The notes under the pieces: generated by a model | What the model was told of the DNA's origin: nothing | The model's database searches: none | The model's input: the letters and a program-made list of their open reading frames with translations, nothing else | Part shown: piece by piece, positions 1 to 64,000 of the stretch | Numbering within the stretch: the first letter of the stretch is position 1 | How the letters are laid out: every line of letters begins with the position of its first letter | Assembly (NCBI GenBank): GCA_903825245.1 | Contig: CAIJZX010000016.1 | Location: 2,100-66,099, forward strand | Direction of reading: 5' to 3' | DNA length: 64,000 nucleotides | Origin: Candidatus Kerfeldbacteria bacterium | GTDB taxonomy: Bacteria; Patescibacteriota; Patescibacteriia; SBBC01; CAIJZX01 | Program-made: the position numbers and the translations under genes

Positions 1-52
1 TTGCACGATAATAAATAAAACAACAGCACTGGATTTCAGCCAGCGCACATGA

Positions 53-89
53 ACAAAAAAACACATCGCGGGTTTCGAAACCCGCGATG
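53..89 (-). terminator. Rho-independent terminator closing the adhesin-sortase-Ig operon (13-bp perfect palindrome CATCGCGGGTTTC/GAAACCCGCGATG followed by T-run on minus strand)
   Basis: Perfect inverted repeat at ~64-89; A-run at 55-61 on plus strand is a U-run on the minus strand immediately 3' of the hairpin; lies directly after the stop of the 105..1166 ORF. Confidence 0.7.
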
Positions 90-104
90 TGAGATTTGAG
101 AAAT

Positions 105-1166
105 TTATTGGATCGGGTGTTTTGGCTGAAGTTTCATGGCCGCCGCGGAGAAGGCCAATGTTCCCAAGGTCACAACCCACGCCCACCAGGTCTGTCCTCC
201 GCAACCGTATTTGCGTTGGATGTAGGCGAGGAGCGCCGCACCAGCGAGCGCAACAATTGCCGGCCAGATTTGGATAATCGGTACGAGCGTGTAGAGCAGG
301 GCGACGACGATCAAGAACACAATCAAGAGAACAATCCATACCCACGGCTTCAGTGTAGAGCATGACTTGTCGGTTGATGTACTCGCTGATTGTAGATTAG
401 TGACCGCTGCGTTGGTCGTAGCATTCAAGTTATTGTTAGTAATCGCGATGTTCGTGTTGACATTACCGTTGGTCGGCTTCGTCATATTCGTATTGACCGA
501 CGTGTTCGTTGTAGAGGCTGCGGTGTTTGAGTTGACATTACCGTTGGTCATAGCAATATTTGTGTTCGTGGCCGGTGTGGATGCAACCACAACACCTACT
601 TGTCCGGTAATTGTTCCGACAGTGGCTTGTACTTTTCCGGTGCCAACCGTGGTAGGGGCGAAGACGCCAGATGTCGATATTGTGCCTATTGTGCCGATAA
701 CTGACCAGGTGACCGTGGCGCCAGGAATAATGTCATTATGGCCATCGTAGACTTTAGCGGTGAAAGTTTTATTGCTGCCAATCACCGTCGGCTCCGGATC
801 AGAATTTGGATTAATGACTATTTCCTGAACCTGACCGGCTGTTATCTGAATTGTAGCAGTCGCGGTAAAGCTCTGATACGCTGCCTGAATAGTCCAGGTA
901 CCTGCAACGCCTGGCGTAAAAACCGCATTGGTAATTGTACCGAGCGCATCGTTGGACGATAGTGTTGCTGCTGGTGTTACATCAAGCGTTGTGCCATCTG
1001 TATTGGTGGCAATCACCTTGATGGCTTGTGTTTGGTCGGCAGTAATCGTGGCCGTTGATGGTAAAATGGCAATCGAACTGACCGTGGCTGCTGAAACCGG
1101 CCGCACAATCATAACTCCGAGAGTGAGAGCGAAGATGCTCAGTAGTCGAGAGGCAGGGGAACGCAT
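105..1166 (-). CDS. Surface protein with N-terminal signal peptide, two bacterial Ig-like (BIG2-type) domains, Asn/Thr-rich spacer and C-terminal transmembrane helices
   Basis: ORF translation shows signal-like N-terminus (LLSIFALTLGVMIVRPVSA), Ig-like beta-rich repeats, NxT low-complexity tract, hydrophobic C-terminus. Confidence 0.6.
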   Translation of the reverse strand: MRSPASRLLSIFALTLGVMIVRPVSAATVSSIAILPSTATITADQTQAIKVIATNTDGTTLDVTPAATLSSNDALGTITNAVFTPGVAGTWTIQAAYQSFTATATIQITAGQVQEIVINPNSDPEPTVIGSNKTFTAKVYDGHNDIIPGATVTWSVIGTIGTISTSGVFAPTTVGTGKVQATVGTITGQVGVVVASTPATNTNIAMTNGNVNSNTAASTTNTSVNTNMTKPTNGNVNTNIAITNNNLNATTNAAVTNLQSASTSTDKSCSTLKPWVWIVLLIVFLIVVALLYTLVPIIQIWPAIVALAGAALLAYIQRKYGCGGQTWWAWVVTLGTLAFSAAAMKLQPKHPIQ

Positions 1167-1175
1167 AGGAGAAGA

Positions 1176-1853
1176 TTAGCTAATGAGATTGGCAAAAATG
1201 ACGAGACGTTGTTTGGTTGAAAAGAGTGGTGTGCATGTGTAAATAGTAATCTGTGGTTCGGTTGTTGGATTTTGAATATCAACACGAGATGGGTCGACAA
1301 TATCGCGCTGGTTGACACGGTAATCATACTCGATACCGTGCCAGTAGACAATAATCGGTTCGCCAACTTGTAGCTTATCAAGGAGGTAAAGTGTCCGACT
1401 ACTAGGCGGAAGATACTCCCAGCGGTGTCCCGACAGTACGGTGTTACTGCCGTGCAATGGATCGGAGGTGTTTGGAATGTGCCAGATGCCGCCGAGGTCG
1501 AGTGTTTTTTCGGTTGGACCTTCGAGAATTGCCATGTTGACGCCGATACTTGGGATCACAAGGCGATTATCTTTCGGAATCGGATTATTTTTCGTGACCG
1601 GTAATTGCGACAGAGAAATTCCCGAATTTTTTTCAACCACATTGTTCGTAACTAACTTTGTGGTGTAGGGAAAAATCGATTGTTTTTTGGATACAGCAAA
1701 TTCGATTTTTGGCAGAAACGGATAACTGACGATAGCCAGACCGATAACAATCAGGCTTATTGCGCCGACCCAAGTCCACCACTGATTCCGGTGTGAAACC
1801 GGAATCGGTGAGAACGAAGGTTGCGGAATGTTATTGAGCGAATCCATGGACAC
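1176..1853 (-). CDS. srtE: Sortase (class E-like transpeptidase)
   Basis: N-terminal TM anchor, conserved His (VLSGHRW) and catalytic TLxTC-type motif (ITIYTCTP); adjacent substrate carries LAXTG rather than LPXTG, the class E preference. Confidence 0.8.
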   Translation of the reverse strand: MSMDSLNNIPQPSFSPIPVSHRNQWWTWVGAISLIVIGLAIVSYPFLPKIEFAVSKKQSIFPYTTKLVTNNVVEKNSGISLSQLPVTKNNPIPKDNRLVIPSIGVNMAILEGPTEKTLDLGGIWHIPNTSDPLHGSNTVLSGHRWEYLPPSSRTLYLLDKLQVGEPIIVYWHGIEYDYRVNQRDIVDPSRVDIQNPTTEPQITIYTCTPLFSTKQRLVIFANLIS

Positions 1854-4800
1854 CGCGTTTGCGGAGCCGTCCGGCTGTGAATAGACCGAAGGCGAGACAA
1901 CCGAGGCCGCTGGCGAAGATCAGATAGTCTCGGAACGAAGCGCCGGTGGTTGCTAAGCCGAGGACTTGCGGAACCTTAACCGTGACTTTTGCTGTGGCGT
2001 TTAAAGGTTCAAGTTCTGTCGAACGGACGGTAGCCTTATTGACAAATGTTCCAGCTTTGACGGTCGAACCAACTAGGACATCGTAATTGATGATGCGCTG
2101 GTGGTTTGCTTTGAGTGTACCGATCGTCCAACTTTTCGTTGTCTTTCCAGTGTCCACGAAGGTGAATCCTTTCGGCAAAGTATCACTCAGTGTCACATTG
2201 GTTACATCAATATCACTGGTGTTGCTGATCGTAACTGTGTAGGTTACGGTCTTTCCCGGATTTGTTGTTGTCGCGAGAACGGTCTTAGTAAGTGTCATGG
2301 TCGGAATCGCCATTGCACCGAGCACTGCTGGCACACGGACATCGACATTGGACGTGGCGCTGACAGAGGTAGCGTTCGTGCTGGCAGCAGTAGCTGTGTT
2401 GGTGTATGTGCCGATTGCTTGTGTGGTGCTGATGTCAGCCGAGTAAGTGGTGACAATCGAAGCGCCAGGAGCCATATCACCGAGAACAAATGTTCGTGTG
2501 ACACCACCAATCGTGGTGTAGGTGAAACCGGCTGGCAAAACATCTTTCAATGTTACCCCACGTGCTGTGTCAGTTGCCGATGAGGCGTTGGTAACAGTTA
2601 CGGTATATGTCACAGATTGGCCAGGGTTGGTGAAGCCGACAATATTGTTTGTCTTCGTGATTGAGAGCGACGGTTTACCGGTAAACGTGTTCGTGATAGT
2701 GCACGATTTTACGTCACCGACGTTCAAGGTTATTGCGCCGGTAGCCGAGCAATCACCGGTAATAACGCCGGAGTAGTTCGCTTGATTCGTTTCCGAAATC
2801 GTGTATGTTCCGACGTTGAATCCGTTCTGAATACTACTGGTAACTTTCGTTGTGTTGACGAAGAGTGGGAAGTCAGAGACAACCTTTGTTCCACCAACAA
2901 CAACCTTATTGACGGTGAGTTTTGGTTGGATGCCGGTGTTGCAAAGCGTGACGGATGCGCCAGCTGTAGTCACGGTAACTGGAATCGGCAGGGTCGTGAA
3001 TTCCGGATTGGCGCAACTGTAGGCGTGCTCACTTTGGTCTATCGTACCATTGATGTATGCGCCAACGAAGGAATAGTTATTGACTGAGGATTCTGTCACA
3101 ACGTGTTGGCCGGTAACAATATTGCTGAGCGAGGTGCCCATCAAATTCGTGTCACCAAGATCGAGCTGCCAACGAAACGGTGTAGCCGTTCCGCTGACAT
3201 CGACAAATCCTTTGCCGTCAGCATTATCAACTTTCTTATTGACTGTGATCGTGCCAGTATCGCGAGTGTTCGTGATAGTGCAGGTCTTCATATCACCTAG
3301 ATGAAGTGTAATCGTACCATTCGATGCACAATCGCCACCCCATACAGAAGCGGAGTATCCGTAAGCAGGGTTGTTCACTTCGGAAACCACGTAGGTTCCC
3401 GCATTGATGCCGGTTTGAATTCCGGAAGTAACCGAGGTTGTTCCTACTGACAATGGGAAGTTAGCAACAGATTTATCACCACCAACCACTGTTTTTATAA
3501 CGGTAATTTTCGGTTGGATATCATCGTTGGTAATGGTACAAATTGCGGTGCCGCCGTTCGGGATTACTACGTTGGTGCAATTGTCGTACGTTGTGCTATA
3601 TCCGACAGCTGGATTTTCTACAATGGAGTACGTTCCTGCATTAACGGTAATGTCATTTTGCGCGTCAGCTTCGAATGAAACGCTAGTACCATTATTCACC
3701 TTAAAGGAGAAATCGGTGACCACCGTATTGCCGCCATTATTATTGATCAAGTTTTTCTTTACAACCAACGAACCCGGCTTATCATTATTTGTGATAGTAC
3801 AGACTACGTGTTGTCCAAGCGTAATTGTACCCGAACATGAACCGGACATAGTCGCTGTATAACCAGAGTCTGGCGTTTCAGAAACCGTGAATGTTCCCGG
3901 AACGACGTTCGTCGTCACGCCAGTTGTGCTGCCGGCAAAATTCGCCGTGCCGGCCGTGCCAGAGATGTGCATGGCGAAATCACCAGCTACTTTTTTGCCA
4001 CCGTTGTCATTCGTGACCAATTTCACAACATTGATCGTCGTAGAACATGCAGCGCTGACCAAAGTTTTTGGTGATGAGAAGGCGACGTCGCTGCCGACTT
4101 CAACTCCATCGGTGTGGCCGATGTTTTGCACGTTCCACGTTGTACATTCTGTACCGGTGGACGTTGTTGCTTGGAGTTGGATAATGCCATGTTCACCAGG
4201 TCCAATTTCATGAAGGTTGCCAAGTAATGTCACAGTGGATCCATTGAAGGTAGCTGGGAAGACTTCTGGGGCTGGATCGCCATCATTGAGATCTTGGTCA
4301 TTGGCAATCGAAACAAGCTTAGCGCTATTGTTGACGTAGGTTAAACCCGCGCCGAGCGTGTCGTACAACTTTACGCCACCGCCGGTACAGAACGCATGAC
4401 CATCGTTGTGGTAGTCAATGGTATACGTTAAGGTGTCGCCGCCGTTCGCCGAAGTGGTATTGACCGCTTTGGTTACTACTAAGGAACAAGCGGCTGTAAC
4501 TTTTGTATCAGCAGTAGCTGGGGGCACTGTGACATGATCAGCTGTGACAACTGCCGAATTATGAACATTCGTTGTGCCTTCAGGGAAAATGCTTGGCAGT
4601 GTTCCGGTAATCGTAATTGTACCGCTCGCACCAACAGCGAGATTACCGATAGTCCAGACATTATTGCCAGTAGTCGGGGTTGGCGTTGAATGGCCGAATG
4701 AAAAACGCGAGTCATAACTTTCGATCACTTGAACGTTGGTCAATGGCGTATTGCCAGTGTTGCTGTAGGTTAGTGTGTACGTCAGTGCATCGCCTGGTTG

Positions 4801-7800
4801 GGCGATGGTTTTATCTACGCCCTTGGTCAATTTCAGGAAGTATACCGGTGTGAGTGTATTGGTGAGTGTGCAGGTGACCGCTTGTCCAGCGATAACCGTA
4901 ATGACACCATTCGGACAGCTTGAAGAAAACGTCGGTGTATATCCGGTCGGACCGTCGGTTTCAGAAACCGTGTATTGGCCGACAGTGAGAGGATACACTG
5001 TACCGGATTCATTTCCTGCTTGTGGACTGTTTGCAATCTCGGTCGTTCCTTGCTTCACATGGAGTTTCCAATTTCCGGCAACGGCTGTGCCACCATCAAC
5101 ATGCTTGATAACTTTTAACGTACCGGTATCGCGTGCATTGATGATCGTGCACGTGCCGCCCTTGGAGTTGGCGTTCAGTGAGATCTGGTTATTAGAATTT
5201 ATCGTACAGACACCAGTGGCACCGACAAAGTGGTAGCCGGAAACAGTGTTTTCGGTGAGCGCGTAACTTCCGGTCGCAATATCTGCTTGATCGCCGTTCT
5301 TGTAATCGTGGCTATTCGTGGAAAAGATGAATTTCGACAGATCAGCACCTTCTTCGTTGTTGACGATTTTTTGGAAGGTAATGTGGCTGGTATCATGAGC
5401 GTTACACAGTGTGATGGTCGTACCATTATTCGCCACCGTGACTGGGATTGGCAGTACGGTGAATTGCGGATTGGAACAGCTGTATGCGTGCTCACTGCGA
5501 TCCGTTGCGCCGTTGAGGTATGCACCGACAAAGGTGTAGTTATTGACTGTTGGCTCGGTAACAGCGTGTTGTCCAGTGACAATAGTGCTGAGTGTAGCGC
5601 CCATGAGATTTGTGGCGCCGAGATCGAGTTGCCAACGGAACGGGGTTGCTTCACCGCTGACATCGACAAACCCTTTACCGTCAGCATTATCAACTTTCTT
5701 ATTGACCGTGATTGAACTGGTATCACGGTGGTTGCCGAAGTCTTTACCGGTAACTTGGCCGTTCACGCCAAGTGAGACAACATAGGCATTGGTTTTTGGC
5801 ATGGTTTGCGTCCAGCCCGCAACGTTCTGTTCCATCACATCATAGCTGATCGGCAATAAGTTGCCGAAGGTATAGTGACCGGTACTATCGGTGGTCGTGC
5901 AAACCGGGGCAGTTCCACCGGAGGACAATGTCATACAGATCGTCCAACCTTGAATACCAGGTTCGCCCACATCTTGTATCCCATTGCCGTTGTAATCATT
6001 GAACTTCATTCCGGAAATAGACGATGGTTTCTGCTTGTTGGTAATAGTGACTTCAGTGGTGTGGCCGTTCGTTACAGTAATCTGAGCACCAGCGAGGTTC
6101 GGGTCATTGTCGACTGAATAGCCAACTAATTGGTAATTCGGCGCAAGAGCAATCAACTCGGCCACAGTGTATGTACCGGCCGGCAAGGTGTATGAAGCAT
6201 CTTGATTTTCAGCCACGGTCTTATCGTTTGTGCCATTCACTTGGACGGTAAATGGATTGGTATCGATAACCTCGCCGTTCTGGAAATTCACAACGTTCTT
6301 ATGGACGATGAGTGTGCCAGAACAACCGGTGGTCAACGTTGTGGTTACTGTATTGCTGGAAACGACTTTCGGCATGAGTTCGTAGGCATATCCTTTAGCC
6401 GTATTGTCGTACGTAGCGGTGGTGCATTCCGGAATGGTTGTTGGAATGTCCGCTTGAAAGGTAACATGACCATATTCACCAGCTGACACATTATTCGTGT
6501 CCCAGCTGAGAAGTTTCGCGCCGGCAGTAATGTTCGCTGCTGGATTTGCCGCCGGGAAACCTATGTTCATAAGGTCATCATATGGATAACCAAACTGAAT
6601 CGGAAACGCATTGATATTGGTCGGATCGTTTTCCGCCAGGTTTTCACCGCCATCGACAGATTCCGTGTGTTTGCCGTTGTAGGTCAATCCAGTCGGAACC
6701 GTGTCATCAATACGAACGCCACCGCCGCGACAAACGGCGTTGCCGATATTCTTGTAGTCGATACGGTATTCCAATGTATCGCCCGGTTGATTTGGTCCGT
6801 TCGGGTGTGTCAAGTTCTTGACGGTTTTTGTTAGCGTTAAACCGCAAGCAGCCGGGACATTCACAAATGATGTGGTACCGGTTGGTTGTGCATAAGAGAT
6901 TGTCACCGCGTGCGTATCATTGCTTTTCACGTAACCTGTTGGGGCTGTCGTTTCAGTCACGTTGTACAAAATACCAGCTTGACTTGTCGCGAGTCCGGTG
7001 AAGGAAACGACGCCATCGGCGACATCGCCATCTGCGCCGTCAGTTTTTGATTGGCAATTAGCGCCGTTGCAGATTTGGAATGTTGCGCCGTTGAGTTTGT
7101 GTTCGGTAGTATCGTACTTGGTAACGGTAATTGTTCCGGTTGACGGAGCATTCGTAAATGTACAATCGATCTTCCCTTGATCAGAAATCGGTAAACCGGT
7201 TATCTGTCTGTTCGCGGTATCGGCTGTTCCTACGTTTGCTGTACCGTTGGTGCAGATAACATTTTTCAAGTACGTGCCGGCCTTGACGGTTTCGCCGACT
7301 GAATATGTTCCGACGGCCACATTTTTGAATTCGAGATAGCCGGTGGTGCTGGTTGTCTGTGTGACCGGGGTAGTGCCGTTATTCACGGTAAAGTCGTAAC
7401 CGGAAACGCTAGTGCCGGAAGTGGAAACAGTTGTGCCGTCATCAAATTGTTTTTGAACGGTAATTTTTCCACCACATAATGCATTAACGTAACCTGTGAG
7501 TGCGGCCTGTAAGCCGGTAAAATCGGCAACTTTAATGACATCAGTACTGGTCGAGATGGCGCTTGTCGTGGTTGCGACATTCGGTCCGCTGATGTTTTCC
7601 ATCTTTTGTTGCTTCTCGGCGATCGTGGCCGGATCACTTTCATCATCACCGATTGCGACGACGACGATGCGTGTACCGGCAGTTTTAATTGCGTTGGCAG
7701 TTTCGATAGCCGGGTTGAGCGCATTGATATAGCTAAAGTCGTTCGTTACCGGATTCCCATAACGATTTGGACTGCCGTCGGTGGCGATAACGATAAGATG

Positions 7801-8343
7801 TTGCTTATTTTGAGCCGCGGTGAACGACGCGGCACTGACTGCTAAACCAGCCTGCCAATTCGTATTGCCATCTCCGACAGCCGGAATAATGGCGTTGTTA
7901 GCGATGTCGGCTGACGTTTGAGACGGAGTTAACGAAAAACCATGTTGCAGAGTAGCGTTCGTGCTGAACGATGTTAGCGAGAAATCAGTAGGTGTCAGCG
8001 CAAAAGCATTGGTAAAACTCGACAACGCAGTTTTCATACTGGTCATCTCGGTCAAGTTGATGCTACCGGAAGTATCGACGATTAAACCGACATTCAGGTT
8101 ACATGAAGTGGTGAGTGCAGGATTAACTGAAGTTGAGGGTGTAGCGGATGGGGTGATCGTTGTATCCATTGTCCCTGTTTCGATCTGTGTCGGCATTTCA
8201 GCCGCTTTTGCGACTGTCGGCTGGAGCAATGTCCCAACCATGCTGACGTTCAAAATCGTGGTGATCCCAACCACAACATTGAGTGTTTTCCACACTCGTT
8301 CGCGGGTTGTCTTCCGCGGAATAAGATTGATTCGGATGTTCAT
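1831..8343 (-). CDS. Giant (2170 aa) sortase-anchored surface adhesin: N-terminal signal peptide, vWA domain with MIDAS (DTSGS...ATDGSPN), many SpaA/CnaB-type isopeptide-like and DUF11-like beta-sandwich repeats, C-terminal LATTG sorting signal + hydrophobic segment + RLRKR tail
   Basis: ORF translation; C-terminus ...LGLATTGASFRDYLIFASGLGCLAFGLFTAGRLRKRGVHGFAQ is a canonical cell-wall sorting signal with the LAXTG variant; internal protein repeats (e.g. TITVNKKVDNADGKGFVDVSG... twice). Confidence 0.85.
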   Translation of the reverse strand: MNIRINLIPRKTTRERVWKTLNVVVGITTILNVSMVGTLLQPTVAKAAEMPTQIETGTMDTTITPSATPSTSVNPALTTSCNLNVGLIVDTSGSINLTEMTSMKTALSSFTNAFALTPTDFSLTSFSTNATLQHGFSLTPSQTSADIANNAIIPAVGDGNTNWQAGLAVSAASFTAAQNKQHLIVIATDGSPNRYGNPVTNDFSYINALNPAIETANAIKTAGTRIVVVAIGDDESDPATIAEKQQKMENISGPNVATTTSAISTSTDVIKVADFTGLQAALTGYVNALCGGKITVQKQFDDGTTVSTSGTSVSGYDFTVNNGTTPVTQTTSTTGYLEFKNVAVGTYSVGETVKAGTYLKNVICTNGTANVGTADTANRQITGLPISDQGKIDCTFTNAPSTGTITVTKYDTTEHKLNGATFQICNGANCQSKTDGADGDVADGVVSFTGLATSQAGILYNVTETTAPTGYVKSNDTHAVTISYAQPTGTTSFVNVPAACGLTLTKTVKNLTHPNGPNQPGDTLEYRIDYKNIGNAVCRGGGVRIDDTVPTGLTYNGKHTESVDGGENLAENDPTNINAFPIQFGYPYDDLMNIGFPAANPAANITAGAKLLSWDTNNVSAGEYGHVTFQADIPTTIPECTTATYDNTAKGYAYELMPKVVSSNTVTTTLTTGCSGTLIVHKNVVNFQNGEVIDTNPFTVQVNGTNDKTVAENQDASYTLPAGTYTVAELIALAPNYQLVGYSVDNDPNLAGAQITVTNGHTTEVTITNKQKPSSISGMKFNDYNGNGIQDVGEPGIQGWTICMTLSSGGTAPVCTTTDSTGHYTFGNLLPISYDVMEQNVAGWTQTMPKTNAYVVSLGVNGQVTGKDFGNHRDTSSITVNKKVDNADGKGFVDVSGEATPFRWQLDLGATNLMGATLSTIVTGQHAVTEPTVNNYTFVGAYLNGATDRSEHAYSCSNPQFTVLPIPVTVANNGTTITLCNAHDTSHITFQKIVNNEEGADLSKFIFSTNSHDYKNGDQADIATGSYALTENTVSGYHFVGATGVCTINSNNQISLNANSKGGTCTIINARDTGTLKVIKHVDGGTAVAGNWKLHVKQGTTEIANSPQAGNESGTVYPLTVGQYTVSETDGPTGYTPTFSSSCPNGVITVIAGQAVTCTLTNTLTPVYFLKLTKGVDKTIAQPGDALTYTLTYSNTGNTPLTNVQVIESYDSRFSFGHSTPTPTTGNNVWTIGNLAVGASGTITITGTLPSIFPEGTTNVHNSAVVTADHVTVPPATADTKVTAACSLVVTKAVNTTSANGGDTLTYTIDYHNDGHAFCTGGGVKLYDTLGAGLTYVNNSAKLVSIANDQDLNDGDPAPEVFPATFNGSTVTLLGNLHEIGPGEHGIIQLQATTSTGTECTTWNVQNIGHTDGVEVGSDVAFSSPKTLVSAACSTTINVVKLVTNDNGGKKVAGDFAMHISGTAGTANFAGSTTGVTTNVVPGTFTVSETPDSGYTATMSGSCSGTITLGQHVVCTITNNDKPGSLVVKKNLINNNGGNTVVTDFSFKVNNGTSVSFEADAQNDITVNAGTYSIVENPAVGYSTTYDNCTNVVIPNGGTAICTITNDDIQPKITVIKTVVGGDKSVANFPLSVGTTSVTSGIQTGINAGTYVVSEVNNPAYGYSASVWGGDCASNGTITLHLGDMKTCTITNTRDTGTITVNKKVDNADGKGFVDVSGTATPFRWQLDLGDTNLMGTSLSNIVTGQHVVTESSVNNYSFVGAYINGTIDQSEHAYSCANPEFTTLPIPVTVTTAGASVTLCNTGIQPKLTVNKVVVGGTKVVSDFPLFVNTTKVTSSIQNGFNVGTYTISETNQANYSGVITGDCSATGAITLNVGDVKSCTITNTFTGKPSLSITKTNNIVGFTNPGQSVTYTVTVTNASSATDTARGVTLKDVLPAGFTYTTIGGVTRTFVLGDMAPGASIVTTYSADISTTQAIGTYTNTATAASTNATSVSATSNVDVRVPAVLGAMAIPTMTLTKTVLATTTNPGKTVTYTVTISNTSDIDVTNVTLSDTLPKGFTFVDTGKTTKSWTIGTLKANHQRIINYDVLVGSTVKAGTFVNKATVRSTELEPLNATAKVTVKVPQVLGLATTGASFRDYLIFASGLGCLAFGLFTAGRLRKRGVHGFAQ
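2950..3280. repeat. Intragenic DNA repeat copy 2 (~320 bp) within adhesin gene, near-identical to 5420-5750
   Basis: Spurious plus-strand ORFs 3080..3304 and 5543..5785 (and 2782..3087 vs 5230..5715) give near-identical translations, showing the underlying DNA is duplicated ~2.46 kb apart; boundaries approximate. Confidence 0.7.
5420..5750. repeat. Intragenic DNA repeat copy 1 within adhesin gene (partner of 2950-3280)
   Basis: See partner repeat; adhesin protein segments ...ITVNKKVDNADGKGFVDVSGEATPFRWQLDLGATNLMG... and ...ITVNKKVDNADGKGFVDVSGTATPFRWQLDLGDTNLMG... Confidence 0.7.
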
Positions 8344-8718
8344 AGGCGTTGACCTAGTGATATGAAATCAATTGATAAAAAGTGATGTCGGCGCTTTCGT
8401 TTCCAAGTAATATTTACGGTACGAAAAAAGCCAACAATAAATCACAAATAACGTCGCACCGTATCAGACTACGACAAAAAAGTCAAGCCCATACAGAGTC
8501 ACGACGAGGATTATGAATTTTTGTTGGCTCTTTTAAACGATTTCTCCTGTCTCAAAGGACGAAACTAGCAAAACTGCAAAGTGCAAACTCCTAAAAAGAA
8601 CGGTATTAAGGGCTCCTACCTTACTAAATTTTTTGAAAACTGTCAAGAGGCTTTTTTAGGAAGTGTTTTTATCCTACCATAACTCATATTGCCACGCTAC
8701 CATGGGAGAAAAACAGAA

Positions 8719-8743
8719 TAAAAAACCGTCTTTTTCAAGACGG
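8719..8743 (-). terminator. Rho-independent terminator after CAP-domain gene (CCGTCTT-loop-AAGACGG + U-run on minus strand)
   Basis: Hairpin ccgtctttttcaagacgg at ~8726-8743 preceded on plus strand by A-run. Confidence 0.6.
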
Positions 8744-8763
8744 ATGTAGACTGTGGATAACTA

Positions 8764-9828
8764 TTACGTTGTTACCGTCTGTGGGATAAGTACTTGCTTC
8801 TGAGTTTTTGCTGTTAAAAGTGATCGAATAACAGCTGCGGCCGAGATGACTGACAAGTAGAAGCAGAATGTACCAAGAAGTAACCATTCTGTAGATTCTG
8901 AGGTTTTGGCGGACGATAGTATTACCGGTGAGACCTGGTTGTGGATAACCTCAGTAGTCACTCCTTGCACCTCAGGTACCGGTATGAGTTGTGTTTGCTG
9001 AACAATTGGCGTTGTGACTATTGGCGGAATGATAGTGGGGATTTCGATTGTTGGTTGTTGTAATGGGGTAGGTGCGGTCTTGATTGCTGGAACAACAGAC
9101 GGCGCGGTTGTCGTTGGGATTACCGGGGCAACAGTTTTGGACGGTGCTGGTTTGACGCTTGTAACTTCCGTCTGTGAGATTGGAGCAGTCTGGTTGTACC
9201 GGCTTCCGAAGAATTGCACAACGATGATTGTCGCCTGACCTTTCATGGTTCCATCAACGACGGCTATGCCTATGTCGCGGTATGAGGCGTTGAGAAGATT
9301 TTCGCGGTGGCTGGCCGAGTTCATCCAAGCTGGGACAATGTCACTGCCGTCAACGAAATCGATAGCTAAATTTTCACCGGCTGAGGTGTATACATAGTGT
9401 TGCGAATTGAACCACACCCACGGAGCTTGGCCGGAAGGCGAGTAGTGATTGAAGTATTGCTGAGCGAACATGTCATCAGCTTTCGCTTGGGCAGCTTTAG
9501 TGAGTGCGGAATTTTCCGTCAACGCAGAAAGACCGTGTTGCTGGCGCACAGCGTTTGTTTGCTGAATAAGTTCTGCCGAGGTGTACGTCGCAGCGTGTGA
9601 CAGCATTGGTGTTGCCCAGAGACTAACGACAAGTAACAACGTATTCAATAAACGCCCCGAAGTTTTCTTCGGTGTTGTTGCAAGCGTGAGTTGTTGTTCC
9701 GGCACCATGGAGATCGTCAAACCGTTGAGGCTGGGGCGGATTACGACGTCGCCGTTGTTGTGTTTCATAGGTGTTGATTGCTTCCGTTTGTTGAACGAAA
9801 ATACGCGCTTGTCTAAAGCGCGTTCCAC
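8764..9828 (-). CDS. Secreted CAP/SCP/PR-1 (YkwD-like) domain protein with Pro/Thr-rich linker and C-terminal TM anchor
   Basis: Motifs typical of CAP domain (…HYSPSGQAPWVWF…GENLA…HRENLL…YRDIGIAVV…) followed by PT-rich tract and hydrophobic C-terminus. Confidence 0.7.
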   Translation of the reverse strand: MERALDKRVFSFNKRKQSTPMKHNNGDVVIRPSLNGLTISMVPEQQLTLATTPKKTSGRLLNTLLLVVSLWATPMLSHAATYTSAELIQQTNAVRQQHGLSALTENSALTKAAQAKADDMFAQQYFNHYSPSGQAPWVWFNSQHYVYTSAGENLAIDFVDGSDIVPAWMNSASHRENLLNASYRDIGIAVVDGTMKGQATIIVVQFFGSRYNQTAPISQTEVTSVKPAPSKTVAPVIPTTTAPSVVPAIKTAPTPLQQPTIEIPTIIPPIVTTPIVQQTQLIPVPEVQGVTTEVIHNQVSPVILSSAKTSESTEWLLLGTFCFYLSVISAAAVIRSLLTAKTQKQVLIPQTVTT

Positions 9829-9940
9829 CTATCTGGATACAGTATAGCACATGTTAACGAATAAATCAAGTCCAATGACTTCGATCGGACTCTTGTGCAA
9901 TTACGTTGAACTTGAAAGAAGTACAGTATGGTATACTGTC

Positions 9941-11023
9941 ATGACTATGAAAGCTGTCATCATGGCTGGCGGAAACGGCACACGACTGTGGCCGGTATCA
10001 CGTCAACAGTCACCGAAACAAGCGCAACCGTTCGGCGATAACGAAACATTGTTGCAAAAAACCTACCGGCGTTTACGACGCGGGTGGAGCGATAAAGATA
10101 TTTTTGTTTCAACAAGCGTCGATCAGTTTTCTATCTTACGCAAGCAATTACCGAAATTACAATCGTCGCAGTACATTTTAGAATCTGCGCGACGCGATAC
10201 CGCCTCGGCCATCGGCTTAGCTGTGGCGGCGATTCATAAAAAAAATCCGCAAGAAGTTGTCTTTACGGCTAACTCCGACGCCTACCTGAAAGAAACGGAT
10301 GCCTATGTGAAAGTTATCAAGGATGCCGGTGCACTTGTTAACCGTTTCCCGAATCAAACAGTGCTGATCGGCATCAAGCCGCGTTTCGCTGATACCGGAC
10401 TCGGGTATATCAAAATGAAAAAACAAGTCGACTCGATCGGCGGTCATGACGTTTTTCTTGTTGATCGCTTTGTCGAGAAACCGGATCGTGCGACCGCCGA
10501 ACGATATGTAGCGAGTTGGCAGTATTTGTGGAATCCAGCCATGTTTGTGTTTCGTGCGGATGCGATGTTGGAAAAGTATCGGCGCTGGTTGCCGTCGTCA
10601 TACAAGTTGTTGATGCAAATGCAATCGGCAATAGGAACATCGCGAGAGCGAGCGACGATTAAGCGGCTATTTCCGAAAATGCAGAAAATTTCTATCGACT
10701 ATGGCATTATGGAAAAAGATCGGCAAATGCTGGTCATGCCTGCCGATTTGACCTGGTCCGATATCGGTTCGTGGTCGGCAGTGCACGATATGCTCGCTGC
10801 GCATCCGCATCATAATGTCAGCCGGGCGAAACATATCAGCATTGATTCACGTGGGAATTTACTTTTCAGCTATACCGGTAAGCTTATCGCGACCGCTGGT
10901 TTGCAGAATATGATTGTCATCGAAACCGACGACGCGATTCTGGTTTGCCCAAAAGACCGGGCACAGGATGTGAAGCAAATAGTAGTTGAACTGGAGCGAC
11001 AAAAATTGAATTGTCACCTCTAA
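9941..11023 (+). CDS. manC: Mannose-1-phosphate guanylyltransferase (GDP-mannose pyrophosphorylase)
   Basis: N-terminus MKAVIMAGGNGTRLWP… nucleotidyltransferase signature; true start taken at internal ATG (ORF track start 9851 is an upstream extension). Confidence 0.8.
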   Translation: MTMKAVIMAGGNGTRLWPVSRQQSPKQAQPFGDNETLLQKTYRRLRRGWSDKDIFVSTSVDQFSILRKQLPKLQSSQYILESARRDTASAIGLAVAAIHKKNPQEVVFTANSDAYLKETDAYVKVIKDAGALVNRFPNQTVLIGIKPRFADTGLGYIKMKKQVDSIGGHDVFLVDRFVEKPDRATAERYVASWQYLWNPAMFVFRADAMLEKYRRWLPSSYKLLMQMQSAIGTSRERATIKRLFPKMQKISIDYGIMEKDRQMLVMPADLTWSDIGSWSAVHDMLAAHPHHNVSRAKHISIDSRGNLLFSYTGKLIATAGLQNMIVIETDDAILVCPKDRAQDVKQIVVELERQKLNCHL

Positions 11024-12042
11024 TGCGCTACGTCTACGCGATTATTGGAGGATTCATCATTGTCGTTGGTATTGCCGTCGGGTGGATGCTGTTGTCGGTA
11101 AATCATGCGACTGGATCGGCGTCACAGCAAGTGTCGTTTACTGTTGCTCGAGGGCAACAACTTCGGAGCGTCGCCGTGGCTTTGCAAAAAGATAACCTTA
11201 TTTCATCAGCCGGGGCTTGGACATTGTATGCGCTGACGCAAGGGAAGCGTTCGGGAATTTTGGTCGGGGATTATGTGTTAGATCGCGGTATGACCGGTCG
11301 GCAGATTTTGCAAACGATTTCGACGCAGAATGCAAAGGACAACGAGGTGATGTTAACGTTTAAAGAAGGTTTAACAAATAAAGAGATCGCTTCAAGCTTA
11401 GAAACAGCGGGTGTCGTTAGTGCTAGTGATTTTCTAGCGGCAGTAGGCGTGACGGACAGCCGAACCGTGGTTGCAAAAGACTATACATTCTTAGCGGATA
11501 AACCCGCAAGCGCCGATCTCGAAGGATATCTTTTTCCAGATACGTATCGATTTTTTAAGAAATCAACCGCGGCATCGGTGTTGCAGAAGTTTCTCGATAA
11601 CTTCGATCAGCGTGTAACACCGGCGCTACGCCAAGCGGCGAAGGCTCATGGACATACGCTGTATGAGGAGTTAACGATGGCCTCAATTTTAGAGAAAGAG
11701 TTAAAAACTGATACCGATCGTGCGAACGGCGCCGATGTGTTCTGGAAGCGCATTGATATCGGTATGCCATTACAGTCCGATGCTACTGTTATCTTCTCCA
11801 CCGGACAGTCGAATATCAATGTCTCAATCGCCGATACGAACACTGATTCACCATATAATACCTACCAACACAAAGGTTTGCCACCGGGGCCGATCAATAA
11901 TCCGGGCATTTCGTCGCTCCGCGCGGCTATCAATCCGACGAGTAATCCATATTATTACTATTTGACTGCACCGGATGGGACGACGTATTTCGCGAAAACA
12001 TTGGCTGAACATAACGAGAACAAGGCTAAGTATTTAAAGTAA
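11011..12042 (+). CDS. mltG: Endolytic murein transglycosylase MltG (YceG-like)
   Basis: N-terminal TM, YceG-like conserved C-terminal region (…GLPPGPINNPG…). Confidence 0.8.
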   Translation: MSPLMRYVYAIIGGFIIVVGIAVGWMLLSVNHATGSASQQVSFTVARGQQLRSVAVALQKDNLISSAGAWTLYALTQGKRSGILVGDYVLDRGMTGRQILQTISTQNAKDNEVMLTFKEGLTNKEIASSLETAGVVSASDFLAAVGVTDSRTVVAKDYTFLADKPASADLEGYLFPDTYRFFKKSTAASVLQKFLDNFDQRVTPALRQAAKAHGHTLYEELTMASILEKELKTDTDRANGADVFWKRIDIGMPLQSDATVIFSTGQSNINVSIADTNTDSPYNTYQHKGLPPGPINNPGISSLRAAINPTSNPYYYYLTAPDGTTYFAKTLAEHNENKAKYLK

Positions 12043-12050
12043 ATGCGAGG

Positions 12051-12929
12051 ATGAAAATTCCGATAAAACAATTAGCTTCGGGTTTTCAAATGCCGGTTTA
12101 TGGACTTGGTACCTGGCAAATGGGTGGACGGAACGAGCGCGATCCAAAAAATAATGATAACGCAGATATTTCAGCAATCCGATACGCGATTGAGCGAGGA
12201 GTGACACACATTGATACGGCTGAATCGTATGCGAACGGTTACACAGAATCGTTAGTCGGGCAAGCCATTAAGCCATACGACCGACGATCGTTATTTTTGG
12301 TTTCGAAGGTTCACTCAAGTCATCTGGAATATCAACAAGTGATCGATGCTGCCAGGTTTAGCCTGGATCGTCTGGGGACTGATTATCTCGACCTATATCT
12401 TATCCATCGATATAGTCTCAGCACACCCTTAGGAGAGACAATGCAAGCATTAGATGAACTTATTCATCAGGGTTTAGTAAGAAACATAGGGGTAAGCAAT
12501 TTCCCAGTTGAGAAAATGGAAGAAGCACGGGCACTAACAAAAAATAAAATCGTTTGTAATCAAGTTCACTATAATCTCAAGTATCGCGAGGTTGAGAAGG
12601 AAGGCGTGCTAAGATATTGCCAAGAGCACGATGTAATGCTCGTTGCTTGGCGACCGCTTCAAAAAGGTCTTTTGCTAGACGCCGTTCCTCCCGTGGTATC
12701 TGAGTTAGCAAAAAAATATGGTAAAACACCGACTCAAATTGCCATCAACTGGGTTATCTCTCAAGATCATGTCGTTACGCTTTCAAAGACGTCCAACAAT
12801 GATCATCTCCAAGAAAATCTAGGAGCTGTGGGATGGTCCATGGATACCGAGGATATAGAGAAATTAAGATCAGAATTCCCGAATCAGGAAATAGTTTCTG
12901 ACGCAGTGCCACTGCATTATTCAGAATAA
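12051..12929 (+). CDS. Aldo/keto reductase family oxidoreductase
   Basis: AKR signatures (GLGTWQMGG, …IHRY…, LQENLGA). Confidence 0.8.
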   Translation: MKIPIKQLASGFQMPVYGLGTWQMGGRNERDPKNNDNADISAIRYAIERGVTHIDTAESYANGYTESLVGQAIKPYDRRSLFLVSKVHSSHLEYQQVIDAARFSLDRLGTDYLDLYLIHRYSLSTPLGETMQALDELIHQGLVRNIGVSNFPVEKMEEARALTKNKIVCNQVHYNLKYREVEKEGVLRYCQEHDVMLVAWRPLQKGLLLDAVPPVVSELAKKYGKTPTQIAINWVISQDHVVTLSKTSNNDHLQENLGAVGWSMDTEDIEKLRSEFPNQEIVSDAVPLHYSE

Positions 12930-12951
12930 ATAAGCGATATCCAGGTTAGAC

Positions 12952-13137
12952 TTGACGTACTTTCTTTCTTCAGGTACACTGTTTTAGCTTTCCACAGACG
13001 CTCAGCCCCTCGACCTGGCTCGGGACAAGTGCCCGAGAACAAGACAAAGAGGGTTAATTGGCACGATTGCCAACTGACCGAGGAAGCACCGCCAATTCGG
13101 CGTCCATGTCTGTGGTCGCCAACTTTTCTACATACCT
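12952..13137 (+). promoter_or_regulatory. rplJ promoter (TTGACG-17-TACACT, ~12952-12980) and L10 leader with stable hairpin (CTCGGGACAAGTGCCCGAG ~13019-13037)
   Basis: -35/-10 hexamers with 17-nt spacer; ~150-nt structured leader upstream of rplJ as in L10(L12)4 autoregulatory leaders. Confidence 0.5.
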
Positions 13138-13677
13138 ATGGCTATAACACGACAAGCGAAAGAGCAGACCCTCGTCGAGTTGAATGAAAAACTTCAACGA
13201 TCGAAGGGATTGATTTTTACCCATTACCAAGGGTTAACCGTAAAAGATGTTACGGAATTGCGGAAGACGCTCCGCCAAGGTGACGTGGAACTGGTCGTAG
13301 CGAAGAAAACGCTGCTACGAAAAGCGTTGACCGAAAATGGTTTTGACCAAGCGATTGTCGACCAACTCGAAGGTAGTGTGGCCATGGCCTTCGGATACAG
13401 CGACGAAGTTACGGCCGCAAAGTTGCTCCAAACATTCGCCAAGACCCATCCAACCGTTGAACTCATGGGCGGCTTAATCGGTAAACAGGTGCTTGATGCT
13501 AAACAAGCTGTGACATTAGCAAAACTTCCGAGTCGCGACGAAATGCGGGCTAAACTGGTCTGGGTCATTGGCAGTCCGTTGTCCGGTTTAGTTCAAGTTA
13601 CGGCGGGAACATTACGAAGCTTCATCCAAGTTCTTAACGCAATTAATGAGAAGCGCCCGGCTCAAGCTGGCGCCTAA
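13138..13677 (+). CDS. rplJ: 50S ribosomal protein L10
   Basis: Clear L10 homology (MAITRQAKEQTLVELNEKLQ…). Confidence 0.95.
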   Translation: MAITRQAKEQTLVELNEKLQRSKGLIFTHYQGLTVKDVTELRKTLRQGDVELVVAKKTLLRKALTENGFDQAIVDQLEGSVAMAFGYSDEVTAAKLLQTFAKTHPTVELMGGLIGKQVLDAKQAVTLAKLPSRDEMRAKLVWVIGSPLSGLVQVTAGTLRSFIQVLNAINEKRPAQAGA

Positions 13678-13695
13678 CGAAGAAAGGAATATTTT

Positions 13696-14100
13696 ATGTC
13701 CGATGAACAACAAGTCGTCGAAGTGCCGGAAAAATTCAAGGCGCTCGTCGAACAGCTCGAAAAACTCTCCGTCCTGGACTTGGCCGAATTGGTCAAAGTA
13801 CTCGAAGGAAAGTTCGGTGTTAGCGCTGCCGCTCCGATGATGATGTCGGCCGCTCCAGCCGCAGGCGATGCCGCCGCGGTGGAAGAAAAGAGTTCGTTTA
13901 ATGTTGAGCTCTTAACAACTGGTTCGAATAAGATCGCGGTTATAAAGGTTGTTCGCGAGGTGACAGGCAAAGGTTTGAAAGAAGCCAAGGATATCGTTGA
14001 TGCCGCGCCGAAGATGATTAAGGAAGGCGCAACGAAGGAAGAAGCGGAAACGCTAAAGAAACAGCTTGAAGAAGCTGGAGCAACAGTCGCTCTCAAGTAA
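13696..14100 (+). CDS. rplL: 50S ribosomal protein L7/L12
   Basis: Clear L7/L12 homology (…[15 protein letters not shown]…[21 protein letters not shown]). Confidence 0.95.
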
Positions 14101-14116
14101 GAACTTTTACAACAAT

Positions 14117-14148
14117 CTCCACACTAAACTACGGTGTGGAGTTTTGTT
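14117..14148. terminator. Bidirectional rho-independent terminator (CTCCACAC-loop-GTGTGGAG + TTTTGTT) after rplL, overlapping stop of convergent gene
   Basis: 8-bp perfect stem followed by T-run on plus strand. Confidence 0.7.
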
Positions 14149-16375
14149 AATGGTTCAGCGTGAAGGATGAAATGGTTACGCCGCTTAGAGCGTACGCTGT
14201 CTTTGTCTTTTCGTTGACTGTTATGTCACGAAGATCGGTCCAGGTTGGGGAGGTATATTGATCAACAAGCTTTCCTGTTTTTGTCATAACCACGATGCGA
14301 TGATGTCCCGGATCGACGAGGTAAATGTTTGTCATAGTTGAGTCTGTAATCAATCGAGTGGCGTCGGTTAGTGGTGGGTCAATAGTGCTTAACGTCAACG
14401 TGCCTTTCCGGCCATTTGCATACAACTCAACAACGCCGTGTGGTTGAAGAACGAAAATTGAACCATCAACTTGGAGGCTACGTGCGGCAGAAAGTTGAGC
14501 AGCTTCTTTTAACCAGAGTGTTCCTGTACCGAGAGAAGTAGCGCCGATAGTAAAGCGGACAATGGAAGTATGCGCTGCATCGAGTGTGTACAGTCTGTTT
14601 TGGTATATGGCTACCGATTGCACTCGTGAATTCGGGGTTGGCCACGTTGCATCGAGGGATTTCCAGGTTTTTTTCTGAGTATCAAGCAATAAGAATCCAT
14701 TGCGATCTGTACTGAACAAGACGCCAGATGTACCGCTAATGGCGCCAGTAGCTACTTTCCCGGTGTCGATAGTAGGGTTGGCGATAACTGTAGTCGTATT
14801 TGTTGTTCCTAGCGTGGTTGCAGTCACAATTGTCTGGCCCGGATCAACGGTAATGAGTTTGGTACCGGATAAATAGAGCTGTTGTGGTTGAATGTTAGGA
14901 GCGGTGGTTAGGAGATTAGCTACTACAGTTGGCTGCGGTATTGTTGTTTGGTGCGATAACTTAGCGATCAACTGGTTGATTGACGTTAGTGCTGATTGTC
15001 GAGCCGCTCTGTCTTTTGCGGTGTGGTTTGGCAATGCGTTGTAGAGTGTTTGAGCGGCTTGGAGTTCCTGTTGAGCAGTGACCTCTCCACCATATATAAT
15101 AGCAGCATTGGCTTTGGCAATATGATCACTAATGGTGGCTGATGAGTTTGTGGTAGCAGCAGTGGTTGGTGAATGGTGTTTCGGTAAAATACTAACCGCT
15201 AGAACCACAATCAGTACAAACGTTACACCAAGAAGAATTTGTTGCTGACGAGAAAGTCGTTGAAACGCAGAAATAGTTTGATTGAGCGAAGGTCGCCAAC
15301 GTCGTTTCATGGTTGTTGGCAATATGGCTGGGGGCGGTGCTGTTGGGATGTTTAGTCTATTCGGCCGGATGGTGGCAAAGAAATGCGTAGTTTCATCAAA
15401 AGTTCTTCGGAATATGCGGTGTACAGATGGCCAAAAACTTGATGTCGATCGCGCGAGTGACTGATTTTGTATGCTGCCGGGGACCGTTCGTCGCGGTGGT
15501 TTATGTAAAACCTTCTGACGTGTTATGGTTGATACGCTGCGAGTAATTTGAACGACTACGTCGCGAAAAGCTGGCCAGATTGATGGCGAGAGTAAACGTT
15601 CAGTAGCTTGTTCTTTGGCAATTAAATGCTCCATGGAAACTTGTGGGGCAGATTGTGTCAGGGTGGCCTGGGCTACAGGACGGCTCATCGGCGTCGTTAC
15701 TGTCTCAGCGGCGACCGATTGCACAATCACTGCTGCGAATGATGATTGCTGCTTAACACCTAAGAGTGTTGATTCCCATTGATGAACGGCTGCTGATGGG
15801 CTGCCATCAAGAAGTGTCCGTCGAAGTTTTTCTAGTGAGAAATAGTCTAGTAACGACGGGGTACAAAAAAGTAATTGATCGTCGGCCTGTAATTGGCCAG
15901 CAATGACGTGAGAAAATATTCTGATGGGATTGACGGCAGTACTTTCGTTGTCGCCTAATAAATCATGCATTCGATTCCGGCGGAATAAATACCCATGAAT
16001 AGCCCCGACGGAACTCATTACCACTTCGTCTCGCCATATAGCGGCGATAAGAATGTTCGCTGTCTCAACCCATTGACTAACGCCGTCGGTGATAACACTG
16101 TGGAGTCGTCGGTTCGTTTGCTGAAGAGCATGTTCAAGTGCACGTTCTGGTTTTACGTCAGCCGATCGGTAGTACGCGGTGCGCAGTTCCTCTTGGATGA
16201 GATTTACTACATCAAGATGAACACGGTCCGTTCCGGCGATAGTAGCAACCACAATTAACTTACCTAATGCCTGCTCTTCAGTCGGTGTCGGACGAGAAAT
16301 CCAAACATTCGCCGCCGTTGGCGAATGGTTGGGGTCGTAGATGAGGAGGGTTTCAAATCGTTGGCGGAGGGGCAT
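14147..16375 (-). CDS. Hypothetical large membrane protein: N-terminal cytoplasmic domain, central TM segment, C-terminal extracellular beta-propeller-like repeat region
   Basis: ORF translation; single hydrophobic stretch (ILLGVTFVLIVVLAVSIL) mid-protein; C-terminal half rich in T/G/V beta-strand repeats; no confident family assignment. Confidence 0.5.
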   Translation of the reverse strand: MPLRQRFETLLIYDPNHSPTAANVWISRPTPTEEQALGKLIVVATIAGTDRVHLDVVNLIQEELRTAYYRSADVKPERALEHALQQTNRRLHSVITDGVSQWVETANILIAAIWRDEVVMSSVGAIHGYLFRRNRMHDLLGDNESTAVNPIRIFSHVIAGQLQADDQLLFCTPSLLDYFSLEKLRRTLLDGSPSAAVHQWESTLLGVKQQSSFAAVIVQSVAAETVTTPMSRPVAQATLTQSAPQVSMEHLIAKEQATERLLSPSIWPAFRDVVVQITRSVSTITRQKVLHKPPRRTVPGSIQNQSLARSTSSFWPSVHRIFRRTFDETTHFFATIRPNRLNIPTAPPPAILPTTMKRRWRPSLNQTISAFQRLSRQQQILLGVTFVLIVVLAVSILPKHHSPTTAATTNSSATISDHIAKANAAIIYGGEVTAQQELQAAQTLYNALPNHTAKDRAARQSALTSINQLIAKLSHQTTIPQPTVVANLLTTAPNIQPQQLYLSGTKLITVDPGQTIVTATTLGTTNTTTVIANPTIDTGKVATGAISGTSGVLFSTDRNGFLLLDTQKKTWKSLDATWPTPNSRVQSVAIYQNRLYTLDAAHTSIVRFTIGATSLGTGTLWLKEAAQLSAARSLQVDGSIFVLQPHGVVELYANGRKGTLTLSTIDPPLTDATRLITDSTMTNIYLVDPGHHRIVVMTKTGKLVDQYTSPTWTDLRDITVNEKTKTAYALSGVTISSFTLNH

Positions 16376-16420
16376 ACAGGGACAAAAATCAGCTTTTAGT
16401 ATACACTACAGTAGAAATCT

Positions 16421-16993
16421 ATGCGATCTTCACTTGACCACCTCTTTGGTTCACGTACTCGAGCAAAAGTGCTCCGCCTTTTACTGACAAACCCGGAAAA
16501 GTCTTATTTTGTGCGTGAAATTAGCCGAAAAATACATGAACACGTCAATTCTGTTCGTAGAGAACTGCAGTTACTACAGTCAATTAACCTGGTGACAGCG
16601 GTCGGCGATGGATTAAAACGATACTATCGAGCCAACATGGAAAGCGGCTTGTTCCCGGAATTGAAGGCGTTAGTCTTTAAAGGTGAGGTGCTCGAAGAGC
16701 GCACATTACTAGCACAAATTGAGGATAGTGGACGAATCTATTTACTCGTTTTGACCGGTTTCTTTGTTGGTCAAATAGAATCCGCTACGGATATTCTCAT
16801 TGTCGGAAGTGTGAATCGGCCAAAGTTAGAGAGGTTGATGAACACCTTTCAGGAGCACTTCGATAGAGAAATTCATTATACCGTCATGACCAAGCAGGAA
16901 TTTGAGTACCGGCACTCACTGACAGACCGTTTCTTGTACGCAATTCTCTCTGGACCAATTATTGCCGTTATCGATAAAAGACCGACAGTATGA
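16421..16993 (+). CDS. Winged-helix (ArsR/MarR-like) DNA-binding protein with C-terminal domain of unknown function
   Basis: N-terminal …RAKVLRLLLTNPEKSYFVREISRKIHEHVNSVRRELQLL… wHTH pattern. Confidence 0.5.
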   Translation: MRSSLDHLFGSRTRAKVLRLLLTNPEKSYFVREISRKIHEHVNSVRRELQLLQSINLVTAVGDGLKRYYRANMESGLFPELKALVFKGEVLEERTLLAQIEDSGRIYLLVLTGFFVGQIESATDILIVGSVNRPKLERLMNTFQEHFDREIHYTVMTKQEFEYRHSLTDRFLYAILSGPIIAVIDKRPTV

Positions 16994-17409
16994 AACTAGT
17001 TATACAAACGAACGTCGCCGGACGGTTGTTGTTTTGGTTGGTGGCGAAAGGCAGTATTCAAGCCAAACTTTCGAAAATAGTACAATGGCATGGTTCAGAT
17101 GTGGCCTTGCAAGCCATAGATACGATGTTGAAGAAAAACAAAAAAACCTTATCAGGGATTGTCGTTGTTCGCGGCCCTGGATCATTTACGGCTGTTCGTA
17201 CCGGATTGATTATTGCCAATACATTAGCAAGCCTTCTCGATCTCCCGGTATATGGTGTTGTTCATACTTTAACGCTAACCGATAGCGAGGTGCTGAAGGT
17301 TGTTCAACAAGAAGGTAAGCGCCGGACATTGATCAAGCCGTGGTATGGCAAATCACCGAATATAACGAAATCAAAAAAGAAACTACCTCAAGCAAGGGCG
17401 AAACGCTGA
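16990..17409 (+). CDS. tsaB: tRNA threonylcarbamoyladenosine biosynthesis protein TsaB (YeaZ), short form
   Basis: GPGSFTAVRTGLIIANTLA motif typical of TsaB/YeaZ; only 139 aa (short). Confidence 0.65.
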   Translation: MKLVIQTNVAGRLLFWLVAKGSIQAKLSKIVQWHGSDVALQAIDTMLKKNKKTLSGIVVVRGPGSFTAVRTGLIIANTLASLLDLPVYGVVHTLTLTDSEVLKVVQQEGKRRTLIKPWYGKSPNITKSKKKLPQARAKR

Positions 17410-17954
17410 CGTTGTTCAACCGGTCGCGGATCAATGCCGCGGGAGAATTGTTGTAGGATGAGTCCGGAAACACCAAACCAATCGCGTAGGGTCTGATGGG
17501 AAACATCTCGAAAGGCAGCAAACGTTGTCACGCCGTGTTTTTCTAAGTACCGTGTCGTGCGTTCTCCGAGTCCTGGCAGTAATCGAATCGGAAGTTGGGC
17601 TAGAAATTCCTCAGTCATTGCTGCGGTTACAATTGTGCAGTGCGGTGAACCACGGTAGAGGGCGGCGGCGCGAGCGGTCGTTTTTTGTTCGGCGGCTCCG
17701 AAACGAATGTATGCACCGTAGGTATGTCGCAACGCTTGGTAGACTTCCTGTACTCTTGCTTTTGTCATCCACGGCTCAAGAGATATGTACGCACTGCGGA
17801 CGGAATCAAATTCATAACTTTGGACGCCGCGAATCTGGTCAAAGATTTGCGCGTGACCGAGGAGTATCGATTGGAGGGGGAGTTGAAGATAAGCGATCAT
17901 CCCGTTAGATGGGCGAATTGATAATGACCGTTGGTGTACGAGGGTTGATGACAT
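17388..17954 (-). pseudogene. 5'-truncated Y-family DNA polymerase (DinB/UmuC-like) fragment downstream of lexA
   Basis: Translation matches palm-C/thumb/HhH region of DinB (…FGAAEQKTTARAAALYRGSPH…LPIRLLPGLGERTTRYLEKHGVTTFAAF…) but the N-terminal catalytic ~150-200 aa (DxD, SIDEA motifs) are absent and only ~100 nt separate it from lexA. Confidence 0.55.
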
Positions 17955-18057
17955 ATGTTGGTTGCCCGTCTAACGGGACAGGTAGTTGAATGAAAGCCGA
18001 AGAAAAACCGAAGTAATAATGCTGTAAAAGCGCGCACTTAACATACGCGCCTAACAG

Positions 18058-18678
18058 TTAGTATTGTCGAATGACGCCAAGAACCTTACCCTGAATAACG
18101 ACACTCTTCACGTCGATCGGTGAGTACGTGCGGTTTGCCGGTTGTAAACGGATAAAGTTTCGCTTTTTGAAGAACTTCTTTAATGTGGCGGTGCCATCAT
18201 CGAGTAGAGCGACCACCGTATCGCCGTCTTTCGCGTAGTCAGTTTTTTCAATAACAACGAAGTCACCATCGGCAATAAAGCTTTCAATCATAGAATCACC
18301 TTTGACTTTAAGGACATAGGCGTTCTTTCCGCGAACAATTTCTTCTGGTACCGCTAACGAGACGTCGCGATTTTCAATCGCATCAATCGGGTAACCAGCG
18401 GCGATTGTGCCGACAACTGGCAAAGATATGCTTCGTGCAATCGTTGCGGCAAACGTCTTGAGTCGTGACGTCAGTGTAATACCGCGTTCTTCGCCTTCAG
18501 CGCGATCGATAAATCCGCGTTCTTCGAGGAATTGCAAATGTTCGTGAACCGTTGAGAGTGCGTTAACATCAAGAAACTTCGCAATTTCAGAAAGTGTTGG
18601 TGCATATCCGTGTTGCTCAATATAGTCCTTTAAAAATTGAAGAACTTTCTGTTTCGTTTTTGGTAGGATATGAGCCAT
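18058..18678 (-). CDS. lexA: LexA repressor (S24 peptidase)
   Basis: N-terminal wHTH (…GYAPTLSEIAKFL…), Ala-Gly cleavage region, Ser/Lys dyad domain (GDSM…). Confidence 0.9.
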   Translation of the reverse strand: MAHILPKTKQKVLQFLKDYIEQHGYAPTLSEIAKFLDVNALSTVHEHLQFLEERGFIDRAEGEERGITLTSRLKTFAATIARSISLPVVGTIAAGYPIDAIENRDVSLAVPEEIVRGKNAYVLKVKGDSMIESFIADGDFVVIEKTDYAKDGDTVVALLDDGTATLKKFFKKRNFIRLQPANRTYSPIDVKSVVIQGKVLGVIRQY

Positions 18679-19082
18679 AGGAAAGTGGTGTACACCCCTC
18701 CTAACATTTACTTTGTTGGAGAGACAAATTGTTGTTGGAAAATTATATATTGTATGGTGTGAGGAGTGGTAATCTCACCTGATGCGGTGGGGGAAAGGGG
18801 AGTTTCCTCGTCCCTGACCCCACCGAATCGATGAACGTATGTTGAGCGACCCGCTATGCAGGCCTGGCTTCACGAACATCATATACCGAAGGAAAACCGA
18901 AGTCAAGGATGTAAAGAGCTTAGTTCCACGTCCTAAAGTCCAATGAAATGATTAATCTTTAAAGTAATCCACAGGGATGGTTTGCCTGCAACGCGATTCG
19001 GCGTAGCCAAATTTTACGTTGGGGATAACTTCGGGTATTCTTCGGTCTAGGCTAAGTCAGCGGTCTTTGCTATAGTTTCGCT

Positions 19083-19640
19083 ATGTCGAATCTCCGTGTT
19101 GCCGAAACTGAACTCAAAGGATTGTTTCTTATCGACCTTGATGTGTTCGCTGATTCTCGCGGTTCATTTCGTGAAGCGTTTCAAGCGGAAAAATTAGAAG
19201 CGTTAGGATTGCCAAAGTTGGGACCGGTGCAATGGAATATTTCGGAAAATATGCGAGCCGGCATAATACGGGGAATTCATGCCGAGCCGTGGGATAAGTA
19301 TATCCACTGTATTGCCGGTCGGGCCTTTGCCGCGATTGTTGATATTCGAAAAGAGTCTCCTATGTTCGGTCGCCATTTAACGTTTGAACTCGATCAAACG
19401 AAAGCGTTATACGTGTCGAAAGGATTCGGGAATGCATACCAGACATTGGAACCGAATACGGTCTACGGATATTTAGTCAACGCTCATTGGACGGCTGGGC
19501 TAAAATATCCGGCCATCAATTACGCTGATCCTGATTTGAATATCCAATGGCCGTTACCGATCGGGTCGGATGACGTGTCGGAGAAAGATACAAAAAATCC
19601 GATGATGAAAGAAATGTTTCCGCAGAAATACACCACTTGA
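19083..19640 (+). CDS. rmlC: dTDP-4-dehydrorhamnose 3,5-epimerase
   Basis: RmlC cupin signatures. Confidence 0.85.
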   Translation: MSNLRVAETELKGLFLIDLDVFADSRGSFREAFQAEKLEALGLPKLGPVQWNISENMRAGIIRGIHAEPWDKYIHCIAGRAFAAIVDIRKESPMFGRHLTFELDQTKALYVSKGFGNAYQTLEPNTVYGYLVNAHWTAGLKYPAINYADPDLNIQWPLPIGSDDVSEKDTKNPMMKEMFPQKYTT

Positions 19641-19652
19641 CGATTGTATGGT

Positions 19653-19702
19653 TGACAACAACTGCTGACGGTGGTAGATACTAGTCAGCAGTTCGTTGAC
19701 AA
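19653..19702 (+). promoter_or_regulatory. Putative promoter (TTGACA-17-TAGATA) overlapping an 8-bp inverted repeat CTGCTGAC…GTCAGCAG (candidate operator) upstream of the GC-rich membrane-protein gene
   Basis: Read from sequence ~19653-19693. Confidence 0.35.
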
Positions 19703-19711
19703 TTGTCTCGG

Positions 19712-20764
19712 ATGGAATATCTCGGGAGCTTCTCGAGAGTGGCCACCGGGCGAGCTCAGCTCGCGGAAAATTTCAGTGTTGCTGAAATAGAACCGTGGGT
19801 TTGGGGGTACAACATGACAACAGAATCGGCTGGTTCTGATAACCGTGTTCATCTTCTGCCGTTCATTTCTGGGCAGGATATGAAGTGTAAGCTGTGCCTG
19901 ATGCGGCACGAAGAAAAAAAGACGAAGGAGCAGATAAACAGAGAAGGGGTTGCGGCCATTGTCATTATGAGCCTCGTCGCAAGCTTGATTCTGGCTGCAC
20001 TGGTGTTCGGCATTCCGCGACTCTGGGGAGCACACCACTGGTCGTTTCAGAATATTTTCTTCATCGGACTGGGCGTGTGTTTCCTGTTGGTGATGTGGTT
20101 GTTCGCCTTTGGCCAGAGTCGGTTCGTTTTTCACATGGATGGACACAACCACGTCCACTTTAAGGATCCTCGTCGGCAACTTCTACCAACCGGGAAATTC
20201 TACTGGCACGCGCCGTCAACGGAGGCCAAAGAATGGCCTGCTGGCAGTAGTGTCATCGAGGGTCCGATTCTCAGGATCCGGCATTTCGGGTGGCTGACAA
20301 AGCTACTGTATTACTGTTTCAGCGCCAACAATTCCTATAACGGCTTCCTGATCGATGACTCAGGTGATGTTGACCCCAAGATTCAGTTGACCCACTCCTC
20401 GACTCTTGAGGATTGTAGGTTTGCGGGGGCGTCGGAGTTGCCGTGGGCTGTGAAAGATGCGGGTGCAATGCTTGACTTCATTCGTACCCACCAGTCGCTC
20501 AAGCGCTACATGCAGAGTTTCGACGACATGGTAGTCGCCAAGACCTCGGTTGAGGATCTTGTGCTGGCAATCAGGGAATACCTGTATGCCTCACGGGATC
20601 GGGGTCAATCTTCCTCAGTTGGCCGTGCCATTCGGGAGATGATCGAAGTTTCGGATTTTGGTCATTCTTTCCCACTGAACGATGAGACCAGTCGGCGCGG
20701 GCGTCAGATGGAAGAGTTGCTCAGCTCAAGATTGGCTAGTCCATCAGGCCAGGGTACAAGTTAA
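19712..20764 (+). CDS. Hypothetical membrane protein (two predicted TM helices, ~250-aa cytoplasmic domain); GC-rich, start uncertain (19703 TTG / 19712 ATG / 19814 ATG)
   Basis: ORF translation; GC3-rich codon usage unlike neighbours. Confidence 0.5.
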   Translation: MEYLGSFSRVATGRAQLAENFSVAEIEPWVWGYNMTTESAGSDNRVHLLPFISGQDMKCKLCLMRHEEKKTKEQINREGVAAIVIMSLVASLILAALVFGIPRLWGAHHWSFQNIFFIGLGVCFLLVMWLFAFGQSRFVFHMDGHNHVHFKDPRRQLLPTGKFYWHAPSTEAKEWPAGSSVIEGPILRIRHFGWLTKLLYYCFSANNSYNGFLIDDSGDVDPKIQLTHSSTLEDCRFAGASELPWAVKDAGAMLDFIRTHQSLKRYMQSFDDMVVAKTSVEDLVLAIREYLYASRDRGQSSSVGRAIREMIEVSDFGHSFPLNDETSRRGRQMEELLSSRLASPSGQGTS

Positions 20765-20853
20765 ACGATATGATCTTTCCCAGGACGCTTCGGTGTCCTG
20801 TTTTTCTTATTTTTCACTTCGCTTTTTCTTCGTGTTCTGGTACACTACAGCGG

Positions 20854-22992
20854 ATGGATACACCCTACGTTCTCAAAAATTCTTTTAACCCGGCGAATTT
20901 CAAGATTGATTATCGCAAAGAGCTGAACGGCGAACAGCTTGACGTTGTGCTCCACGGCGACGGGCCGTGTTTGGTGCTCGCTGGCGCTGGATCGGGAAAA
21001 ACGCGGACGATTGTCTATCGTGTTGCCTATTTGATTGAGCAAGGTGTTCGACCGGAAGATATTCTCCTCGTGACGTTCACGAATAAAGCGGCTAAGGAAA
21101 TGTTGTTTCGGGTTGAAGAACTACTGGGCTCTTTTCCGGCGGGGCTGTGGGGCGGGACATTTCACCACATCGCTAACATTCTGTTGCGGAAGTATGCAAA
21201 AGCCATCGGCTACGATAATAACTTCACTATTCTCGACGCCGAGGATAGCAAGGATCTTATTAATCTGTGCGTGAAGTCACTGCACATTGATCCGAAGAAA
21301 GCGCGCTTCCCATCGGCGGGCGTCATTTCGGGATTACTGTCATTATCGAAAAACACGAACATTCCGGTCGGCGATCTGGTAACCGAAATGAAACCGGAGT
21401 TTATGAAGGTGGCGGATGATTTGGTGGCGGTCGGCCGCACATATGAAGATCGGAAGAAGAAAAATAATTTGATGGATTTCGATGATTTACTGTCGAACCT
21501 GCTTTTGTTATTGCGTGAACATGAAAACATCCGTCGAATTTTAAGCCAGCAATTCCGCTATGTTCTGGTTGATGAATATCAAGATACCAATCATTTGCAG
21601 GCGAACATCGTGCAACTCCTCAGCCAAGAACATAAGAACATTTTGGTCGTTGGTGACGACGCGCAGTCCATTTATTCATTCCGCGGCGCAGACATCAGTA
21701 ATATATTAGGTTTTCCGAAGTTGTATCCTGAAACGAAAATGTTCAAGCTGGAAGTCAACTATCGCTCGACGCAACCGGTGCTCGACGTGGCGAACACTAT
21801 TATTAAAAACAACATCGCTCAGTTTCCGAAAAAACTCCAACACGTTCGCGAGGGCAGCATCAAGCCGATTATCGTGCCCGCGGTTTCGGATGAGCAGGAA
21901 GCTGAGTTTATTGTCCAGAAAATTCTTGAATTGCGCGAAGACGGTGTACCATTGAAAGAAATGGCCGTGCTCTTCCGCGCCGCGTACCACTCGCAAGCGT
22001 TAGAATTCGAACTGACGCGGCGCGACATTCCCTATGATTTCCGCGGCGGTATGCGCTTTTTCGATCGCGCCCACATTAAAGATGTCCTAGCCTTTTTGAA
22101 AGTCGTCGATAATCCGAAAGATGAAGTGGCGATGAGTCGTGTGTTGCGTTTGCAGGTTGGGATCGGCGAACAAACCGCTAGCCAATTATTCGACATGATT
22201 CAAGAACGACTCGGGCCACCAGACGAGGAGGCGCATCCGCTCACAACTGTACTGGAAAGTCTTCTGCCGCCGAGTCGTGGTGAAACTGGTTGGAAGAATT
22301 TCCGCGGGACGATTGAATCGCTGGTTGATGAACGCGAGAATGGACCGGAGGCGTTGATTCGGCTCGTGATGGATGGTGAGTACCGCGATTACCTCGGAGC
22401 ACAGTTTACCGATGCCGATGATCGTCTACAAGATCTTGAGCAACTCGCATTATTTGCCGGTAAGTATGATGAGTTATCGAAATTCTTATCGGAGGTGTCG
22501 CTCCAGGAAAGTTTCGGCGTCGCTGGTAACGAGCAAGAACAATCGAACCAAGAACGCATTGTACTGAGCACCATTCACCAGGCGAAAGGATTAGAATGGC
22601 AAGCGGTTTTCATTCTCCATCTTTCCGACGCATACTTTCCAAATCCGAGAGCTTTGGGTGAGGAAGGCGGAATGGAAGAAGAGCGACGGTTATTCTATGT
22701 CGCCGTAACGCGAGCAAAAGAACATTTGTTTTTGACCTACAGTCTTGCCGCCGGTTACCGTACGACGAATATGCAACTGCAAGCGCCATCACCGTTTTTG
22801 AAAGAAATTCCGGAACGATTACTTGAATCGTATCGTTTAACCGAACAGCAAAGTGTGTTGGAAGACAGCCTGATCGATCCTGATTCGGTGATTGAGCTTG
22901 ATGACGATCAACAGCCGCGCGGGTTGCTTGATCGCGTTCTCCATTCCAATGCGCAAAAACGTTTGTCGCGGAAGCCGAAACAGTATTCATAG
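20854..22992 (+). CDS. ATP-dependent DNA helicase UvrD/PcrA family
   Basis: Walker A (GAGSGKTRT), UvrD motifs throughout; start at internal ATG (ORF track start 20770 is an extension). Confidence 0.9.
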   Translation: MDTPYVLKNSFNPANFKIDYRKELNGEQLDVVLHGDGPCLVLAGAGSGKTRTIVYRVAYLIEQGVRPEDILLVTFTNKAAKEMLFRVEELLGSFPAGLWGGTFHHIANILLRKYAKAIGYDNNFTILDAEDSKDLINLCVKSLHIDPKKARFPSAGVISGLLSLSKNTNIPVGDLVTEMKPEFMKVADDLVAVGRTYEDRKKKNNLMDFDDLLSNLLLLLREHENIRRILSQQFRYVLVDEYQDTNHLQANIVQLLSQEHKNILVVGDDAQSIYSFRGADISNILGFPKLYPETKMFKLEVNYRSTQPVLDVANTIIKNNIAQFPKKLQHVREGSIKPIIVPAVSDEQEAEFIVQKILELREDGVPLKEMAVLFRAAYHSQALEFELTRRDIPYDFRGGMRFFDRAHIKDVLAFLKVVDNPKDEVAMSRVLRLQVGIGEQTASQLFDMIQERLGPPDEEAHPLTTVLESLLPPSRGETGWKNFRGTIESLVDERENGPEALIRLVMDGEYRDYLGAQFTDADDRLQDLEQLALFAGKYDELSKFLSEVSLQESFGVAGNEQEQSNQERIVLSTIHQAKGLEWQAVFILHLSDAYFPNPRALGEEGGMEEERRLFYVAVTRAKEHLFLTYSLAAGYRTTNMQLQAPSPFLKEIPERLLESYRLTEQQSVLEDSLIDPDSVIELDDDQQPRGLLDRVLHSNAQKRLSRKPKQYS

Positions 22993-23007
22993 AAAATGAA
23001 ACAGGAC

Positions 23008-23034
23008 GGCGTGTTGCTTGCCGTCCCAGGTGAA
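23008..23034. terminator. Stem-loop GGACGGC-loop-GCCGTCC between convergent genes (probable bidirectional terminator)
   Basis: 7-bp perfect inverted repeat immediately 3' of helicase gene. Confidence 0.5.
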
Positions 23035-23045
23035 GGTGCGTGTCG

Positions 23046-23192
23046 TTAGTCGAACGACACATTGTGCGGGTTCCATTCCTTCCGAAGCTTCTCCAGCCGT
23101 TCGGGGTGCTTGGGGTCGCTGTTGCGACACAGGTAGGGGAAGAAGATGCCATAGACAAGGATGACGAGGGGGATTGCGATCCAGGGAGTCAT
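23046..23192 (-). CDS. Possible small (48 aa) membrane protein MTPWIAIPLVILVYGIFFPYLC…
   Basis: Terminal segment of a long antisense ORF; preceded by GGAGG; hydrophobic helix + charged tail; low confidence. Confidence 0.3.
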   Translation of the reverse strand: MTPWIAIPLVILVYGIFFPYLCRNSDPKHPERLEKLRKEWNPHNVSFD

Positions 23193-23408
23193 CGTGGCCT
23201 CCGCTTGAGTTTGAGTGACAGAACAATACGAACAACACAGTATAGTCCTGATAGGGGATTTTGTCAAGCGCCGAAAAAAACTGTATTCAAGGATGGTAAA
23301 AAACAGGGGTTGACAAATACTTTCCCTGGTGGCAAGATGCGCCCGCATCCGCAGGTTCGCAACTCGCCCTTTCCACACCAATTGCAGCCTTGCTGCAGGA
23401 GGAATCAT

Positions 23409-23879
23409 ATGACCATGAGAGAAGATCGTGAACGTGAGGAACGACAGTTGGCCAAACTGCAAGCCACAGAGCCTGACAAGCCGGTGATTCTGTCGCCGGA
23501 AGATGTTTCCACGAAGCTCAAAGAGCACGACAAGAGGCTCGGTGGCAACAATGGATTGGCGATCGCTGCCATCATCTGCAGTATCGTCATTCCGATCATC
23601 GTAGCGCTCGTCGCACTGCACTTCAGTCACCCCAAGGCCGCAACGACCGGCCTCACCCCCTCGGCGGTGATCGAGCGCATGACTGCCGACAGCATCGCTA
23701 CCCATGACCGGCTTGCCAAGACCGATGCACGCGTCGATAGCCTGCTCCACGTCTGCAAGGCTAATGGCGAAAAGACCGCCGATCTGACTACGCTGGTGGA
23801 GTCGCTGCACGGCCGCTACGACGAGCTCAAGAAGGACGTCTACTTCTTCTTCAACAACCAGGTCATACGCAAGCCGTAA
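23409..23879 (+). CDS. Hypothetical protein (coiled-coil N-terminus, one TM helix), GC-rich
   Basis: Strong SD (AGGAGG-6-ATG); ORF track start 23040 is an extension; upstream TTGACA at ~23305. Confidence 0.55.
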   Translation: MTMREDREREERQLAKLQATEPDKPVILSPEDVSTKLKEHDKRLGGNNGLAIAAIICSIVIPIIVALVALHFSHPKAATTGLTPSAVIERMTADSIATHDRLAKTDARVDSLLHVCKANGEKTADLTTLVESLHGRYDELKKDVYFFFNNQVIRKP

Positions 23880-23994
23880 CCTCGCTCCCCACCACCACAG
23901 AACATCGTGGTGGTTTTTCTTTTGACAATATTTTCGTCTCATGATAGACCCGTAGCAACGAAACCGCTCTTCCCACCTTTCCACGAGGATTCCG

Positions 23995-24297
23995 ATGACC
24001 ACGCACATTAGTCTCATCATGGCCGCATGGGTAATTGTCATCGCTTTGGGCGGACCAATCTTCCATCAGACGTTCAAGGCGCATTATTTTCTCGATTATG
24101 GCTTGCACTATGCCGCTCGCGAACACATGCTGCGAACGGTCGGACTCGACTTACTCTTACTGGCGTTCATCGGTGTCATGATCGGCATCAGGTACCTTGT
24201 TCAGCCGCTCATCGTTCCGATCATCGTCGGCTCGTCTATCTCCGTACTTTCTTTCTGGCTCATCATACGTGCCAGTCTGCGCATGCGAATCGAATAG
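23995..24297 (+). CDS. Hypothetical small membrane protein (3-4 TM helices)
   Basis: ORF translation hydrophobic; followed by terminator. Confidence 0.5.
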   Translation: MTTHISLIMAAWVIVIALGGPIFHQTFKAHYFLDYGLHYAAREHMLRTVGLDLLLLAFIGVMIGIRYLVQPLIVPIIVGSSISVLSFWLIIRASLRMRIE

Positions 24298-24298
24298 C

Positions 24299-24330
24299 AC
24301 CTCCATCGTACGACGGAGGTTTTTTGTAAG
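24299..24330 (+). terminator. Rho-independent terminator (CCTCCATCGTACGACGGAGG + TTTTTTG)
   Basis: Stem-loop followed by T-run directly after 23995..24297. Confidence 0.7.
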
Positions 24331-24381
24331 AAAAAACGGCAGGCTCAAAGTCGAGCACTGCCGTTAGAAAAAGATCAAAAT

Positions 24382-25236
24382 CTACAACTGCCTGAACTTG
24401 GCCTTGATGCCATCCACGACATCGTGGAAAGCTGCACTTGAGGTTAGTTCAGGATGCCAGGCCAAGCCCTTGGCTACCATGTCGATCGTCTCCACAATTC
24501 GCGAACCGGGGATCGGATTCCCAGTCGCGTCATGGTCACGCCCGATCAAGAACAGGTGGTCACCGATGGCCGCCGCTGACTCGATGTCGTGGGTGATGAT
24601 GACGATGGTATTGCCACCATCAAGCGCCGCCAACTCCGCGATCAGCTCACAAACACGTGCCTTCGCCAACACATCGAGACCAGAGAACGGCTCGTCCATC
24701 AGCAAGTAGTGCTGACTGCAGAGCAGCTGCTGGGCGATGGCTACCCGCTGACGCTGTCCGCCGGACAACTGCTCCGGAAACACATCGTAGCGATCAGCCA
24801 GACCGAATCGTTCGAGGAGGATCATCGCCTGACTGTGCGACTCCTTCCGTGAAAGACCAGCCTGTTGTCCAGCAATAACCAGGTTGCTAATCACGCGGTG
24901 GTGTTCGAACAGTGGGTAGTCCTGGGCAACAACACCAACCAGGCCACGGTGGACCGGAATTTCCGTTCCATTGTGATGGATGCGAATCGTGCCCGACACT
25001 TTTGCAGCGCGATCCGGCATCCCAGCAATCAACCGGAACAATTGGGTCTTGCCGAAACCAGACGGACCAAGCAAACAGACGATCTGCCCGTGTCCATCAT
25101 TCTTGCGTACCTCCAAATCGAGATCTCGCAAGATGATCTTATTCCCGAACGCCAAGTTGACTTTCTCGAGCGACAGTAGACGCCCATTCGTCGGCACTTG
25201 CGGCTCAGGAATAGCCGTACTCGCGGTCGTGCTCAT
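24382..25236 (-). CDS. ABC transporter ATP-binding protein (NitT/TauT nitrate/sulfonate/taurine family-like)
   Basis: Walker A GPSGFGKT, signature LSGGQRQRVAIAQ, Walker B LLMDEPFSGLD. Confidence 0.85.
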   Translation of the reverse strand: MSTTASTAIPEPQVPTNGRLLSLEKVNLAFGNKIILRDLDLEVRKNDGHGQIVCLLGPSGFGKTQLFRLIAGMPDRAAKVSGTIRIHHNGTEIPVHRGLVGVVAQDYPLFEHHRVISNLVIAGQQAGLSRKESHSQAMILLERFGLADRYDVFPEQLSGGQRQRVAIAQQLLCSQHYLLMDEPFSGLDVLAKARVCELIAELAALDGGNTIVIITHDIESAAAIGDHLFLIGRDHDATGNPIPGSRIVETIDMVAKGLAWHPELTSSAAFHDVVDGIKAKFRQL

Positions 25237-26021
25237 GAGCGCTCCTTCTTCAAGAAGGCATAGGGGGTAACCAGCCGCTTGATGAGTACAATCACGTTGT
25301 CCTGAACAAGTCCAAGCGCCATAACCGAAATCATGATGGCGAGTACTTGCGGGATGTTGAAGTGCTTATTCTCGGCGATGATCATTGTGCCGACACCGCC
25401 CTCACTCTTAACGATTCCTTCGACCATCGGCAGCATCATCCAGCCAATTCCAGCATTCTGCCGGATGGCATCGATGACTTTGTCGAACGTGCCAAGGACA
25501 ACGACTTCCCACGTCACCTGCCACTCATTCATGCGCAAGGTTCGGGCGTAGTCGTAGCGATCATCTTTGACATCACTGACAATATCGTTGATGGAGGTTG
25601 TCAGGAAGACCATGATGGCGAAGATGAGCAAGGCCAACTTCAGCCGATGCCCGCCGCCGAACATCATGGTGAACAGAAACGGCAGACCGACAAAACCCAG
25701 GTAGCGGAGCGTCGTCACGAACGTCACGAACGGCCGCATAACCGGAAGTCTACCTGAATACGCGAAGGCCATCGAGAACACCGACGCCAGGAAAATCGCT
25801 TGCACGAATGTCCAGAAGCTGTTGATCAGTTCCTGACCCAGTCCGTCGTTCATCCACATATCACCAAAGGCTTGCGTCACCTCCAGCGGTCGTGGAATGA
25901 TCGGACTGGCCATGAACAGCCAGTTGAACATGAGAAAGACCAGAACCAAAAGCGTCAGCAAGCGCCGAGCCAATGGACCGACCTCCTCATTCGGATAGAA
26001 CACACGCCAGATTTTGCCCAT
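25233..26021 (-). CDS. ABC transporter permease (binding-protein-dependent inner membrane component)
   Basis: Multi-TM protein, 4-bp overlap with ATPase gene. Confidence 0.75.
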   Translation of the reverse strand: MGKIWRVFYPNEEVGPLARRLLTLLVLVFLMFNWLFMASPIIPRPLEVTQAFGDMWMNDGLGQELINSFWTFVQAIFLASVFSMAFAYSGRLPVMRPFVTFVTTLRYLGFVGLPFLFTMMFGGGHRLKLALLIFAIMVFLTTSINDIVSDVKDDRYDYARTLRMNEWQVTWEVVVLGTFDKVIDAIRQNAGIGWMMLPMVEGIVKSEGGVGTMIIAENKHFNIPQVLAIMISVMALGLVQDNVIVLIKRLVTPYAFLKKERS

Positions 26022-26100
26022 CGATCCTCCGAAAAAGAAAAGGCGCTCAGTTCCACGAGGAACCGAGCGCCATAGGTGAGCTTCAGATCACCTGGCCCAA

Positions 26101-27927
26101 CTACTGCGAGGTGGACTTGAGGACGATCTGCACCCGGCGATTCTTCGCACGACCCTCGGGGGTGTCGTTCGAAGCAACCGGATTCATCTGACCATGTGCG
26201 AAGACTCGGACGCGACCCGCCGGGAAGTTGGTCGGCGAATGCGACTCGAGCCACTGCTGAACGGCGAAGGCACGGGCTTCCGCCAAACGCTGATTGTCCT
26301 GCAGACGCTGATTGGCGTCCGGGGAGCCAGTGTTGTCGGTATGACCATGCACCTCGACGTACGTGCCGCCCGCGATACCCAAATTCTGGATCAGGTCGCG
26401 GAGCACGGATTCGGCCTTGGGCGTGAACGTCGCCTGACCGGAGTTGAACGTGACGTTGTAATCACGATCGCCCACCGTCGCACCGGGAGTTCCAGAGAAC
26501 GTCTCCGGAGCCTCGGCCGGGGTGGGATTGGGGTTCTTGGCCTGGAGATCCGCCACATACGAGACATTGATGACCTCGGACGCGGGCGGAAAACTCGGCA
26601 CCAGGCGCGGATACTGCTGAACCACGATCTTGCCGAACATTTCGTAGGTGGCCTGAACCAGGTTCTGACCACCGGCGCGTTCGAGTCCGAAGACGTGGAT
26701 CGCATCGGACAGGTTGCAAACCGACGAGCCGCCCAGTGACACCGGAATTCCCTGCTTGTCGGGCTGGATGACACCGTCGAAATACTTCAACCAGTATCCC
26801 GCACCCTTGTTCTCGCCGTAGAGCGCGTTCTCGATCTCGGCGGCATGCTGCTTCGCCTGCGGGTAGGCACGAATCTGGTCCGCTGCGTCGTAACTGGCCA
26901 TGAGCATGTTGTCCAAGGTCGTCCGGTTCGCGTCGTCCCACTTCTTGATACCGATAACCACGCACGGCATCTGGTACTTGTTCTCCTTGGTGCTCAGAAT
27001 CGACACCAGGCCGCCCTTCTTCTCGGCTGCCGTCACGTCGCCCGGAGTCCAGGTAGCGATACCAGTGACACCGATCGTCACGGTTTCACCCGTCGGAACA
27101 CCGTTCTTGACGACTTTGCGAGTCTCGGTATAACCGCTGATGTACTTTGCCGCGGCATCGATGTAGTTATCGGCATTGAGCACGTTGATCGCGTCGGGGT
27201 CAAACGTCTTCTCGTCCGGATTGACCTTGAGGCCATTGTTGCCAGCCCAGATCACCAGGATGTTCCAATCCCCATCACGCAGGACGCACGCCACAAGCTT
27301 GCCAATCGCGAGACGCGGATTCGTCAGCCACGCCGGCGGACCCATCAGCTTGTCTTCACCTCGCGAATAGCCGATGACGCCACAGATTTCGGCGATGAAA
27401 TCTGCACCGAACTTCTTGAGCTTCGGATTGATGCCCTGCAGGAACGCTGCGGCACCGTCGCCCATGATGGTAACAAAGTGCACGCCCTCCGTTGGCTGAG
27501 CAACACCCTTATGCATCTCGTCCGCGGTCTTGAGTAGGTCGCTCTGCAACTGGTTGTTGTCGTCCTGACGAGACCAGTGCACATTGACACCGTACTTCTC
27601 CATCAGCGAACCGCGAGTCGTACTCGGGCCACCGATGGCATACAGCAGACCCATCTGCGCGTTCCAGGCATACCCTTCCATCCGGACCTGCGGCCCATTG
27701 ACCTGGGCCGGTTCCGAACTCGGAATGGGCAGCATGGACACCGAGGTAGCAGAACCACCGGCGTTGTCCGACGGCAGATTGACCGCCGACGGAACACTGG
27801 CCGCCGTGTGCTTGGCACCCGGGATGAGACCATGCGTCACGAGGAACTTACCGCCGAATATGACCGCCGCGATGATGAACAGGCCGATCATGATGATACC
27901 GCCAGACTTGGGACCGCCCTGTGCCAT
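26101..27927 (-). CDS. Membrane-anchored fusion protein: periplasmic substrate-binding-protein-like domain + C-terminal OmpA/MotB peptidoglycan-binding domain
   Basis: N-terminal TM; C-terminus …VEVHGHTDNTGSPDANQRLQDNQRLAEARAFAVQQWL…AHGQMNPVASNDTPEGRAKNRRVQI is a clear OmpA-like domain; central region has SBP-like character (lower confidence). Confidence 0.6.
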   Translation of the reverse strand: MAQGGPKSGGIIMIGLFIIAAVIFGGKFLVTHGLIPGAKHTAASVPSAVNLPSDNAGGSATSVSMLPIPSSEPAQVNGPQVRMEGYAWNAQMGLLYAIGGPSTTRGSLMEKYGVNVHWSRQDDNNQLQSDLLKTADEMHKGVAQPTEGVHFVTIMGDGAAAFLQGINPKLKKFGADFIAEICGVIGYSRGEDKLMGPPAWLTNPRLAIGKLVACVLRDGDWNILVIWAGNNGLKVNPDEKTFDPDAINVLNADNYIDAAAKYISGYTETRKVVKNGVPTGETVTIGVTGIATWTPGDVTAAEKKGGLVSILSTKENKYQMPCVVIGIKKWDDANRTTLDNMLMASYDAADQIRAYPQAKQHAAEIENALYGENKGAGYWLKYFDGVIQPDKQGIPVSLGGSSVCNLSDAIHVFGLERAGGQNLVQATYEMFGKIVVQQYPRLVPSFPPASEVINVSYVADLQAKNPNPTPAEAPETFSGTPGATVGDRDYNVTFNSGQATFTPKAESVLRDLIQNLGIAGGTYVEVHGHTDNTGSPDANQRLQDNQRLAEARAFAVQQWLESHSPTNFPAGRVRVFAHGQMNPVASNDTPEGRAKNRRVQIVLKSTSQ

Positions 27928-27950
27928 GGTGAAATCTCCTTCTTTGGGGT

Positions 27951-27964
27951 TTTGGTTTTTGTGG
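27951..27964. promoter_or_regulatory. Palindrome TGACGT-AA-ACGTCA in promoter region of the ABC operon
   Basis: Read from sequence between 27928 and 27987. Confidence 0.3.
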
Positions 27965-27987
27965 ACTATGACGTAAACGTCACGTCG

Positions 27988-29043
27988 CTACTTCTTGTCG
28001 TTCGGATCGTCTGCAAACAAACGCTGGAGGCCTTCGCCGCCAGTCGTCGTCGAACGCGCCGCCGGAACGCGCTCCCGACCATCACGGAACACCGGCAAAG
28101 CCGATGCATCCGAATGCGCCGAGAGCAATCCCTTGACCGCGGTGCTGCGTTCACGCCAGGCCGACAGTGCCTTCTGCCCCTGCTCCGTTCGGAGCTGAGT
28201 AAGCAGATCACCACTGACCATGGCATTTGAGTCCCGAACGAATGAACGGAACTCCGCCAACTTGGTGTTGAAGTCCTCGACAGCCACTTCCGATGCCCGG
28301 TCGTAGAACCAGGCACCAGCAGAACCGCCCGATAGGATGCGCCGCAGGTTCTGGAATGCCTTGTAGGCGCCCCCCATGATAGTGCGCTTCTTGGTGATTG
28401 CTCGAACAAAACTCTCTGCATCAGCGATCTGGTCGCCAACCGCAGTGAGCATCGTCCTGAGCTCTTCCCTTATTTCTTCAAAGACCGTCCGCATGGAATC
28501 GAATTCGTCCGCATTGGCGTTGCGCCGTGTGGCGTCATTCGTCAGAGTTGTGACCTTGCCGGTCTCACCACGTCGTTGCGCGATGTCGGCCAGCTGCATG
28601 TCCTTCTCTGCTCCAGCGCGTTCGTGCGCACTTTCGTCAGCCAGAGTTGTAATCTGGCCTTCGATGACCGATTCCTGCTTTGCTCCATCCGCTGCTTCTT
28701 TCTTCATCTCCTTGACACGACTCTCGAGGATCGAGATCGGATCGAGATCGATGAAACCCATGGCAACAAAACGCACGAGCGACTCGAAGACGTACCGAAC
28801 GAGGGTTCGGAACCGAGGATTAGCGACGAGCAGAAGGATGGCAACGAGGATACCACCGAGCCAGGCCATGTGAACACCGGTCAAAAGAATATCGACCAGC
28901 GTCGGACCGAGCTTCCACAGAAGCAGGAGTCCAGCCAGGATAGCAATAACCAGTCCACCCTTGGCGAAATTCTTCTCTGGTCGCTGCCAGATGGACTTGA
29001 TAGAACTGCCAGTCGAGACGACCGGCAGATTTGAGATACTCAT
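27988..29043 (-). CDS. Hypothetical membrane protein: two N-terminal TM helices followed by long coiled-coil region
   Basis: ORF translation; possible PspA/TelA-like coiled coil (speculative). Confidence 0.5.
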   Translation of the reverse strand: MSISNLPVVSTGSSIKSIWQRPEKNFAKGGLVIAILAGLLLLWKLGPTLVDILLTGVHMAWLGGILVAILLLVANPRFRTLVRYVFESLVRFVAMGFIDLDPISILESRVKEMKKEAADGAKQESVIEGQITTLADESAHERAGAEKDMQLADIAQRRGETGKVTTLTNDATRRNANADEFDSMRTVFEEIREELRTMLTAVGDQIADAESFVRAITKKRTIMGGAYKAFQNLRRILSGGSAGAWFYDRASEVAVEDFNTKLAEFRSFVRDSNAMVSGDLLTQLRTEQGQKALSAWRERSTAVKGLLSAHSDASALPVFRDGRERVPAARSTTTGGEGLQRLFADDPNDKK

Positions 29044-29058
29044 GTCAGCTCCGATCTC

Positions 29059-29679
29059 CTACTTGAGGTAGGGTTCGAGGTTGGCAGCGTCATTCGCCAG
29101 CCGCTTCTGAACAGCGGCAAAAGCGATATCGAAATCCGTCTGCATCTTTGCCGTCTTTTCCTTGCCGGCCTGGATCTGTCCACGCAGCGTCTGCTGCTGG
29201 GTAACCAGGTCGGTGCGCTGCTGCTGCAACTGCGCGAGTTGCGTGTCAATGGTAGCCAGCTGGCTGTCCATCTCCGTAACCCGGCGCTCCTTGCCGCCGA
29301 CATTCTCGTCCGTCTCGGTTTTGAGCCGCTGAGCGAATTCCACCCGCTCGGTTTCGAGCAGTTGAATTCGCGCGGTCAGCGCCGCCTTGATAGCCGGTGG
29401 CGTGTGCCCATGCAACTTCGCCACCATCTGCAGTGCCTTGCTGTTCCGCTTGGCGGGATCGGGAATGTCTTGCAAATCCGTCAGCATGTTCATGAAGTCG
29501 GTGTACGGCTTGGCCGTTCCGGCATCAACGTCATGCATGATTGCTTCCTCGTAGTGACTCGTGTCACCGGTCGCGACAACCGTCGGCGTACTTGCCGTCG
29601 TGGTTGTCATCGGAGTCGAGGTCACTGTCGGCACGCTCGGACGTGGGGTCGAGGGCTGTTCGCCCTTCTCGTCCCCCAA
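29059..29679 (-). CDS. Hypothetical coiled-coil protein with Thr/Pro-rich N-terminus (TTG start or internal ATG)
   Basis: ORF translation; Q/E/L-rich heptad-like C-terminal half. Confidence 0.45.
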   Translation of the reverse strand: MGDEKGEQPSTPRPSVPTVTSTPMTTTTASTPTVVATGDTSHYEEAIMHDVDAGTAKPYTDFMNMLTDLQDIPDPAKRNSKALQMVAKLHGHTPPAIKAALTARIQLLETERVEFAQRLKTETDENVGGKERRVTEMDSQLATIDTQLAQLQQQRTDLVTQQQTLRGQIQAGKEKTAKMQTDFDIAFAAVQKRLANDAANLEPYLK

Positions 29680-29792
29680 ATCCCAAACATGTTCACGGAT
29701 GAATGCCTTGAGCTTAATCTTTGACAGACCGGCGACCTTACACTACTTTTCCATTTTTGTCAAGAGTTAACTCCGTTATTTGGCTAATATTA

Positions 29793-29823
29793 AAGAAAAA
29801 ACCGATTGTTTGTTACAATCGGT
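29793..29823 (-). terminator. Rho-independent terminator (ACCGATTGT-loop-ACAATCGGT + U-run on minus strand)
   Basis: 9-bp perfect inverted repeat at 29801-29823 with A-run 29795-29800 on plus strand. Confidence 0.7.
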
Positions 29824-29833
29824 ATAGTGTGCC

Positions 29834-30073
29834 CTACTTCGGCGACTTGCTGAGCGTCTGCTCGCAAGCGGTCTTGGCCTTCCGCGCGAGGTAGTCGCGC
29901 ACCTGCGTGGCCATCTTCAGACCGTCGTCCCCGAGGCTGCCCAGGAAATTGGCCGTTACGTCGCCGACGTTCTTGGCTGCCTGGCCGGCTTGGTCGAGGT
30001 CGATAGTAATCTTCCCTCCACGCCGCCTGATGAACTTGGGAACGATCTTGGGAGGAGCTGTCTGCTTCGGCAT
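29834..30073 (-). CDS. Hypothetical small basic protein (79 aa)
   Basis: Good SD (AAGGAG-5-ATG); own terminator. Confidence 0.5.
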   Translation of the reverse strand: MPKQTAPPKIVPKFIRRRGGKITIDLDQAGQAAKNVGDVTANFLGSLGDDGLKMATQVRDYLARKAKTACEQTLSKSPK

Positions 30074-30251
30074 TTCGAACTCCTTTGAGGATCTTCCTCC
30101 ACGACCTGGGAGGAATCAGGAACGGGAACCATTCCCGAGCGGGATATCATTACCATCCAATGAAAAAAAAGTCAATATCCAAACTCCGGGGAACAGAGGT
30201 TATTGGCTAATATCAGAATATTTAAAAATAAAAAGTAGCCCTCAGTCAGAG

Positions 30252-30749
30252 CTACGTAGATGTCCGTTCAGCGATCCTAGTTTTTGCTTCAGCCAGCAGT
30301 TTCGCTTCCAATTGACGGAACAGGCGGCGCATGACCAGGAATGCTTCATGATGGGGCGGTGGACCAGCCGGGATACAATACAGCTTGCTTCCTCCTCCCA
30401 TCCACATTCCGATGTGCGTTTGTCCGATGGCTTCGGGCACTTCCATCCGATCAACGCGAACCACATGCGTCAATTTTCTCTCCGTAACATCGAAGACGAC
30501 GCCGTGTCCGGATTCCGGAATGAACTCAATCCAGTTCAGCCAACCGTCCTTTTCCAAATGCCGACGAATGCTCCGAAGCCTCTGATCGGTCTGATCGTTG
30601 CCGATTGTTCCTGGCTGGACGATCATCTGTTGCACCAGCATCGCAAGCGCCACATCGCGACCGACGATAACACTCGCCGCTGCTAGTCCTTCAACGCCCC
30701 ACCGTTGAATCAACCTGCCGGCCGAAAACAAATTCCGTGTGGTAATCAT
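30252..30749 (-). CDS. Hypothetical protein (165 aa), possible permuted papain-like/NlpC-P60-like hydrolase (weak)
   Basis: Strong SD (AAGGAGG-4-ATG) at internal Met; ORF track start 30995 is an extension; His…Cys arrangement (THIGMWMGG…YCIPAG) only suggestive. Confidence 0.45.
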   Translation of the reverse strand: MITTRNLFSAGRLIQRWGVEGLAAASVIVGRDVALAMLVQQMIVQPGTIGNDQTDQRLRSIRRHLEKDGWLNWIEFIPESGHGVVFDVTERKLTHVVRVDRMEVPEAIGQTHIGMWMGGGSKLYCIPAGPPPHHEAFLVMRRLFRQLEAKLLAEAKTRIAERTST

Positions 30750-30823
30750 GCTACCTCCTTGGGAAAGAACCGCGGCAACCTTAGTACAGGCGCCTCGGAC
30801 TGTCAATAACGAAACAGCGAGTG

Positions 30824-30862
30824 TTACTGCTTCCCTTCGCGTTTCCGCACGTTGGCGTCGTG
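30824..30862 (-). repeat. Degenerate duplicate of the bipA 3' coding end (encodes …HDANVRKREGKQ* vs authentic …[12 protein letters not shown])
   Basis: 30-bp core TTCCCTTCGCGTTTCCGCACGTTGGCGTCG at ~30831-30860 vs TTCCCTTCGCGTTTCCGCAAGTTAGCATCG at ~31838-31867; in-frame with its own stop. Confidence 0.7.
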
Positions 30863-31067
30863 TTAGTACTTTCTGCAACGAATATTGTACATTCATTACA
30901 AGTTGAAGATTAACGCGACTACGCCCGACTCCGTGTTTGTTGGCAGTGTTTTTGTTTTGCTTTTCCAGCACAACTAGCCTTGACAGCATACTCAACCCAT
31001 GTTTGAATGGGCAACTCCTGTCTTAAGGAGCGTTGCTCTTCACAATACTCACCACTATGGAGGTCGA

Positions 31068-31805
31068 ATGTTCCCACTCAACGTGGCTCTCATCGAGGAG
31101 CGCCTCGGGCTGAGCTTCAGCCGTCCAGAGTACTGGCACTATGTATTCTTCGATGAGGCGGCGGATGGCACACCCCCTCCAACTCACCTGGGACAGCAGG
31201 TACTCGCCTACCGAGGTGATAAGGTCATCGATCTGGTCATCGCCGACCACTTCGTAGAACACTACCCGGACCACCGCGATCAGCATGGGCTGTGGCGCAG
31301 TGGCCTCGCCAGCAATGCCGCCTTTCACAAAATCTTGGAGGACCGTGGCGTCCTGATGATCGTTCGACAAACCCAGCACCAACGGGTATTGCTGGGAATC
31401 AAACACGGCGGCACGATGTTCGAAGCCATGATCGCCGTTCTCTATACTGAACATGGACTGGAGTTCGTGCGAACGTATCTGCACCAGACACTGCTGCCCT
31501 GCATCCCGGACGTCATCACGAACGCCTGGAATGAATTCCCGGCCATGCGGTTGAACGCCCTTTGTGCGCGCCATTTTCGAGCCTCACCTGATTTCCAGTC
31601 ACTCGGCTTGGCTGGTAGTCGGCAACGGCAAGCCTTCGCTGTCCGTCTGACGATTTCCGGAGTACTGAAAATCGACGGCTACGGACGAAATCCAGAAGCT
31701 GCCAAGGCACGCGCCATCAGTGACGCCTTCGACATCCTCCGCCGGCGCGGTATTGACGTCAATGCTCAACCGCAGATCGTCCTAGCGATGAACCGCACTT
31801 CGTAA
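31068..31805 (+). CDS. RNase III-like protein with degenerate catalytic signature and C-terminal dsRBD-like region
   Basis: N-terminus LIEERLGLSF… matches RNase III start; signature ERLEFLGDA replaced by VLAYRGDKV; SD GGAGG-5-ATG; GC-rich. Confidence 0.55.
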   Translation: MFPLNVALIEERLGLSFSRPEYWHYVFFDEAADGTPPPTHLGQQVLAYRGDKVIDLVIADHFVEHYPDHRDQHGLWRSGLASNAAFHKILEDRGVLMIVRQTQHQRVLLGIKHGGTMFEAMIAVLYTEHGLEFVRTYLHQTLLPCIPDVITNAWNEFPAMRLNALCARHFRASPDFQSLGLAGSRQRQAFAVRLTISGVLKIDGYGRNPEAAKARAISDAFDILRRRGIDVNAQPQIVLAMNRTS

Positions 31806-31827
31806 CCCGAGGTGCTTTTTTCTTCGC

Positions 31828-33645
31828 TTAGTTTTTCCCTTCGCGTTTCCGCAAGTTAGCATCGAGCTGTCGTTTGCGAATGCGTACCGAAGCTGGTGTC
31901 ACTTCCACAAATTCATCAGCGCCGATATATTCCAGAGCTAATTCCAGTGACATCGTTTTCGGCGGTGCTAATAAAATCGCGGCATCAGAGGCCTTCGAAC
32001 GCATGTTCGATAACTTCTTTTCTTTACAGACATTAATTTCCATATCCTCATCGCGAGAATTTTGGCCGATGACCATGCCAGCGTAGACTTCGACACCTGG
32101 AGCAATAAACAACGTTCCTCGTTCCTGTGCCGTATCAAGGGCGTAACCAGTACTGGCGCCGTTTTCAAAAGCAATCAATGAGCCGTGGGTATTGGCGTTA
32201 ATCAAGTCTGGTTGATACGGTTCGTACTTATTGAATAGGTGATTGACGATCGCCTGGCCGCGACACTTCGTCATCAACGCTGATTTCAAACCAATCACGC
32301 CGCGCGTCGGCATATCATATTCGATATGAAGTTCGCCGGTCGGCGTGGTGTCGATCGAGAGTAAACTTCCCTTACGAACACCGCACTCTTCGATAATCAT
32401 GCCCTGAAATTCACCCGGCACGTCAATCGAGACGAGTTCGTACGGTTCCATTTTAACACCGTCTTTTTCGTGCATGATGACTTGCGGTTGCGAGACTTGC
32501 AATTCAAAACCTTCGCGTCGCATCTGCTCGATTAACACTGCTAAGTGCAATTCGCCGCGACCGGAGACGAGGAAGCTGTTTTCATTTTCCGTTTCTTCAA
32601 CGCGCAGCGCCACGTTCGTTTCCAATTCTTTCATTAAGCGAGCTTGAATCTGCCGTGATGTCACCAACTTGCCTTCATTACCGGCAAACGGCGATGTGCT
32701 AACACCAAACGTCATTTGGACAGTCGGCTGGTCGACTTCGACCGGTGGCAACTGCTTCGGATTTTCTGCGTCAGCAATCGTTTCGCCGATAGCAATTTCA
32801 CCCAATCCAGCGACGGCCACAATTTCTCCGGCTTCAGCCGTTTCCACCACCACTTGTTTCAGACCTTCGTAGACCATAATATCCGTCACCTTGCCTTTGA
32901 CGATTTTTCCATCTGTTTTAATCTCAGCGACCGGTTGATTCTTTGAAATTTTCCCGGCAGTAATTTTCCCGATACCCATCTTACCTTTGTAGTTGTCGTT
33001 CATTAACGCTAACACCAGTATCTGTAATGGTTCGCTGACGTTTACTTCCGGAGCGGGGACTTTGGCCACAATCGTTTCAAATAATGGCGTTAAATCGGTG
33101 CCTGGTTTTTCATGATCCAAGGTCGCGGTGCCAGCAATTGCCGACGCGTAAACGATAGAAAAATCGAGCTGTTCGTGCGTCGCATTCAAGTGTGAAAACA
33201 AATCAAAGGTTTTATTCACCGCTTCATCGGGATCGGCGTCCGGTTTATCGATTTTGTTAACGACAACAATCGCGTTCAAACCGAGTTCGAGTGCTTTTCG
33301 CAACACGAATTTCGTTTGCGGCATCGGACCTTCTTTCGCATCAACCAACAGCAAGACACCATCCACCATGCGGAGGATGCGTTCGACTTCACCACCGAAA
33401 TCCGCGTGGCCCGGCGTATCGACAATGTTGATCTTAATGTCGTTATAGACGATTGAGGCGTTTTTGGCACGAATAGTAATGCCGCGTTCGCGCTCCTGAT
33501 CCATCGAATCCATAATCCGCTCGCCCATTTGATCGAGGTTTCGAGCCGAGTGGGTTTGCTTCAACATGGCATCGACCAAGGTCGTTTTACCATGGTCAAC
33601 GTGGGCGATAATTGCAATATTGCGGATGTTATTTCTGCGTTCCAT
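31828..33645 (-). CDS. typA: Translational GTPase TypA/BipA
   Basis: G-domain [23 protein letters not shown]; full-length BipA architecture. Confidence 0.95.
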
Positions 33646-33759
33646 ATAATGTGAAAATCGAAGACTGCGCTTCAGTTAAAAAATGCGCCAGTGGCGCCAC
33701 AACACTATACTCGAATGAGTGAATCCTGTCAACTGTCCGCCATAATACGGAGTAAAGAA

Positions 33760-33792
33760 AAAACCGACTGTTGAAAGTCGGCAATGAACATG
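33760..33792 (-). terminator. Rho-independent terminator (CCGACTGTTGAAAGTCGG + U-run on minus strand)
   Basis: Hairpin preceded by A-run on plus strand, immediately 3' of 33804.. Confidence 0.6.
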
Positions 33793-33803
33793 CGTCTTGA
33801 AAG

Positions 33804-33989
33804 TTACCGGAACGTTACCGTGATGTTGTTACCAACACGTCGAAGCATTTGCGTCTTGCCCTGGCTATCAACAAAGGGGACTTGATTCAGGGATGTATCG
33901 GCACGAAGTCGGTCAAACGCCGCCCGGAACGATTCATTCTCTCGCAAGAGTTGTTTGACTTCTGTTGTCGAAAGCTTGGCCTGGGTCAT
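33804..33989 (-). CDS. Hypothetical small protein (61 aa from internal Met; 87 aa if ORF-track start used)
   Basis: SD GAGGA-4-ATG at 33989; overlaps upstream gene by 11 nt. Confidence 0.4.
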   Translation of the reverse strand: MTQAKLSTTEVKQLLRENESFRAAFDRLRADTSLNQVPFVDSQGKTQMLRRVGNNITVTFR

Positions 33990-33996
33990 GAATTCC

Positions 33997-34350
33997 TCAT
34001 CGTGGTCTAACGTACGAATCTTCAGGCCGGGTACGATCGTGTAGTCCCAGAGACAATTGCTGTTCATTGCGCGGCTTCGGTGGCGGAAGGCCTTGCGCGC
34101 GCGGATTATAGCCGTTCTGAACCAGGAGTCGGTCCATCAATGTCGATCCTCTTCCATCGGCAATCGCATTCATCATACCGGCCAATTGCGCAACAGAATA
34201 TTGTCTGAGGTGTGCCTTGGAAATCCTGTCCCAGCGATTGTGCCAAATCCACACATACAACTGATCGACAAGAATTGACCGATGAATGACCCTGCGTACA
34301 CCAGGCTTTCGGAAATCACATATTCCGATCATACTCACTTCTCTCGGCAT
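33997..34350 (-). CDS. Hypothetical protein (117 aa)
   Basis: Excellent SD (AAGGAGG-5-ATG). Confidence 0.5.
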   Translation of the reverse strand: MPREVSMIGICDFRKPGVRRVIHRSILVDQLYVWIWHNRWDRISKAHLRQYSVAQLAGMMNAIADGRGSTLMDRLLVQNGYNPRAQGLPPPKPRNEQQLSLGLHDRTRPEDSYVRPR

Positions 34351-34440
34351 GGCAAACCTCCTTGTTGGAGAACGCGTTGTTCAAGGTGCGTAAAGAACGC
34401 CGAGAGCATACGCCTGAGGCAAGCGACTGTCAATGCTCAA

Positions 34441-35301
34441 CTACGCCGCGTCGTGTGGACGAAGAATTCTTTCAAACCACAAAACAATCGCCAAGCCAAC
34501 TATCGCCACTATGCCGAAACGTCGCGCATACCACCAGCGATCGCGGTTGGTAATTTCCCGAACTTTCCAGCCGTCAATTTTTCCGACACTTGCTGCCTGT
34601 TCGTGAAAGACGATGGCTTCGGGAATGTACCAGGCCGTGACGCCGAGTTCTTCCGCTCGTTTGAACCATTCCGATTCTAGGCCGACGAATTGTAATGCCT
34701 CATTGAGGCCGCCGATTTCTTCCCACACCGATCGCGATGCAACAAGGCAACTGCTATTCAACACTGGCACGAGTTGCGGTTCAGCAGCCACACGAGTATC
34801 AAGCGAGTACATCAACTGCGGCGAAATCCACGACAGTGCCGGATGCCACGATCTTGGCCATGGCGAACCCTGGTGTTCAGCCGGACCCCAAATCGTTCGT
34901 TTCGATGTATGCGGATAGGCTGTAGTCAAAATATCGCCCTGCGGATCGCGTTGGCGCGGTCCGACAACGGTGCGCGGATGCTGGTCAACCCAAGCAATTA
35001 AACGATCGAGGCTATGCCCTTCAAAGAGCACGTCGGGATGGACGATACAAAGCGTCTCGCCAATCGCATGTTGTGTACCGAAATTCACGGCTTTGGTAAA
35101 GCCGATGTTCTGCGATTGTGGGAAATAGTGACCATGAAAACCGCTGGAATGTAAAATTTCCTTAGCGCCATCTTCCGGCGAGTTATCGACCACAATCACC
35201 TCTAATGATGCCTGGGTGGCGACATGGAGCGAACGCAAACAGTGTTCGAGTTCTTGACTCGAACGAAAGTTGACGATGATGATGGAGAGTTTTGGAGTCA
35301 T
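34441..35301 (-). CDS. Glycosyltransferase family 2
   Basis: LSIIIVNFRS…VVDNSPEDGA GT2 motifs; start overlaps NUDIX stop (ATGA). Confidence 0.8.
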   Translation of the reverse strand: MTPKLSIIIVNFRSSQELEHCLRSLHVATQASLEVIVVDNSPEDGAKEILHSSGFHGHYFPQSQNIGFTKAVNFGTQHAIGETLCIVHPDVLFEGHSLDRLIAWVDQHPRTVVGPRQRDPQGDILTTAYPHTSKRTIWGPAEHQGSPWPRSWHPALSWISPQLMYSLDTRVAAEPQLVPVLNSSCLVASRSVWEEIGGLNEALQFVGLESEWFKRAEELGVTAWYIPEAIVFHEQAASVGKIDGWKVREITNRDRWWYARRFGIVAIVGLAIVLWFERILRPHDAA

Positions 35302-35717
35302 GATTGTGGAAAAGGATGGTAACCCTGCTGTAAAAGATTTCGAATCGGTAAAAATAACGGCCGAGGCAATTCTTCCCAAGCCACCCAGTGCCAGTTTTCA
35401 CTCTTGTCAGGCTCTGGAGTCGTAGGTTCACCCTCCAGACAGTCGGCAATTATAACTAATGTCACACAATGATGACCGACTTCAATGTTGATATCGTTGG
35501 TAAATGTCACCGCACGGACATTAGTAATAACCAAACCGGTTTCTTCCATCGTTTCACGCTGTGCGCAGTTTTCCGGCGTCTCATTCATTTCCAAGTGACC
35601 GCCGGGAAATTGCCATACTGGCGATCTTCCGCTTTTGCGCAAACCTATCAAGACCTGTCGATCACGACAGACGATGACACTAACGCCGACAGATGGACGT
35701 AACATTTGTTGCTCCAT
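35298..35717 (-). CDS. NUDIX hydrolase
   Basis: Nudix box GGHLEMNETPENCAQRETMEETGL. Confidence 0.85.
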   Translation of the reverse strand: MEQQMLRPSVGVSVIVCRDRQVLIGLRKSGRSPVWQFPGGHLEMNETPENCAQRETMEETGLVITNVRAVTFTNDINIEVGHHCVTLVIIADCLEGEPTTPEPDKSENWHWVAWEELPRPLFLPIRNLLQQGYHPFPQS

Positions 35718-35756
35718 ACCAATAAGTATACTCCTAAATGAACAACTGGCGCCACC

Positions 35757-36284
35757 TCACAAGGAACGAACTGCATACTGAAACCCATTCAATGCCATGC
35801 CGTGTGTTTTTTTCTGTATATATTGTTGCAAACGATAAAATGACCACGCGTGCGCCATCAGACTAAACATCGCACACTTCGGCAACTGCCAAATACTTGG
35901 ATACTGTGTAAAACCAGCATCCTTTAACCAGGCAAGTACATGCGGATTACGCGATGACGACACTAGTAGCTGATTCGGCCTTGATGCTATGCCGATTTGT
36001 CGTTTGAATAATTCGCGGCCAATTCCTTGCGCACGAAAATCAGGATGAACATACAATGAACTCAAAATTGCACATGATTGTATGGGCTGATCAATCGTAC
36101 AAAATCCAGCCATCGTATTGTTTTTTGTAGCCACAATTACTTTTTTGGCATGCAAAATTTCTTGAGCACTCAGTCCGGTAATATCCGGCTCCTGCTTCAG
36201 CCACTTCTGGAATAGTTGCGCCTCAGCGGATGTCACTGATTCGCGAAACTCAATTTTTGTATTATCCATGATGTAGAAGTTCAT
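35757..36284 (-). CDS. GNAT family N-acetyltransferase
   Basis: Motif A-like …YVHPDFRAQGIGRELF…. Confidence 0.7.
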   Translation of the reverse strand: MNFYIMDNTKIEFRESVTSAEAQLFQKWLKQEPDITGLSAQEILHAKKVIVATKNNTMAGFCTIDQPIQSCAILSSLYVHPDFRAQGIGRELFKRQIGIASRPNQLLVSSSRNPHVLAWLKDAGFTQYPSIWQLPKCAMFSLMAHAWSFYRLQQYIQKKTHGMALNGFQYAVRSL

Positions 36285-36720
36285 AGACCGCTACACCCAT
36301 CGCGGTGGCTACATTGAGCGATTCTTTCTGGCCGAGCATCGGTATTTCAAGATGTGTATCGGCGTACTTTTGCAATGCCGGACTGACCCCTTTGACTTCG
36401 TTGCCGACAATCACTATCAATGGCCATTTCGGTTTCCAGGTAAACAAATTCTTCGCCTGTGATGTTTGTTCGAGAACGGCCACGTGATAACCAGTCTTCT
36501 TCATCTTTTTTAACCATGCCCCAGGCGTTTGTACGTATTCCCACGGAAACCATTCTTCAGCGCCGAGTGCGACTTTAGCGATGCCTTTGTGGGGCGGGTG
36601 AGCTGTATACCCACTCAGAACTATTTTAGTCACACCCGCCCCGTCAGCGGTGCGAAAAAATGAACCCACATTATACGTGGAACGAATGTTGTGAGCAAGA
36701 ACAATGAGCTTCTTTTTCAT
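36262..36720 (-). CDS. SpoU/TrmH-family RNA 2'-O-methyltransferase (TrmL-like)
   Basis: SPOUT motifs …VIVGNEVKGVS…PMLGQKESLNVATAMGVAVYEL. Confidence 0.8.
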   Translation of the reverse strand: MKKKLIVLAHNIRSTYNVGSFFRTADGAGVTKIVLSGYTAHPPHKGIAKVALGAEEWFPWEYVQTPGAWLKKMKKTGYHVAVLEQTSQAKNLFTWKPKWPLIVIVGNEVKGVSPALQKYADTHLEIPMLGQKESLNVATAMGVAVYELLHHG

Positions 36721-36722
36721 TG

Positions 36723-37127
36723 CTATCGCTTCAGGAAATCCTGTAGGAGTTTCGGTAGGTAATCAACGAGTGGGGATTGGTCGGGGTTCGCCGGATCAAC
36801 CCAGGTAAATGTCTCGTGTTCTGCCGGATTTAAACGAACATAACCACCAGGATGTTTGGCCAGAAAAATGAGACGAAGAAATTGAGTATTTTTTTCAGTA
36901 TCAATATTCGAGGTGAAAGAAAAAAGTTGTAAATCTTTAATGTTCAAGCTTGTCTCTTCTAGTGTTTCACGAATTGCCGCGGCCTGTGGGTCTTCGCCCG
37001 ACTCGCAGCTACCACCAGGTATATCCCAGATTAACGGTAAAACATCATTCTCTTTTGACCGTCGGAGAATTAACGCCCGACCTTGTTGGTCGTAAATAAA
37101 CGCGTGAGCAATAAGAGAAATGTTCAT
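36723..37127 (-). CDS. NUDIX hydrolase
   Basis: Nudix box GGSCESGEDPQAAAIRETLEETSL. Confidence 0.85.
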   Translation of the reverse strand: MNISLIAHAFIYDQQGRALILRRSKENDVLPLIWDIPGGSCESGEDPQAAAIRETLEETSLNIKDLQLFSFTSNIDTEKNTQFLRLIFLAKHPGGYVRLNPAEHETFTWVDPANPDQSPLVDYLPKLLQDFLKR

Positions 37128-37219
37128 ATCAGAAATAGTGTAGCATGATTTAAATTTTTCATGAACTGTGGTGCGTCATCCTAGTTGCCACTGTAGGTAA
37201 AAAAAGGTACACTATTAAT

Positions 37220-37855
37220 ATGGTACGAAAAAAGTATACTCCGTTAATAATCTTACCTGCTATTTGTATCTGTTTAGTAGCAGTACTTGTTTGGCCAAAA
37301 AAGAAAGCCCTAGCACCGACCGTGAACACCACTACAGTCACCAATACGGTTCAGCCAGTGGTCAACACGAATTCAGCACCAACGTCGTCAGTTATAACGT
37401 TTTCGACAGTTGATGTACCCGAACGCGATCCGGCTTTTGATTTTTCGATGCAATTACCAGATACCTGGCTGGTGGAATATCAACCGACGCCGAAGGCGAT
37501 TAACGTCTATGCGCCGAAGGGAACCGGCACCAGACTCGGCCAATCAACAGTCTTTATCCAGTACTATACTGGTACAACGTTTCAATTTCCGGCTCGTACG
37601 CTGGCGACGACAAAAAAATCATTCGTCTCAAGCGAACAATCGGTTTCATCCTACACGGAAAAAGCAGTGACAACGGTTGTCCCAACAAACTACCCAACCT
37701 GGTGGTCACAGCAGCATGAGGTGATTGATGTCCGGAGCGGATCCAGCGCGCCGTACACTTTTTTCGTTCTCCATTTTGCGCCGACGCTAGATTCTGCTAC
37801 AATCCAACAACTCTCCAACTCGTTCCACAACGGGTTGTACGCTCAACCAATGTAA
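37220..37855 (+). CDS. Hypothetical secreted/membrane-anchored protein
   Basis: N-terminal TM/signal. Confidence 0.5.
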   Translation: MVRKKYTPLIILPAICICLVAVLVWPKKKALAPTVNTTTVTNTVQPVVNTNSAPTSSVITFSTVDVPERDPAFDFSMQLPDTWLVEYQPTPKAINVYAPKGTGTRLGQSTVFIQYYTGTTFQFPARTLATTKKSFVSSEQSVSSYTEKAVTTVVPTNYPTWWSQQHEVIDVRSGSSAPYTFFVLHFAPTLDSATIQQLSNSFHNGLYAQPM

Positions 37856-37871
37856 TATTCATCGGCACTCT

Positions 37872-38534
37872 ATGGCAAACCCAACCACTTCGCCAAGAAT
37901 TATCGGTATTGTTGCCATTGCCGTCATTATCACCGCGGCGGTATTAATGATGACTGGATATAAACTCGGCGGTAATTCCAATACGAATGATAATGAAAAT
38001 TCCAACGTCAACACGAGCACAACAAATGTTTCATCAACTCAAACGCCAACCAACGTGAAAACCTATACGTTTCCGGGGAAACTCTCGGCCGATAAAATCC
38101 ACAACAAGCAAGCACGTATCGTAACCAACAAAGGAACGATTGTTTTTACGCTGGATGATGCGCAATCGCCGTTAGCGGTCAGTAGTTTTGTGTTCTTAGC
38201 TGAACAAGGATACTTCAATGGTTTGACCTGGCACCGGGTTTTACCAGATTTCGTTATCCAAGGCGGCGATCCGACAGGCACCGGTACGGGCGGTCCGGGG
38301 TACCAATTTCCTGATGAAACAGTGACCGGTGAATACACAATTGGTACGGTGGCGATGGCTAATGCCGGAGCGAATACCAATGGTTCGCAATTCTTTATCT
38401 GCAACGCCGATGATACGCAAAAACTGACTAAGAGCTATTCGATTTTTGGTCATGTTACCCAAGGACTTGATGTGGTCACAAAAATTGCTCAGGGCGATCT
38501 GATGCAGACGGTGACCATCGAACCAGCTTCCTAG
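37872..38534 (+). CDS. Membrane-anchored cyclophilin-type peptidyl-prolyl cis-trans isomerase
   Basis: …WHRVLPDFVIQGGDP…GTVAMANAG…SQFFI. Confidence 0.85.
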   Translation: MANPTTSPRIIGIVAIAVIITAAVLMMTGYKLGGNSNTNDNENSNVNTSTTNVSSTQTPTNVKTYTFPGKLSADKIHNKQARIVTNKGTIVFTLDDAQSPLAVSSFVFLAEQGYFNGLTWHRVLPDFVIQGGDPTGTGTGGPGYQFPDETVTGEYTIGTVAMANAGANTNGSQFFICNADDTQKLTKSYSIFGHVTQGLDVVTKIAQGDLMQTVTIEPAS

Positions 38535-38535
38535 C

Positions 38536-38847
38536 ATGCAAATTGTTTGGGCTTCCGAAGTTGAGCAAAAATTGCGTGAACTCATTGCTGATGCCCCGAT
38601 AACATATCGCAAGTACTTTGATGCCGACGTCAAAAACGCCGCTCGGCTACAAGCGCAGCGTTTAGGTAAATCAGAAATTGATGAGGATGCGATGGTGCGC
38701 GGATTCATTACCTGTGTGCCGCGGCATTTGCGCGACGGGTTACAAGAGGTGCTCGGACAACATAATGTGGATTTACAATATTATTTACCAGTCTTCGATG
38801 AACCGAACCTGGTTCATAAAAGTATTGATAATCCAGCCGGGCAATAG
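38536..38847 (+). CDS. Small protein resembling the PCP_red (protochlorophyllide-reductase C-terminal-like) domain family
   Basis: W-x2-E-x-E…L…IP-like…RK…AR…G…I pattern; weak. Confidence 0.4.
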   Translation: MQIVWASEVEQKLRELIADAPITYRKYFDADVKNAARLQAQRLGKSEIDEDAMVRGFITCVPRHLRDGLQEVLGQHNVDLQYYLPVFDEPNLVHKSIDNPAGQ

Positions 38848-38884
38848 CAGGAATTGAGGGCTTGCCTAAATCGTTACCGTATGA

Positions 38885-39691
38885 GTGATCAATGGTATAC
38901 TGCTTGTACCTATGACCTCGCGTCCTAAAAAAAGTGTAGCCAATCAATCAACTCTGTTTCCAGTACCCAAGAAGCCGGTCAAAGGCACACCAATAAAAGC
39001 TAGGAAAGCGAAAACTGTCCCACAGCGCGTACCGCCATTACCGGGAAAGAAAACGTGGTTGTCGGCGACGGCTATTGAGACCTCTCGGCGCTGTCCACGG
39101 TGTTTCTGGTTGCAGGTGAATTGTAAAATTTACCAACCGGAAGGTATCGTCTCGCGCCTGGCCAATCGGTTTGACGGTGTTATCAAACGCTACTTTGATT
39201 TATATCGCGGTACCGACGCGTTACCACCGATGGTGGCAGGACAACTTGATGGCCGTCTCGAATCGCCGTTCCAAGAAACATACTTTACCAATATCACTGA
39301 GCGATATGGATTTATGGGTAAGCTCGATGAATGCATTATTCGCGCTGATGGCCGATATACGCCAGTGGATCATAAAACTGCCAGCTCCGATCCGACCAAG
39401 CGCGAACTCATTCCGGCTTACCAATTTCAACTCGATAGCTACGCCTTTCTTCTCGAGCAAAATCGTAAACCGACCACCGGCATTGGTCACTTGATTTATT
39501 TTTATCCGGCCGAAGGCGAAAAACTGCATGACGGTTTTCCCATGCAGATAACGGTCAAAACATTAAGCACCGATCCAAGCCGGGTGAAACCACGCGTGCT
39601 AGAAGCAATCGCCGTTTTGGAAGGTTCATTGCCGATACCGTCACCGGAATGTCCGTTCTGTGCCTACGTAGCGACCGTTCAGGATTTTTAA
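38885..39691 (+). CDS. PD-(D/E)XK nuclease, Cas4/RecB-like with Cys cluster
   Basis: Cys pairs CPRC (N-term) and CPFC (C-term), D…DHK (ADGRYTPVDHK) and QxxxY (YQFQLDSY) motifs characteristic of Cas4/AddB nuclease domain. Confidence 0.6.
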   Translation: MINGILLVPMTSRPKKSVANQSTLFPVPKKPVKGTPIKARKAKTVPQRVPPLPGKKTWLSATAIETSRRCPRCFWLQVNCKIYQPEGIVSRLANRFDGVIKRYFDLYRGTDALPPMVAGQLDGRLESPFQETYFTNITERYGFMGKLDECIIRADGRYTPVDHKTASSDPTKRELIPAYQFQLDSYAFLLEQNRKPTTGIGHLIYFYPAEGEKLHDGFPMQITVKTLSTDPSRVKPRVLEAIAVLEGSLPIPSPECPFCAYVATVQDF

Positions 39692-39698
39692 ATTTCTT

Positions 39699-41201
39699 AT
39701 GACGACTGCAGCCAATAAAAAACCATCGAGCGGCGTCTTACTGGCACTCACATCGTTGCCGGGTCCGTTTGGCGTCGGTGATCTTGGACCAGAAGCGTTC
39801 CGGTTTATCGATTGGTTGCAAGTGGCTGGACAACGGTACTGGCAGATTTTACCACTCGCTATTCCAGACGGTACCGGCTCGCCGTATGCATCGCTGTCGA
39901 GTGCGGCTGGAAACTGGTTATTGATAAGTCCGGAGGTGTTGTGGAAGGACGGTTTATTACCAACGAAACCTCGACCACCGTCACGTAGTCCATCGATAGT
40001 ATCCTACAAATCAATAACGGTAGCCAAATGGAAACTTGTACGAACGTCGTATACACATTTTGTATCTCACGCCACGCTAGTTCAGCGACGTTCCTATGCG
40101 GAGTTTCAAAAAAAATCGCATGAGTGGCTTGATGACTATGCTTTGTTTCAGGCCGTCAAAGATCGGCACCAACAGCAACCATGGTGGAGTTGGGAAAAGC
40201 AGTGGCAATCACCGAAAGAAGCGCGACAATACCTCGACCGACACATGGAAAAGCAATTGGCGGTACACATGTACGCCCAATGGTTGTGGGCTGAGCAATG
40301 GTCGCGCGTTCGAACGTATGCACATCGTCACGGCGTCCAGATCATTGGCGATATGCCGTTCTTTATCCGCACCGACAGTGTTGATGTTTGGGCGAATCGA
40401 AATTTATTTCTCTTAGACAAACACGGATCGCCGACAGTCGTAGCCGGTGTGCCGCCGGATGCGTTTTCACGCGACGGCCAGCGATGGGGGAATCCGTTAT
40501 ACAATTGGCCAGCGCATCGTCGCCAGCAGTATAAATGGTGGATCGGACGCTTTCGACGCCTAGCCAGTCGCGTCGATGTCATTCGTTTTGATCATTTCCG
40601 CGGATTAATCAATACCTGGCATATTCCGCAGCGCGCGGAAAATGCGAGGACGGGAAAATGGGTGCCAAGTCCTGGGTTTGAGTTACTCCGCCAAGTAAAA
40701 CGGCATGTGCCGCATTTGCGACTTATTGCCGAAGATCTTGGTCCGGGAAAAGCACATGCCGACGGGTTGCGCCGCGCGTTTCATGCGCCGACCATTCGAC
40801 TCTTGATGTTTGGGTGGAACGGTCTACCGAATAATCCGCATGCTCCTGAGACGATAGCCAATGATACGGTGTACTACACGGCCAATCATGATACCAATAC
40901 GACCGTCGGATGGTGGCGAGACGAAGCAAAATGGTATGAGCGCCTCCATGTTCGCGAGCGACTACACCAGGTTGATGATATTGCTTGGCAAAGCATGGCT
41001 GTAGCCATGCAAACAACGTCACAGATAACGATTGCTCCCATGCAAGACATTTTGCGCCTGGGTACGCGCGGACGGTTCAATCGTCCGGGACGTCGACGTG
41101 GTAATTGGGGATGGCGATTACGAACAGATCAAGTTTCCCCGGTGGTAGCAAAACAACTTCGTCGACTCACGGCGCAGTTTGGACGAACCTCGAAAGCATA
41201 G
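39699..41201 (+). CDS. malQ: 4-alpha-glucanotransferase (amylomaltase, GH77)
   Basis: GH77 N-terminal LLALTSLPGPFGVGDLGPEAFRFIDWL…. Confidence 0.85.
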   Translation: MTTAANKKPSSGVLLALTSLPGPFGVGDLGPEAFRFIDWLQVAGQRYWQILPLAIPDGTGSPYASLSSAAGNWLLISPEVLWKDGLLPTKPRPPSRSPSIVSYKSITVAKWKLVRTSYTHFVSHATLVQRRSYAEFQKKSHEWLDDYALFQAVKDRHQQQPWWSWEKQWQSPKEARQYLDRHMEKQLAVHMYAQWLWAEQWSRVRTYAHRHGVQIIGDMPFFIRTDSVDVWANRNLFLLDKHGSPTVVAGVPPDAFSRDGQRWGNPLYNWPAHRRQQYKWWIGRFRRLASRVDVIRFDHFRGLINTWHIPQRAENARTGKWVPSPGFELLRQVKRHVPHLRLIAEDLGPGKAHADGLRRAFHAPTIRLLMFGWNGLPNNPHAPETIANDTVYYTANHDTNTTVGWWRDEAKWYERLHVRERLHQVDDIAWQSMAVAMQTTSQITIAPMQDILRLGTRGRFNRPGRRRGNWGWRLRTDQVSPVVAKQLRRLTAQFGRTSKA

Positions 41202-41216
41202 ACGCAGATACTGGTT

Positions 41217-41957
41217 TTGGTATACACTAGTACCATGAAAGGGCAAAAAAAGAAGATTCAAAATTTCAGTTGGTTACTGCTGCTTGCGGGAATATTGATG
41301 TTTCCGGCTCATGTTTTTGGTGCTTCATCATTGCAGCAACCAATCCAGATCCCGACGAGCGGTACATTTCTTAACTATCAAGAACTGACGGGCATCGGCG
41401 ACGTGGCATACTACTCCCTTCACGTTACCGTTCCCGAAACAATCACCGTTCACATTAGTATTCCGAATAATGCCGCCGAAAGATTTGCGCCACAGTTCGT
41501 AGTCTTTTCACCGAACACACTAACGATTGGGCCGATATTACCAATTATCCAACCACAAAATACTATTGCTGCCGTGTATCCGATCACACCGGTTCAACCA
41601 TTGTTTAATTCGCTCACGCAAACGGACTACACTTCTCGACTGGTGGCTCAGCCAAGGTTGCAATCCGTTGGCGAGTACACCTTGGCCGTTTACAATGCCG
41701 GCACGAGTGGCGGGAAATATCGATTAACCATTGATCGTGGAAATAGCGCGACGCAGTTAACATGGGATATTTGGAACATGCCACTCCAGTGGTGGCACGA
41801 CCAGTTGTTTGCGGGATTTGGTTGGTACACGTTAATGACTCCCGTATTACTGTTTTTGTTTGGCTGGTTAGTGTATTTACGTCTTGATCATCATCAACTC
41901 CACGCCCATAAAAAATACCCGCCGAAACCTTCAACCATTAAACCAAAAAAATCATGA
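41217..41957 (+). CDS. Hypothetical secreted protein with C-terminal TM
   Basis: Signal peptide, C-terminal hydrophobic segment. Confidence 0.5.
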   Translation: MVYTSTMKGQKKKIQNFSWLLLLAGILMFPAHVFGASSLQQPIQIPTSGTFLNYQELTGIGDVAYYSLHVTVPETITVHISIPNNAAERFAPQFVVFSPNTLTIGPILPIIQPQNTIAAVYPITPVQPLFNSLTQTDYTSRLVAQPRLQSVGEYTLAVYNAGTSGGKYRLTIDRGNSATQLTWDIWNMPLQWWHDQLFAGFGWYTLMTPVLLFLFGWLVYLRLDHHQLHAHKKYPPKPSTIKPKKS

Positions 41958-43027
41958 CCTCCGCCCAGCTCGATCGTTCACCGATTCTGACACGCGATTC
42001 CGGAAAAGTCGGCGATTCGCTGGATCGATTTGCTGATCAATTGCGTGACGGCTGGCATCAGGCGCAAGCTGTGAAATTGCCGTCAACCTATCGCGATGTT
42101 ACGGCTATCGCCATTTGTGGCATGGGTGGCTCACATTTGGGTGCGGATATTTTACGTTCTGCGCTGGCGAAAGAATTGAAGGTGCCGATGACGATCGTCG
42201 CGGACTACAATCTGCCGGCGTGGGTCAATCACCAAACGTTAGTTTTCTGTTCAAGCTATTCAGGGTCGACCGAAGAAACACTGACTGCACTTCCAGCGGC
42301 GTTAAAGTGCAAAGCGAGAGTGGTAGTAGTAACGAACGGCGGAAAACTAGCAGCTCAAGCCACAAAGTTCAATGTTCCGTTGTATCAGTACACCGCCTCC
42401 GAAAATCCATCGGGACAACCGCGACTGGGCGTGGCCTACGGGATGATGGCGATATTGGCTTGTTTGCGAAAGTTGAAACTGGTTGATGTTTCAGAAAAAG
42501 ATGTTGAACATCTTCCAACGATTGCCTGGGAGGCAACAAAACGCTATAGCGTTAATAAACCGGTGAAGAACAATATTGCTAAACAATTAGCATTGCAGTG
42601 GGAAAAGAAAGTCCCACTCCTTATCGGCGCGGAATGGACAGCTGGGAATTTACATTCATTGAATAATCAAATCAACGAGAACGCGAAAACGTTAGCGGCG
42701 TGGTATCAATTACCAGATCTCAATCATCATTTGCTGGAAGGGTTGCGTAATCGCGCCATCACGAAACAAATTCATGTGCTGATGATTCTCGACGATTCCT
42801 ACAATAAGCGGACGCAAACGCGTTTTGCACTGACGACGAAAATTCTCAAACAACTCGGCGCAACGGTCTCAACATATAAACCGCGCGGAGCTACGCCAAT
42901 GGAAAAAGCCATTGACCTCCTTGCTTTCGGCGGTTATGTGAGTTGGTACTTAGCCGCGGTACGCAACGTCAAACCGGCGGATATACCGACGGTTAACTAT
43001 TTGAAAGCGCAATTGGCAAAAAGCTAA
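41954..43027 (+). CDS. Bifunctional phosphoglucose/phosphomannose isomerase (SIS domain, archaeal-type)
   Basis: SIS domain motifs (…IAICGMGGSHLGADIL…). Confidence 0.75.
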   Translation: MTSAQLDRSPILTRDSGKVGDSLDRFADQLRDGWHQAQAVKLPSTYRDVTAIAICGMGGSHLGADILRSALAKELKVPMTIVADYNLPAWVNHQTLVFCSSYSGSTEETLTALPAALKCKARVVVVTNGGKLAAQATKFNVPLYQYTASENPSGQPRLGVAYGMMAILACLRKLKLVDVSEKDVEHLPTIAWEATKRYSVNKPVKNNIAKQLALQWEKKVPLLIGAEWTAGNLHSLNNQINENAKTLAAWYQLPDLNHHLLEGLRNRAITKQIHVLMILDDSYNKRTQTRFALTTKILKQLGATVSTYKPRGATPMEKAIDLLAFGGYVSWYLAAVRNVKPADIPTVNYLKAQLAKS

Positions 43028-43039
43028 TCCCACTCCCTC

Positions 43040-43165
43040 GGCTTCGCCGTTTCCCCCTCCCGGAACCTCCTTTTCCCCGTGCTCGGGGTTGCCCTCCTTA
43101 ACCAAAGGAGGGCTTTGCGGGAGGGGGACTTGAACGAAGTGCAAGTGGGGTGGGGAGCGGAAGTC
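43040..43165. repeat. GC-rich nested stem-loop element (12-bp outer stem GTTTCCCCCTCCCG/CGGGAGGGGGAC enclosing hairpins CCCCG-tgct-CGGGG and GCCCTCC-loop-GGAGGGC) at island boundary
   Basis: Read from sequence; unlike surrounding AT-richer DNA. Confidence 0.45.
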
Positions 43166-43236
43166 TTGACATCAGGGCCATTTTTGCATAGGCTCGTTCC
43201 ACGTTCATTTATTCTACAGCCAACCAGGAGGGCGCA

Positions 43237-43743
43237 ATGTCGTCAACACGACAGTATCCCGAGACGGCCACAGTTGAGGATTTCCTAACCTTGGCTCGTG
43301 AGGAAGGCATTACTCGATACGGACAAGCAGGTGAAATGGCCATGTTCGATTGGATTGTCTTCGACGGTGACATGATGCTGAACACCCACTGCATGTTGCA
43401 CGAGACAGATGAGGAACGTCGAACCGCGGTGTTCAGCACGTACACCGATATCCGGGAGATTTATAAAATCGTCGAGAGTGCACTCAATCGTTGGCGAATC
43501 TTTCCGGTCTTTCGCCGACTCGATCCGATGGTTATGATCGCTCGCGATCCTGGCATCGTTCAGCACCATGAAGTGCAAGCCGACGACCCGGCGTTCTTGT
43601 TCGGCGTGAGCGGTGGATTCGACTATGTCCTCGGTCAGGCTCGGAGCCAAAGCTTCACCACGCCAAACTTCGAACAGCTGGTGATGCGAGCCTCCGATTA
43701 CCTTATTCAGGATATTGTCACACATCCGAACGCACCTCGATAA
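43237..43743 (+). CDS. Hypothetical protein (GC-rich)
   Basis: SD AGGAGG upstream. Confidence 0.5.
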   Translation: MSSTRQYPETATVEDFLTLAREEGITRYGQAGEMAMFDWIVFDGDMMLNTHCMLHETDEERRTAVFSTYTDIREIYKIVESALNRWRIFPVFRRLDPMVMIARDPGIVQHHEVQADDPAFLFGVSGGFDYVLGQARSQSFTTPNFEQLVMRASDYLIQDIVTHPNAPR

Positions 43744-43774
43744 TCACTCCCCACGAGTGATTTTTTCTTTTTTG

Positions 43775-44410
43775 CTAGATGCTCGCTATCGCCACGACCG
43801 GCAGGGGAAGCTGGACTTCCAACTGCTTTTCGATTTCTTTGACTACTTCCTCCACCGGTTGAAATGTCGTCCAATCGAGGTGAATGACTTTCGTTTTATC
43901 TTCAACTGACGCTGTCCACTCGGTAAATAATGCAGTCAAACGTTCAAGGTAGGCGCGAGAAATGCCTTTTTCGCTTTGTCGACCGCGATTTTTTATGCGG
44001 TTTTCAATCGTATCGATTGAGGTTTCGAGGTTAATCAGGACGTCGGGGATTTGGAGCAGGGGACGGAGCGTTTCAAAATGGGCTTTGTAGTTGGCGTAAT
44101 CGCGATCGTCCATCAAGCCGAATTCATGGGTCAATTGGCCATAGAGCACATCACCATAAATAATTTGATCTTGAACGACGCCGACATTCTTTTTGCTCAA
44201 ATCCTGTACTTCAAGGTGTTGGTGGAAGCGCTGGGTCAGCATGAAGATTTGCATGCCGAAAGACCATCGTTTTCCGTCGCGGTAGAAGTCGTCGAGGTAG
44301 GGATTGGTCTTGACCGGCTCAAAAAACGCCCGATAGCCAAGATGCTGAGCCAAAGCTTCAGTTAATCGCGACTTTCCGACTCCCATACAACCGACAATGC
44401 CGATGAACAT
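43775..44410 (-). CDS. Deoxynucleoside kinase (dAK/dGK/dCK family)
   Basis: P-loop GCMGVGKS and dNK family motifs. Confidence 0.8.
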   Translation of the reverse strand: MFIGIVGCMGVGKSRLTEALAQHLGYRAFFEPVKTNPYLDDFYRDGKRWSFGMQIFMLTQRFHQHLEVQDLSKKNVGVVQDQIIYGDVLYGQLTHEFGLMDDRDYANYKAHFETLRPLLQIPDVLINLETSIDTIENRIKNRGRQSEKGISRAYLERLTALFTEWTASVEDKTKVIHLDWTTFQPVEEVVKEIEKQLEVQLPLPVVAIASI

Positions 44411-44570
44411 GGATACATTGTACAGGACTTTTTCATAAATCCAAAACTTTGCTATGGAGGCTTACAATACTTGATAACAAATGGTATTGTGGGTAACAGA
44501 AAGGTGAAACCGATGCCGAGGCGTTGGATAAGCAGGGGTTGGAATCGTAACAACATAGTAAATATCTGCC

Positions 44571-45122
44571 ATGAAACTTCTCATTATTCTAACTGGATTG
44601 CCAGGAACTGGAAAGACAATACTTGCCCAAAAAATAGGAAAAGATCTTTGTGTCGCAACACTGGGACGAGATTACTCGATTAAGGAATCAATGTTTGACA
44701 CGTTGGGCTTTGGAGCCGACCGTGAGTGGTCGAAAAAGCTAGGTCGTGCCTCATACGACGTGTTGTTCAAAGTACTCGACGGAGTTATGCTTGGCGGGCA
44801 ACCGGTGATAGTTGAAAGTAATTTCACGATGCAAGCACAACCATCCTTTGTCGAACTTATCCAGCGTCATGGATACAAGTCGTTACTCGTGAATATCATC
44901 ACAGATGATAATACAAGAAAGCAACGCCTTATTGATCGTGTGAAACGTGGCGAACGACACCCCGGTCATTCTGAGGTTTTTACTGGCGGGATTATGCCCA
45001 ATGATCCGACTGAAAATTTGCAATTACCAGGAAACACAGTAGAGATTGACACAACTTCATTTGGGGAAACAGAATATGCGACGTTTCGTGAACAAATTCG
45101 CGCCTATCTATCGAAGAATTAA
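44571..45122 (+). CDS. P-loop kinase (AAA_33/zeta-toxin-like fold), AT-rich
   Basis: Walker A GLPGTGKT; small kinase-like fold. Confidence 0.55.
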   Translation: MKLLIILTGLPGTGKTILAQKIGKDLCVATLGRDYSIKESMFDTLGFGADREWSKKLGRASYDVLFKVLDGVMLGGQPVIVESNFTMQAQPSFVELIQRHGYKSLLVNIITDDNTRKQRLIDRVKRGERHPGHSEVFTGGIMPNDPTENLQLPGNTVEIDTTSFGETEYATFREQIRAYLSKN

Positions 45123-45149
45123 CTTAGGTCGCGCTTGTTATTGAAGTGT

Positions 45150-45190
45150 TGGAGAGGCAATAAAATGTAAGTTTCCTTATTGGGACTGAG
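45150..45190 (+). terminator. Rho-independent terminator (GGGACTGAGTCCC + TTTTTTGG)
   Basis: Hairpin plus T-run after 44571..45122 (approximate coordinates). Confidence 0.5.
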
Positions 45191-45299
45191 TCCCATTAAG
45201 GTTTTTTGGTAAAGAAAATCCCCACGAGCTGATTGCTTGTGGGGCGTGCTTTAGTAACATCTTGTTTGAGAAAGCTTTGTTTGCGAAACGACACTCGTC

Positions 45300-46382
45300 C
45301 TATACTACCGGTGCTGCTACCTTCCCCAGCATACCTTCCAGTTCCGTCGGGTCCGGGCTACATGCGAAGGCATCGTCGTTGAAGATGTGCTTGGCCAGTA
45401 GAAGCTGCAGGAGCGACTGGTTCATGGTCTGGTCGCCGTACTTCTTGCCAGCCTGCATGAGGCTGTAAATCTGGTGGAACTTGCCCTCGCGCATGACAGA
45501 CTTGATCGCTGGCGTACAGACGAGGATCTCGGCAGCAAGGATTCTACCCGTTCCGCTGCTGTGCGGGATCAGCTGCTGCGTGATCACGCCTTCGAGTGCG
45601 AACGCGAGTCGGGTGGTGGTCTGCTTCTGCTGAGCCTCAGGGAACATGTCGATGATGCGGGTGACCGTGTCGTACGCTGATCTGGTGTCCATCGAGGCGA
45701 GAACCAAGTGGCCGGTCTCGACGACGGTGAGTGCTGCTTCGATAGTCTTCGGGTCGCGCATCTCGCTGATCAGGACGACGTCCGCGTCCTCGTGCAGGGC
45801 GTGCTTGAGTGCAGTGGGGAACGAAGCCGTGTCGGCGCCGATCTCGCGCTGGCTCACGAGGCACTGCTTGTGGTGGTGGATGTACTCGATCGGGTCCTCG
45901 ATCGTGAGGATGTGGCCCTCGCGAGCGGTGTTGATCTCGTCGATCATTGAGGCCAGCGTGCTGGACTTACCGCTCCCTGAGGGACCGGTGACCAGCACGA
46001 GGCCCTTGCGCCGAGACGTCAGCATGCGGACGATGTCAGGCAGGCCGAGTTGTCCGGGCAGGAGGATGTCGTAGGGAATCCTGCGGATGCTCATGGTCAC
46101 CACGCCGCGCTGCATGAACACATTAGCGCGGAATCGCGATAGCCCCTTCACGCTGAAGGAGAAGTCGAACTCTTTGGTGGCTTCGAAGGTCTTGCGCTGC
46201 TCGTCCGACAGGACGGTGTACGCGAGCGAACAGCACTTATCGGGCGTGAGTTCCTCGAGCTCGGTCAACGCGATCGAGCCCCTGATGCGGAGGGCGGGGC
46301 GGGCGCCGGCACTGATGTGCAGATCCGATGCTCCGCGTGCCACCATCTCCTCGAGTAGCTGACGAAGCGTTAGCTCGGGCAT
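45300..46382 (-). CDS. pilT: Type IV pilus retraction ATPase PilT (orphan, GC-rich)
   Basis: PilT N-terminus LRQLLEEMVARGASDLHISAG…, Walker A GPSGSGKS; SD GGAGG at internal Met. Confidence 0.85.
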   Translation of the reverse strand: MPELTLRQLLEEMVARGASDLHISAGARPALRIRGSIALTELEELTPDKCCSLAYTVLSDEQRKTFEATKEFDFSFSVKGLSRFRANVFMQRGVVTMSIRRIPYDILLPGQLGLPDIVRMLTSRRKGLVLVTGPSGSGKSSTLASMIDEINTAREGHILTIEDPIEYIHHHKQCLVSQREIGADTASFPTALKHALHEDADVVLISEMRDPKTIEAALTVVETGHLVLASMDTRSAYDTVTRIIDMFPEAQQKQTTTRLAFALEGVITQQLIPHSSGTGRILAAEILVCTPAIKSVMREGKFHQIYSLMQAGKKYGDQTMNQSLLQLLLAKHIFNDDAFACSPDPTELEGMLGKVAAPVV

Positions 46383-46488
46383 GCTGAACCTCCGGTTGGA
46401 GAGAACAGGTGAACGTCTGTTATGAATGAACGTCTTCACAGACCCTAACACTTTATAGTATCAAGTCAATAACTAGAAAATATTCATA

Positions 46489-46517
46489 TTGACAAAACCC
46501 CTCAGCTATTGTATGGT
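46489..46517 (+). promoter_or_regulatory. rnpB promoter (TTGACA-17-TATGGT)
   Basis: Hexamers at 46489-46494 and 46512-46517, ~12 nt upstream of predicted rnpB 5' end. Confidence 0.5.
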
Positions 46518-46530
46518 ATTCGAGCCTCAT

Positions 46531-46984
46531 TGACAGACCACTAGATGACTAGGGTTCATCGCGCAAGCGGTGGATTCAGGAAAGTCCGAACACCGTTGGT
46601 GCGCGCAAGCGCATCATCATGGAGAGTCGCTAACGGCGACCGGGAGTACGATTGGCGTGAATCTGGGTATACCATTTACGTCAGTACGAAGCCCAGGGCA
46701 CCCCGCAAGGGATCGAAGAGTGCAACAGAAACATACCGCCTATGGCGCGTTTACGCGTCAGGTAAGGTTGAAATCGTGAGGTAAGAGCTCACGGCTGGCA
46801 TCGGTGACGATGTCGGCGGGCAAACCCTCTCCGGTGCAAGATCGCATAGGCTCTCAGTCGCAAGACTGTAGGGCGGGTAGATTGCTAGAGCGTTGCAGCA
46901 ATGTAACGTCGAGAGAGATGGTCATCAGATCGGTAGCTACGGCTATCGACGAACAGAATTCGGCTTATCGGTGGTCTGTGCAGA
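46531..46984 (+). ncRNA. rnpB: RNase P RNA (bacterial type A-like)
   Basis: Conserved blocks GGAAAGTCCG…, AGTGCAACAGAAACATACCGCC…GTCAGGTAAGGTTGAAATCGTGAGGTAAGAGCTCAC…, ACAGAATTCGGCTTATCGG; P1 pairing AGACCAC/GTGGTCT; overlapping ORF-track ORFs (46545.., 46893.. N-term) are spurious. Confidence 0.8.
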
Positions 46985-46994
46985 GGCATTTCTC

Positions 46995-48380
46995 ATGAAA
47001 CATCGACTCGATCTTCTTTTTGCGGCGATTCTCGTACCGCTCGACTACGCAGCCCTGCTTACCGCGGGTTGGTTAGCATACACGCTGCGATTCAACCAAA
47101 TCTCGGGATTGTTTCCGATTGTCAGCACGGTGGATTTCGGAACGTACTTTAAGCTGATATTACTCGTAGCGCTTGGCTGGGTGATTGTGTTGGCCATGTC
47201 CGGCGTCTATCGTTTACGCCAACAGTTACCGGCTGAACTCGGCCGCATTTTTCTCGGTGCCTCGACATCGGTATTGTTAGTCATAGTTTTGATTTTCTTC
47301 CAACGCGAATTTTTTGCTTCGCGGTTCATTGTTATTGCCAGCTGGTTGATTGCCGTGTTGGTGCTGTGGCTTGTTCACATGATTGTTCGCGGGATTCAGC
47401 ATTTGCTCTTGCGCCGCGGTATTGGCGTTCAACAAGTCGTTTTGTTCGGCCATGATTCGAACGCTGAAGAACTGGTTCGTGTTTTTCGTCGCCGACCGGG
47501 GATGGGCTATCGCGTGCTACAAGCTTGGGCCGATGTCACGCTCGATACGCTGAGCGCGTTTGAAACCATGTTGCAGAGCGGCGTCGTGGATGAAGTCATC
47601 CAAGCCGATCCGAATATGCCAAAAACGCAGACGCTGCAGTTGATGGAGAAGTGCAACGCCCATAATGTTCGCTTTACCTTCGTGGCCGACGTCTTTGATA
47701 CCCAAGCCGGAAATTTACGGTTCCAAGATTTAGCCGGTATTCCGATTATCGAAATCCAGCGCACCTCGCTCGACGGTTGGGGACGTATCTTAAAACGCGC
47801 TATTGACCTTCTGCTGGGCGCTATAGCCTTAATCATATTTTTCATACCTGGCCTGATCGTGGCGATTATCATCAAAATCGATTCCGCCGGCCCGATATTC
47901 TTCCAAGCCGACCGCGTCGGCCAGGGTCAACGGAAGTTTAAGTTGTGGAAATTCCGTTCGATGATTCGCGATGCACACGGCATGAAGGGCCAACTCGTCG
48001 ATCGCAATGAACGAAGCGACGGTCCGTTGTTTAAAATTGAAAATGATCCGCGCATTACGCGCATCGGCCGCTTTATCCGCAAGACAAGTATTGATGAATT
48101 GCCACAACTCTTCAATGTCTTAAAAGGGGACATGAGCCTCGTCGGGCCGCGGCCGCACGAACCGGAAGAAGTCGCTCGTTACGATGCCCGGCATAAAAAA
48201 CTCTTAACCATTAAACCGGGCATGACCGGCATGGCCCAAGTGTCGGGACGATCGAATTTATCGTTTGAAGAAGAAGTTCGGCTCGATACGTATTACATTG
48301 AACACTGGTCGCTCGGCCTTGACGGCACAATTATGTTGCGCACACCGTTGGCCGTGATACGAACTGATACGGCATCATAA
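46995..48380 (+). CDS. Undecaprenyl-phosphate sugar phosphotransferase (WbaP/exopolysaccharide priming glycosyltransferase)
   Basis: Bacterial sugar transferase domain …KFRSM…DELPQLFNVLKGDMSLVGPRP. Confidence 0.85.
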   Translation: MKHRLDLLFAAILVPLDYAALLTAGWLAYTLRFNQISGLFPIVSTVDFGTYFKLILLVALGWVIVLAMSGVYRLRQQLPAELGRIFLGASTSVLLVIVLIFFQREFFASRFIVIASWLIAVLVLWLVHMIVRGIQHLLLRRGIGVQQVVLFGHDSNAEELVRVFRRRPGMGYRVLQAWADVTLDTLSAFETMLQSGVVDEVIQADPNMPKTQTLQLMEKCNAHNVRFTFVADVFDTQAGNLRFQDLAGIPIIEIQRTSLDGWGRILKRAIDLLLGAIALIIFFIPGLIVAIIIKIDSAGPIFFQADRVGQGQRKFKLWKFRSMIRDAHGMKGQLVDRNERSDGPLFKIENDPRITRIGRFIRKTSIDELPQLFNVLKGDMSLVGPRPHEPEEVARYDARHKKLLTIKPGMTGMAQVSGRSNLSFEEEVRLDTYYIEHWSLGLDGTIMLRTPLAVIRTDTAS

Positions 48381-48385
48381 TTACT

Positions 48386-49519
48386 ATGGCCTTACCTGAA
48401 CATCTCAAAGTTGCCTTGGTTCACGACCATCTCGCGCAAGATGGCGGGGCAGAACGCGTGGTGCGCGTTTTGCAGAACATGTTTCCGAAAGCGCCGCTGT
48501 ATACGCTCGTCTATAATCCGAAACGCGCCCATAAAGATTTTCATGGGACCGATATTCGCACGTCGTTCATCCAGCACTTGCCGTTTTCGAAACGATTGTA
48601 CCAGTGGTATTTGCCGTTTATGCCGACGGCGATTGAACGGCTTGATTTGCGCGGCTACGACATCGTTATTTCCAGCACCGCCAGTTTTGCGAAAGGCGTG
48701 ATTACCGATCCGGACACATTACATCTGTGTTATTTGCATAGTCCGACGCGGTATTTGTGGAACGACACCATATCGTACGTTAATGATTTGCGCTACGCGA
48801 AATTCTTTAAAATGATTGCGCCGCACTATCTCAATCGGATTCGAATGTGGGATCGCCTGGCGGCGGATCGCGTTGATGATTTTATTGTGAACAGTGCGCT
48901 CGTTGAGCAACGGTTAGCAAAATACTACCGACGAAAAGGAACAATTATTCATCCGCCGGTGAACGTCGAACGATTTACGACAGCAACAGAACCGGGGAAA
49001 TATTATTTAACTGGTGGACGACTTGTGCCATACAAGCGTTTCGATTTAGCAATTGAGGCGTTCAATCGTTTGCATTTACCGTTGAAAATCTTCGGTGACG
49101 GTCCGGCGCTTAACGATCTACAGGAAATGGCCGGCGACACGATTGAATTTATCGGCCACATTCCGGACAGTAAGCAAAATGAAGTCTATGGCGGCGCAAT
49201 TGCCTTCATCAATCCACAAGAAGAAGATTTCGGCATTACTATGGTGGAAGCGATGGCTACCGGCCGACCGGTGATTGCCTATGCGAAAGGTGGCGCCTTA
49301 GAAATCATCAAACCGGGCGTGACCGGAAAGTTATTTACCGATCAGGATTGGGAATCGTTGGCCGATGCCGTCATTCGCAGTAAAACCGAACATTTTTCAG
49401 CGACGGATATTCGCACCTGGGCGGAAACATTTAGCGTCGAACATTTTCAACAACAATTTGTACACCACCTTGATGATGCTTGGCAACATCGAGGCGATCA
49501 ACATTTACTAACTATCTAA
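48386..49519 (+). CDS. Glycosyltransferase family 4
   Basis: GT4 C-terminal domain motifs. Confidence 0.75.
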   Translation: MALPEHLKVALVHDHLAQDGGAERVVRVLQNMFPKAPLYTLVYNPKRAHKDFHGTDIRTSFIQHLPFSKRLYQWYLPFMPTAIERLDLRGYDIVISSTASFAKGVITDPDTLHLCYLHSPTRYLWNDTISYVNDLRYAKFFKMIAPHYLNRIRMWDRLAADRVDDFIVNSALVEQRLAKYYRRKGTIIHPPVNVERFTTATEPGKYYLTGGRLVPYKRFDLAIEAFNRLHLPLKIFGDGPALNDLQEMAGDTIEFIGHIPDSKQNEVYGGAIAFINPQEEDFGITMVEAMATGRPVIAYAKGGALEIIKPGVTGKLFTDQDWESLADAVIRSKTEHFSATDIRTWAETFSVEHFQQQFVHHLDDAWQHRGDQHLLTI

Positions 49520-49523
49520 ATCT

Positions 49524-50129
49524 ATGGAACTCCGCGATTATTTGAAAGTCTACTGGTCACAGCGCTGGATGATACTTTTGTTCATTGTTGTCGGCGTGGG
49601 CGCCACTATTCTTGTCGCTAGCACAAGGCCGGTACGAACCGGCGTATCGATTTCCTTCGCCATTAACCGCACCAACCGAGAAGATACGACACAGTATCAG
49701 TACGATGGCTATTATGCATTGCAAGCATCTGATTTATTCTCACAGACTGTTGTCAGTTGGTTCAGCACGCCGTCTGTTCTGCAAGAAGTATATCAGAAAG
49801 CCAACCTTGATCCGGAAATTCAATCCGTTAACAGCTTGCCGTCACGTTTTAGCGTTCGTAAGTACTCAGCGCAAAATATCGTGGTACGTTACACCGAAGA
49901 CAACCAGGATCGCGCCCAAAAAGTAGCGACCAGTCTGGCGACGGTCATGGCGAGTAATGCCGCGGATTTAAATAAAACATCCGACGGAAAGTCGCTCTTC
50001 GATATCGTCGGTGCAACGCCGGTCATTGCTCCAAGCAAACCGAGTTTGCCGCTATACGCTGCAGTAGCCGCTGTCTTGAGCCTCCTGCTCGGTTTATTCA
50101 CGGCTGCGGTTCGCCGGTACATGAAATAA
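49524..50129 (+). CDS. Polysaccharide chain-length determinant (Wzz-like) protein
   Basis: N- and C-terminal TM helices flanking periplasmic domain; Wzz N-terminal motif. Confidence 0.6.
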   Translation: MELRDYLKVYWSQRWMILLFIVVGVGATILVASTRPVRTGVSISFAINRTNREDTTQYQYDGYYALQASDLFSQTVVSWFSTPSVLQEVYQKANLDPEIQSVNSLPSRFSVRKYSAQNIVVRYTEDNQDRAQKVATSLATVMASNAADLNKTSDGKSLFDIVGATPVIAPSKPSLPLYAAVAAVLSLLLGLFTAAVRRYMK

Positions 50130-50132
50130 AGC

Positions 50133-51275
50133 ATGAGAATCGGTATTGACGCCAGATTTTTTGGACCTTTAGAGACCGGCATCGGTCGGTACGTTGAGCG
50201 TCTCGTAACACACCTTTCAGAAATCGATCAGAAAAACGAGTATGTTTTGTTTTTGCGGAAGCGCGGGTATGACTGGTGGCAACCACCCAATGAACGGTGG
50301 AGTAAAGTCTTGGCCGATATCCATTGGTATACGCTCGAAGAACAACGAAGGATGCCCGGTATTTTTCGGCGAGCACATGTCGATGTTCTCCATATTCCGC
50401 ATTTCAATGTGCCGCTGCTGACGCGCAGTCCGTTTATCGTGACGGTTCACGATCTTATACTCGATGAATTTCCCACCGAACGGGCGACGACGCTTGAGCC
50501 GTTGTTATTCGCTCTAAAATTTCGCGCCTACCAAGCGGTTGTTCGCCATGCCGTACGTGATAGCAAAGCGATTATCTCTGTATCGAACTATAGTAAAGAT
50601 CAGTTGATTTCCAGATTCCATATTGCTCCAGAAAAAGTAGAAGTGACCTATGAGTCGGTTGATCCGTTACCAACGTCAGTACCATTTCAAACATTAGCTG
50701 AACACGGCGTCCAGCAACCATACTTACTCCATGTTGGCAATGCTTACCCACACAAAAACCTAGAACGTTTGGTCGAAGCGGTGACGATTGCCAATAAACG
50801 GAATATGACGTTTCAGTTAGTAATGGTTGGAAAAGACGATTACTTCTCCCGTCGTTTACGTGCCAATGTAGAAAAACGCGGTCTGAAAAATATAGTATTC
50901 TATGGATTTGCTTCCGATCAGGAATTAGCTGCACTCTATCAGCACGCCCAAGCATATATTTTTCCATCACTATCGGAAGGATTCGGTTTACCTGGATTAG
51001 AGGCCATGCAGGCAAACACACCGGTTTTCGCCGCCAACGCCTCGTGTCTTCCGGAAGTGTTCGGAGAAGCAGCCTCGTATTTCGACCCGCGCGATACGAC
51101 GTCCATGGCCCAGTCGATAGAATCCGCGCTTCGTGATACACTACTTCGGCAACGACTCGTCGCCGCCGGGCACGAAGTGCTGAATAAATATTCCTGGCGA
51201 CGCATGGCTGAAGAAACCTTAGCCGTGTACGAACGATTCGATCCACATGCCAAAAACACACCAACCACGACCTGA
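50133..51275 (+). CDS. Glycosyltransferase family 4
   Basis: GT4 motifs (…EGFGLPGLEAMQANTPV…). Confidence 0.8.
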   Translation: MRIGIDARFFGPLETGIGRYVERLVTHLSEIDQKNEYVLFLRKRGYDWWQPPNERWSKVLADIHWYTLEEQRRMPGIFRRAHVDVLHIPHFNVPLLTRSPFIVTVHDLILDEFPTERATTLEPLLFALKFRAYQAVVRHAVRDSKAIISVSNYSKDQLISRFHIAPEKVEVTYESVDPLPTSVPFQTLAEHGVQQPYLLHVGNAYPHKNLERLVEAVTIANKRNMTFQLVMVGKDDYFSRRLRANVEKRGLKNIVFYGFASDQELAALYQHAQAYIFPSLSEGFGLPGLEAMQANTPVFAANASCLPEVFGEAASYFDPRDTTSMAQSIESALRDTLLRQRLVAAGHEVLNKYSWRRMAEETLAVYERFDPHAKNTPTTT

Positions 51276-53382
51276 TCCAAACATCCTCGACCTGAGAAAA
51301 CTTGTGGCCGAGCGGCAAGCCGCTTCAGCCGAACCACAACACCGCTGGTCGCACAAACAACCGAAACAGAAGTCCGTTCTCCAGGAATTTCATCGTCCGC
51401 CGACGCCACCGCGCGATTGGACGATGTTTCGTCGTGAACTCTTAAAGTTCGGCGCGGTTTTAGTCGTGGTCGGTTGTATCAGCGGAATTGTGGTGATGGT
51501 GACATCGGTGACTAACGCCAAAACGAAAGTCACGAATGACGCAAAATCTGGCGTCACAGAATTGCAAGCCGGCTTTACTGCCCTCGGTCAATCGCAATCT
51601 GACGAAGCGACGAAACATTTTACAAAGGCCCAATCATTATTCAATCAAGCCAACGCCACCCTGACCGATACGCTTCCGGGGTTTGCTGAGCACTTGCCGG
51701 TCGTCGGCAAGCAAGTCAGCGGCAGCACCACGCTCGTGCACGATGCCGGCGAGATTGCGTCAATCGGCAAACAACTGGCCGAGTTATTACCGACCGATGC
51801 GCTGAAACAACCGGCGGTGACGATTCAATCCAACGGCGTCGTCCAAGGTTCAATCGGCGTTCTGGCATCACTCTCGACGAAGCACGATGAATTGCTGACC
51901 ATCGTCAATCAAGCGAAAAGCGTGCTCAATGATATCCGCACCGTCAGTCCAGATGCTATTCCGTCAGCCTACCGTGAACGATTTATTTCCGCTCAGCGCA
52001 TTCTCAACGGCTTTGTGCCGACATCGGCGTCGCTGGACGACATGACGACATTTTTGCTAGGACTGCTCGCGCCGAAAGAATCGAAAGAATACCTGGTCGT
52101 GTTCCAAAACAATGACGAAATCCGACCGACGGGCGGTTTCTTAGGAACATTTCTTCTCGTCCAATTCGAAGGCGGCACATTTAAAATTCTTGACGCGCCG
52201 GGAAACGGACCATTCGCTTTGTCCGACCTGATCGCGAAGAAAAACCTGCCGCCGCAACCGTTACTGTCCATTGTTCCGTACTGGACATTCCACGATTCGA
52301 ATTGGTTCCTCGATGCACCAACCTCAGCCAAGACGATGATTGATTTCTATAAACAAGATCGCGGCTTCGCGCCGGACGGTGTCCTGTTCTTAACGCCAGG
52401 TATTATGGAAGATATCTTACGCATTACCGGTCCGGTTCGACCGGAGCACTATGCGGTTGATATATCCGCGGAAAACTTTGTGGCGGCGACAGAACAACAG
52501 GTACAATTCGGGTACGATAAGGCGCTGAATAATCCGAAGCAATTCCTCATTGATCTCGTGCCGACGATGATTACGAAACTCTCAACACTTGGTACGCCGG
52601 ACGCGTTGAAAGCGATGGCGATGACACTGAAGCGCTTCAATCAAAACGACATTATGGTCTACAGTTCGGACAAGGATGTCCAAAATGCTGTGGCGACGTT
52701 AGGATGGGATGGTGCACTGAACTCGCTAACGGGCGACGGCCTTGCAGTCGTCGATACAAATCTTGGTGGCGGAAAAACCGATCGTTCGATTACGGAAAAG
52801 GTGACAGTCAATGTCACGTTGCAAAATGGATTACTCCAACACCAAGTTCAAGTCACACGAACGCATCACGGTACAGCAGGGAACATCTTGACCGGTGATA
52901 CAAATCGTGATTTCCTCCGCATCTACACACCGTCGAATGCGCAGTTTACGAGTATTACCGGCGCGACGATTCCGAATGCGTCATGGTGGCAAACGCCGTC
53001 GAGCGTCGCGTCGATGCCGAATATTTTGCAAACAACTGAAGGACAGACGCTCGTCGATCAAGCCAACGGCTACCGCATCACGCACGAAAGCGGTCGAATG
53101 GTATTCGGCGCGTGGAGTCAGATTGCGCCCGGACAATCACAAACCATTACTTTTACCTATACGACACCAGCGCCGACCGGCGACAATACTACCTGGAACT
53201 TCGATTGGCAACATCAACCGGGCGCGGTCCCGGCACGCACCTGGATCGTCAATTTTTCCTTGCCATCAGGTAAAACCATTACGTCAACCAGCTCGACTGC
53301 GGCTATCAGCAATGGAAAAAAGAACGCTTCGTTCACGAGCGATTCAACGATTTCCCGCGAATTCTCGGTGAACTATAAGTAA
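51247..53382 (+). CDS. Large membrane-anchored extracellular protein (DUF4012-like) associated with EPS locus
   Basis: Single N-terminal TM, 650-aa extracytoplasmic region. Confidence 0.5.
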   Translation: MPKTHQPRPDPNILDLRKLVAERQAASAEPQHRWSHKQPKQKSVLQEFHRPPTPPRDWTMFRRELLKFGAVLVVVGCISGIVVMVTSVTNAKTKVTNDAKSGVTELQAGFTALGQSQSDEATKHFTKAQSLFNQANATLTDTLPGFAEHLPVVGKQVSGSTTLVHDAGEIASIGKQLAELLPTDALKQPAVTIQSNGVVQGSIGVLASLSTKHDELLTIVNQAKSVLNDIRTVSPDAIPSAYRERFISAQRILNGFVPTSASLDDMTTFLLGLLAPKESKEYLVVFQNNDEIRPTGGFLGTFLLVQFEGGTFKILDAPGNGPFALSDLIAKKNLPPQPLLSIVPYWTFHDSNWFLDAPTSAKTMIDFYKQDRGFAPDGVLFLTPGIMEDILRITGPVRPEHYAVDISAENFVAATEQQVQFGYDKALNNPKQFLIDLVPTMITKLSTLGTPDALKAMAMTLKRFNQNDIMVYSSDKDVQNAVATLGWDGALNSLTGDGLAVVDTNLGGGKTDRSITEKVTVNVTLQNGLLQHQVQVTRTHHGTAGNILTGDTNRDFLRIYTPSNAQFTSITGATIPNASWWQTPSSVASMPNILQTTEGQTLVDQANGYRITHESGRMVFGAWSQIAPGQSQTITFTYTTPAPTGDNTTWNFDWQHQPGAVPARTWIVNFSLPSGKTITSTSSTAAISNGKKNASFTSDSTISREFSVNYK

Positions 53383-53689
53383 GACAACGGGATAAGCAAA
53401 ACGACGACACCTACCTCCCCACGGTTTAGACAATATTTGTGGCGTTCTTTGTATTCAACAAGGTATGTATGCAGAGGAATCCTGTCTGCAACCCCTCCTT
53501 CCAGCGCACTGGAAGGAGGGGTGTTGACGACAAAGCTGTGCATGACGTTCTTGATGACAGCAATTTTACGTCCAAAAATGATGAAAACGACGGGGAGGTA
53601 GGCGCTTTCAAAGTGCTATTTATCCACACCTTTTTACCCTAATCTTAGGGAAAATCCAACCTTGCGGTCGGAGGCGGTATTGACATTTT

Positions 53690-53718
53690 CGGAGGCGGGG
53701 AGTATCATGCTTAGTCAA
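53690..53718 (+). promoter_or_regulatory. Strong sigma70-like promoter TTGACA-17-TATCAT
   Basis: Hexamers at 53690-53695 and 53713-53718. Confidence 0.55.
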
Positions 53719-53724
53719 CTTAAA

Positions 53725-54249
53725 AAAGCACCTTCCAATCTCGGTCCGAATTGCCAGGAGTTGTGTCGATATAAGTCGCTACAACCCCTGGCGATTCATT
53801 GCAGTCGGTTGGCCACCGAGCGTGTCTCGCACTAGGGGAAGTTACAAGTAACTTCAGCGAAGCGGTAGTACGCAACACGACGCGGTGGAACAAACAGACT
53901 GTAGCACTCGGAGCACTCGCTGGTGGAACACCCGCAGCACACTGGTTGCACCGAAGCACTCCGGAAGTACCGATTCACCGCGCGGTGGTCGGAGAAGTCC
54001 GATACGTAAACCTGACCGCAGTACCTAGCAGTACGTGGCAGAACGGTGGGGGAGTTGAAAGACGTTTCATCTCTCCCACCCCATTTCCCGAATACATCTC
54101 AAGTGAGGTGTCGTCAGGAAAGGATGCACCATACAATTCATGTCAGAACAATCGTTGAGGAGCGAAAGTTCGACATAACAAACTGTTCATCCATAAAGGG
54201 TGAGGTCTGTTGTCGACGCGCGTCCACAACAAGCCTCACCTTTTTTGTT
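53725..54249 (+). ncRNA. Candidate ~530-nt noncoding RNA (promoter-to-terminator transcript without credible ORF) in GC-rich island
   Basis: Bounded by promoter above and a strong intrinsic terminator; internal ORFs (53799.., 54046..) lack SD and look compositional; internal short repeats (GGTGGAACA, AGCACTCGG/AGCACTCCGG). Confidence 0.4.
54199..54249 (+). terminator. Rho-independent terminator (GGTGAGGTCTGTTGT…ACAACAAGCCTCACC + TTTTTTGTTT)
   Basis: Long GC stem followed by T-run. Confidence 0.75.
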
Positions 54250-54393
54250 TGGCCCTCCCCTTGATAAGGGGAGGTGAAGGAGGGGTGAGGAGGACAGGCA
54301 CCGCGGCCAGCCGCCGTGTGTTGTTGGTTGCGGAACCTGTCCTGACGAAACGAAGGTTGATCTCTAACGCGCTAAAAGCGCACGGAGAATACC

Positions 54394-54747
54394 ATGTTCA
54401 ATACGTTCGTCGTTGTGGCACTGATCTGCCTCATCATCTGGAACCTGATCCAGCGCAACCAGATCAAGCATCAGGAAATGGTCATCGAACGCATCAAGCA
54501 CAACTCGGCGGCGTTCGAGATTCGAACGATGGCCATCGACTACTACCGCGAACACGGCACTTGGCCGACCATCAAGGAACTCCGAGTGGATCGTGACATG
54601 GACAGTCTCGAGTGTACGCTCTGGGCAGACTGGCAGATCAAGGCCAGGTTCGAGAAGAACTATACCAAGCAGTGGCTTCTCGAGATCTGGATCCCAGGTG
54701 CGAATGTCTGCCGCATCTTTCACACCGGTATTCGCACTGCCGCGTGA
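54394..54747 (+). CDS. Hypothetical membrane-anchored protein with pseudopilin-like motif (…AIDYYREHGTWPTIKEL…)
   Basis: SD GGAGA; N-terminal hydrophobic helix; weak similarity to GspG/type IV pilin core. Confidence 0.45.
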   Translation: MFNTFVVVALICLIIWNLIQRNQIKHQEMVIERIKHNSAAFEIRTMAIDYYREHGTWPTIKELRVDRDMDSLECTLWADWQIKARFEKNYTKQWLLEIWIPGANVCRIFHTGIRTAA

Positions 54748-54891
54748 GCAGCACCTTCTACACCGCAACACAAGTTACGGTGAAGGCTATGACTACGGTC
54801 TGGCCTCTCACTCGAACGCTTCAGCTTTAGTTGGAGAGTTCAAGTGAGGATAGTCAGTAGCCAGCACCGTCACATTCGAAAGGAGTCAGTC

Positions 54892-55221
54892 ATGTCCTCT
54901 GCTGTGAAGCAGGAGAAGGACTACACCACGTGCCTTCGGCTGCACGTGTACGAGGTTCCGGCCGAGAGCGAGATCGCTAAGATCGCTTCTCGGACCATCA
55001 TCCACGCCGTTCCCGAGGACAAGTGCCTGGCCTGCATCAACGAACGACTGCACGACCTCCGGCACGACGCTGAGTTGGACGATCTGTGCCCAATCGATCC
55101 TGATCAGCCGAACGGCTGGGCACTCGACGCGGACGATGCCGAGAAGCAGTACGAGGACGTCCGACGTCTGTACGTGACTGAAGTGGACCACGAGTACCGA
55201 CTCATGCCGGATCTCAGCTAG
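54892..55221 (+). CDS. Hypothetical acidic Cys-containing protein
   Basis: SD AAGGAG; internal Met start. Confidence 0.45.
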   Translation: MSSAVKQEKDYTTCLRLHVYEVPAESEIAKIASRTIIHAVPEDKCLACINERLHDLRHDAELDDLCPIDPDQPNGWALDADDAEKQYEDVRRLYVTEVDHEYRLMPDLS

Positions 55222-55622
55222 AGCAACAAGAACAAGGCCGTGAGCGGATATCGTTCACACGAGTAAGGAGCCTATATACAATCCTTACTCAGCTGTCTTC
55301 CGATGTGTATCGGAACTGATGAGCTCGAAAGAGCGAAACAGCATAGAAGTACATTACATATATTCGAAGAACGCACAGGGAGGGGAGAGCACTCGTTGTC
55401 GGACGGCCACAAGCATGGACGACACGAGCCGCGGTCAAGCAGTAGTCAAGGAGGTTTCGACTTCCGACACCATTGCAAGACAGCATATGACGATAGGGTG
55501 AGCTTGTCTCACCACAACTACCGTTCGCTTGCCTCCCGATGTGTTCTTCGAACATTCCGGTCACCACGACCGAACCCGACCGTGCACGGGTTGACAATGC
55601 GCGGACTGCCAAGGAGGCGCAG

Positions 55623-55787
55623 ATGTGCATGTCGCATGAGCTGGCCAGCCGCATTGCGGAACTTCATCTTCATGGTCGGGCTGACCATCTTCCTCAAGAA
55701 ACGGTCAGCCACGCACTGGAACTGGCGTACGGTGGCAACGCACCGAAGCCGCTCTCCTGCGAGATCGACAACGCCCAGGCCGCGTAG
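55623..55787 (+). CDS. Hypothetical small protein (55 aa)
   Basis: SD AAGGAGG-6-ATG. Confidence 0.35.
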   Translation: MCMSHELASRIAELHLHGRADHLPQETVSHALELAYGGNAPKPLSCEIDNAQAA

Positions 55788-55972
55788 CGGCACGTAACAA
55801 AGTACCTCGGGGTCAACGTTTTCCATACGTTGACTCCGAGCCCTTACTCGAGCATTCCTATCAATTGGATGACGGAAGTCCCAAGCGACGAAATGCTCAA
55901 GTAAGACCAACGACAAACATCAATGCTTGACATATCAAGTACCACTCAACCATCACCACGGAGGGCAAAATC

Positions 55973-56137
55973 ATGTTCCCGTATGCCTTGGCTACCGTGC
56001 TGTTGGTGCTGACGATTTCGGTCGGCATCGCACTGATCAAGAGGCAGAAGTCGCTGTCGGGTCCTTCGAACGAGAACGCACTCGCGTCGAAGCATCCGGA
56101 GTTCAAGAACTTCAACCGCCGCAGTCGCATTCGCTAA
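55973..56137 (+). CDS. Unlisted small membrane protein (54 aa, MFPYALATVLLVLTISVGIALIKRQK…)
   Basis: Not in ORF track (<60 aa); SD GGAGGG-7-ATG; strongly GC3-biased codons; single TM. Confidence 0.4.
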   Translation: MFPYALATVLLVLTISVGIALIKRQKSLSGPSNENALASKHPEFKNFNRRSRIR

Positions 56138-56183
56138 CGATCGTCGGTCACATCCAACAACACTTCCAACCGGAGGTACTGTC

Positions 56184-56612
56184 ATGAAGCAGGCTCTGCT
56201 GGATCAGATCAAGGCGATGGAGCAGTACGTCACCAACGTGTTGGGTCCGAAGTTCCTTCTGGACAGCGCGGCTCACGAGGCCGAGCTGAACGAGTTCCTC
56301 GGTACGGTCAATTTCCAGCGCGGTGGTCGGCTCGGTCTGCTGTACGACGAGCGTGATCTCGAGCTGTGGACCGAACGGCTGCTGGAGAAGCCGATGACCA
56401 CGAACGTCACGATCGGTACGTCCGACATCAAGTTCCTCGGCACCGAGCACACGGCCAAGCGGAGCCGCACCTGCAAGGGCAAGCGGTTCAAGAACAAGCC
56501 GCGTGAGCAGCACCGTCCGAAGCCCCAGCCGGCGAAGGACAAGAACGAGTTCAAGAAGGAGATGGAGAAGCAGCAGCGGACCAAGAAGCGCGGCCACCAG
56601 CAGGCCGCCTAG
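56184..56612 (+). CDS. Hypothetical protein with highly basic C-terminal tail
   Basis: SD GGAGG. Confidence 0.5.
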   Translation: MKQALLDQIKAMEQYVTNVLGPKFLLDSAAHEAELNEFLGTVNFQRGGRLGLLYDERDLELWTERLLEKPMTTNVTIGTSDIKFLGTEHTAKRSRTCKGKRFKNKPREQHRPKPQPAKDKNEFKKEMEKQQRTKKRGHQQAA

Positions 56613-56885
56613 TTTCCAAGCGCCTATCCTTCAACGCCACCCAATTCGTGGGACGAAGAACCGCGGATGTGGGAACAAGAAAGGTGGTGAGTACGATTCG
56701 ATTATGTACCTTCTGAAGCAAAAAAATCAGAACAGCGCGTGACAACGTTGCTGTTCGGGAGAGAAGCTCGATCTTCTCTCCTCCTGTCCGAGTTGACGAC
56801 AACGTCGTCGATTCAGACAGGGGTACCTCAGTATTCCGCAGTCGCTCTTGAAAACTTGTTACTCACTTCCATACCGGAGGTTACC

Positions 56886-57266
56886 ATGCTGCGCACGCTG
56901 TTGCTAGCAACTTGCTTGGTGGTTCTCGGCATGATGTCAACGTCGTGTATCACCGAACCCCAGAATCCGAACCTCGCATGTCTGGTCGGTGTCCACAACC
57001 TCACGAACCAGCCGGCGGCGAAAGTCGTCATTGACGGCGCAGTGGTGATGCGGAACCTTCGTCCCTACGAAGAATGGGTGCTTTCCGGAACCTACATGAC
57101 CGGCTCGTACCATACCTTCGAGGTCTTCACCACGGACACGATCACATCGTCGATTCGATGTAACTTCAGTGTTCCGTGGCATGTCCGCTATACGTGTGCA
57201 AGCACGGCGGTTGCGGTGTATATCGCCGTCAATCCGACCAACGGCGACTACCGCATAAGTGAGTAA
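56886..57266 (+). CDS. Hypothetical secreted/lipoprotein-like protein
   Basis: SD GGAGG; signal peptide with Cys. Confidence 0.5.
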   Translation: MLRTLLLATCLVVLGMMSTSCITEPQNPNLACLVGVHNLTNQPAAKVVIDGAVVMRNLRPYEEWVLSGTYMTGSYHTFEVFTTDTITSSIRCNFSVPWHVRYTCASTAVAVYIAVNPTNGDYRISE

Positions 57267-57275
57267 GCCCAAAGG

Positions 57276-57355
57276 GGAACGCGGACATGGAATGCTCATG
57301 TTGCGTTCCCTGCTTCACTTGAGTTATGCATCACGTATGAATGACTCAAGCGAAG
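57276..57355. repeat. Two-hairpin intergenic element copy 1 (GGAACGC-loop-GCGTTCC; CTTCACTTGAGT-loop-ACTCAAGCGAAG)
   Basis: Paralogous to 58053-58129 with compensatory stem changes. Confidence 0.55.
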
Positions 57356-57435
57356 ATGCACCTTACATATTGCTCTGAAATTTACAACGTTTTTAACGTT
57401 GTTGTTGCAATTCACCCCAGCAAACGGAGAAGCCG

Positions 57436-58038
57436 ATGAAAGGCATGATGCTGATGATGCTGTGTGTCCTGATGTTCGCCTCGGCGGCAACCGCGCAGAC
57501 GACGGAAACCATCCACCCGACGACCAGTATTGTCTCGGTCTGGAACGAGTACCAGACGACTGATGGTGGCTTGGACAATTTCAATGTCTGGGCCAACGTT
57601 TGGCCGAGCGATGGGAAGTTCGGGTTCTACCTGTACACGCAGGGTGCTCAGCCTTCGTTCACGCAGACGTACGGCGGTCCGGCTGTTCGCATGTTCGACG
57701 GTCAGTTCGAACTCGGCGCTGGACTCGGTGTCGAGAACGTCGACGGCAACGTCGGTCTGCGGCGATCTGTGTACGGCATCGTCACCCACCAGAAGTTCTC
57801 GAGTGCCAACTGGTACGAGAGCTCCAGGAACAGTGGGTGGTGGTTCCTGACCCAGGACATGTACTCGGTCACGCCGACGCTCGAAGCCGGTTACCGTCTG
57901 CAGCGTTTCCTCGGTGGCGGTCCCATGGTCCGCTATACCGCAACGTTCAAGAACTGGGCGTTCCAGCCTTACGGCGCGGCGCTATACGACGGCGATCGTT
58001 TGAACCCGATCCTCGGGTTCTCGATGACGCACAAGTAG
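57436..58038 (+). CDS. Hypothetical secreted beta-rich protein (outer-membrane-protein-like)
   Basis: Signal peptide MKGMMLMMLCVLMFASAATAQ; alternating aromatic/Gly beta pattern. Confidence 0.5.
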   Translation: MKGMMLMMLCVLMFASAATAQTTETIHPTTSIVSVWNEYQTTDGGLDNFNVWANVWPSDGKFGFYLYTQGAQPSFTQTYGGPAVRMFDGQFELGAGLGVENVDGNVGLRRSVYGIVTHQKFSSANWYESSRNSGWWFLTQDMYSVTPTLEAGYRLQRFLGGGPMVRYTATFKNWAFQPYGAALYDGDRLNPILGFSMTHK

Positions 58039-58052
58039 TTCAGAGCAATACA

Positions 58053-58129
58053 GGGCAGGGCATCATGAAGCTATGATGTTCCTGCCCGCTTCACTTGAGT
58101 GCTGAAAAAAATCAACATTCAAGCGAAGC
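58053..58129. repeat. Two-hairpin intergenic element copy 2 (GGGCAGG-loop-CCTGCCC; CTTCACTTGAGT-loop-ATTCAAGCGAAG)
   Basis: See copy 1. Confidence 0.55.
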
Positions 58130-58205
58130 TCAGTCGAAAGATTGCGCTTCCGATCCTTACAACTTGCTACAAGTTACACAATACCTCAACCACGGAAGGG
58201 AAGCT

Positions 58206-58859
58206 ATGCGCTTCGTTTCTGATGCAGACCGTAAGGAGCTTGAGGCCTTGATGTTGGCCGACCTCTATTACATCCAGGCACAGGAAGACAACCAGCGCTG
58301 GTATGAAGCACTGGGGAGCACTCAGTCCGAGCAGGACATGCTGGGCACTGTCAATCGCGTCACCAACATGATCGGCAGCGAAACCGCTGACGAGCTCGAC
58401 GATCTGTACGAGTTGAGCAGGATGGTCGAGAGCAACGACGACACCATCGTTTACATCGACGAACGCCACCAGCTCGGCTTCGCTCTGTACTATCGTCGGG
58501 TCAAGTTCATCCACGGCCTGCCGGTCATGACGAAGCGCCAGCGCCATCCGTATGACGGTTCGTGCCGCTACGCCAAGCTCCATCACGACAACAAGATGTA
58601 TGATCGCGAGCGTAAGCTCGAGCATCTCCGCCGCTGGCAGCCCGAAGATCTCGACGAGGTAAATGACCACGACGAGGATTCGGACATTCTTTCGGCAGGC
58701 GAGCTCGTCGCCGAAGACCTGCGCGAACGTGAACGTGATTGGGCGATCGACGAACTCATCGGCAGTGGCGCGGAGTATTACGACGATGAATTCGAAGATG
58801 ACGAGACCGGCCCATACGTCGGTTACGGCAAAAATCGTTCGTACCACACCAACCCGTAA
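58206..58859 (+). CDS. Hypothetical acidic protein
   Basis: Internal Met with SD-like GGAAGGGAAG. Confidence 0.45.
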   Translation: MRFVSDADRKELEALMLADLYYIQAQEDNQRWYEALGSTQSEQDMLGTVNRVTNMIGSETADELDDLYELSRMVESNDDTIVYIDERHQLGFALYYRRVKFIHGLPVMTKRQRHPYDGSCRYAKLHHDNKMYDRERKLEHLRRWQPEDLDEVNDHDEDSDILSAGELVAEDLRERERDWAIDELIGSGAEYYDDEFEDDETGPYVGYGKNRSYHTNP

Positions 58860-58873
58860 GAAAAGGGGATCAC

Positions 58874-59440
58874 ATGAATCGAATCCTGTTGATCGCGGCG
58901 ATGTTCTGCATCCTGCTCGCTACGGCGGTGCAGGCTGCTCCGGACACGCTGAAGGTGCACCTGAACGGTGGCCAGCCGATGCTGGTCACGACTGAGGATA
59001 TGCCGGCGTCGACGTACCGTTTGACCGACCAGCGAGTCGATCAGATCGTCGATCACTCGGTCAAGACAGCGCTCACTGCTTCTCGACCGCGCATCGTCTA
59101 CCGCTATCGGTATATCGCGACCGAACCGATGGTCATTCACGACACGACCGTCGTGGCCGCGCCGTTTACCTGGTGGCAGTCGAACCATATGGGGTCCATT
59201 CCGGACTGGTTCTGGCCGCTGTTTACCGTCGTGGCGCTCGCGGTGCTTCTCGGTATCGCGCTGGGCGGCGGTCTCCGCGATCGTCCCGGACGTGACGGTC
59301 GGGATGGACTTCCGGGTCGTGACGGAAGGGACGCGATGTCGGAAGCCACTGATTCGCCGATGTTGCGACTCCAGTATCTGCCTGAGGGCACGGAGATCAC
59401 GATCAAGCGCGATCGTCCTCCTGTTGTTCCGAAGACGTAG
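58874..59440 (+). CDS. Hypothetical secreted protein with TM helix and short collagen-like GRDGRDGLPGRDGRD tract
   Basis: Signal peptide, SD AAAAGGGGA. Confidence 0.5.
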   Translation: MNRILLIAAMFCILLATAVQAAPDTLKVHLNGGQPMLVTTEDMPASTYRLTDQRVDQIVDHSVKTALTASRPRIVYRYRYIATEPMVIHDTTVVAAPFTWWQSNHMGSIPDWFWPLFTVVALAVLLGIALGGGLRDRPGRDGRDGLPGRDGRDAMSEATDSPMLRLQYLPEGTEITIKRDRPPVVPKT

Positions 59441-59729
59441 TTGTAGCAAGCGGTTCCGGTGGTGCATTGAGCCTTACGCTCGGTGCACCACCATCTTTCT
59501 CGAAACTTTCAGCAAACTGGAAGTTTCAAGCAAGGTAGCGCTGACTCATTGACATCGCAATATACTTGGCTAACACTATACGTGTTGGCGGCAACTCTGG
59601 CTTCACTAGTGACGTTCGTACACAGTAACGATGAATGTCCTGCCTCTGGCAGGCTCCTCCATTCGTTGATGCGGCGTGCGAACCCCTCCTGGTGGAGCCG
59701 GAGTTGTTTTGTATTTGGTTTACTTGCAA

Positions 59730-61373
59730 ATGAATCAAAAAAATGTCATACTGAAAAAACGTATGTGGCAAAAACTGTGGTACAAATTGCAGACAACCAT
59801 CTTCGGCGGCGCCATCATCGTTAGCTCAAGTTGGATTATCAGTAAAGTGCTTGGATTCGGGCGTGAATGGCTGATTGCTCGAAATTTCGGTACAGTCGGC
59901 GCGGATCCTATCTACGCCGCTTTTACTATTCCAGATTTCATCTATGGGACGCTCATTTTGGGTTCGCTCCTAACAGCGTTTATTCCCGTTTTCATCGCGT
60001 ATCGCAATAAAAATGAAGATGAGGCTTGGCGGATCGCGCGGTCACTCCTGAATATTATCGTTATTGTCTTCATTGTCTTCGGTTTCATTTTACTAGCTGC
60101 TGCTGGTCCAATTATCCACATTCTCGTTGGCGACAAAATGTCTGTGGCTGCGCAACACGAAAGCGCTATGCTGATGCGGATTATGTCGATGAATATGCTA
60201 CTCTTCGCGGTCAGTAATATATTCGCTGGAGTTTTGCAAGCCTCAAAACAATTTTTGGCTGTTTCCGTGGCACCGATTATGAACAATCTCGGCGCTATTT
60301 TTGGTCTGCTCGTTCTAACACCGCACATCGGTGTGGCCGGTGTGGCCTGGGGTGCTGTCGTCGGCGCCTTACTCCATTGCGGCATTCAAGCCTATGCTGC
60401 CGTTAAAGTCGGTTGGCGATTCGGACCAACCGCCGGATGGCATCATCCGGGAGTAAAACAAATCTGGAAACTTTTATTACCGCGCACGATTGGACAATCA
60501 GTGACACAAATTGATCAATTGGTGAATGTTCCGATTGCTACGCGCATCGGCCCGTCAAACTTAACGATTTTCCGTCGGGCAAATATTCTGCAAGATTTTC
60601 CGAGTAGCGTGGTCGGCGTGTCACTAGCCACCGTTGCATTTCCTACCTTCGTGGAATTACTCACGGCCGGAAAGAAAGATGAGTTTATTAAAGCTTTTTC
60701 GCAAATTGTTCGCCAGATTTTATTCATTATTATTCCAATTACGGTATTATTTATTCAACTCCGCGCACAATACGTCCGGATCGCCTTTGGTACCGGATCG
60801 GTGAGCTGGTCGGACACGATTGCCACCGCCCAAACGCTCGGTTTCTTTGCTATTTCCTTTTTTGCTCAGTCGTTAATTCCCGTTTTGGCTCGATCCTTCT
60901 ATGCCATGCAAGATTCGGTTACACCGGTGCGCATTACCATGGTCGCCGTCGGTCTCGATATTGTTGGATCAATCGTCCTCGGTACGACCATGGGCATTAC
61001 CGGTTTAGCGTTATCCTTTACCATTTCCAGTGTTATTAATGCCACCTGGCTGTTCGTCGCATTACATCGGCGCGTTGGACATCTTGACGAAGATAAAATA
61101 ATCTTAGCTGTAACGAAAATCTTAGCTGTAACGTTAATCATGGCGGTCGCCGTTCAGGTCGCGAAACCTGTGACGGTCAGCTTTGGTTTTGATCTGGACC
61201 ACAGTATCGGCGTCTTTATGCAAGCCTTCGTCGGAACATTAGTCGGAACGATTGTTTTTACCACCTTCGCCGGTCTACTCAAACTTGAAGAGGCGGCGCT
61301 CATCACTCGCGCCATTCAACGTTTTTTCCGCCTCGGACGAAATGGTAACGACTCATCGGATAACGCCTCATGA
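59730..61373 (+). CDS. murJ: Lipid II flippase MurJ (MviN)
   Basis: 14-TM MurJ architecture and conserved N-terminal region; start ambiguous (59730 or 59763). Confidence 0.85.
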   Translation: MNQKNVILKKRMWQKLWYKLQTTIFGGAIIVSSSWIISKVLGFGREWLIARNFGTVGADPIYAAFTIPDFIYGTLILGSLLTAFIPVFIAYRNKNEDEAWRIARSLLNIIVIVFIVFGFILLAAAGPIIHILVGDKMSVAAQHESAMLMRIMSMNMLLFAVSNIFAGVLQASKQFLAVSVAPIMNNLGAIFGLLVLTPHIGVAGVAWGAVVGALLHCGIQAYAAVKVGWRFGPTAGWHHPGVKQIWKLLLPRTIGQSVTQIDQLVNVPIATRIGPSNLTIFRRANILQDFPSSVVGVSLATVAFPTFVELLTAGKKDEFIKAFSQIVRQILFIIIPITVLFIQLRAQYVRIAFGTGSVSWSDTIATAQTLGFFAISFFAQSLIPVLARSFYAMQDSVTPVRITMVAVGLDIVGSIVLGTTMGITGLALSFTISSVINATWLFVALHRRVGHLDEDKIILAVTKILAVTLIMAVAVQVAKPVTVSFGFDLDHSIGVFMQAFVGTLVGTIVFTTFAGLLKLEEAALITRAIQRFFRLGRNGNDSSDNAS

Positions 61374-63151
61374 AACAACTCGATCAGATACGAAACTTTT
61401 GTATCATCGCGCATATCGACCACGGAAAATCAACGTTGGCCGATCGTTTTCTTGAGGTTACCGGCACTGTCGCCAAGCGGGAAATGCAAGAACAGCTGCT
61501 CGATTCGATGGATATTGAGCGCGAACGCGGTATTACCGTCAAACTCGCACCAGTTCGGATGCAATGGCAGGGGATTGAATTGAACCTGATTGATACACCG
61601 GGCCACGTTGATTTCCAGTATGAAGTTTCTCGTTCGTTGGCGGCAGTTGAAGGAGCAATTCTTGTGGTCGACGCAACGCAAGGCATTCAAGCACAAACAC
61701 TAGCCAATCTTGACTTAGCAAACGCACAGGGACTGACTATTATTCCCGTCGTTAATAAAATTGATTTGCCAAATGCGGAAACCGAACAAGTGGTGGACGA
61801 TTTAGTTAAACTCCTCGGTGTTGAAGCCTCAACGATTATCCGCGCTTCGGCGAAAGCGGGTATTGGTGTGACTGATATCCTCGATCACGTCGTACGTGAC
61901 GTTCCGCCACCCATCGGAAACGTTGAGGCACCACTGCGGGCACTGATTTTCGATTCGACTTTTGATGCTTTTCAGGGCGTCATCGCTTTTGTTCGCGTGA
62001 TTGATGGGCAGGTTAAGGCAAATAGCCATATTCACTTTATCGCCACACAGACTTCCTCCTTAGTTCTTGATGTTGGCACGTTTACTCCGAAACGAAAAGT
62101 TAGTCCCGTTTTGCAGGCTGGAGAAATCGGCTACATCGTTACCGGTCTGAAAGACGTGGCTCACGCTCGTGTCGGTGATACCGTAACCATTGATCCACCA
62201 ACCGTTACGGCGCTGGAAGGATATCGTCAACTGCCGCCCATGGTTTACGCCGGGTTATTTACTCATGCCGGCGACGAATATCCAAAACTCCGCAAAGCCA
62301 TGGAAAAATTGCGTCTTAACGATGCCTCGTTGACGTTTGAACCTGAGCAATCACCGGCGCTCGGTTATGGGTTTCGTTGTGGTTTTTTAGGGCTACTTCA
62401 CCTCGACATTGTCCGGGAACGATTAGAACGCGAGTATGGCATGCACGTCCTTGTCACCGTGCCGTCAGTTGGCTACCATGTTTACCAAAAAAATAAACCG
62501 GATCCAATAATTGTCCGCAGTCCACTCCAATTACCAGATATGTCGACAGTTGATCGAATTGAGGAGCCGATGATGAAACTCAATGTCGTAACACCAGCCA
62601 CCACGATCGGCGCCGTGATGCAAGCCACCCAAGAACGACGCGGCACATTTCTCAATCTTGATTACATTGACGCCGATCGTGCGTTACTCCATTTCACCAT
62701 CCCACTCGCTGCGATCTTGATTGATTATTATGATATACTAAAAAGCGTCACGGCAGGTTACGCTTCACTAAATTACGAACTGAATGGATACGCCGTCGCT
62801 GATGTTATACGCATGGACATCGTTGTAGCTGGAGATGTTGTTGAGCCGCTGGCGACGATTATCTACCGTGATGCGGCACAGCGTGCCGGTCGAAAAGTTG
62901 TAAGCTCGCTCAAAGAGATTTTACCCCGCCAACAGTTTGAAGTAAAAATTCAAGCCGCTATCGGTGGTAAAATTATCGCCTCGGAACATTTGCCCGCCAT
63001 GCGAAAGGACGTTACGGCTGGATTGTACGGCGGTGATGTGACGCGAAAACGAAAAGTATTAGAAAAACAGAAAAAAGGAAAGGCGCGAATGAAAACCATG
63101 GGCAAGGTTGATATCCCGCCTTCAGCCTACCTGGCCGTTCTGAAACACTAA
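61370..63151 (+). CDS. lepA: Elongation factor 4 (LepA)
   Basis: G-domain AHIDHGKSTL…DTPGHVDF…NKIDL; LepA C-terminal domain. Confidence 0.95.
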   Translation: MKQLDQIRNFCIIAHIDHGKSTLADRFLEVTGTVAKREMQEQLLDSMDIERERGITVKLAPVRMQWQGIELNLIDTPGHVDFQYEVSRSLAAVEGAILVVDATQGIQAQTLANLDLANAQGLTIIPVVNKIDLPNAETEQVVDDLVKLLGVEASTIIRASAKAGIGVTDILDHVVRDVPPPIGNVEAPLRALIFDSTFDAFQGVIAFVRVIDGQVKANSHIHFIATQTSSLVLDVGTFTPKRKVSPVLQAGEIGYIVTGLKDVAHARVGDTVTIDPPTVTALEGYRQLPPMVYAGLFTHAGDEYPKLRKAMEKLRLNDASLTFEPEQSPALGYGFRCGFLGLLHLDIVRERLEREYGMHVLVTVPSVGYHVYQKNKPDPIIVRSPLQLPDMSTVDRIEEPMMKLNVVTPATTIGAVMQATQERRGTFLNLDYIDADRALLHFTIPLAAILIDYYDILKSVTAGYASLNYELNGYAVADVIRMDIVVAGDVVEPLATIIYRDAAQRAGRKVVSSLKEILPRQQFEVKIQAAIGGKIIASEHLPAMRKDVTAGLYGGDVTRKRKVLEKQKKGKARMKTMGKVDIPPSAYLAVLKH

Positions 63152-63273
63152 CGAAAGAGTGGCAGAAGCGTAAAACCAAGCATGCTCGCGATCATGAAGA
63201 ACGAAGCAATAATGATGATCCGACGCATGGTACGTTGTTTCATAGGAAACGGAGTTCAATAAATCATTGTACA

Positions 63274-63915
63274 ATGAATATCTCTGACTATCTTACCAAA
63301 CAATTGCAAAGTGGTGAAGACCTGATCCGTGTCGTGCGGCGACACCCGGCCACGTTGTTTCCCTCAGTCGGACTCGGGAGTTTTATAATTTTGCTTGATT
63401 TTTTCTTAGTGACGTGGTGGTTTCGCCATCATCAGTGGGGGGTTATCGGATTTTCCCTGGTAGTCGTGTTTGGCATCATCGTCCTCGTCCGCGGAATCTA
63501 CAGTTGGTCACACAATGTTTTGGCCGTCACCAGTGATCGCGTCATCGACATCAATCAGCATGGCTTTTTTGAACGAAATGTTACCGAAGCGACCTATGAT
63601 AAAATCCAAGATGTTCGATATACGATTCGCGGCTTGTGGCCGACGCTCTTTCGTTTCGGCACGATTGTCGTCCAAACAGCCAATGCCACTACACCTTTAG
63701 AGCTAGCCGATGTACAGCATCCAGCGGAGCTCCAGCAGTTAATTACCGATATCCAACGACAATCAACCGCTCAACGAGGCAATGGTAATGTAACCGCGGC
63801 TGAATTACTCCACGTCGTTGATCGTTTGAAACGGGAAATCGGTCCGGAAGGCGTTGATCGAGTATTGCGTCAATCAGCAATGAAAAATTTTCCAGGAGAT
63901 CAAAAGAATGGCTAA
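63274..63915 (+). CDS. Membrane protein with bacterial PH-like (YdbS/YdbT-type) domain
   Basis: Two TM helices followed by bPH-like beta region. Confidence 0.55.
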   Translation: MNISDYLTKQLQSGEDLIRVVRRHPATLFPSVGLGSFIILLDFFLVTWWFRHHQWGVIGFSLVVVFGIIVLVRGIYSWSHNVLAVTSDRVIDINQHGFFERNVTEATYDKIQDVRYTIRGLWPTLFRFGTIVVQTANATTPLELADVQHPAELQQLITDIQRQSTAQRGNGNVTAAELLHVVDRLKREIGPEGVDRVLRQSAMKNFPGDQKNG

Positions 63916-64000
63916 ACGACAGCCACAGTGGTTTTCCAACCCCAGCTGGTGGATTGTCGTAGTCGCCGGATCACTGTTTGTAACGTTCAGCATCGGCATT
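63908..64000 (+). CDS. Partial ORF (N-terminus of a membrane protein), continues beyond window
   Basis: ATG at 63908 followed by hydrophobic segment. Confidence 0.3.
   Translation, partial: MAKRQPQWFSNPSWWIVVVAGSLFVTFSIGI

Follow-up and report, generated by a model that had tools for sequence, protein, structure and literature searches.

Three co-directional genes, encoding an adhesin, a sortase and an Ig-like membrane protein, lie at one end of the window (the whole 64-kb stretch of DNA that was analysed). On the minus strand, they are read in the order adhesin (8343–1831), sortase (1853–1176) and Ig-like membrane protein (1166–105). The adhesin and sortase open reading frames (ORFs) overlap by ∼17–23 nt, and a gap of 9 nt separates the sortase gene from the third gene. 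The locus contains the following features.

1831..8343, minus strand: adhesin gene, 2170 aa, ATG start (ORF and translation; Pfam/NCBIfam matches)
8203..8343, minus strand: predicted Sec signal peptide of the adhesin, aa 1–47 (read from the translation)
7591..8094, minus strand: vWA domain of the adhesin, aa 84–251 (PF00092, 46.7 bits with a cut-off of 23.8; PF13519)
1969..7473, minus strand: stalk of the adhesin, aa 291–2125 (Pfam/NCBIfam domains, Lys/Asn motifs and cysteine positions)
1834..1965, minus strand: sorting signal of the adhesin, aa 2127–2170 (translation; kept in orthologues)
1176..1853, minus strand: sortase gene (PF04203, TIGR01076, AlphaFold2 and Foldseek)
105..1166, minus strand: third (partner) gene, 353 aa (translation, homologues, AlphaFold2 and structural match)
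52..91 (stem-loop 91..62), minus strand: intrinsic terminator of the unit (13-bp stem with 8 G-C pairs, loop of 4 and T7)

The gene upstream of the adhesin (9828..8764) ends at its own terminator (8743..8726), and an intergenic region of ∼420 nt lies upstream of the adhesin gene. The three genes thus constitute a separate unit, and their ORFs and terminator on the minus strand agree with the original prediction of co-directional adhesin, sortase and Ig-like genes that end at a single strong terminator. An Rfam search of the operon and its surroundings detected no RNA element, and sigma-70-like promoter matches 5′ of the adhesin gene were not more frequent than in shuffled sequence.

The DNA comes from a Kerfeldbacteria-like member of the Patescibacteria. 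The homologues and the 275 genomic matches all come from Patescibacteria records, which confirms that the host has a small genome, as had been supposed. A lifestyle of attachment to other cells is assumed for Patescibacteria (CPR). To our knowledge, few of the molecules behind this attachment have been described, the exceptions being type IV pili and, more recently, Pam pili.

Architecture of the adhesin and its sorting signal

The adhesin begins with a signal peptide that consists of a basic n-region (RKTTRERVWK), a hydrophobic core and the sequence AKA/AE. The vWA domain contains a complete MIDAS, composed of D90-x-S92-x-S94, T161 (GNTN) and D189 (ATDGS). The stalk is made of ∼17 β-sandwich domains of the CnaB/SpaA, SdrD-B and DUF11 types. 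Seven CnaB-type domains are supported by Pfam matches to SpaA (PF17802) or SpaA_2 (PF19403), and four further CnaB-like units (aa 873–1070 and 1694–1885) display the Lys...Glu...Asn pattern without a Pfam match. One SdrD_B domain (aa 778–850) and five DUF11-type domains (DUF11/TIGR01451) are also present. The pattern [ILV]x[VI]xK ... [ST]E ... [CT]x[ILF]xN recurs, as a feature of the sequence, in the 11 CnaB-like units. The 32 cysteines that precede the sorting signal, two of which bracket the vWA domain, fall into 16 consecutive pairs. The adhesin gene also contains an internal domain duplication, in which nucleotides 2938–3237 and 5401–5700 share 76% DNA identity. HMM searches for vWA, SpaA and DUF11 all gave matches in the adhesin, and the proposed 2170-aa protein with an N-terminal vWA/MIDAS domain and a long array of CnaB/SpaA-like and DUF11-like repeats is borne out.

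A phmmer search of solved structures with the full-length adhesin yielded zero matches. Conservation among adhesin orthologues is limited to the C-terminal ∼290 aa. The vWA head is found in some of the orthologues only, so that the binding function is no constant feature of the cassette.

The adhesin terminates in ...VPQVLG-LATTG-ASFRD-YLIFASGLGCLAFGLFTAG-RLRKRGVHGFAQ, followed by the stop codon. In this tripartite signal, LATTG (aa 2130–2134, nt 1942–1956) and the spacer ASFRD are followed by the hydrophobic segment YLIFASGLGCLAFGLFTAG, which spans 19 residues between the spacer and the basic tail RLRKR. Eighteen signal-bearing ORFs (17 at related loci and the window's own) contain LATTG, and VLG precedes it in all of them but one, which has VRG. 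The LATTG motif had been put forward as a textbook sorting signal, and its form and its conservation in these 18 ORFs, where VLG-LATTG is kept beside related sortases, indicate that the signal is genuine.

A census of sorting signals identified 59 signal-bearing ORFs in 42 sources (41 related loci and the window). Fifty-eight of the 59 ORFs are located on the strand of the sortase, and 52 of those 58 lie upstream of it. The background of all ORFs of at least 100 aa at these loci is 1274 on the same strand and 1339 on the opposite strand, so the sorting signal is not a chance match. The second position of the motif varies among the 59 substrates (34 LAx[TS]G, 17 LPx[TS]G and 8 with other residues), and in 52/59 signals the spacer has five residues, the last of which is D or E. 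The related loci mix LAxTG with LPxTG, LExTG and LVxTG, and at three of them (L017, L065 and L072) LAxTG and LPxTG substrates adjoin one single sortase. At several related loci, a further gene between those for the adhesin and the sortase specifies a small protein that has a single DUF11 domain and an L[A/P/T]xTG signal of its own.

These data bear on whether the adhesin is a sortase substrate at all. It is very improbable that its C-terminal segment is a membrane anchor only and that the neighbouring sortase acts on other proteins. VLG-LATTG-x4-D is far better conserved than the remainder of the adhesin, the adhesin and sortase ORFs overlap, and at 41 other loci ORFs with such a signal show tight linkage to the sortase; these observations outweigh the points that we infer the cleavage of the adhesin and that the 64-kb window contains a single substrate candidate, the adhesin itself.

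Structure and class of the sortase

The sortase comprises 225 residues when translated from GTG and 223 residues when translated from the ATG at 1847, the latter being identical to a database protein (P0001). It matches PF04203 with 84.1 bits (cut-off 26.6) and TIGR01076 with 52.7 bits (cut-off 39.35). The catalytic residues H143, C207 (in the TLxTC-like motif ITIYTC) and R216 are invariant among the 23 relatives. An N-terminal membrane helix (∼aa 22–46) is followed by a stalk with the invariant residues P62-Y63. The protein ends two residues past its last strand and has no C-terminal membrane segment. The AlphaFold2 model (pLDDT 82) adopts the eight-stranded sortase barrel fold and was matched by Foldseek to solved sortases at E ∼4e-12, with target-normalised TM-scores of 0.54–0.74. 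The Foldseek comparison with the PDB did not separate the classes, as classes A, C, D and E were all found at E ∼1e-11 to 1e-10. A conserved YLPPS segment after the catalytic His is found in the Patescibacteria sortases and is extra relative to class E. Judged from sequence, the sortase belongs to a Patescibacteria-wide clade whose members would accept L-[A/P/other]-x-T-G with a spacer of five residues behind it, the last being Asp or Glu.

The sortase had been assigned to class E. The class E model NF033747, with a cut-off of 160 bits, gives the sortase only 57.5 bits, and none of the 23 family members (the sortase and 22 relatives) comes near the cut-off (best E-value 4.5e-20). The class C model NF033745 scores 70.1 bits, also below its cut-off of 160, and is still the top class for all 23 members. 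When the family profile was compared with solved structures, the ten best matches were all class C (72–54 bits), and class D and SrtE1 reached 53 and 49 bits, respectively. On real class E chains, the CPR family profile obtained 32–49 bits, versus 106–129 bits for an approximate class E-like query sequence that was composed to retrieve those chains.

Two structural marks of class E are likewise missing. A tyrosine in the β3/β4 loop has been proposed to mediate alanine recognition in class E (Kattke et al., PMC5148588); this signature residue is Tyr229 in SrtE1 and Y128 in the T. fusca enzyme. The class E structures 5go5, 5cuw, 5utt and 9iok carry G-H/W-Y at the β3/β4 loop, whereas the position of the tyrosine is occupied by Ile/Leu (W-H/R-I/L-P) in the 10 aligned CPR sequences. 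The β6/β7 loop of the CPR sortases is 8–10 residues shorter than those of the four class E structures and equals that of class C in length. The assignment to class E thus fails on the model score, the signature tyrosine and the β6/β7 insertion. Moreover, LAxTG and LPxTG substrates adjoin a single sortase, and alanine at the second motif position is therefore no mark of class E here; the LAxTG motif should not be taken for "class E".

Neighbour-joining (NJ) trees were calculated from 132 columns with references from classes A, C and E only. In these rough trees, the CPR sortases form their own clade (66.5% support). With BLOSUM62/PAM250 distances, 77–85% of bootstraps make the clade sister to the four solved class E enzymes, and with identity distances 62% unite it with class C; it lies outside the class E group in every tree. 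The names given by NCBI to the homologues vary, with "class E" for some, "class D" for one and plain "sortase" for others. As to clustering with class A or class C, class C gives the best scores in the profile comparisons, and the NJ placement, beside class E or with class C, depends on the distance measure. The trees are compatible with a sister relationship to class E and the database names are mixed, so the class E label is unproven rather than absurd.

It is unlikely that the sortase is a very divergent class E enzyme of the housekeeping, LAXTG-specific kind known from Streptomyces and Corynebacterium. Such an enzyme would fit the LATTG substrate, the 34/59 neighbouring LAx[TS]G substrates, the N-terminal membrane anchor without a C-terminal one, the sister placement in the BLOSUM62/PAM250 trees (77–85% of bootstraps) and the name that NCBI gives to some homologues. 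In addition, LAXTG and LPXTG are both substrates for SrtE3, a class E enzyme from S. avermitilis (review PMC8225981). These features are countered by the low scores of the class E model (57.5 versus 160 bits) and of the CPR profile on real class E chains (32–49 bits), by the replacement of the signature tyrosine with Ile/Leu, by the missing β6/β7 insertion, by the higher scores of both class C and class D, and by the identity-distance tree, which groups the clade with class C (62%); no tree places it inside class E.

The high-scoring class C models and structures raise another reading, in which the sortase is a class C-like pilus polymerase and the adhesin, instead of being anchored singly to the wall, is the tip of a covalent pilus or fibre. 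The adhesin combines vWA and CnaB domains in the manner of a tip pilin and contains an E-box-like sequence, YNVTETTAPTGY, and the small DUF11 substrate at several related loci could be a shaft or base subunit. We nevertheless consider this reading distinctly improbable. The adhesin lacks a YPK pilin motif, and the window does not encode a small second substrate. The sortase has neither a C-terminal membrane segment nor a D-P-[FWY] lid, but only x-P62-Y63 with a variable preceding residue, and its class C score of 70 bits is far from the 160-bit cut-off.

The Ig-like membrane protein

The third protein contains a signal peptide, two Ig-like (Big_2-like) domains (aa 29–109 and 113–195), a disordered N/T-rich linker (∼aa 200–268) and three membrane helices (aa 274–294, 301–320 and 327–345). 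Its AlphaFold2 model is confident, with pLDDT values above 90 for both Ig-like sandwiches, and the closest structural match is to the Big_2 repeats of Leptospira LigA (E = 1.6e-14). The two sandwiches and three membrane helices of the model are in accord with the description of an Ig-like membrane protein in the original prediction. A Pfam search of the third protein gave no match at E ≤ 0.01, and some of its homologues carry PF02368. The C269 and C322 residues, which are predicted to face outward, are invariant in 19/19 sequences, and tryptophans near the outer membrane face are also invariant. A DsbB/VKOR-like redox role for C269 and C322 is speculation, given that the protein has no CxxC motif and no homology to such proteins.

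Comparative synteny places the third gene directly downstream of the sortase at 18 of the 20 assessable loci among L001–L021. Two sortase copies (L014 and L020) are not accompanied by the gene, and not every sortase of the clade thus requires the partner. Iterated HMM searches of the more distant loci L022–L080 found nothing convincing for the third gene, and the partner is confined to one branch. When the membrane module was searched against 1.84 billion representative proteins, only ∼10 clusters were found, all with the same architecture, and no known family was linked.

The third protein is lineage-specific and most likely serves as an accessory factor or is displayed on the surface together with the adhesin. 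A direct part in the sorting itself, either as a stabiliser or regulator of the sortase, as SafA is, or as an acceptor or platform for the adhesin, seems rather doubtful. The position of the gene immediately downstream of the sortase at 18/20 loci, the restriction of the family to the Kerfeldbacteria-like lineage and the invariant C269, C322 and outer-face tryptophans are consistent with such a part. However, the third protein does not resemble SafA in sequence or size, SafA being a 52-aa protein with one helix and an FPW motif whose gene directly follows those of housekeeping sortases in actinobacteria (PMC9282373). The gene of the third protein is missing after two related sortase copies, and co-transcription may merely reflect the co-display of two surface proteins. 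Lys178, the candidate nucleophile, is nearly invariant only among close relatives; it is not invariant across the 19 orthologues, and the idea that it serves as the sortase acceptor was therefore downgraded.

Proposed mechanism and comparison with known systems

On the whole, the locus represents a conventional adhesin system with anchoring by a sortase, in a lineage that is divergent and uncharacterised. The best explanation of the data, and in our judgement a likely one, is a CPR surface-adhesin module that works like Gram-positive sortase systems with a sortase that does not belong to class E. The 2170-aa adhesin would be exported via Sec, and its hydrophobic C-terminal segment, together with the RLRKR tail, would keep it in the membrane. 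The sortase would then use Cys207, together with His143 and Arg216, to cleave the adhesin after the Thr of LATTG and would pass it to a cell-surface amine, most likely that of lipid II or peptidoglycan. Peptidoglycan is a plausible acceptor since genes for MltG/YceG (268 bits) and for MurJ, the flippase of lipid II (244 bits), are also present in the window, but the acceptor could be a different one. The mature adhesin is predicted to form a long rod of CnaB-type, SdrD-B and DUF11 domains with the vWA/MIDAS head at its far end. The CnaB-type domains are probably locked by Lys-Asn isopeptide bonds and by one disulfide each, and the metal-dependent head is a plausible device for attachment to a host or partner cell.

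A broader proposal, which we regard as possible but put forward tentatively, is that the Patescibacteria sortases constitute a seventh class. Enzymes of this class would recognise L-x-x-T-G-x4-[D/E] and accept Ala without the class E Tyr, and in the Kerfeldbacteria-like lineage a dedicated partner protein, with its two Ig-like domains and a three-helix anchor that bears the invariant, outward-facing pair of cysteines, would cooperate with the sortase as a stabiliser, platform or acceptor for a host-attaching giant adhesin.

The locus offers a testable candidate for CPR attachment, namely a predicted, covalently anchored rod of ∼18 domains with a metal-dependent binding head; a dedicated sortase and a lineage-specific partner are encoded alongside it. 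Sortases that fit no curated class are widespread in CPR, which matters for automatic annotation as class E, class D or plain sortase, and they are relevant to the search for new specificities in protein ligation.

The components of the locus resemble those of known systems to different degrees. Like SafA, the third protein is a membrane protein encoded right after a sortase in a conserved syntenic arrangement, with conserved aromatic and proline residues at the outer face. It differs from SafA in its length (353 aa), two Ig-like ectodomains and three helices, and it has no FPW motif or detectable homology.

The top relatives of the sortase by HMM and profile scores (70–72 bits) are class C (pilus) enzymes, such as A. 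oris SrtC2 (8t28) and S. agalactiae SrtC1. Class C enzymes share with the CPR sortases the β6/β7 loop length and Leu/Ile at the position of the class E Tyr; the sortase is distinguished from them by the absence of a C-terminal helix, a D-P-[FWY] lid and a pilin-motif substrate and by a score far below the cut-off. The class E enzymes S. coelicolor SrtE1, A. oris SrtA and T. fusca SrtE are similar in their single-pass N-terminal anchor and His-Cys-Arg barrel. Class E substrates, like those of CPR, have alanine at the second motif position, and a housekeeping-like anchoring of non-pilin proteins would be shared. The sortase exhibits 25–31% identity to the class E enzymes and differs from them in the lack of the tyrosine, the extra YLPPS segment and the mixed substrate motifs; its host belongs to Patescibacteria and not to Actinobacteria.

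The adhesin resembles the vWA-bearing, CnaB-based tip adhesins of Gram-positive bacteria (RrgA, GBS104 and SpaC) and the MSCRAMM-type stalk proteins SdrD and Cna. The common features of this set are a MIDAS vWA head, a CnaB-type stalk with putative Lys/Glu/Asn triads, an SdrD B-like calcium-type repeat and a C-terminal sortase signal. Compared with these five proteins, the adhesin is ∼2–3 times longer and stands apart in its five DUF11 domains, a cysteine pair per domain and the LATTG motif.

Organization of the three-gene locus

The adhesin, sortase and third-gene ORFs are arranged head to tail on the minus strand.

8343..1831, minus strand: adhesin ORF, 2170 aa, ATG start
1853..1176, minus strand: sortase ORF, 225 aa, GTG start
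1166..105, minus strand: third gene ORF, 353 aa
91..62, minus strand: terminator-like site, 13-bp stem with 8 G-C pairs, then T7
9828..8764, minus strand: CAP-domain protein gene, upstream neighbour of the three-gene unit

The adhesin and sortase ORFs overlap, and a 9-nt gap separates the sortase from the third gene. P0001, the database protein identical to the window sortase, starts at an ATG at 1847 and has 223 residues. No other terminator-like site in the first 10 kb is as strong as that at 91..62, which follows the third gene directly. The CAP-domain gene has its own terminator (8743..8726) and is separated from the adhesin by a spacer of ∼420 nt. Because the three genes are flanked by their own terminator and that of the upstream gene, they constitute a self-contained unit, in agreement with the original prediction of an operon of three co-directional genes with one strong terminator. 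The CAP (cysteine-rich secretory protein) family product is another likely secreted protein.

Homologues of the sortase number in the hundreds, and every source-named one is attributed to Patescibacteria (CPR), mostly Candidatus Kerfeldbacteria. With one genome taken per species, a pattern scan yielded 275 encoded relatives, 80 of which were kept for analysis as closer (L001–L021) and more distant (L022–L080) loci. They include Kerfeldbacteria, Dojkabacteria, Saccharibacteria, Parcubacteria, Falkowbacteria, Komeilibacteria, Buchananbacteria and a Microgenomatus record. Third-party MAG records with a Patescibacteria-type cassette (L003, L004, L007, L015, L016 and others) are titled 'uncultured Gammaproteobacteria bacterium', a label that is probably wrong. 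Over half of the CPR genomes carry a sortase gene (Meheust et al. 2019, PMC6744442), and the literature found on CPR sortases records their presence only.

Elsewhere in the window, a glycan-synthesis cluster (46893–53382, +) encodes an initiating sugar transferase, two GT4 glycosyltransferases and a DUF4012 protein. Beyond this cluster is the gene for MurJ, the lipid II flippase (59676–61373, +), and MltG/YceG is encoded at 11011–12042; hence peptidoglycan is produced in this organism, and probably a surface polysaccharide as well. The sugar transferase ORF (46893–48380), mechanically called from a TTG, overlaps a bacterial class A RNase P RNA (46533–46983, +; 191.8 bits), so its real start is probably further downstream. 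A LexA repressor adjoins an ORF of fragment size that has thumb motifs of a Y-family polymerase (17388–18678, −), and a PilB/PilT-like type II/IV secretion ATPase is encoded at 45300–46451 (−). Pfam matches (E ≤ 0.001) are absent for the ORFs at 14147–16375 (−, 742 aa), 19703–20764 (+, 353 aa) and 27988–29043 (−, 351 aa). The G+C content is raised in 24000–31000 and 53400–60000 (0.54–0.59 versus 0.46–0.50 elsewhere). The 53.4–57.4 kb region contains only overlapping short ORFs on both strands, none longer than ∼175 aa; it may be of foreign origin, consist of decayed genes or be non-coding.

The adhesin and its sorting signal

The N-terminus of the adhesin resembles a long Sec signal peptide and is followed by domains with the following Pfam/NCBIfam matches.

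aa 84–251: vWA domain
aa 778–850: one SdrD B-like domain
stalk: seven SpaA/SpaA_2 (CnaB-type) domains
adhesin: five DUF11/TIGR01451 repeats

The vWA domain contains a complete MIDAS set (D90-x-S92-x-S94, T161 and D189). The domain matches and motif residues bear out the predicted vWA/MIDAS head with CnaB/SpaA-like and DUF11-like repeats. Eleven stalk units share a common pattern of hydrophobic-x-hydrophobic-x-Lys at the start, (S/T)-Glu inside and (C/T)-x-hydrophobic-x-Asn at the end. An E-box-like YNVTETTAPTGY is located at one of the Glu sites, and a Pfam match is absent for four of the eleven units. The Lys/Glu/Asn arrangement forms intramolecular isopeptide bonds in the CnaB domains of pilin and MSCRAMM structures, and from the residue pattern we infer such bonds in the adhesin stalk units. 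The 32 Cys residues N-terminal to the sorting signal (aa 81–1881) compose 16 consecutive pairs (for example, 1503/1515, 1589/1602 and 1672/1688), approximately one per domain, which suggests one disulfide in each stalk domain besides the putative isopeptide bonds. One unit is internally duplicated (300 nt, 76% identity).

The C-terminus, VPQVLG-LATTG-ASFRD followed by 19 hydrophobic residues and RLRKR..., reads as a textbook tripartite sorting signal with Ala replacing Pro. Every ORF encoding 100 or more residues, in the window and the 80 loci alike, was surveyed for a C-terminal L-x-x-[T/S]-G motif with a hydrophobic stretch and basic tail after it. Such signals occur in 59 ORFs from 42 sources. 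All but one of them (58/59) lie on the sortase strand, against a background of 1274 versus 1339 for all ORFs on the two strands, and 52 of the 58 are upstream of the sortase. Among the nearest loci, VLG-LATTG ends the large protein in 18 ORFs including that of the window (VRG in one), so the LATTG signal originally proposed is genuine and kept in orthologues. The second motif position is occupied by Ala (34), Pro (17), Glu (3), Gly (2), Val (2) or Thr (1) in the 59 ORFs. LAxTG and LPxTG proteins adjoin one sortase in L017, L065 and L072, LVDTG is found beside LPDTG in L024 and L025, and metagenomic homologues of the C-terminal module carry LATTG, LADTG, LEETG, LTETG and LPKTG. Alanine is thus one option at a tolerant second position. 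The spacer between the Gly and the hydrophobic segment is exactly five residues long and ends with Asp/Glu in 52 of the 59 ORFs.

Conservation among adhesin orthologues is limited to the last ∼290 residues (two DUF11 repeats and the signal; 48–64% identity). The N-terminal part varies in length and composition, and only L008, L012, L009, L028 and L059 have an orthologue with a vWA domain related to that of the window. A variable head with a conserved C-terminus is what is usually seen when a binding end evolves fast while its anchoring base is conserved. Seven relatives (L011, L012, L015, L017, L018, L019 and L021) contain a small extra gene between the adhesin and the sortase that is missing from the window. 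The encoded protein (∼220–240 aa) has a signal peptide, a single DUF11 domain and a separate L[A/P/T]xTG signal; it may be a further substrate or a subunit of a shaft or base.

Classification of the sortase

The enzyme clearly belongs to the sortase superfamily. It matches PF04203 with 84 bits and TIGR01076 above the cut-off, residues H143, C207 and R216 are invariant in the family comparison, and the predicted structure consists of a sortase barrel and an N-terminal membrane helix.

Class E is defined by a conserved β3/β4-loop tyrosine, proposed to read the substrate alanine, and a long β6/β7 insertion (Kattke et al., PMC5148588). When CPR sequences are aligned with four class E enzymes of known structure, the tyrosine (G-H/W-Y) is replaced by Ile/Leu in 10 of 10 CPR sequences, and the β6/β7 insertion is missing, the loop having the length of that of class C. 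The curated NCBI class models, whose cut-offs are 140–165 bits, score the window sortase at 70.1 (class C), 59.0 (LPxTATN-type D), 57.5 (class E) and 53.2 bits (class D), and all 23 relatives tested show the same sub-cut-off behaviour. The top ten matches of the family profile to solved structures are all class C (72–54 bits), followed by C. perfringens SrtD (53 bits), S. coelicolor SrtE1 (49 bits) and A. oris SrtA (48 bits). Real class E chains were matched at 106–129 bits by a class E-like query composed to retrieve them. A true class E enzyme, as the original prediction had it, is not supported by these comparisons, and the label should be dropped.

The high rank of class C bears on the alternative that the sortase polymerises a pilus. 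The sortase lacks two class C hallmarks, the C-terminal membrane helix and the D-P-[FWY] lid motif, and the adhesin lacks the YPK pilin motif of class C substrates. Only an invariant P62-Y63 is found in place of the lid motif, and it could act as an active-site lid. P45 and P48 are likewise invariant in the stalk after the membrane helix (aa 45–63; window 1665–1721), and all of these residues fall outside the customary sortase motifs. Behind the catalytic His, the family conserves a (W/F)xYLPPS...YLLD segment (aa 144–158; window 1380–1424) that is missing from classes C and E.

Foldseek with the sortase model does not separate the classes. In rough neighbour-joining trees, built on 132 columns with class A, C and E sequences as the only references, the CPR sortases form their own clade, which is sister to class E in 77–85% of bootstraps with BLOSUM62/PAM250 distances and to class C in 62% with identity distances. 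A distant sister relationship to class E may therefore exist. In our reading, the sortase represents a distinct Patescibacteria lineage that fits no curated class and whose nearest class varies with the tree distance.

Anchoring model and the third gene

Classical sortase anchoring of the adhesin is the best-supported model. The adhesin would be exported by Sec and held by its C-terminal segment, Cys207 would attack the Thr-Gly bond of LATTG, and the acyl-enzyme would be resolved by a surface amine. The acceptor would likely be lipid II or peptidoglycan because the window encodes MltG/YceG and MurJ. Anchoring would yield an ∼18-domain rod bearing a MIDAS head, a shape that lends itself to reaching and binding another cell. 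The adhesin might instead never be cleaved and stay in the membrane by the same segment, but this is very unlikely, as the LATTG motif is kept in orthologues beside the sortase. The locus is real and well described, and its kind, a sortase with an anchored adhesin, is ordinary, although the form it takes here is specific to the lineage and uncharacterised. Three points make it worth pursuing: the partner gene and its conservation, the extended position-2-tolerant signal and the sortase fitting no curated class.

The AlphaFold2 model of the third protein contains a signal peptide, two Ig-like sandwiches (pLDDT >90), a disordered Asn/Thr-rich linker of ∼70 residues and three membrane helices. 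The structure comparison ranks the Big_2 repeats of Leptospira LigA first (E = 1.6e-14), and the description as an Ig-like membrane protein is therefore correct. Of 1.84 billion representative proteins searched, only ∼10 clusters contain the membrane module, and they share a single architecture. Two Cys residues, C269 just before helix 1 and C322 in the helix 2-helix 3 loop, are invariant in 19 of 19 sequences and are predicted to face outward, because the N-terminus is outside and three helices follow.

The third protein may alternatively be directly involved in sorting. With a family HMM, its gene was detected as the next one downstream of the sortase in 18 of the 20 loci of L001–L021 that could be assessed, but not in more distant lineages. 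SafA from Actinobacteria, which shields the sortase against signal peptidase (PMC9282373), is the sole precedent for a membrane protein whose gene is conserved right behind that of a sortase. SafA, with 52 residues and a single helix, is unlike the third protein in sequence and size, but the two genes are alike in their position directly downstream of the sortase gene.

Follow-up and report, generated by a model that had tools for sequence, protein, structure and literature searches.

An orphan bipA 3' end beside an RNase III-like gene in a Candidatus Kerfeldbacteria genome: a possible scar of single-crossover insertion

Why should the last codons of bipA recur, in frame and with a stop codon of their own, about 1 kb from the gene to which they belong? 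The question was addressed in a 64,000-nt stretch of a Candidatus Kerfeldbacteria contig (the window). The live gene, bipA/typA (605 aa; 31828..33645, minus strand), has full-length architecture by Pfam (GTP_EFTU, E 1.5e-56; EFG_C, E 4.7e-18; BipA_C, E 2.2e-45), and its product is 75-92% identical to ~55 TypA proteins from uncultivated MAGs labelled Candidatus Kerfeldbacteria by their sources. Its 3' end (31828..31866, minus strand; repeat search and translation) is the partner of a non-coding orphan bipA 3' end (30824..30872, minus strand), in which the last 12 codons and stop at 30824-30862 read HDANVRKREGKQ* and ~10 further nt match past a 1-nt indel. One copy is thus the functional end of bipA, and the other is an orphan end with its own stop. 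Read on the minus strand, the orphan gives ...Y * H D A N V R K R E G K Q *, the first stop lying in frame at 30863-30865 (sequence reading). The in-frame orphan with a stop on either side had been described in the initial annotation, which also named the live gene as bipA and the ORF between the copies as RNase III-like; Pfam domains confirm both genes.

The two copies were compared by several procedures. A repeat search of the window returned 30824-30860 and 31828-31864 as a direct repeat of 37 nt (31/37 identical, 84%; spacing 1004), and over the last 12 bipA codons plus stop the orphan matched the live copy at 32/39; the earlier figure of ~27/30 was too high. Gapped local alignment extended the match to 49 nt (30824-30872) with one 1-nt indel, at a score of 25.5 against 9.6 +/- 1.3 for shuffled sequence (maximum 15.5; z ~12). 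A sliding nucleotide match of the 39-nt tail to both strands of the 64 kb gave 23/39 as its next-best hit. By BLAST, the orphan stretch also matched the bipA end of relatives L171/L172 (78% over 50 nt, E 9e-4), and it agreed with the L171 tail at 30/39. Both copies are present on contig L168 of a different ENA assembly, which spans 28974-32859 with one mismatch, and an assembly artefact was therefore rejected. Tandem segmental duplication was likewise rejected, given a single RNase III-like gene and left flanks of the two copies that are unrelated to each other. Among 1971 ORF ends, ~6 other tail duplications were found, mostly paralogs or repeats, so that enrichment at bipA is not convincing.

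Two exact matches to the 19-mer TTCCCTTCGCGTTTCCGCA were found in the window, at 30831 (orphan copy, 30831..30849) and 31835 (live copy, 31835..31853), and no others with 3 mismatches allowed; this exact core is the proposed crossover region. Within it lies a small hairpin of the GNRA type, GCG-GAAA-CGC (direct reading). All 7 differences of the 39 positions fall outside the core, a placement of marginal probability under random distribution (P = 0.04-0.056). In the upstream arm the live copy has GAT GCT AAC T and the orphan GAC GCC AAC G (differences from live: T->A, T->C, T->C, T->G), and GAC GCC AAC are the alleles of L171, L110 and L181. At five of five synonymous sites the core carries the window's own allele, and L171, L173 and L174 differ there.

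That the similarity is chance, or is kept for a present function, was considered very improbable. The functional form of this explanation would have an RNA or DNA site common to the bipA 3' end and to the intergenic region between the RNase III-like gene and its left-hand neighbour (o165), perhaps for antisense or dsRNA control by the RNase III-like protein; the core hairpin and a cargo protein with a dsRBD-like domain, always convergent with bipA, are in its favour. Chance, which the initial annotation had already called unlikely, is excluded by the z of ~12 and the next-best match of 23/39. In addition, the similarity keeps the codon frame through the stop codon, and no second bipA-tail copy was found in the other genomes bearing the RNase III-like gene.

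The DNA between the copies was then read for its content, and it appears to be one complete, self-contained transcription unit for a divergent RNase III-like protein. The ORF (245 aa; 31068..31805, plus strand) encodes an RNase III domain (Pfam PF00636) and a dsRBD-like C-terminus. Upstream (30873..31067, plus strand; alignment and direct reading), the first ~70-80 nt have no detectable relative, and the part from ~30944 to 31067 is homologous to the region upstream of the same gene in L163 and L176; it holds a T-run, CTTGAC, a TTGAAT/TTGGAT box and a GGAGG ribosome-binding site, and is the putative promoter region. A predicted intrinsic terminator (31795..31825, plus strand) has the stop codon of the gene in its loop and is conserved in L163, L176 and L167; 22 nt separate this stop from the bipA stop. 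At third codon positions the unit is GC-rich (GC3 0.67; bipA 0.53; background 0.37-0.57), in keeping with the earlier description of a GC-rich segment encoding only this gene.

By its sequence the protein falls outside canonical bacterial RNase III (rnc). It aligned to positions 34-217 of 219 in TIGR02191 at 45.9 bits, below the cut-off of 166.25, and its signature residues are altered, with LAYRGD in place of (E)FLGD and TMFE in place of DxxE (GGTMFEA); the acidic residues are replaced in 5/5 family members. The best relatives of solved structure are Drosha (E 9e-16). Like class 1 bacterial RNase III and the RIIIDb-dsRBD module of Drosha, the protein carries a dsRBD-like region behind its RNase III domain; unlike rnc, it lacks the signature acidic residues and scores under the family cut-off. 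The family has five known members, isolated among 1.84e9 representatives, and all five lie within ~1 kb of a bipA 3' end in one clade, always convergent with bipA. Its distribution on the BipA tree is patchy. No relatives were found in IMG/VR, and a viral origin of the cargo was set aside on this ground.

The position after the bipA stop was compared across relatives, the closest of which reach 92% BipA identity. In L172/L173 (BipA 90-91% identical) 75-81 nt separate the bipA stop from the next conserved gene, with no insert, and the cluster that follows differs from what follows the orphan in the window. L180/L181 (BipA 91-92%) and L174 carry other cargo and no RNase III-like gene, and unrelated cargo after the bipA stop is also present in L083, L003 and L163; in L163 it has GC3 of 0.74-0.89 between core genes at 0.37-0.66. 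Within this clade, the place directly behind bipA is therefore a slot for variable cargo. The initial annotation had taken the same arrangement without repeats in related genomes to speak against integration, and in part this is what was found: L163 and L176 have an RNase III-like/terminator/bipA-stop junction homologous to that of the window and no bipA-tail orphan, and L177/178 show the same convergent adjacency with a different terminator module, likewise without an orphan. It follows from L163 and L176 that the adjacency either existed before the orphan arose or was an inherited feature of the insert. L178 has a 58-nt direct repeat (54/58), made of local sequence, on the two sides of its gene of this family. 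L123/L036, of an unrelated AT-rich lineage, have a similar tail-duplication architecture with a clearer compositional sign of a swapped tail; the polarity is opposite to that of the window, with an imported-looking live tail and a native-looking orphan.

To the left of the orphan lies a GC3-rich block (23046..30823; GC3 0.58-0.83 vs background 0.37-0.57), with nearly all genes on the minus strand and thus co-oriented with the orphan. It contains ORFs of 79, 206, 351 and 331 aa, a 608-aa protein with an OmpA C-terminal domain, an ABC permease and ATPase, and a 100-aa membrane ORF (23995-24297, plus strand) with a homolog in the L003 cargo slot. The block is probably older cargo of the same slot. 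Nearest the orphan is an ORFan of 165 aa (30252..30749, minus strand; from an ATG with an AGGAGG site) with a terminator of its own at 30255-30235; gene-calling programs lengthen it to 239-245 aa by reading across the orphan in a different frame. Its ATG lies 75 nt beyond the orphan stop, the spacing of bipA to the next gene in L172. Its only match in 5.8e9 proteins was itself, and it is therefore unusable for locating an empty site. Neither it nor the block genes had a homolog downstream of bipA in any of ~180 loci. PADLOC recognised no defence system in the block and gave only weak ZorB/OmpA-domain and ABC matches.

The initial annotation had suggested that successive insertions could have built the whole 24-31.8 kb block. 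Such a history is plausible, but no third tail copy, even a degenerate one, was found at the far edge of the block or elsewhere in the window by sliding nucleotide match and six-frame motif search, and no repeat copy bounds the block at 24-31 kb. With two att-like copies in the window where three or more are needed, an SCC-like or tycheposon-like tandem cassette array was rejected. Other repeat families in the window (D2 and D4; 24328, 29791, 33753) proved to be minus-strand intrinsic terminators. No tRNA or tmRNA is present in the window as a target. The larger ORFs of 14-37 kb, together with those of the GC-rich islands at 43-59 kb (43-48 and 55-59.5 kb), were searched with Pfam, NCBIfam and PADLOC for tyrosine and serine recombinases and transposases, and none was found, in agreement with the earlier remark that no integrase remains, which holds for the ORFs scanned by Pfam between 14 and 59 kb.

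Composition was used to judge which tail is native. GC3 of the live tail is 6/11, like the rest of bipA (0.53 overall, 0.46 in the last 300 nt), and that of the orphan is 9/11, like the block. The live tail therefore looks native and the orphan, at least in its upstream arm, looks foreign, which is opposite to the proposal in the initial annotation that the live tail was brought in and the orphan is the displaced original. No clear 3' mosaicism of the window's bipA was found by sliding identity and informative sites. A recent HFIR-type import of a long 3' part of bipA was accordingly discarded: mosaicism was general, with no clean clade-A 3' segment, and the last 300 nt look native in GC3.

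We consider it about an even call that a small circular DNA entered the last codons of bipA by a single crossover (Campbell-type insertion) and left the orphan as its scar, which is the best of the explanations weighed here. The circle would have carried the RNase III-like unit together with the stretch of bipA tail beside which the unit had lain in an earlier host, and would have recombined with the resident bipA inside the 19-nt stretch common to both tails, either through a site-specific recombinase acting in trans or by homologous recombination. The live gene would have kept its own body and the upstream arm GAT GCT AAC T and received AAACTAA, its final 7 nt, from the circle. The corresponding arm of the insert, …GAC GCC AAC G, would have been joined to the former end of the resident, G CAG TAA, giving a hybrid orphan that was also joined to the DNA then following bipA (the 165-aa ORF and the GC-rich block). 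On these assumptions the attB-type junction would have been …GATGCTAACT-core-GCAGTAACACTCGC…, in full …CAGCTCGATGCTAACT-TGCGGAAACGCGAAGGGAA-GCAGTAACACTCGCTGTTTCG…, and the junction on the circle (attP-type) …AAAGTACTAACACGACGCCAACG-TGCGGAAACGCGAAGGGAA-AAACTAAGCGAAGAAAAAAGCACC…. The reading frame of bipA is preserved, so the event would have been costless to the host.

What was observed comprises the repeat, with a perfect core between diverged arms, a unit complete in itself, a slot that is variable or empty in relatives, and foreign composition; the insertion model adds to these a circle as intermediate, a place for the crossover and a sequence of events. Given the order block, orphan, RNase III-like gene, bipA, only an inserted piece lying between the copies fits. 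A circle carrying the block was rejected on gene order, since it would have put the orphan beside the terminator of the RNase III-like gene. The changes in the orphan's arm on that side (T->C twice and T->G, among four) are those expected if this arm arrived with the insert. Also in favour of the model are the strong non-randomness of the repeat, the unit's own upstream region, ribosome-binding site and terminator, its raised GC3, the lack of the gene in the nearest BipA relatives, the GC3-rich slot cargo of L163, the 58-nt bracket in L178 and the tail duplication in L123/L036. Several points count against single-crossover insertion. A five-genome family always beside bipA fits vertical descent with loss as well as it fits targeted mobility. 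The implied donor tail, DANVRKREGKN, is of the type of the window's own subclade, for which a second genome with the RNase III-like gene is not known. What lies left of the orphan, resident DNA under the model, is itself compositionally foreign. The scanned ORFs held no recombinase, the probability for the perfect core is marginal, and bipA lacks clear 3' mosaicism. Of the integration scar proposed in the initial annotation, the bipA-tail relic, the att-like direct repeat and the variable slot thus stand, and the confinement of the family to the side of bipA in five genomes, with no sign of roaming, tells against it.

In a second explanation, possible but on the unlikely side, the orphan belongs to the GC-rich DNA at its left. 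Illegitimate recombination or rearrangement would have placed a foreign bipA 3' end with its following genes, from a GC-richer relative, just upstream of an RNase III-like gene that was resident and vertically inherited, at the expense of the STAS gene found there in L163 and L176; or a transient second bipA would have been deleted down to its last 15 codons. The orphan has the GC3 of the block and not of native bipA, it points the way of nearly all block genes, and the first of these starts at the distance seen in L172. Orphan and live copy, at 32/39, are no closer than orthologous tails of other species (29-32/39), and the orphan stands at 30/39 to L171. The RNase III/bipA junction and the upstream region are common to L163 and L176, and the bipA region of the window is rearranged relative to all relatives. 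On the other hand, a fragment 1 kb from the resident bipA and in direct orientation would be explicable only by coincidence, and an event guided by homology would yield a different gene order. The window-type alleles of the core, at five synonymous sites, are unlike those of L171, L173 and L174, and the genes of the block, with the 165-aa ORF, have none of their homologs after bipA in the ~180 loci.

The rearrangement itself was considered as a third source of the repeat. In L172/L173 an ancestral gene cluster directly follows bipA, and in L163, L083 and L003 it shares the strand of bipA and lies no further than 4-8 kb behind it; the window has it at 37.2-44.5 kb, upstream of bipA and on the opposite strand. 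The orthologous NUDIX gene upstream of bipA is also missing in the window, and homology to L163 ends where the orphan sits. The repeat could then be a by-product of the event that parted bipA from this cluster, for example duplicative break-repair or a template switch that copied ~50 nt to the breakpoint. This was judged distinctly improbable: inversions between repeats or by staggered breaks leave inverted and not direct copies, no bipA-tail remnant lies beside the start of the cluster, the inversion breakpoint is not tied to the orphan by the available data, and 7 differences, synonymous changes among them, imply two long-diverged alleles and not a fresh copy. Inversion between the repeats as such was rejected, the copies being direct with none at the cluster start.

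Single-crossover insertion can be set beside known systems. Prophages, genomic islands, ICEs and IMEs that integrate in the 3' ends of protein or tRNA genes bring a replacement 3' end and leave attL/attR duplications (Campbell model). Like such scars, the repeat in the window is imperfect and direct, one copy supplies the end of a functioning gene and the other, an orphan, keeps the frame and ends in a stop codon of its own, an identical stretch, possibly a core, lies between diverged arms, the DNA between the copies is of foreign composition, and the host gene is intact. Unlike such elements, the insert measures ~1 kb, its single cargo gene is accompanied by no integrase, excisionase or further mobility gene, members of the cargo family are known from the side of bipA only, within one clade, and the foreign-looking part is the upstream arm of the orphan and not the live tail. 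The staphylococcal SCC and pseudo-SCC arrays, sited at the rlmH (orfX) 3' end, and the tycheposon-type ones at partial tRNA repeats also use a housekeeping 3' end as a reusable slot, and hold recombinase-less cargo between short direct repeats with content that varies among close relatives; the window differs in having one repeat pair only and an unbounded older block at 24-31 kb, and no recombinase was found in any member. Single-crossover integration of a non-replicating circle (suicide plasmid) gives a direct duplication of the carried homologous segment, with hybrid copies and no dedicated recombinase. Here, unlike there, perfect homology is just 19 nt (37-49 nt imperfect) and the circle is putative; 19 nt is short for RecA-mediated recombination, yet possible. 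Searches of the literature on bipA/typA as an attachment site returned nothing relevant, the matches being spurious word matches. The scar would be of a familiar kind, at a site for which these searches gave no earlier description.

A wider version of the insertion model was also formulated, in which the bipA end is a dedicated, reusable slot. Recombinase-less cassettes would enter it with a spare bipA tail, by mobilisation in trans or by short homology, and the RNase III-like gene would be one such cassette, moving only between the bipA tails of related genomes. The tail duplication in L123/L036, the 58-nt bracket in L178 and abrupt tail swaps between BipA that are 91-92% identical would then be one process. 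We regard this as a long shot.

If the single-crossover model is true, bipA/typA joins the housekeeping genes whose last codons serve as an insertion site, and a single accessory gene can enter small-genome uncultivated bacteria with no mobility gene remaining. The orphan is a practical marker for delimiting cargo in these MAGs, and a caution that BipA proteins of this clade may have a mixed origin in their C-terminal 8-12 residues. Of greater interest, perhaps, is the cargo: an isolated, Drosha-matching RNase III-like family with altered motifs, always convergent with a ribosome-assembly GTPase.

The bipA/typA gene (31828-33645, minus strand) encodes 605 aa with GTP_EFTU, EFG_C and BipA_C domains. 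Its last 12 codons and stop (31828-31866, minus strand, by direct reading; the live tail) recur at 30824-30862 on the same strand as an orphan that reads HDANVRKREGKQ and a stop, directly preceded by an in-frame TAA (30863-30865). A repeat search of the window returned the pair as 37 nt at 84% identity with a spacing of 1004, confirming the in-frame duplicate, with its own stop and a stop codon before it, that the initial annotation had placed 1 kb from the real bipA stop. The copies were identical at 32/39 positions; the similarity was real and the earlier figure of ~27/30 somewhat generous. The best unrelated match to the 39 nt was 23/39 (whole 64 kb, both strands). With one 1-nt indel, gapped local alignment lengthened the match to 49 nt (30824-30872); it scored 25.5, against 9.6 ± 1.3 for shuffles. 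Chance or function is a very improbable source of the similarity. Mis-assembly was ruled out because L168, the same locus in an independent ENA assembly, covered 28974-32859 with one mismatch.

The seven differences between the copies fall at positions 2, 6, 9, 13, 33, 34 and 36 of 39 (gene orientation). Positions 14-32 carry none (P ~0.04 for such a run) and hold the exact 19-nt core TTCCCTTCGCGTTTCCGCA, for which no third site was found in the window with 3 mismatches permitted. At all five synonymous sites the core matches the window's own bipA allele; the bipA loci L171, L173 and L174 of other genomes differ there. The upstream arm reads GAC GCC AAC G in the orphan, like L171, L110 and L181, and GAT GCT AAC T in the live gene, and GC3 was 9/11 in the orphan and 6/11 in the live tail. 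Since orphan and live tail (32/39) are no closer than orthologous tails of other species (29-32/39), their sequences look like alleles that evolved apart as coding sequence and were later united, with a shared core.

Between the copies lies a single complete transcription unit, comprising an upstream region with a GGAGG ribosome-binding site (5' of 31068, plus strand), an RNase III-like ORF of 245 aa (31068-31805, plus strand; RNase III domain PF00636, E 3.6e-8; GC3 0.67) and its intrinsic terminator (31795-31815, plus strand), whose loop holds the stop codon. Its stop lies 22 nt from that of bipA. The ~1-kb segment was GC-rich with this gene as its sole ORF, as first described.

The source organism is uncultivated, and its nearest TypA relatives are labelled Candidatus Kerfeldbacteria by their sources. 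BipA relatives at 75-92% identity numbered ~55 proteins, and the closest loci were read. L172/L171 (91%) and L173 (90%) carry NUDIX, bipA, 75-81 nt and then a conserved cluster (210-aa protein, PPIase, DUF2621, PDDEXK, GH77 and more) homologous to window 37220-44461. In the proposed comparison for empty sites, this short interval of L172 and L173 came only approximately to one. A 4.3 kb NfeD/Band_7 cargo separates bipA from the cluster in L174 (87%), and the same slot holds other small genes in L180/L181 (91-92%), a convergent STAS gene in L083, L003 and L110, and STAS plus an RNase III-like gene in L163 (89%). The L163 slot (8452-10738) comprises a 128-aa ORF, a 148-aa ORF, STAS and the RNase III-like gene, with GC3 of 0.74-0.89 vs 0.37-0.66 in the core flanks. 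Given this variable content in close relatives, the interval directly past the bipA stop is a cargo slot in the clade. BipA ends in KRD(K/R)K(A/S)GE in L180 (1877-1915) and L181 (1993-2031) and in KREGKN in the window (31828-31866); in this clade the extreme C-terminal tail seems to have been swapped, or to evolve much more quickly than the remainder of BipA.

Neither ancestral neighbour any longer adjoins bipA in the window. The cluster (37220-44461) lies upstream of bipA on the opposite strand; the orthologous NUDIX gene is absent, and two non-orthologous NUDIX genes occupy 35298-35717 and 36723-37127. That the repeat is a by-product of rearrangement is improbable. An inversion would leave inverted copies, whereas the copies here are direct, and a tandem duplication would give two RNase III genes.

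To the left of the orphan, a 165-aa ORFan (30749-30252, minus strand) with its own terminator starts 75 nt past the orphan stop and had no relatives in 5.8e9 proteins. Public gene callers lengthen it to 239-245 aa (30252-30995, minus strand), crossing the orphan in another reading frame; translation more likely starts at the ATG at 30749, which has an AGGAGG site. Beyond it, a 79-aa ORF adjoins a run of minus-strand genes to ~23 kb (ORFs of 206 and 351 aa, a 608-aa OmpA C-terminal domain protein, an ABC permease and an ABC ATPase). The 79-aa and 165-aa ORFs, each with its own promoter-like site and terminator, look like single-gene modules. The motif TTGGCTAATAT occurs beside their terminators at ~29786-29796 and 30206-30216. 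GC3 was 0.58-0.83 across 23.0-31.83 kb, against a window background of 0.37-0.57 (bipA 0.53 overall, 0.46 in its last 300 nt). Further GC3-rich islands (0.60-0.80) lie at 45300-46451 and 55303-59467, one with a T2SSE-type secretion ATPase and the other an ORF run without Pfam match. No tRNA was found in the window. In agreement with the claim that no integrase remains, the ORFs scanned from 14 to 59 kb yielded no recombinase or transposase. The entire 24-31.8 kb is consistent with slot content, because a 100-aa ORF (23995-24297) has a homolog within the L003 slot. That successive insertions built the block is plausible; a cassette array would have a third repeat copy, which the window lacks.

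Single-crossover insertion of a circle into the bipA tail has about an even chance of being the history of this locus. The circle would have carried a spare bipA tail, a terminator, the RNase III-like gene and its upstream region. One crossover between spare and resident tails would yield a bipA of resident arm, core and insert end, followed (gene orientation) by the unit, then by insert arm, core and resident end, and then by the former downstream DNA. The observed order is exactly the one predicted and alternative events give other orders, so insertion is the simplest of the histories compared for gene order. A circle carrying the GC-rich block was rejected, as it would place the orphan beside the RNase III terminator. 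Insertion would leave the insert arm in the orphan and the resident arm in the live gene, hence a foreign-looking orphan upstream arm and a native-looking live arm. The initial annotation had the element supply a replacement 3' end and displace the original; the composition speaks against this, with the foreign-looking upstream arm in the orphan and the native-looking one in the live gene. Insertion also needs a donor with a DANVRKREGKN-type tail, and none was seen. Alternatively, the RNase III-like unit had always been resident and the orphan came with the GC-rich DNA on its left, which is possible though rather unlikely. The window, L163 and L176 share homologous sequence both at the junction from terminator to bipA stop and in the upstream region. 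Given this shared junction, either the unit had adjoined a bipA tail before the event, or it was resident throughout and the orphan arrived with the DNA on its left.

Repeats at other loci were also recorded. In L178, a 58-nt direct repeat (54/58; 12-69 and 955-1012) brackets the RNase III-like gene; it consists of a stop codon and terminator module, ends exactly at the bipA stop, and may be either another insertion scar or a terminator repeat that occurs genome-wide. The L177 and L179 contigs break within it, and L176 has a weak 20-nt version. L123/L036 belong to an unrelated, AT-rich lineage (BipA 53% identical), and there a convergent 207-aa lipoprotein-like gene separates bipA from an orphan tail of 15 codons and a stop. 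The L123 copies (7467-7516 and 8177-8226) match at 36/50; of the differences, ~10 are synonymous and 2 are replacements. The live tail, at GC3 0.75 against 0.29 for its gene, has clearly been swapped, and the orphan has a native look. Among L135, L068, L128 and L127 the bipA-nth interval ranges from 0 to 2.3 kb, with bipA abutting nth in L135 and other inserts elsewhere. An enrichment of tail duplication at bipA is not demonstrable, because a control of 1971 ORF ends gave about six other duplications, mostly paralogs or repeats. At the unrelated locus L054, the 3' end of a 239-aa ORF is repeated exactly over 39 nt (~2147-2185, 2302-2340), the copy lying 117 nt downstream of the ORF.

The window locus matches the anatomy of attL/attR-type scars at housekeeping gene 3' ends. 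It has the repeat, the frame of bipA preserved at the live copy and foreign composition; with no integrase among the ORFs scanned from 14 to 59 kb and the empty site approximate, membership is incomplete. The locus comes closest to pseudo-SCC cassettes at rlmH that lack a recombinase or, alternatively, to cargo remnants at partial-tRNA repeats. The literature search turned up no record of bipA/typA serving as an attachment site; the site would be new to a type of integration scar already known.

The RNase III-like family comprised five clusters in 5.8e9 proteins and, when 1.84e9 representatives were searched exhaustively by HMM, one 50% cluster (next match E 4e-29); it had no relatives in IMG/VR. 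The protein scored 45.9 bits against canonical RNase III (TIGR02191), far below the cut-off of 166. Its best solved-structure relatives were human Drosha RIIIDb and dsRBD (E 9e-16, 61 bits), with a much weaker match to the Aquifex RNase III structure (E 0.002). In 5/5 known members, other residues stand in for two of the signature acidic ones (LAYRGD; TMFE in GGTMFEA). All five also sit within ~1 kb of a bipA 3' end: a convergent bipA follows STAS and the RNase III-like gene in L163 and L176, the RNase III-like gene in L177/178, and the RNase III-like gene and two STAS genes in L167. None of the other genomes bearing the gene has a bipA-tail orphan. A rough BipA tree placed the window among genomes lacking the RNase III-like gene, L163/L176/L177 elsewhere and L167 in a third place; this scatter is only suggestive of transfer, because bipA is itself mosaic. 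Of the loose ends, the cargo protein is the most interesting, together with its constant convergent pairing with bipA.

Follow-up and report, generated by a model that had tools for sequence, protein, structure and literature searches.

The window, by which we mean the whole 64,000-nt stretch of Candidatus Kerfeldbacteria DNA that was analysed, contains at positions 53690-54249 a real non-coding RNA on the plus strand, which is the long variant of a previously undescribed RNA of about 150-190 bases. Sequence comparison indicates that this RNA represents a previously undescribed family, limited to Kerfeldbacteria within the sequences searched, whose members all have in common the block GCACCAUACAAU, a covarying hairpin with a UU-GAGG-AR loop, and a terminator. 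The general kind of element, a structured leader or small RNA running from promoter to terminator, is ordinary; the unusual features are an optional domain of 400 nt and the richness of the island in RNAs. An earlier note on this DNA had proposed a large non-coding RNA; the window copy is indeed long, but the part conserved throughout the family measures only about 150-190 nt and the large domain is present in 3/12 members.

Boundaries, folding and coding potential of the RNA unit

The unit of the window and its upstream region comprise the following elements:

53620..53628, plus strand: DnaA-box-like 9-mer, an exact match to TTATCCACA, 52 nt 5' of the -35 hexamer
53631..53654, no strand: palindrome TTTTTACCCTAA-TC-TTAGGGAAAA, read from the sequence, a candidate operator of the RNA promoter
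53680..53708, plus strand: sigma-70-type promoter TTGACA-17-TATCAT, matching 11/12 consensus positions
54192..54247, plus strand: intrinsic terminator recognised by its sequence, an inverted repeat (54192-54219 / 54220-54247) followed by TTTTTT (U6)

The promoter had been described before as near-consensus, and this description holds: it is the top match in a consensus scan of 20 kb (44000-63900), and TTGAC[AT]-17-TAT..T is found at the equivalent place in 12/12 orthologous loci. Matches at 10/12 positions in the same interval include 46489-46517, 16 nt before the RNase P RNA gene, and 55254-55282, before a hammerhead-like ribozyme; since such matches precede these two RNAs, the consensus appears meaningful in the host organism. 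The transcript would start near 53714. Further upstream, a TTATCCACA-like box lies 5' of the orthologous promoter in 9/12 loci, and the RNA promoter may be under DnaA-dependent control through TTATCCACA. The palindrome at 53631..53654 could act as an operator; most other loci have (TTTGGCTAAT)ATTAGCCAAAA at the same place, and in the window both half-sites are altered jointly (GCC to GGG, GGC to CCC). Together, the DnaA-box-like site and the palindrome 5' of the promoter suggest that this promoter is probably regulated. An internal promoter at TACAAT and an antisense promoter at ATTGTATGGTG were also considered and rejected, as neither has a -35 hexamer at usable spacing.

At the other end, the strong U6 terminator announced by the earlier note corresponds to a hairpin with arms of 28 nt each, 82% complementary and with zero spacer; counted from the -10 hexamer up to the U tract, the unit is 538 nt long. 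The plus strand of this unit folds with a minimum free energy (MFE) of -214.7 kcal/mol, compared with -159.9 +/- 6.7 for dinucleotide shuffles (z = -8.2), and this value, together with compensatory base-pair changes in the homologs, bears out the proposal of a structured non-coding RNA with many local helices. Two other descriptions have to be abandoned: the unit is not GC-rich (52% G+C vs about 50% in the flanks), and its internal short repeats are two-copy matches of 10-13 nt, as expected by chance. ARAGORN recognised neither a tmRNA nor a tRNA, and blastn against a phage collection gave no match.

That the region is instead a protein-coding gene or a minus-strand antisense transcript seems extremely improbable. 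The longest ORF of the unit (53799-54158, plus strand, 119 aa) begins with TTG, the long forms have minus-strand open frames of 80-146 aa, the minus strand of the window folds with similar energy (z = -7.4), and a minus-strand terminator-like site is found at 53672-53655. However, a Pfam search with the 119-aa ORF returned zero matches, the frame is not kept in the two homologous long elements (L006 and L012), and the short forms are too small to accommodate one. The earlier note, which had seen no credible ORF, had named conserved coding signatures in homologs as what would speak against an RNA; tblastx among the three long forms revealed no common reading frame, the similarity being spread over all six frames, switching between them and frequently interrupted by stop codons. 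Moreover, the promoter and terminator are on the plus strand in 12/12 loci, this strand has the better folding z-score in 10/11 family members, and conserved G.U pairs occur on it. A leader peptide was likewise rejected: L005 and L004 have a short ORF with GAGGA followed by GUG, but its frame and start are unconserved in L010 and L015.

Members of the family and their conserved core

The DUF4012 ORF upstream of the unit measures 711 aa, compared with 692 aa for the protein in the database, which has a shorter start. This protein has about 35 relatives with 38-60% identity, which belong to Candidatus Kerfeldbacteria wherever the source is named. We collected the genomic surroundings of eleven such proteins and one further locus recognised by a DNA pattern, and the family set of 12 consists of the window and the 11 loci that extend far enough, L013 being left out because it ends before the RNA. 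In the 11 syntenic loci, whose DUF4012 proteins are 42-60% identical to that of the window, as in the window itself, the promoter, the homologous untranslated unit and the intrinsic terminator come first after the DUF4012 gene (12/12 loci). The gene order is strict, with a glycosyltransferase operon including DUF4012 followed by the RNA unit, small ORFs, MurJ and LepA; in the window it reads RNase P RNA, sugar transferase, GT4, an uncharacterised 201-aa protein, GT4, DUF4012 and RNA unit, after which come small ORFs of no known family, followed by MurJ, LepA and a bPH protein. Between DUF4012 and MurJ, both the length and the genes present differ from locus to locus, so that this interval constitutes a hypervariable island of small ORFs. 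This locus order agrees with the earlier statement that the unit heads an island of small ORFs. Of the suggestion that it lies in mobile or island DNA, the second half stands, as the unit borders this island, but not the first, since the locus is a conserved chromosomal position.

A pattern scan of metagenomes added one true member (L012) and one probable chance match (L011). The matches obtained by scanning viral contigs were nine copies of an unrelated coding sequence for an HTH protein and were set aside as chance. The Rfam search that had been proposed assigned the unit to no family: at the gathering thresholds of Rfam 15, there was no match to the unit in the window or in 8 of the 11 homologous loci, RNase P being the only hit, and under permissive conditions (E <= 10) the interval 53300-54600 gave only miRNA/sRNA noise (16-21 bits, E 0.09-3.4). 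As far as titles and abstracts tell, the literature searched holds no paper on non-coding RNAs of Kerfeldbacteria and none that ties DUF4012 to an RNA motif.

In the window, the core preceding the terminator consists of:

54126..54137, plus strand: single-stranded block GCACCAUACAAU, conserved family-wide
54142..54174, plus strand: hairpin HP2, GUC-A-GAAC-AA-UCG [UUGAGGAG] CGA-AA-GUUC-GAC, identified by covariation

Within GCACCAUACAAU, the positions G9, C10 and TACAA are invariant in the 12 sequences, and the MFE folds of the window and L012 leave the block unpaired; besides it, CGUUGAGGA(G/A) is invariant or nearly so. The loop of HP2 (54155-54162) is a GAGG tetraloop with closing pairs U-A and U.G, and its top, CGUUGAGGAG, is formed by C-G, G-C, U.G and U-A pairs closing this tetraloop. 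CGTTGAGGA of HP2 is invariant in 12/12 sequences, and the pair next below the top is UA, CG, AU or GU depending on the member. The outer helix is GAAC/GUUC in most members and AACG/CGUU in L008, and in L010, L014 and L015 it is replaced by an extended inner stem, GCCG/CGGC. A mutant form of the loop, UUCUCCAG in place of UUGAGGAG, exists as a design only.

Most short forms have, in addition, an upstream 5' module in which a stem CGCUYG/CRAGCG surrounds a second hairpin topped by UU-GAGG-AR, so that two such hairpins stand about 40 nt apart. This stem was preferred to GUCAC/GUGAC, a 5' stem of the short forms that was rejected as unconserved. For HP2, 83% of the cells of alignment A3 are paired, and the covariation score is 0.22, whereas shuffles gave 0.09 (0/500) and sliding the partners at most 0.07. 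For the 5' module of the short forms (P1/P2), which has moderate support, 69% of the cells are paired vs at most 42% when slid, with a covariation score of 0.235 vs 0.146 (1/500). These shuffle statistics overstate the significance, since the set is small and its members share a phylogenetic history. The covariation analysis on collected homologs that the earlier note had recommended thus reveals compensatory changes, in HP2 as well as in the helices of the long domain described below. In an automatic alignment of nine short forms, the RNAalifold consensus was the HP2 stem alone, indicating that the structure conserved family-wide is small.

An invariant loop over covarying stems is what would be expected of a recognition element, and the twin hairpins of most short forms recall a decoy or scaffold of the CsrB/RsmZ kind, in which GAGG(A) loops would imitate Shine-Dalgarno/GGA sites and thereby draw off an RNA-binding protein that acts as a dimer, or else the 30S subunit, and the long form would offer more sites. 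We consider this quite unlikely. The first GAGG hairpin is missing in the window and L006; GGA occurs 11 times in the window unit vs 9.5 expected, mostly paired in the MFE fold, with a single copy largely unpaired, and only 2-5 times in the short forms; and tblastn with three CsrA sequences found none in the window and the collected loci, which are a small part of each genome.

The architecture of the terminator differs among members, with a U6-U7 tract in all of them. In 8/12, it contains UCCUCAA, a perfect 7-nt complement of the HP2 loop located 24-27 nt from the 3' end (per-sequence p 0.003-0.03), which persists despite the different terminator architecture of L010, L014 and L015. In the window and L012 the complement amounts to 5 bases, and in L008 there is none; the invariance of the loop precludes a covariation test of this pairing. 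In the window, the 3' arm of the terminator carries UCCACAA and GCCUCAC, both complementary to the UGAGG loop. In the terminators inspected by eye, a C.C mismatch is kept opposite the loop-complementary motif.

The long 5' domain

The additional length of the window copy is due to an accessory domain, in which the following helices were recognised:

53709..54125, plus strand: accessory 5' domain with several helices, about 400 nt long, with homologs in L006 (7125-7450) and in L012 (minus-strand copy)
53748..53797, plus strand: helix H1, GAAUUGCCAGG...CCUGGCGAUUC, 22 pairs, 95.5% paired in the three long members
54045..54080, plus strand: helix GGUGGGGGAG...CUCCCACC, with 5/11 pairs changed on both sides in the three long members
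54084..54121, plus strand: helix UUCCCGAAUACAUCUC-NNNN-GAGGUGUCGUCAGGAA, 16 pairs, 93.8% paired, 2 of them compensatory

The domain, of about 350-400 nt, is found only in the window, L006 and L012 (3/12). The nine members without it measure 143-253 nt, compared with 534 nt for L012 and 449 nt for L006. Its ends are well conserved and its middle is variable in length. The consensus fold of the three sequences, HP2 and terminator included, comprises 110 pairs with 92% of the cells paired, and shows 17 double-changed pairs, whereas shuffles gave 6.4 (0/500) and sliding the partners at most 3, figures that are indicative only because the structure was derived from the same three sequences. H1 has 2 compensatory pairs and 3 invariant G.U pairs, and several such G.U pairs of the long forms would become A.C mismatches on the minus strand. 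The helix at 54084..54121, the most conserved part of the domain in sequence, includes the motif CTCAAGTGAGG, which recurs in the inter-ORF hairpins of the island. The terminator helix has 2 compensatory pairs and is 96.8% paired in the three long members; the folding z-score of L012 is -9.2.

On the tree of DUF4012 proteins, the closest neighbours of every long member are short forms: L001 for the window, L005 for L006, and L015 and L004 for L012. This patchy distribution implies repeated loss or gain, and the domain appears dispensable for the core function. It would also be compatible with the domain having entered a small RNA gene as a selfish or mobile element without function for the host RNA. 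Indeed, L012 keeps a complete short-form 5' module at the 3' end of the insert, which, as read from the sequence, is flanked by a GCTAGA direct repeat. However, Rfam finds neither a group I or II intron nor a ribozyme in the window unit (E <= 10) or in L006 (gathering thresholds), a search of the 64-kb window and the collected loci for a second copy of the domain found none, and no terminal inverted repeats were seen. The good conservation of the ends and the compensatory changes in the helices argue for selection on structure, and we regard such an insertion as very unlikely.

The downstream island and the possible role of the RNA

Beyond the terminator, two features of the window are relevant to the function of the RNA:

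54291..54343, plus strand: post-terminator hairpin CURCGGYCAG...GUGUUGYUGRYUGYAG (inverted repeat I3), in the putative read-through leader
54394..54747, plus strand: first small ORF of the island, 117 aa with an N-terminal hydrophobic segment, with GGAG 8 nt before its ATG

L001, L004-L007, L010, L012, L014 and L015 have the same G.U-rich hairpin in the interval from the terminator to the first ORF. Pfam recognises no family in the 117-aa ORF, which, from its position, is probably expressed by read-through. In most loci, the first ORF begins 70-300 nt past the terminator, always on the same strand and with a Shine-Dalgarno sequence, and the island genes are all co-directional with the RNA unit. 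These first ORFs differ between loci and mostly encode short hydrophobic proteins. A consensus scan, which may miss weak promoters, found no sigma-70-like site (at least 9/12 matches) on the plus strand between the terminator and the first ORF in 12/12 loci, none within 1.5 kb downstream in 8/12 loci, and no promoter-like site on the plus strand of the window at 53708-55254.

Other RNA elements were observed in these surroundings. The island of the window also has a hammerhead-like ribozyme element (55290-55344), long CUCAAGUGAGG hairpins, and a second undescribed, strongly covarying RNA of about 170-280 nt; the RNA that neighbours the hammerhead-like element occupies 55372-55552. Seven kb upstream of the unit, the RNase P RNA (46533-46983) measures 451 nt, compared with the 367 positions of the model, and carries an 87-nt insertion; in relatives, its length ranges from 334 to 633 nt.

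The best reading of these observations, which we put forward tentatively, is that the unit is a structured leader or attenuator that would also yield a terminated small RNA. The corresponding layout, with a promoter, a structured RNA, a terminator and promoter-less genes on the same strand, is present in 12/12 loci according to the consensus scan, and the lack of another promoter before the downstream ORFs points to a cis-acting leader at least as much as to a free-standing large non-coding RNA. A single conserved function of the downstream genes was sought across the loci and none was found; since the loci have different first ORFs, the element is unlikely to be a classical riboswitch serving a single gene function.

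The main rival of the leader or attenuator is a free-standing, trans-acting small RNA, with GCACCAUACAAU and/or CCUCA (anti-Shine-Dalgarno-like) as its seed and for which read-through would be incidental. It would account for the strong promoter and the strong U6-U7 terminator of all members, for the conservation of the RNA when the downstream ORFs are not conserved, and for the invariant unpaired block of 11-12 nt, which resembles a seed region. Nevertheless, sites complementary to GCACCAUACAAU are not enriched in the 64 kb (7 with at most 2 mismatches vs 5.4 expected), the DNA searched being this stretch and short loci and thus a small share of each genome, the near matches to its complement look like promoter -10 regions, and the downstream ORFs have no promoter of their own, so that the unit is not purely independent of them. 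We consider a trans-acting role possible but somewhat unlikely.

Under the leader or attenuator reading, the RNA would be made on the plus strand from its own strong promoter, present in 12/12 loci and probably subject to regulation, and transcription would stop at the intrinsic terminator, which is recognised by its sequence and covariation. The core would be formed by the GCACCAUACAAU block, the UU-GAGG-AR hairpin and the terminator, with a second such hairpin in most short forms and, in the window, a multi-helix domain of about 400 nt added on the 5' side. Most transcripts would end at 54247 and accumulate as a small RNA, and read-through would provide the sole transcription into the promoter-less small ORFs from 54394 onward. 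The CCUCA motifs in the 3' arm of the terminator could pair either with the 5' arm, where the conserved C.C mismatch is kept, or with the UGAGG loop(s), a plausible switch that might be set by a factor, for which a protein that binds RNA and recognises the paired GAGG loops is the likeliest candidate. The position of the complementary motif, usually in the 3' arm of the terminator, is kinetically awkward and counts against an antiterminator. The long 5' domain could be an optional extra sensor or a stability module, which is speculative.

In its fullest form, the proposal would be a control system specific to Kerfeldbacteria, in which a UGAGG/CCUCA switch and an optional sensor of about 400 nt gate an island of RNA-bearing genes for small membrane proteins. 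This is unlikely as a whole, but, if true, it would represent a new class of regulatory RNA, with a sensor domain gained and lost as a module, in an uncultured CPR lineage. The genomes of CPR/Patescibacteria are tiny and, to our knowledge, almost nothing is known about RNA-based regulation in them. The locus offers a well-delimited RNA gene outside Rfam, with a promoter, a terminator and a covarying core across a candidate phylum-level lineage, and the presence or absence of the long domain is a natural experiment on a structured domain of 400 nt. It also marks an island in which there are hammerhead-like ribozymes and at least one more new structured RNA, the latter with better support, and the family can be used directly to build covariance models for mining metagenomes and metatranscriptomes.

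Among known systems, the family would come closest in its working to terminator-based leaders. It resembles attenuator and riboswitch leaders in its strong promoter, structured RNA, Rho-independent terminator and co-directional promoter-less ORFs, and in an upstream sequence that complements one arm of the terminator. In contrast to such leaders, it has neither a match to an Rfam riboswitch or leader nor a conserved regulated gene; for a typical ligand aptamer, its core is too small and its 5' domain, ranging from 0 to about 400 nt, too variable; and the complementary segment is usually in the 3' arm of the terminator. With CsrB/RsmZ it shares an invariant purine-rich GGA loop (UUGAGGAR) on hairpins and a terminator at the end, but it has only one or two such loops, its long form is not enriched in GGA, no CsrA was found in the searched DNA, and there is no sequence or covariance-model similarity. 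Its small hairpins, which come in pairs upstream of genes with a common tetraloop and a variable linker in between, are reminiscent of Guanidine-II (mini-ykkC), although the loops are GAGG instead of ACGR and cannot pair mutually, the first hairpin is missing in two long forms, and Rfam gives no match. The analogy with OLE, GOLLD, ROOL and HEARO drawn in the earlier note is understandable for a unit of about 500 nt with many helices, without ORFs and adjoining variable DNA, but it fails on the covariance models (no Rfam match at E <= 10), on the size of the conserved core (about 150-190 nt, the large domain being optional) and on the context, as the locus is not mobile. Finally, a conserved core with lineage-specific helical insertions is also a property of RNA expansion segments, such as those of the enlarged RNase P RNAs of the same hosts; in this family, however, the insertion exceeds the core in size by a factor of two to three, and one member may have it while a fairly close relative does not.

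A second structured RNA and a hammerhead-like element in the island

The island between the DUF4012 gene and murJ holds a previously undescribed structured RNA, which is preceded directly at its 5' side by a hammerhead-like element:

55254-55344, +: promoter-like TTCACA-17-TACAAT followed by the hammerhead-like ribozyme
55290-55344, +: type III hammerhead-like ribozyme (RF00008 match), core CUGAUGAG...CGAAAC
55372-55552, +: second structured RNA, GGGAGGGGA...CAAGCAUGG...GGUUUCGACU...GCUUGCCUCCCGAU

Searched against Rfam, the second RNA gave no match. The islands of the window and of 10 other Kerfeldbacteria loci carry it, with copies spanning 170-280 nt; one locus (L009) contains it twice, and an 11th other locus (L015) carries a copy that runs off the contig end. 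In the RNAalifold consensus of 11 copies, 28 of the 47 pairs present compensatory double changes, with a covariation term of -6.42. The support for this element as a structured RNA is stronger than that for the main ncRNA unit (53690-54249). The hammerhead-like element matches RF00008 with 36 bits (E = 4e-5), below the gathering score of 48.5, and its core is also located upstream of the second RNA in three related loci (L010, L012, and L014).

Island gene content and inter-ORF hairpins

The island (54394-59500 in the window, with counterpart regions in the related loci L001-L015) varies among relatives both in length, about 2.5-6.3 kb, and in gene content. Its proteins are mostly short and hydrophobic, without Pfam families, and several of the first ORFs encode peptides of 26-28 aa with a TPE or TPSE end (L006, L008, and L010). 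Long hairpins of the form CCUCACUCGA...//...GAGUGCUCAAGUGAGGA, with variable inserts, recur upstream of many of these small ORFs:

Window 54800-54850, +: inter-ORF hairpin
Window 57313 and 58089, -: inter-ORF hairpins
L001 9558-9627, 10040-10130, 10860-10900, and 11400-11440: inter-ORF hairpins

In L001, the motif CTCAAGTGAGG was observed six times (0.27 expected).

Surroundings of the main RNA promoter and a match to its core

Several sites lie upstream of the main RNA promoter:

53410-53439 / 53573-53602: arms of a 30-nt inverted repeat, in the spacer that separates the DUF4012 stop codon from the DnaA box
53491-53522: perfect 14-bp hairpin inside this repeat
53620-53628: DnaA-box-like TTATCCACA, exact match
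53631-53654: palindrome of the ATTAGCCAAAA type, here ACCCTAA-TC-TTAGGG

The DnaA-box-like sequence is kept at the equivalent position in 9 of the 12 loci carrying the main RNA, and further exact copies occur in the window at 8752, 8940, and 60112. A palindrome of the ATTAGCCAAAA type likewise occupies the equivalent position in most of the other loci. Because the spacer between the DUF4012 stop codon and this box is far shorter in most other loci, the inverted-repeat segment (53410-53602) looks like a window-specific insertion.

The main RNA core pattern TACAAT...CCG-TTGAGGAG-CGG was also matched in a metagenome contig (L011, 11498-11533, - strand). Neither a promoter or terminator nor the synteny of Kerfeldbacteria could be recognised on this contig. 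The hit was taken as a chance match, of which about one was expected by a rough estimate.

The RNase P RNA

The window also encodes a class A RNase P RNA (191.8 bits):

46489-46517: promoter TTGACA-17-TATGGT
46533-46983, +: RNase P RNA

Among the related loci, the length of the orthologous RNA varies between 334 and 633 nt; compared with the 367-position model, the RNA of the window has 451 nt and an 87-nt insertion.
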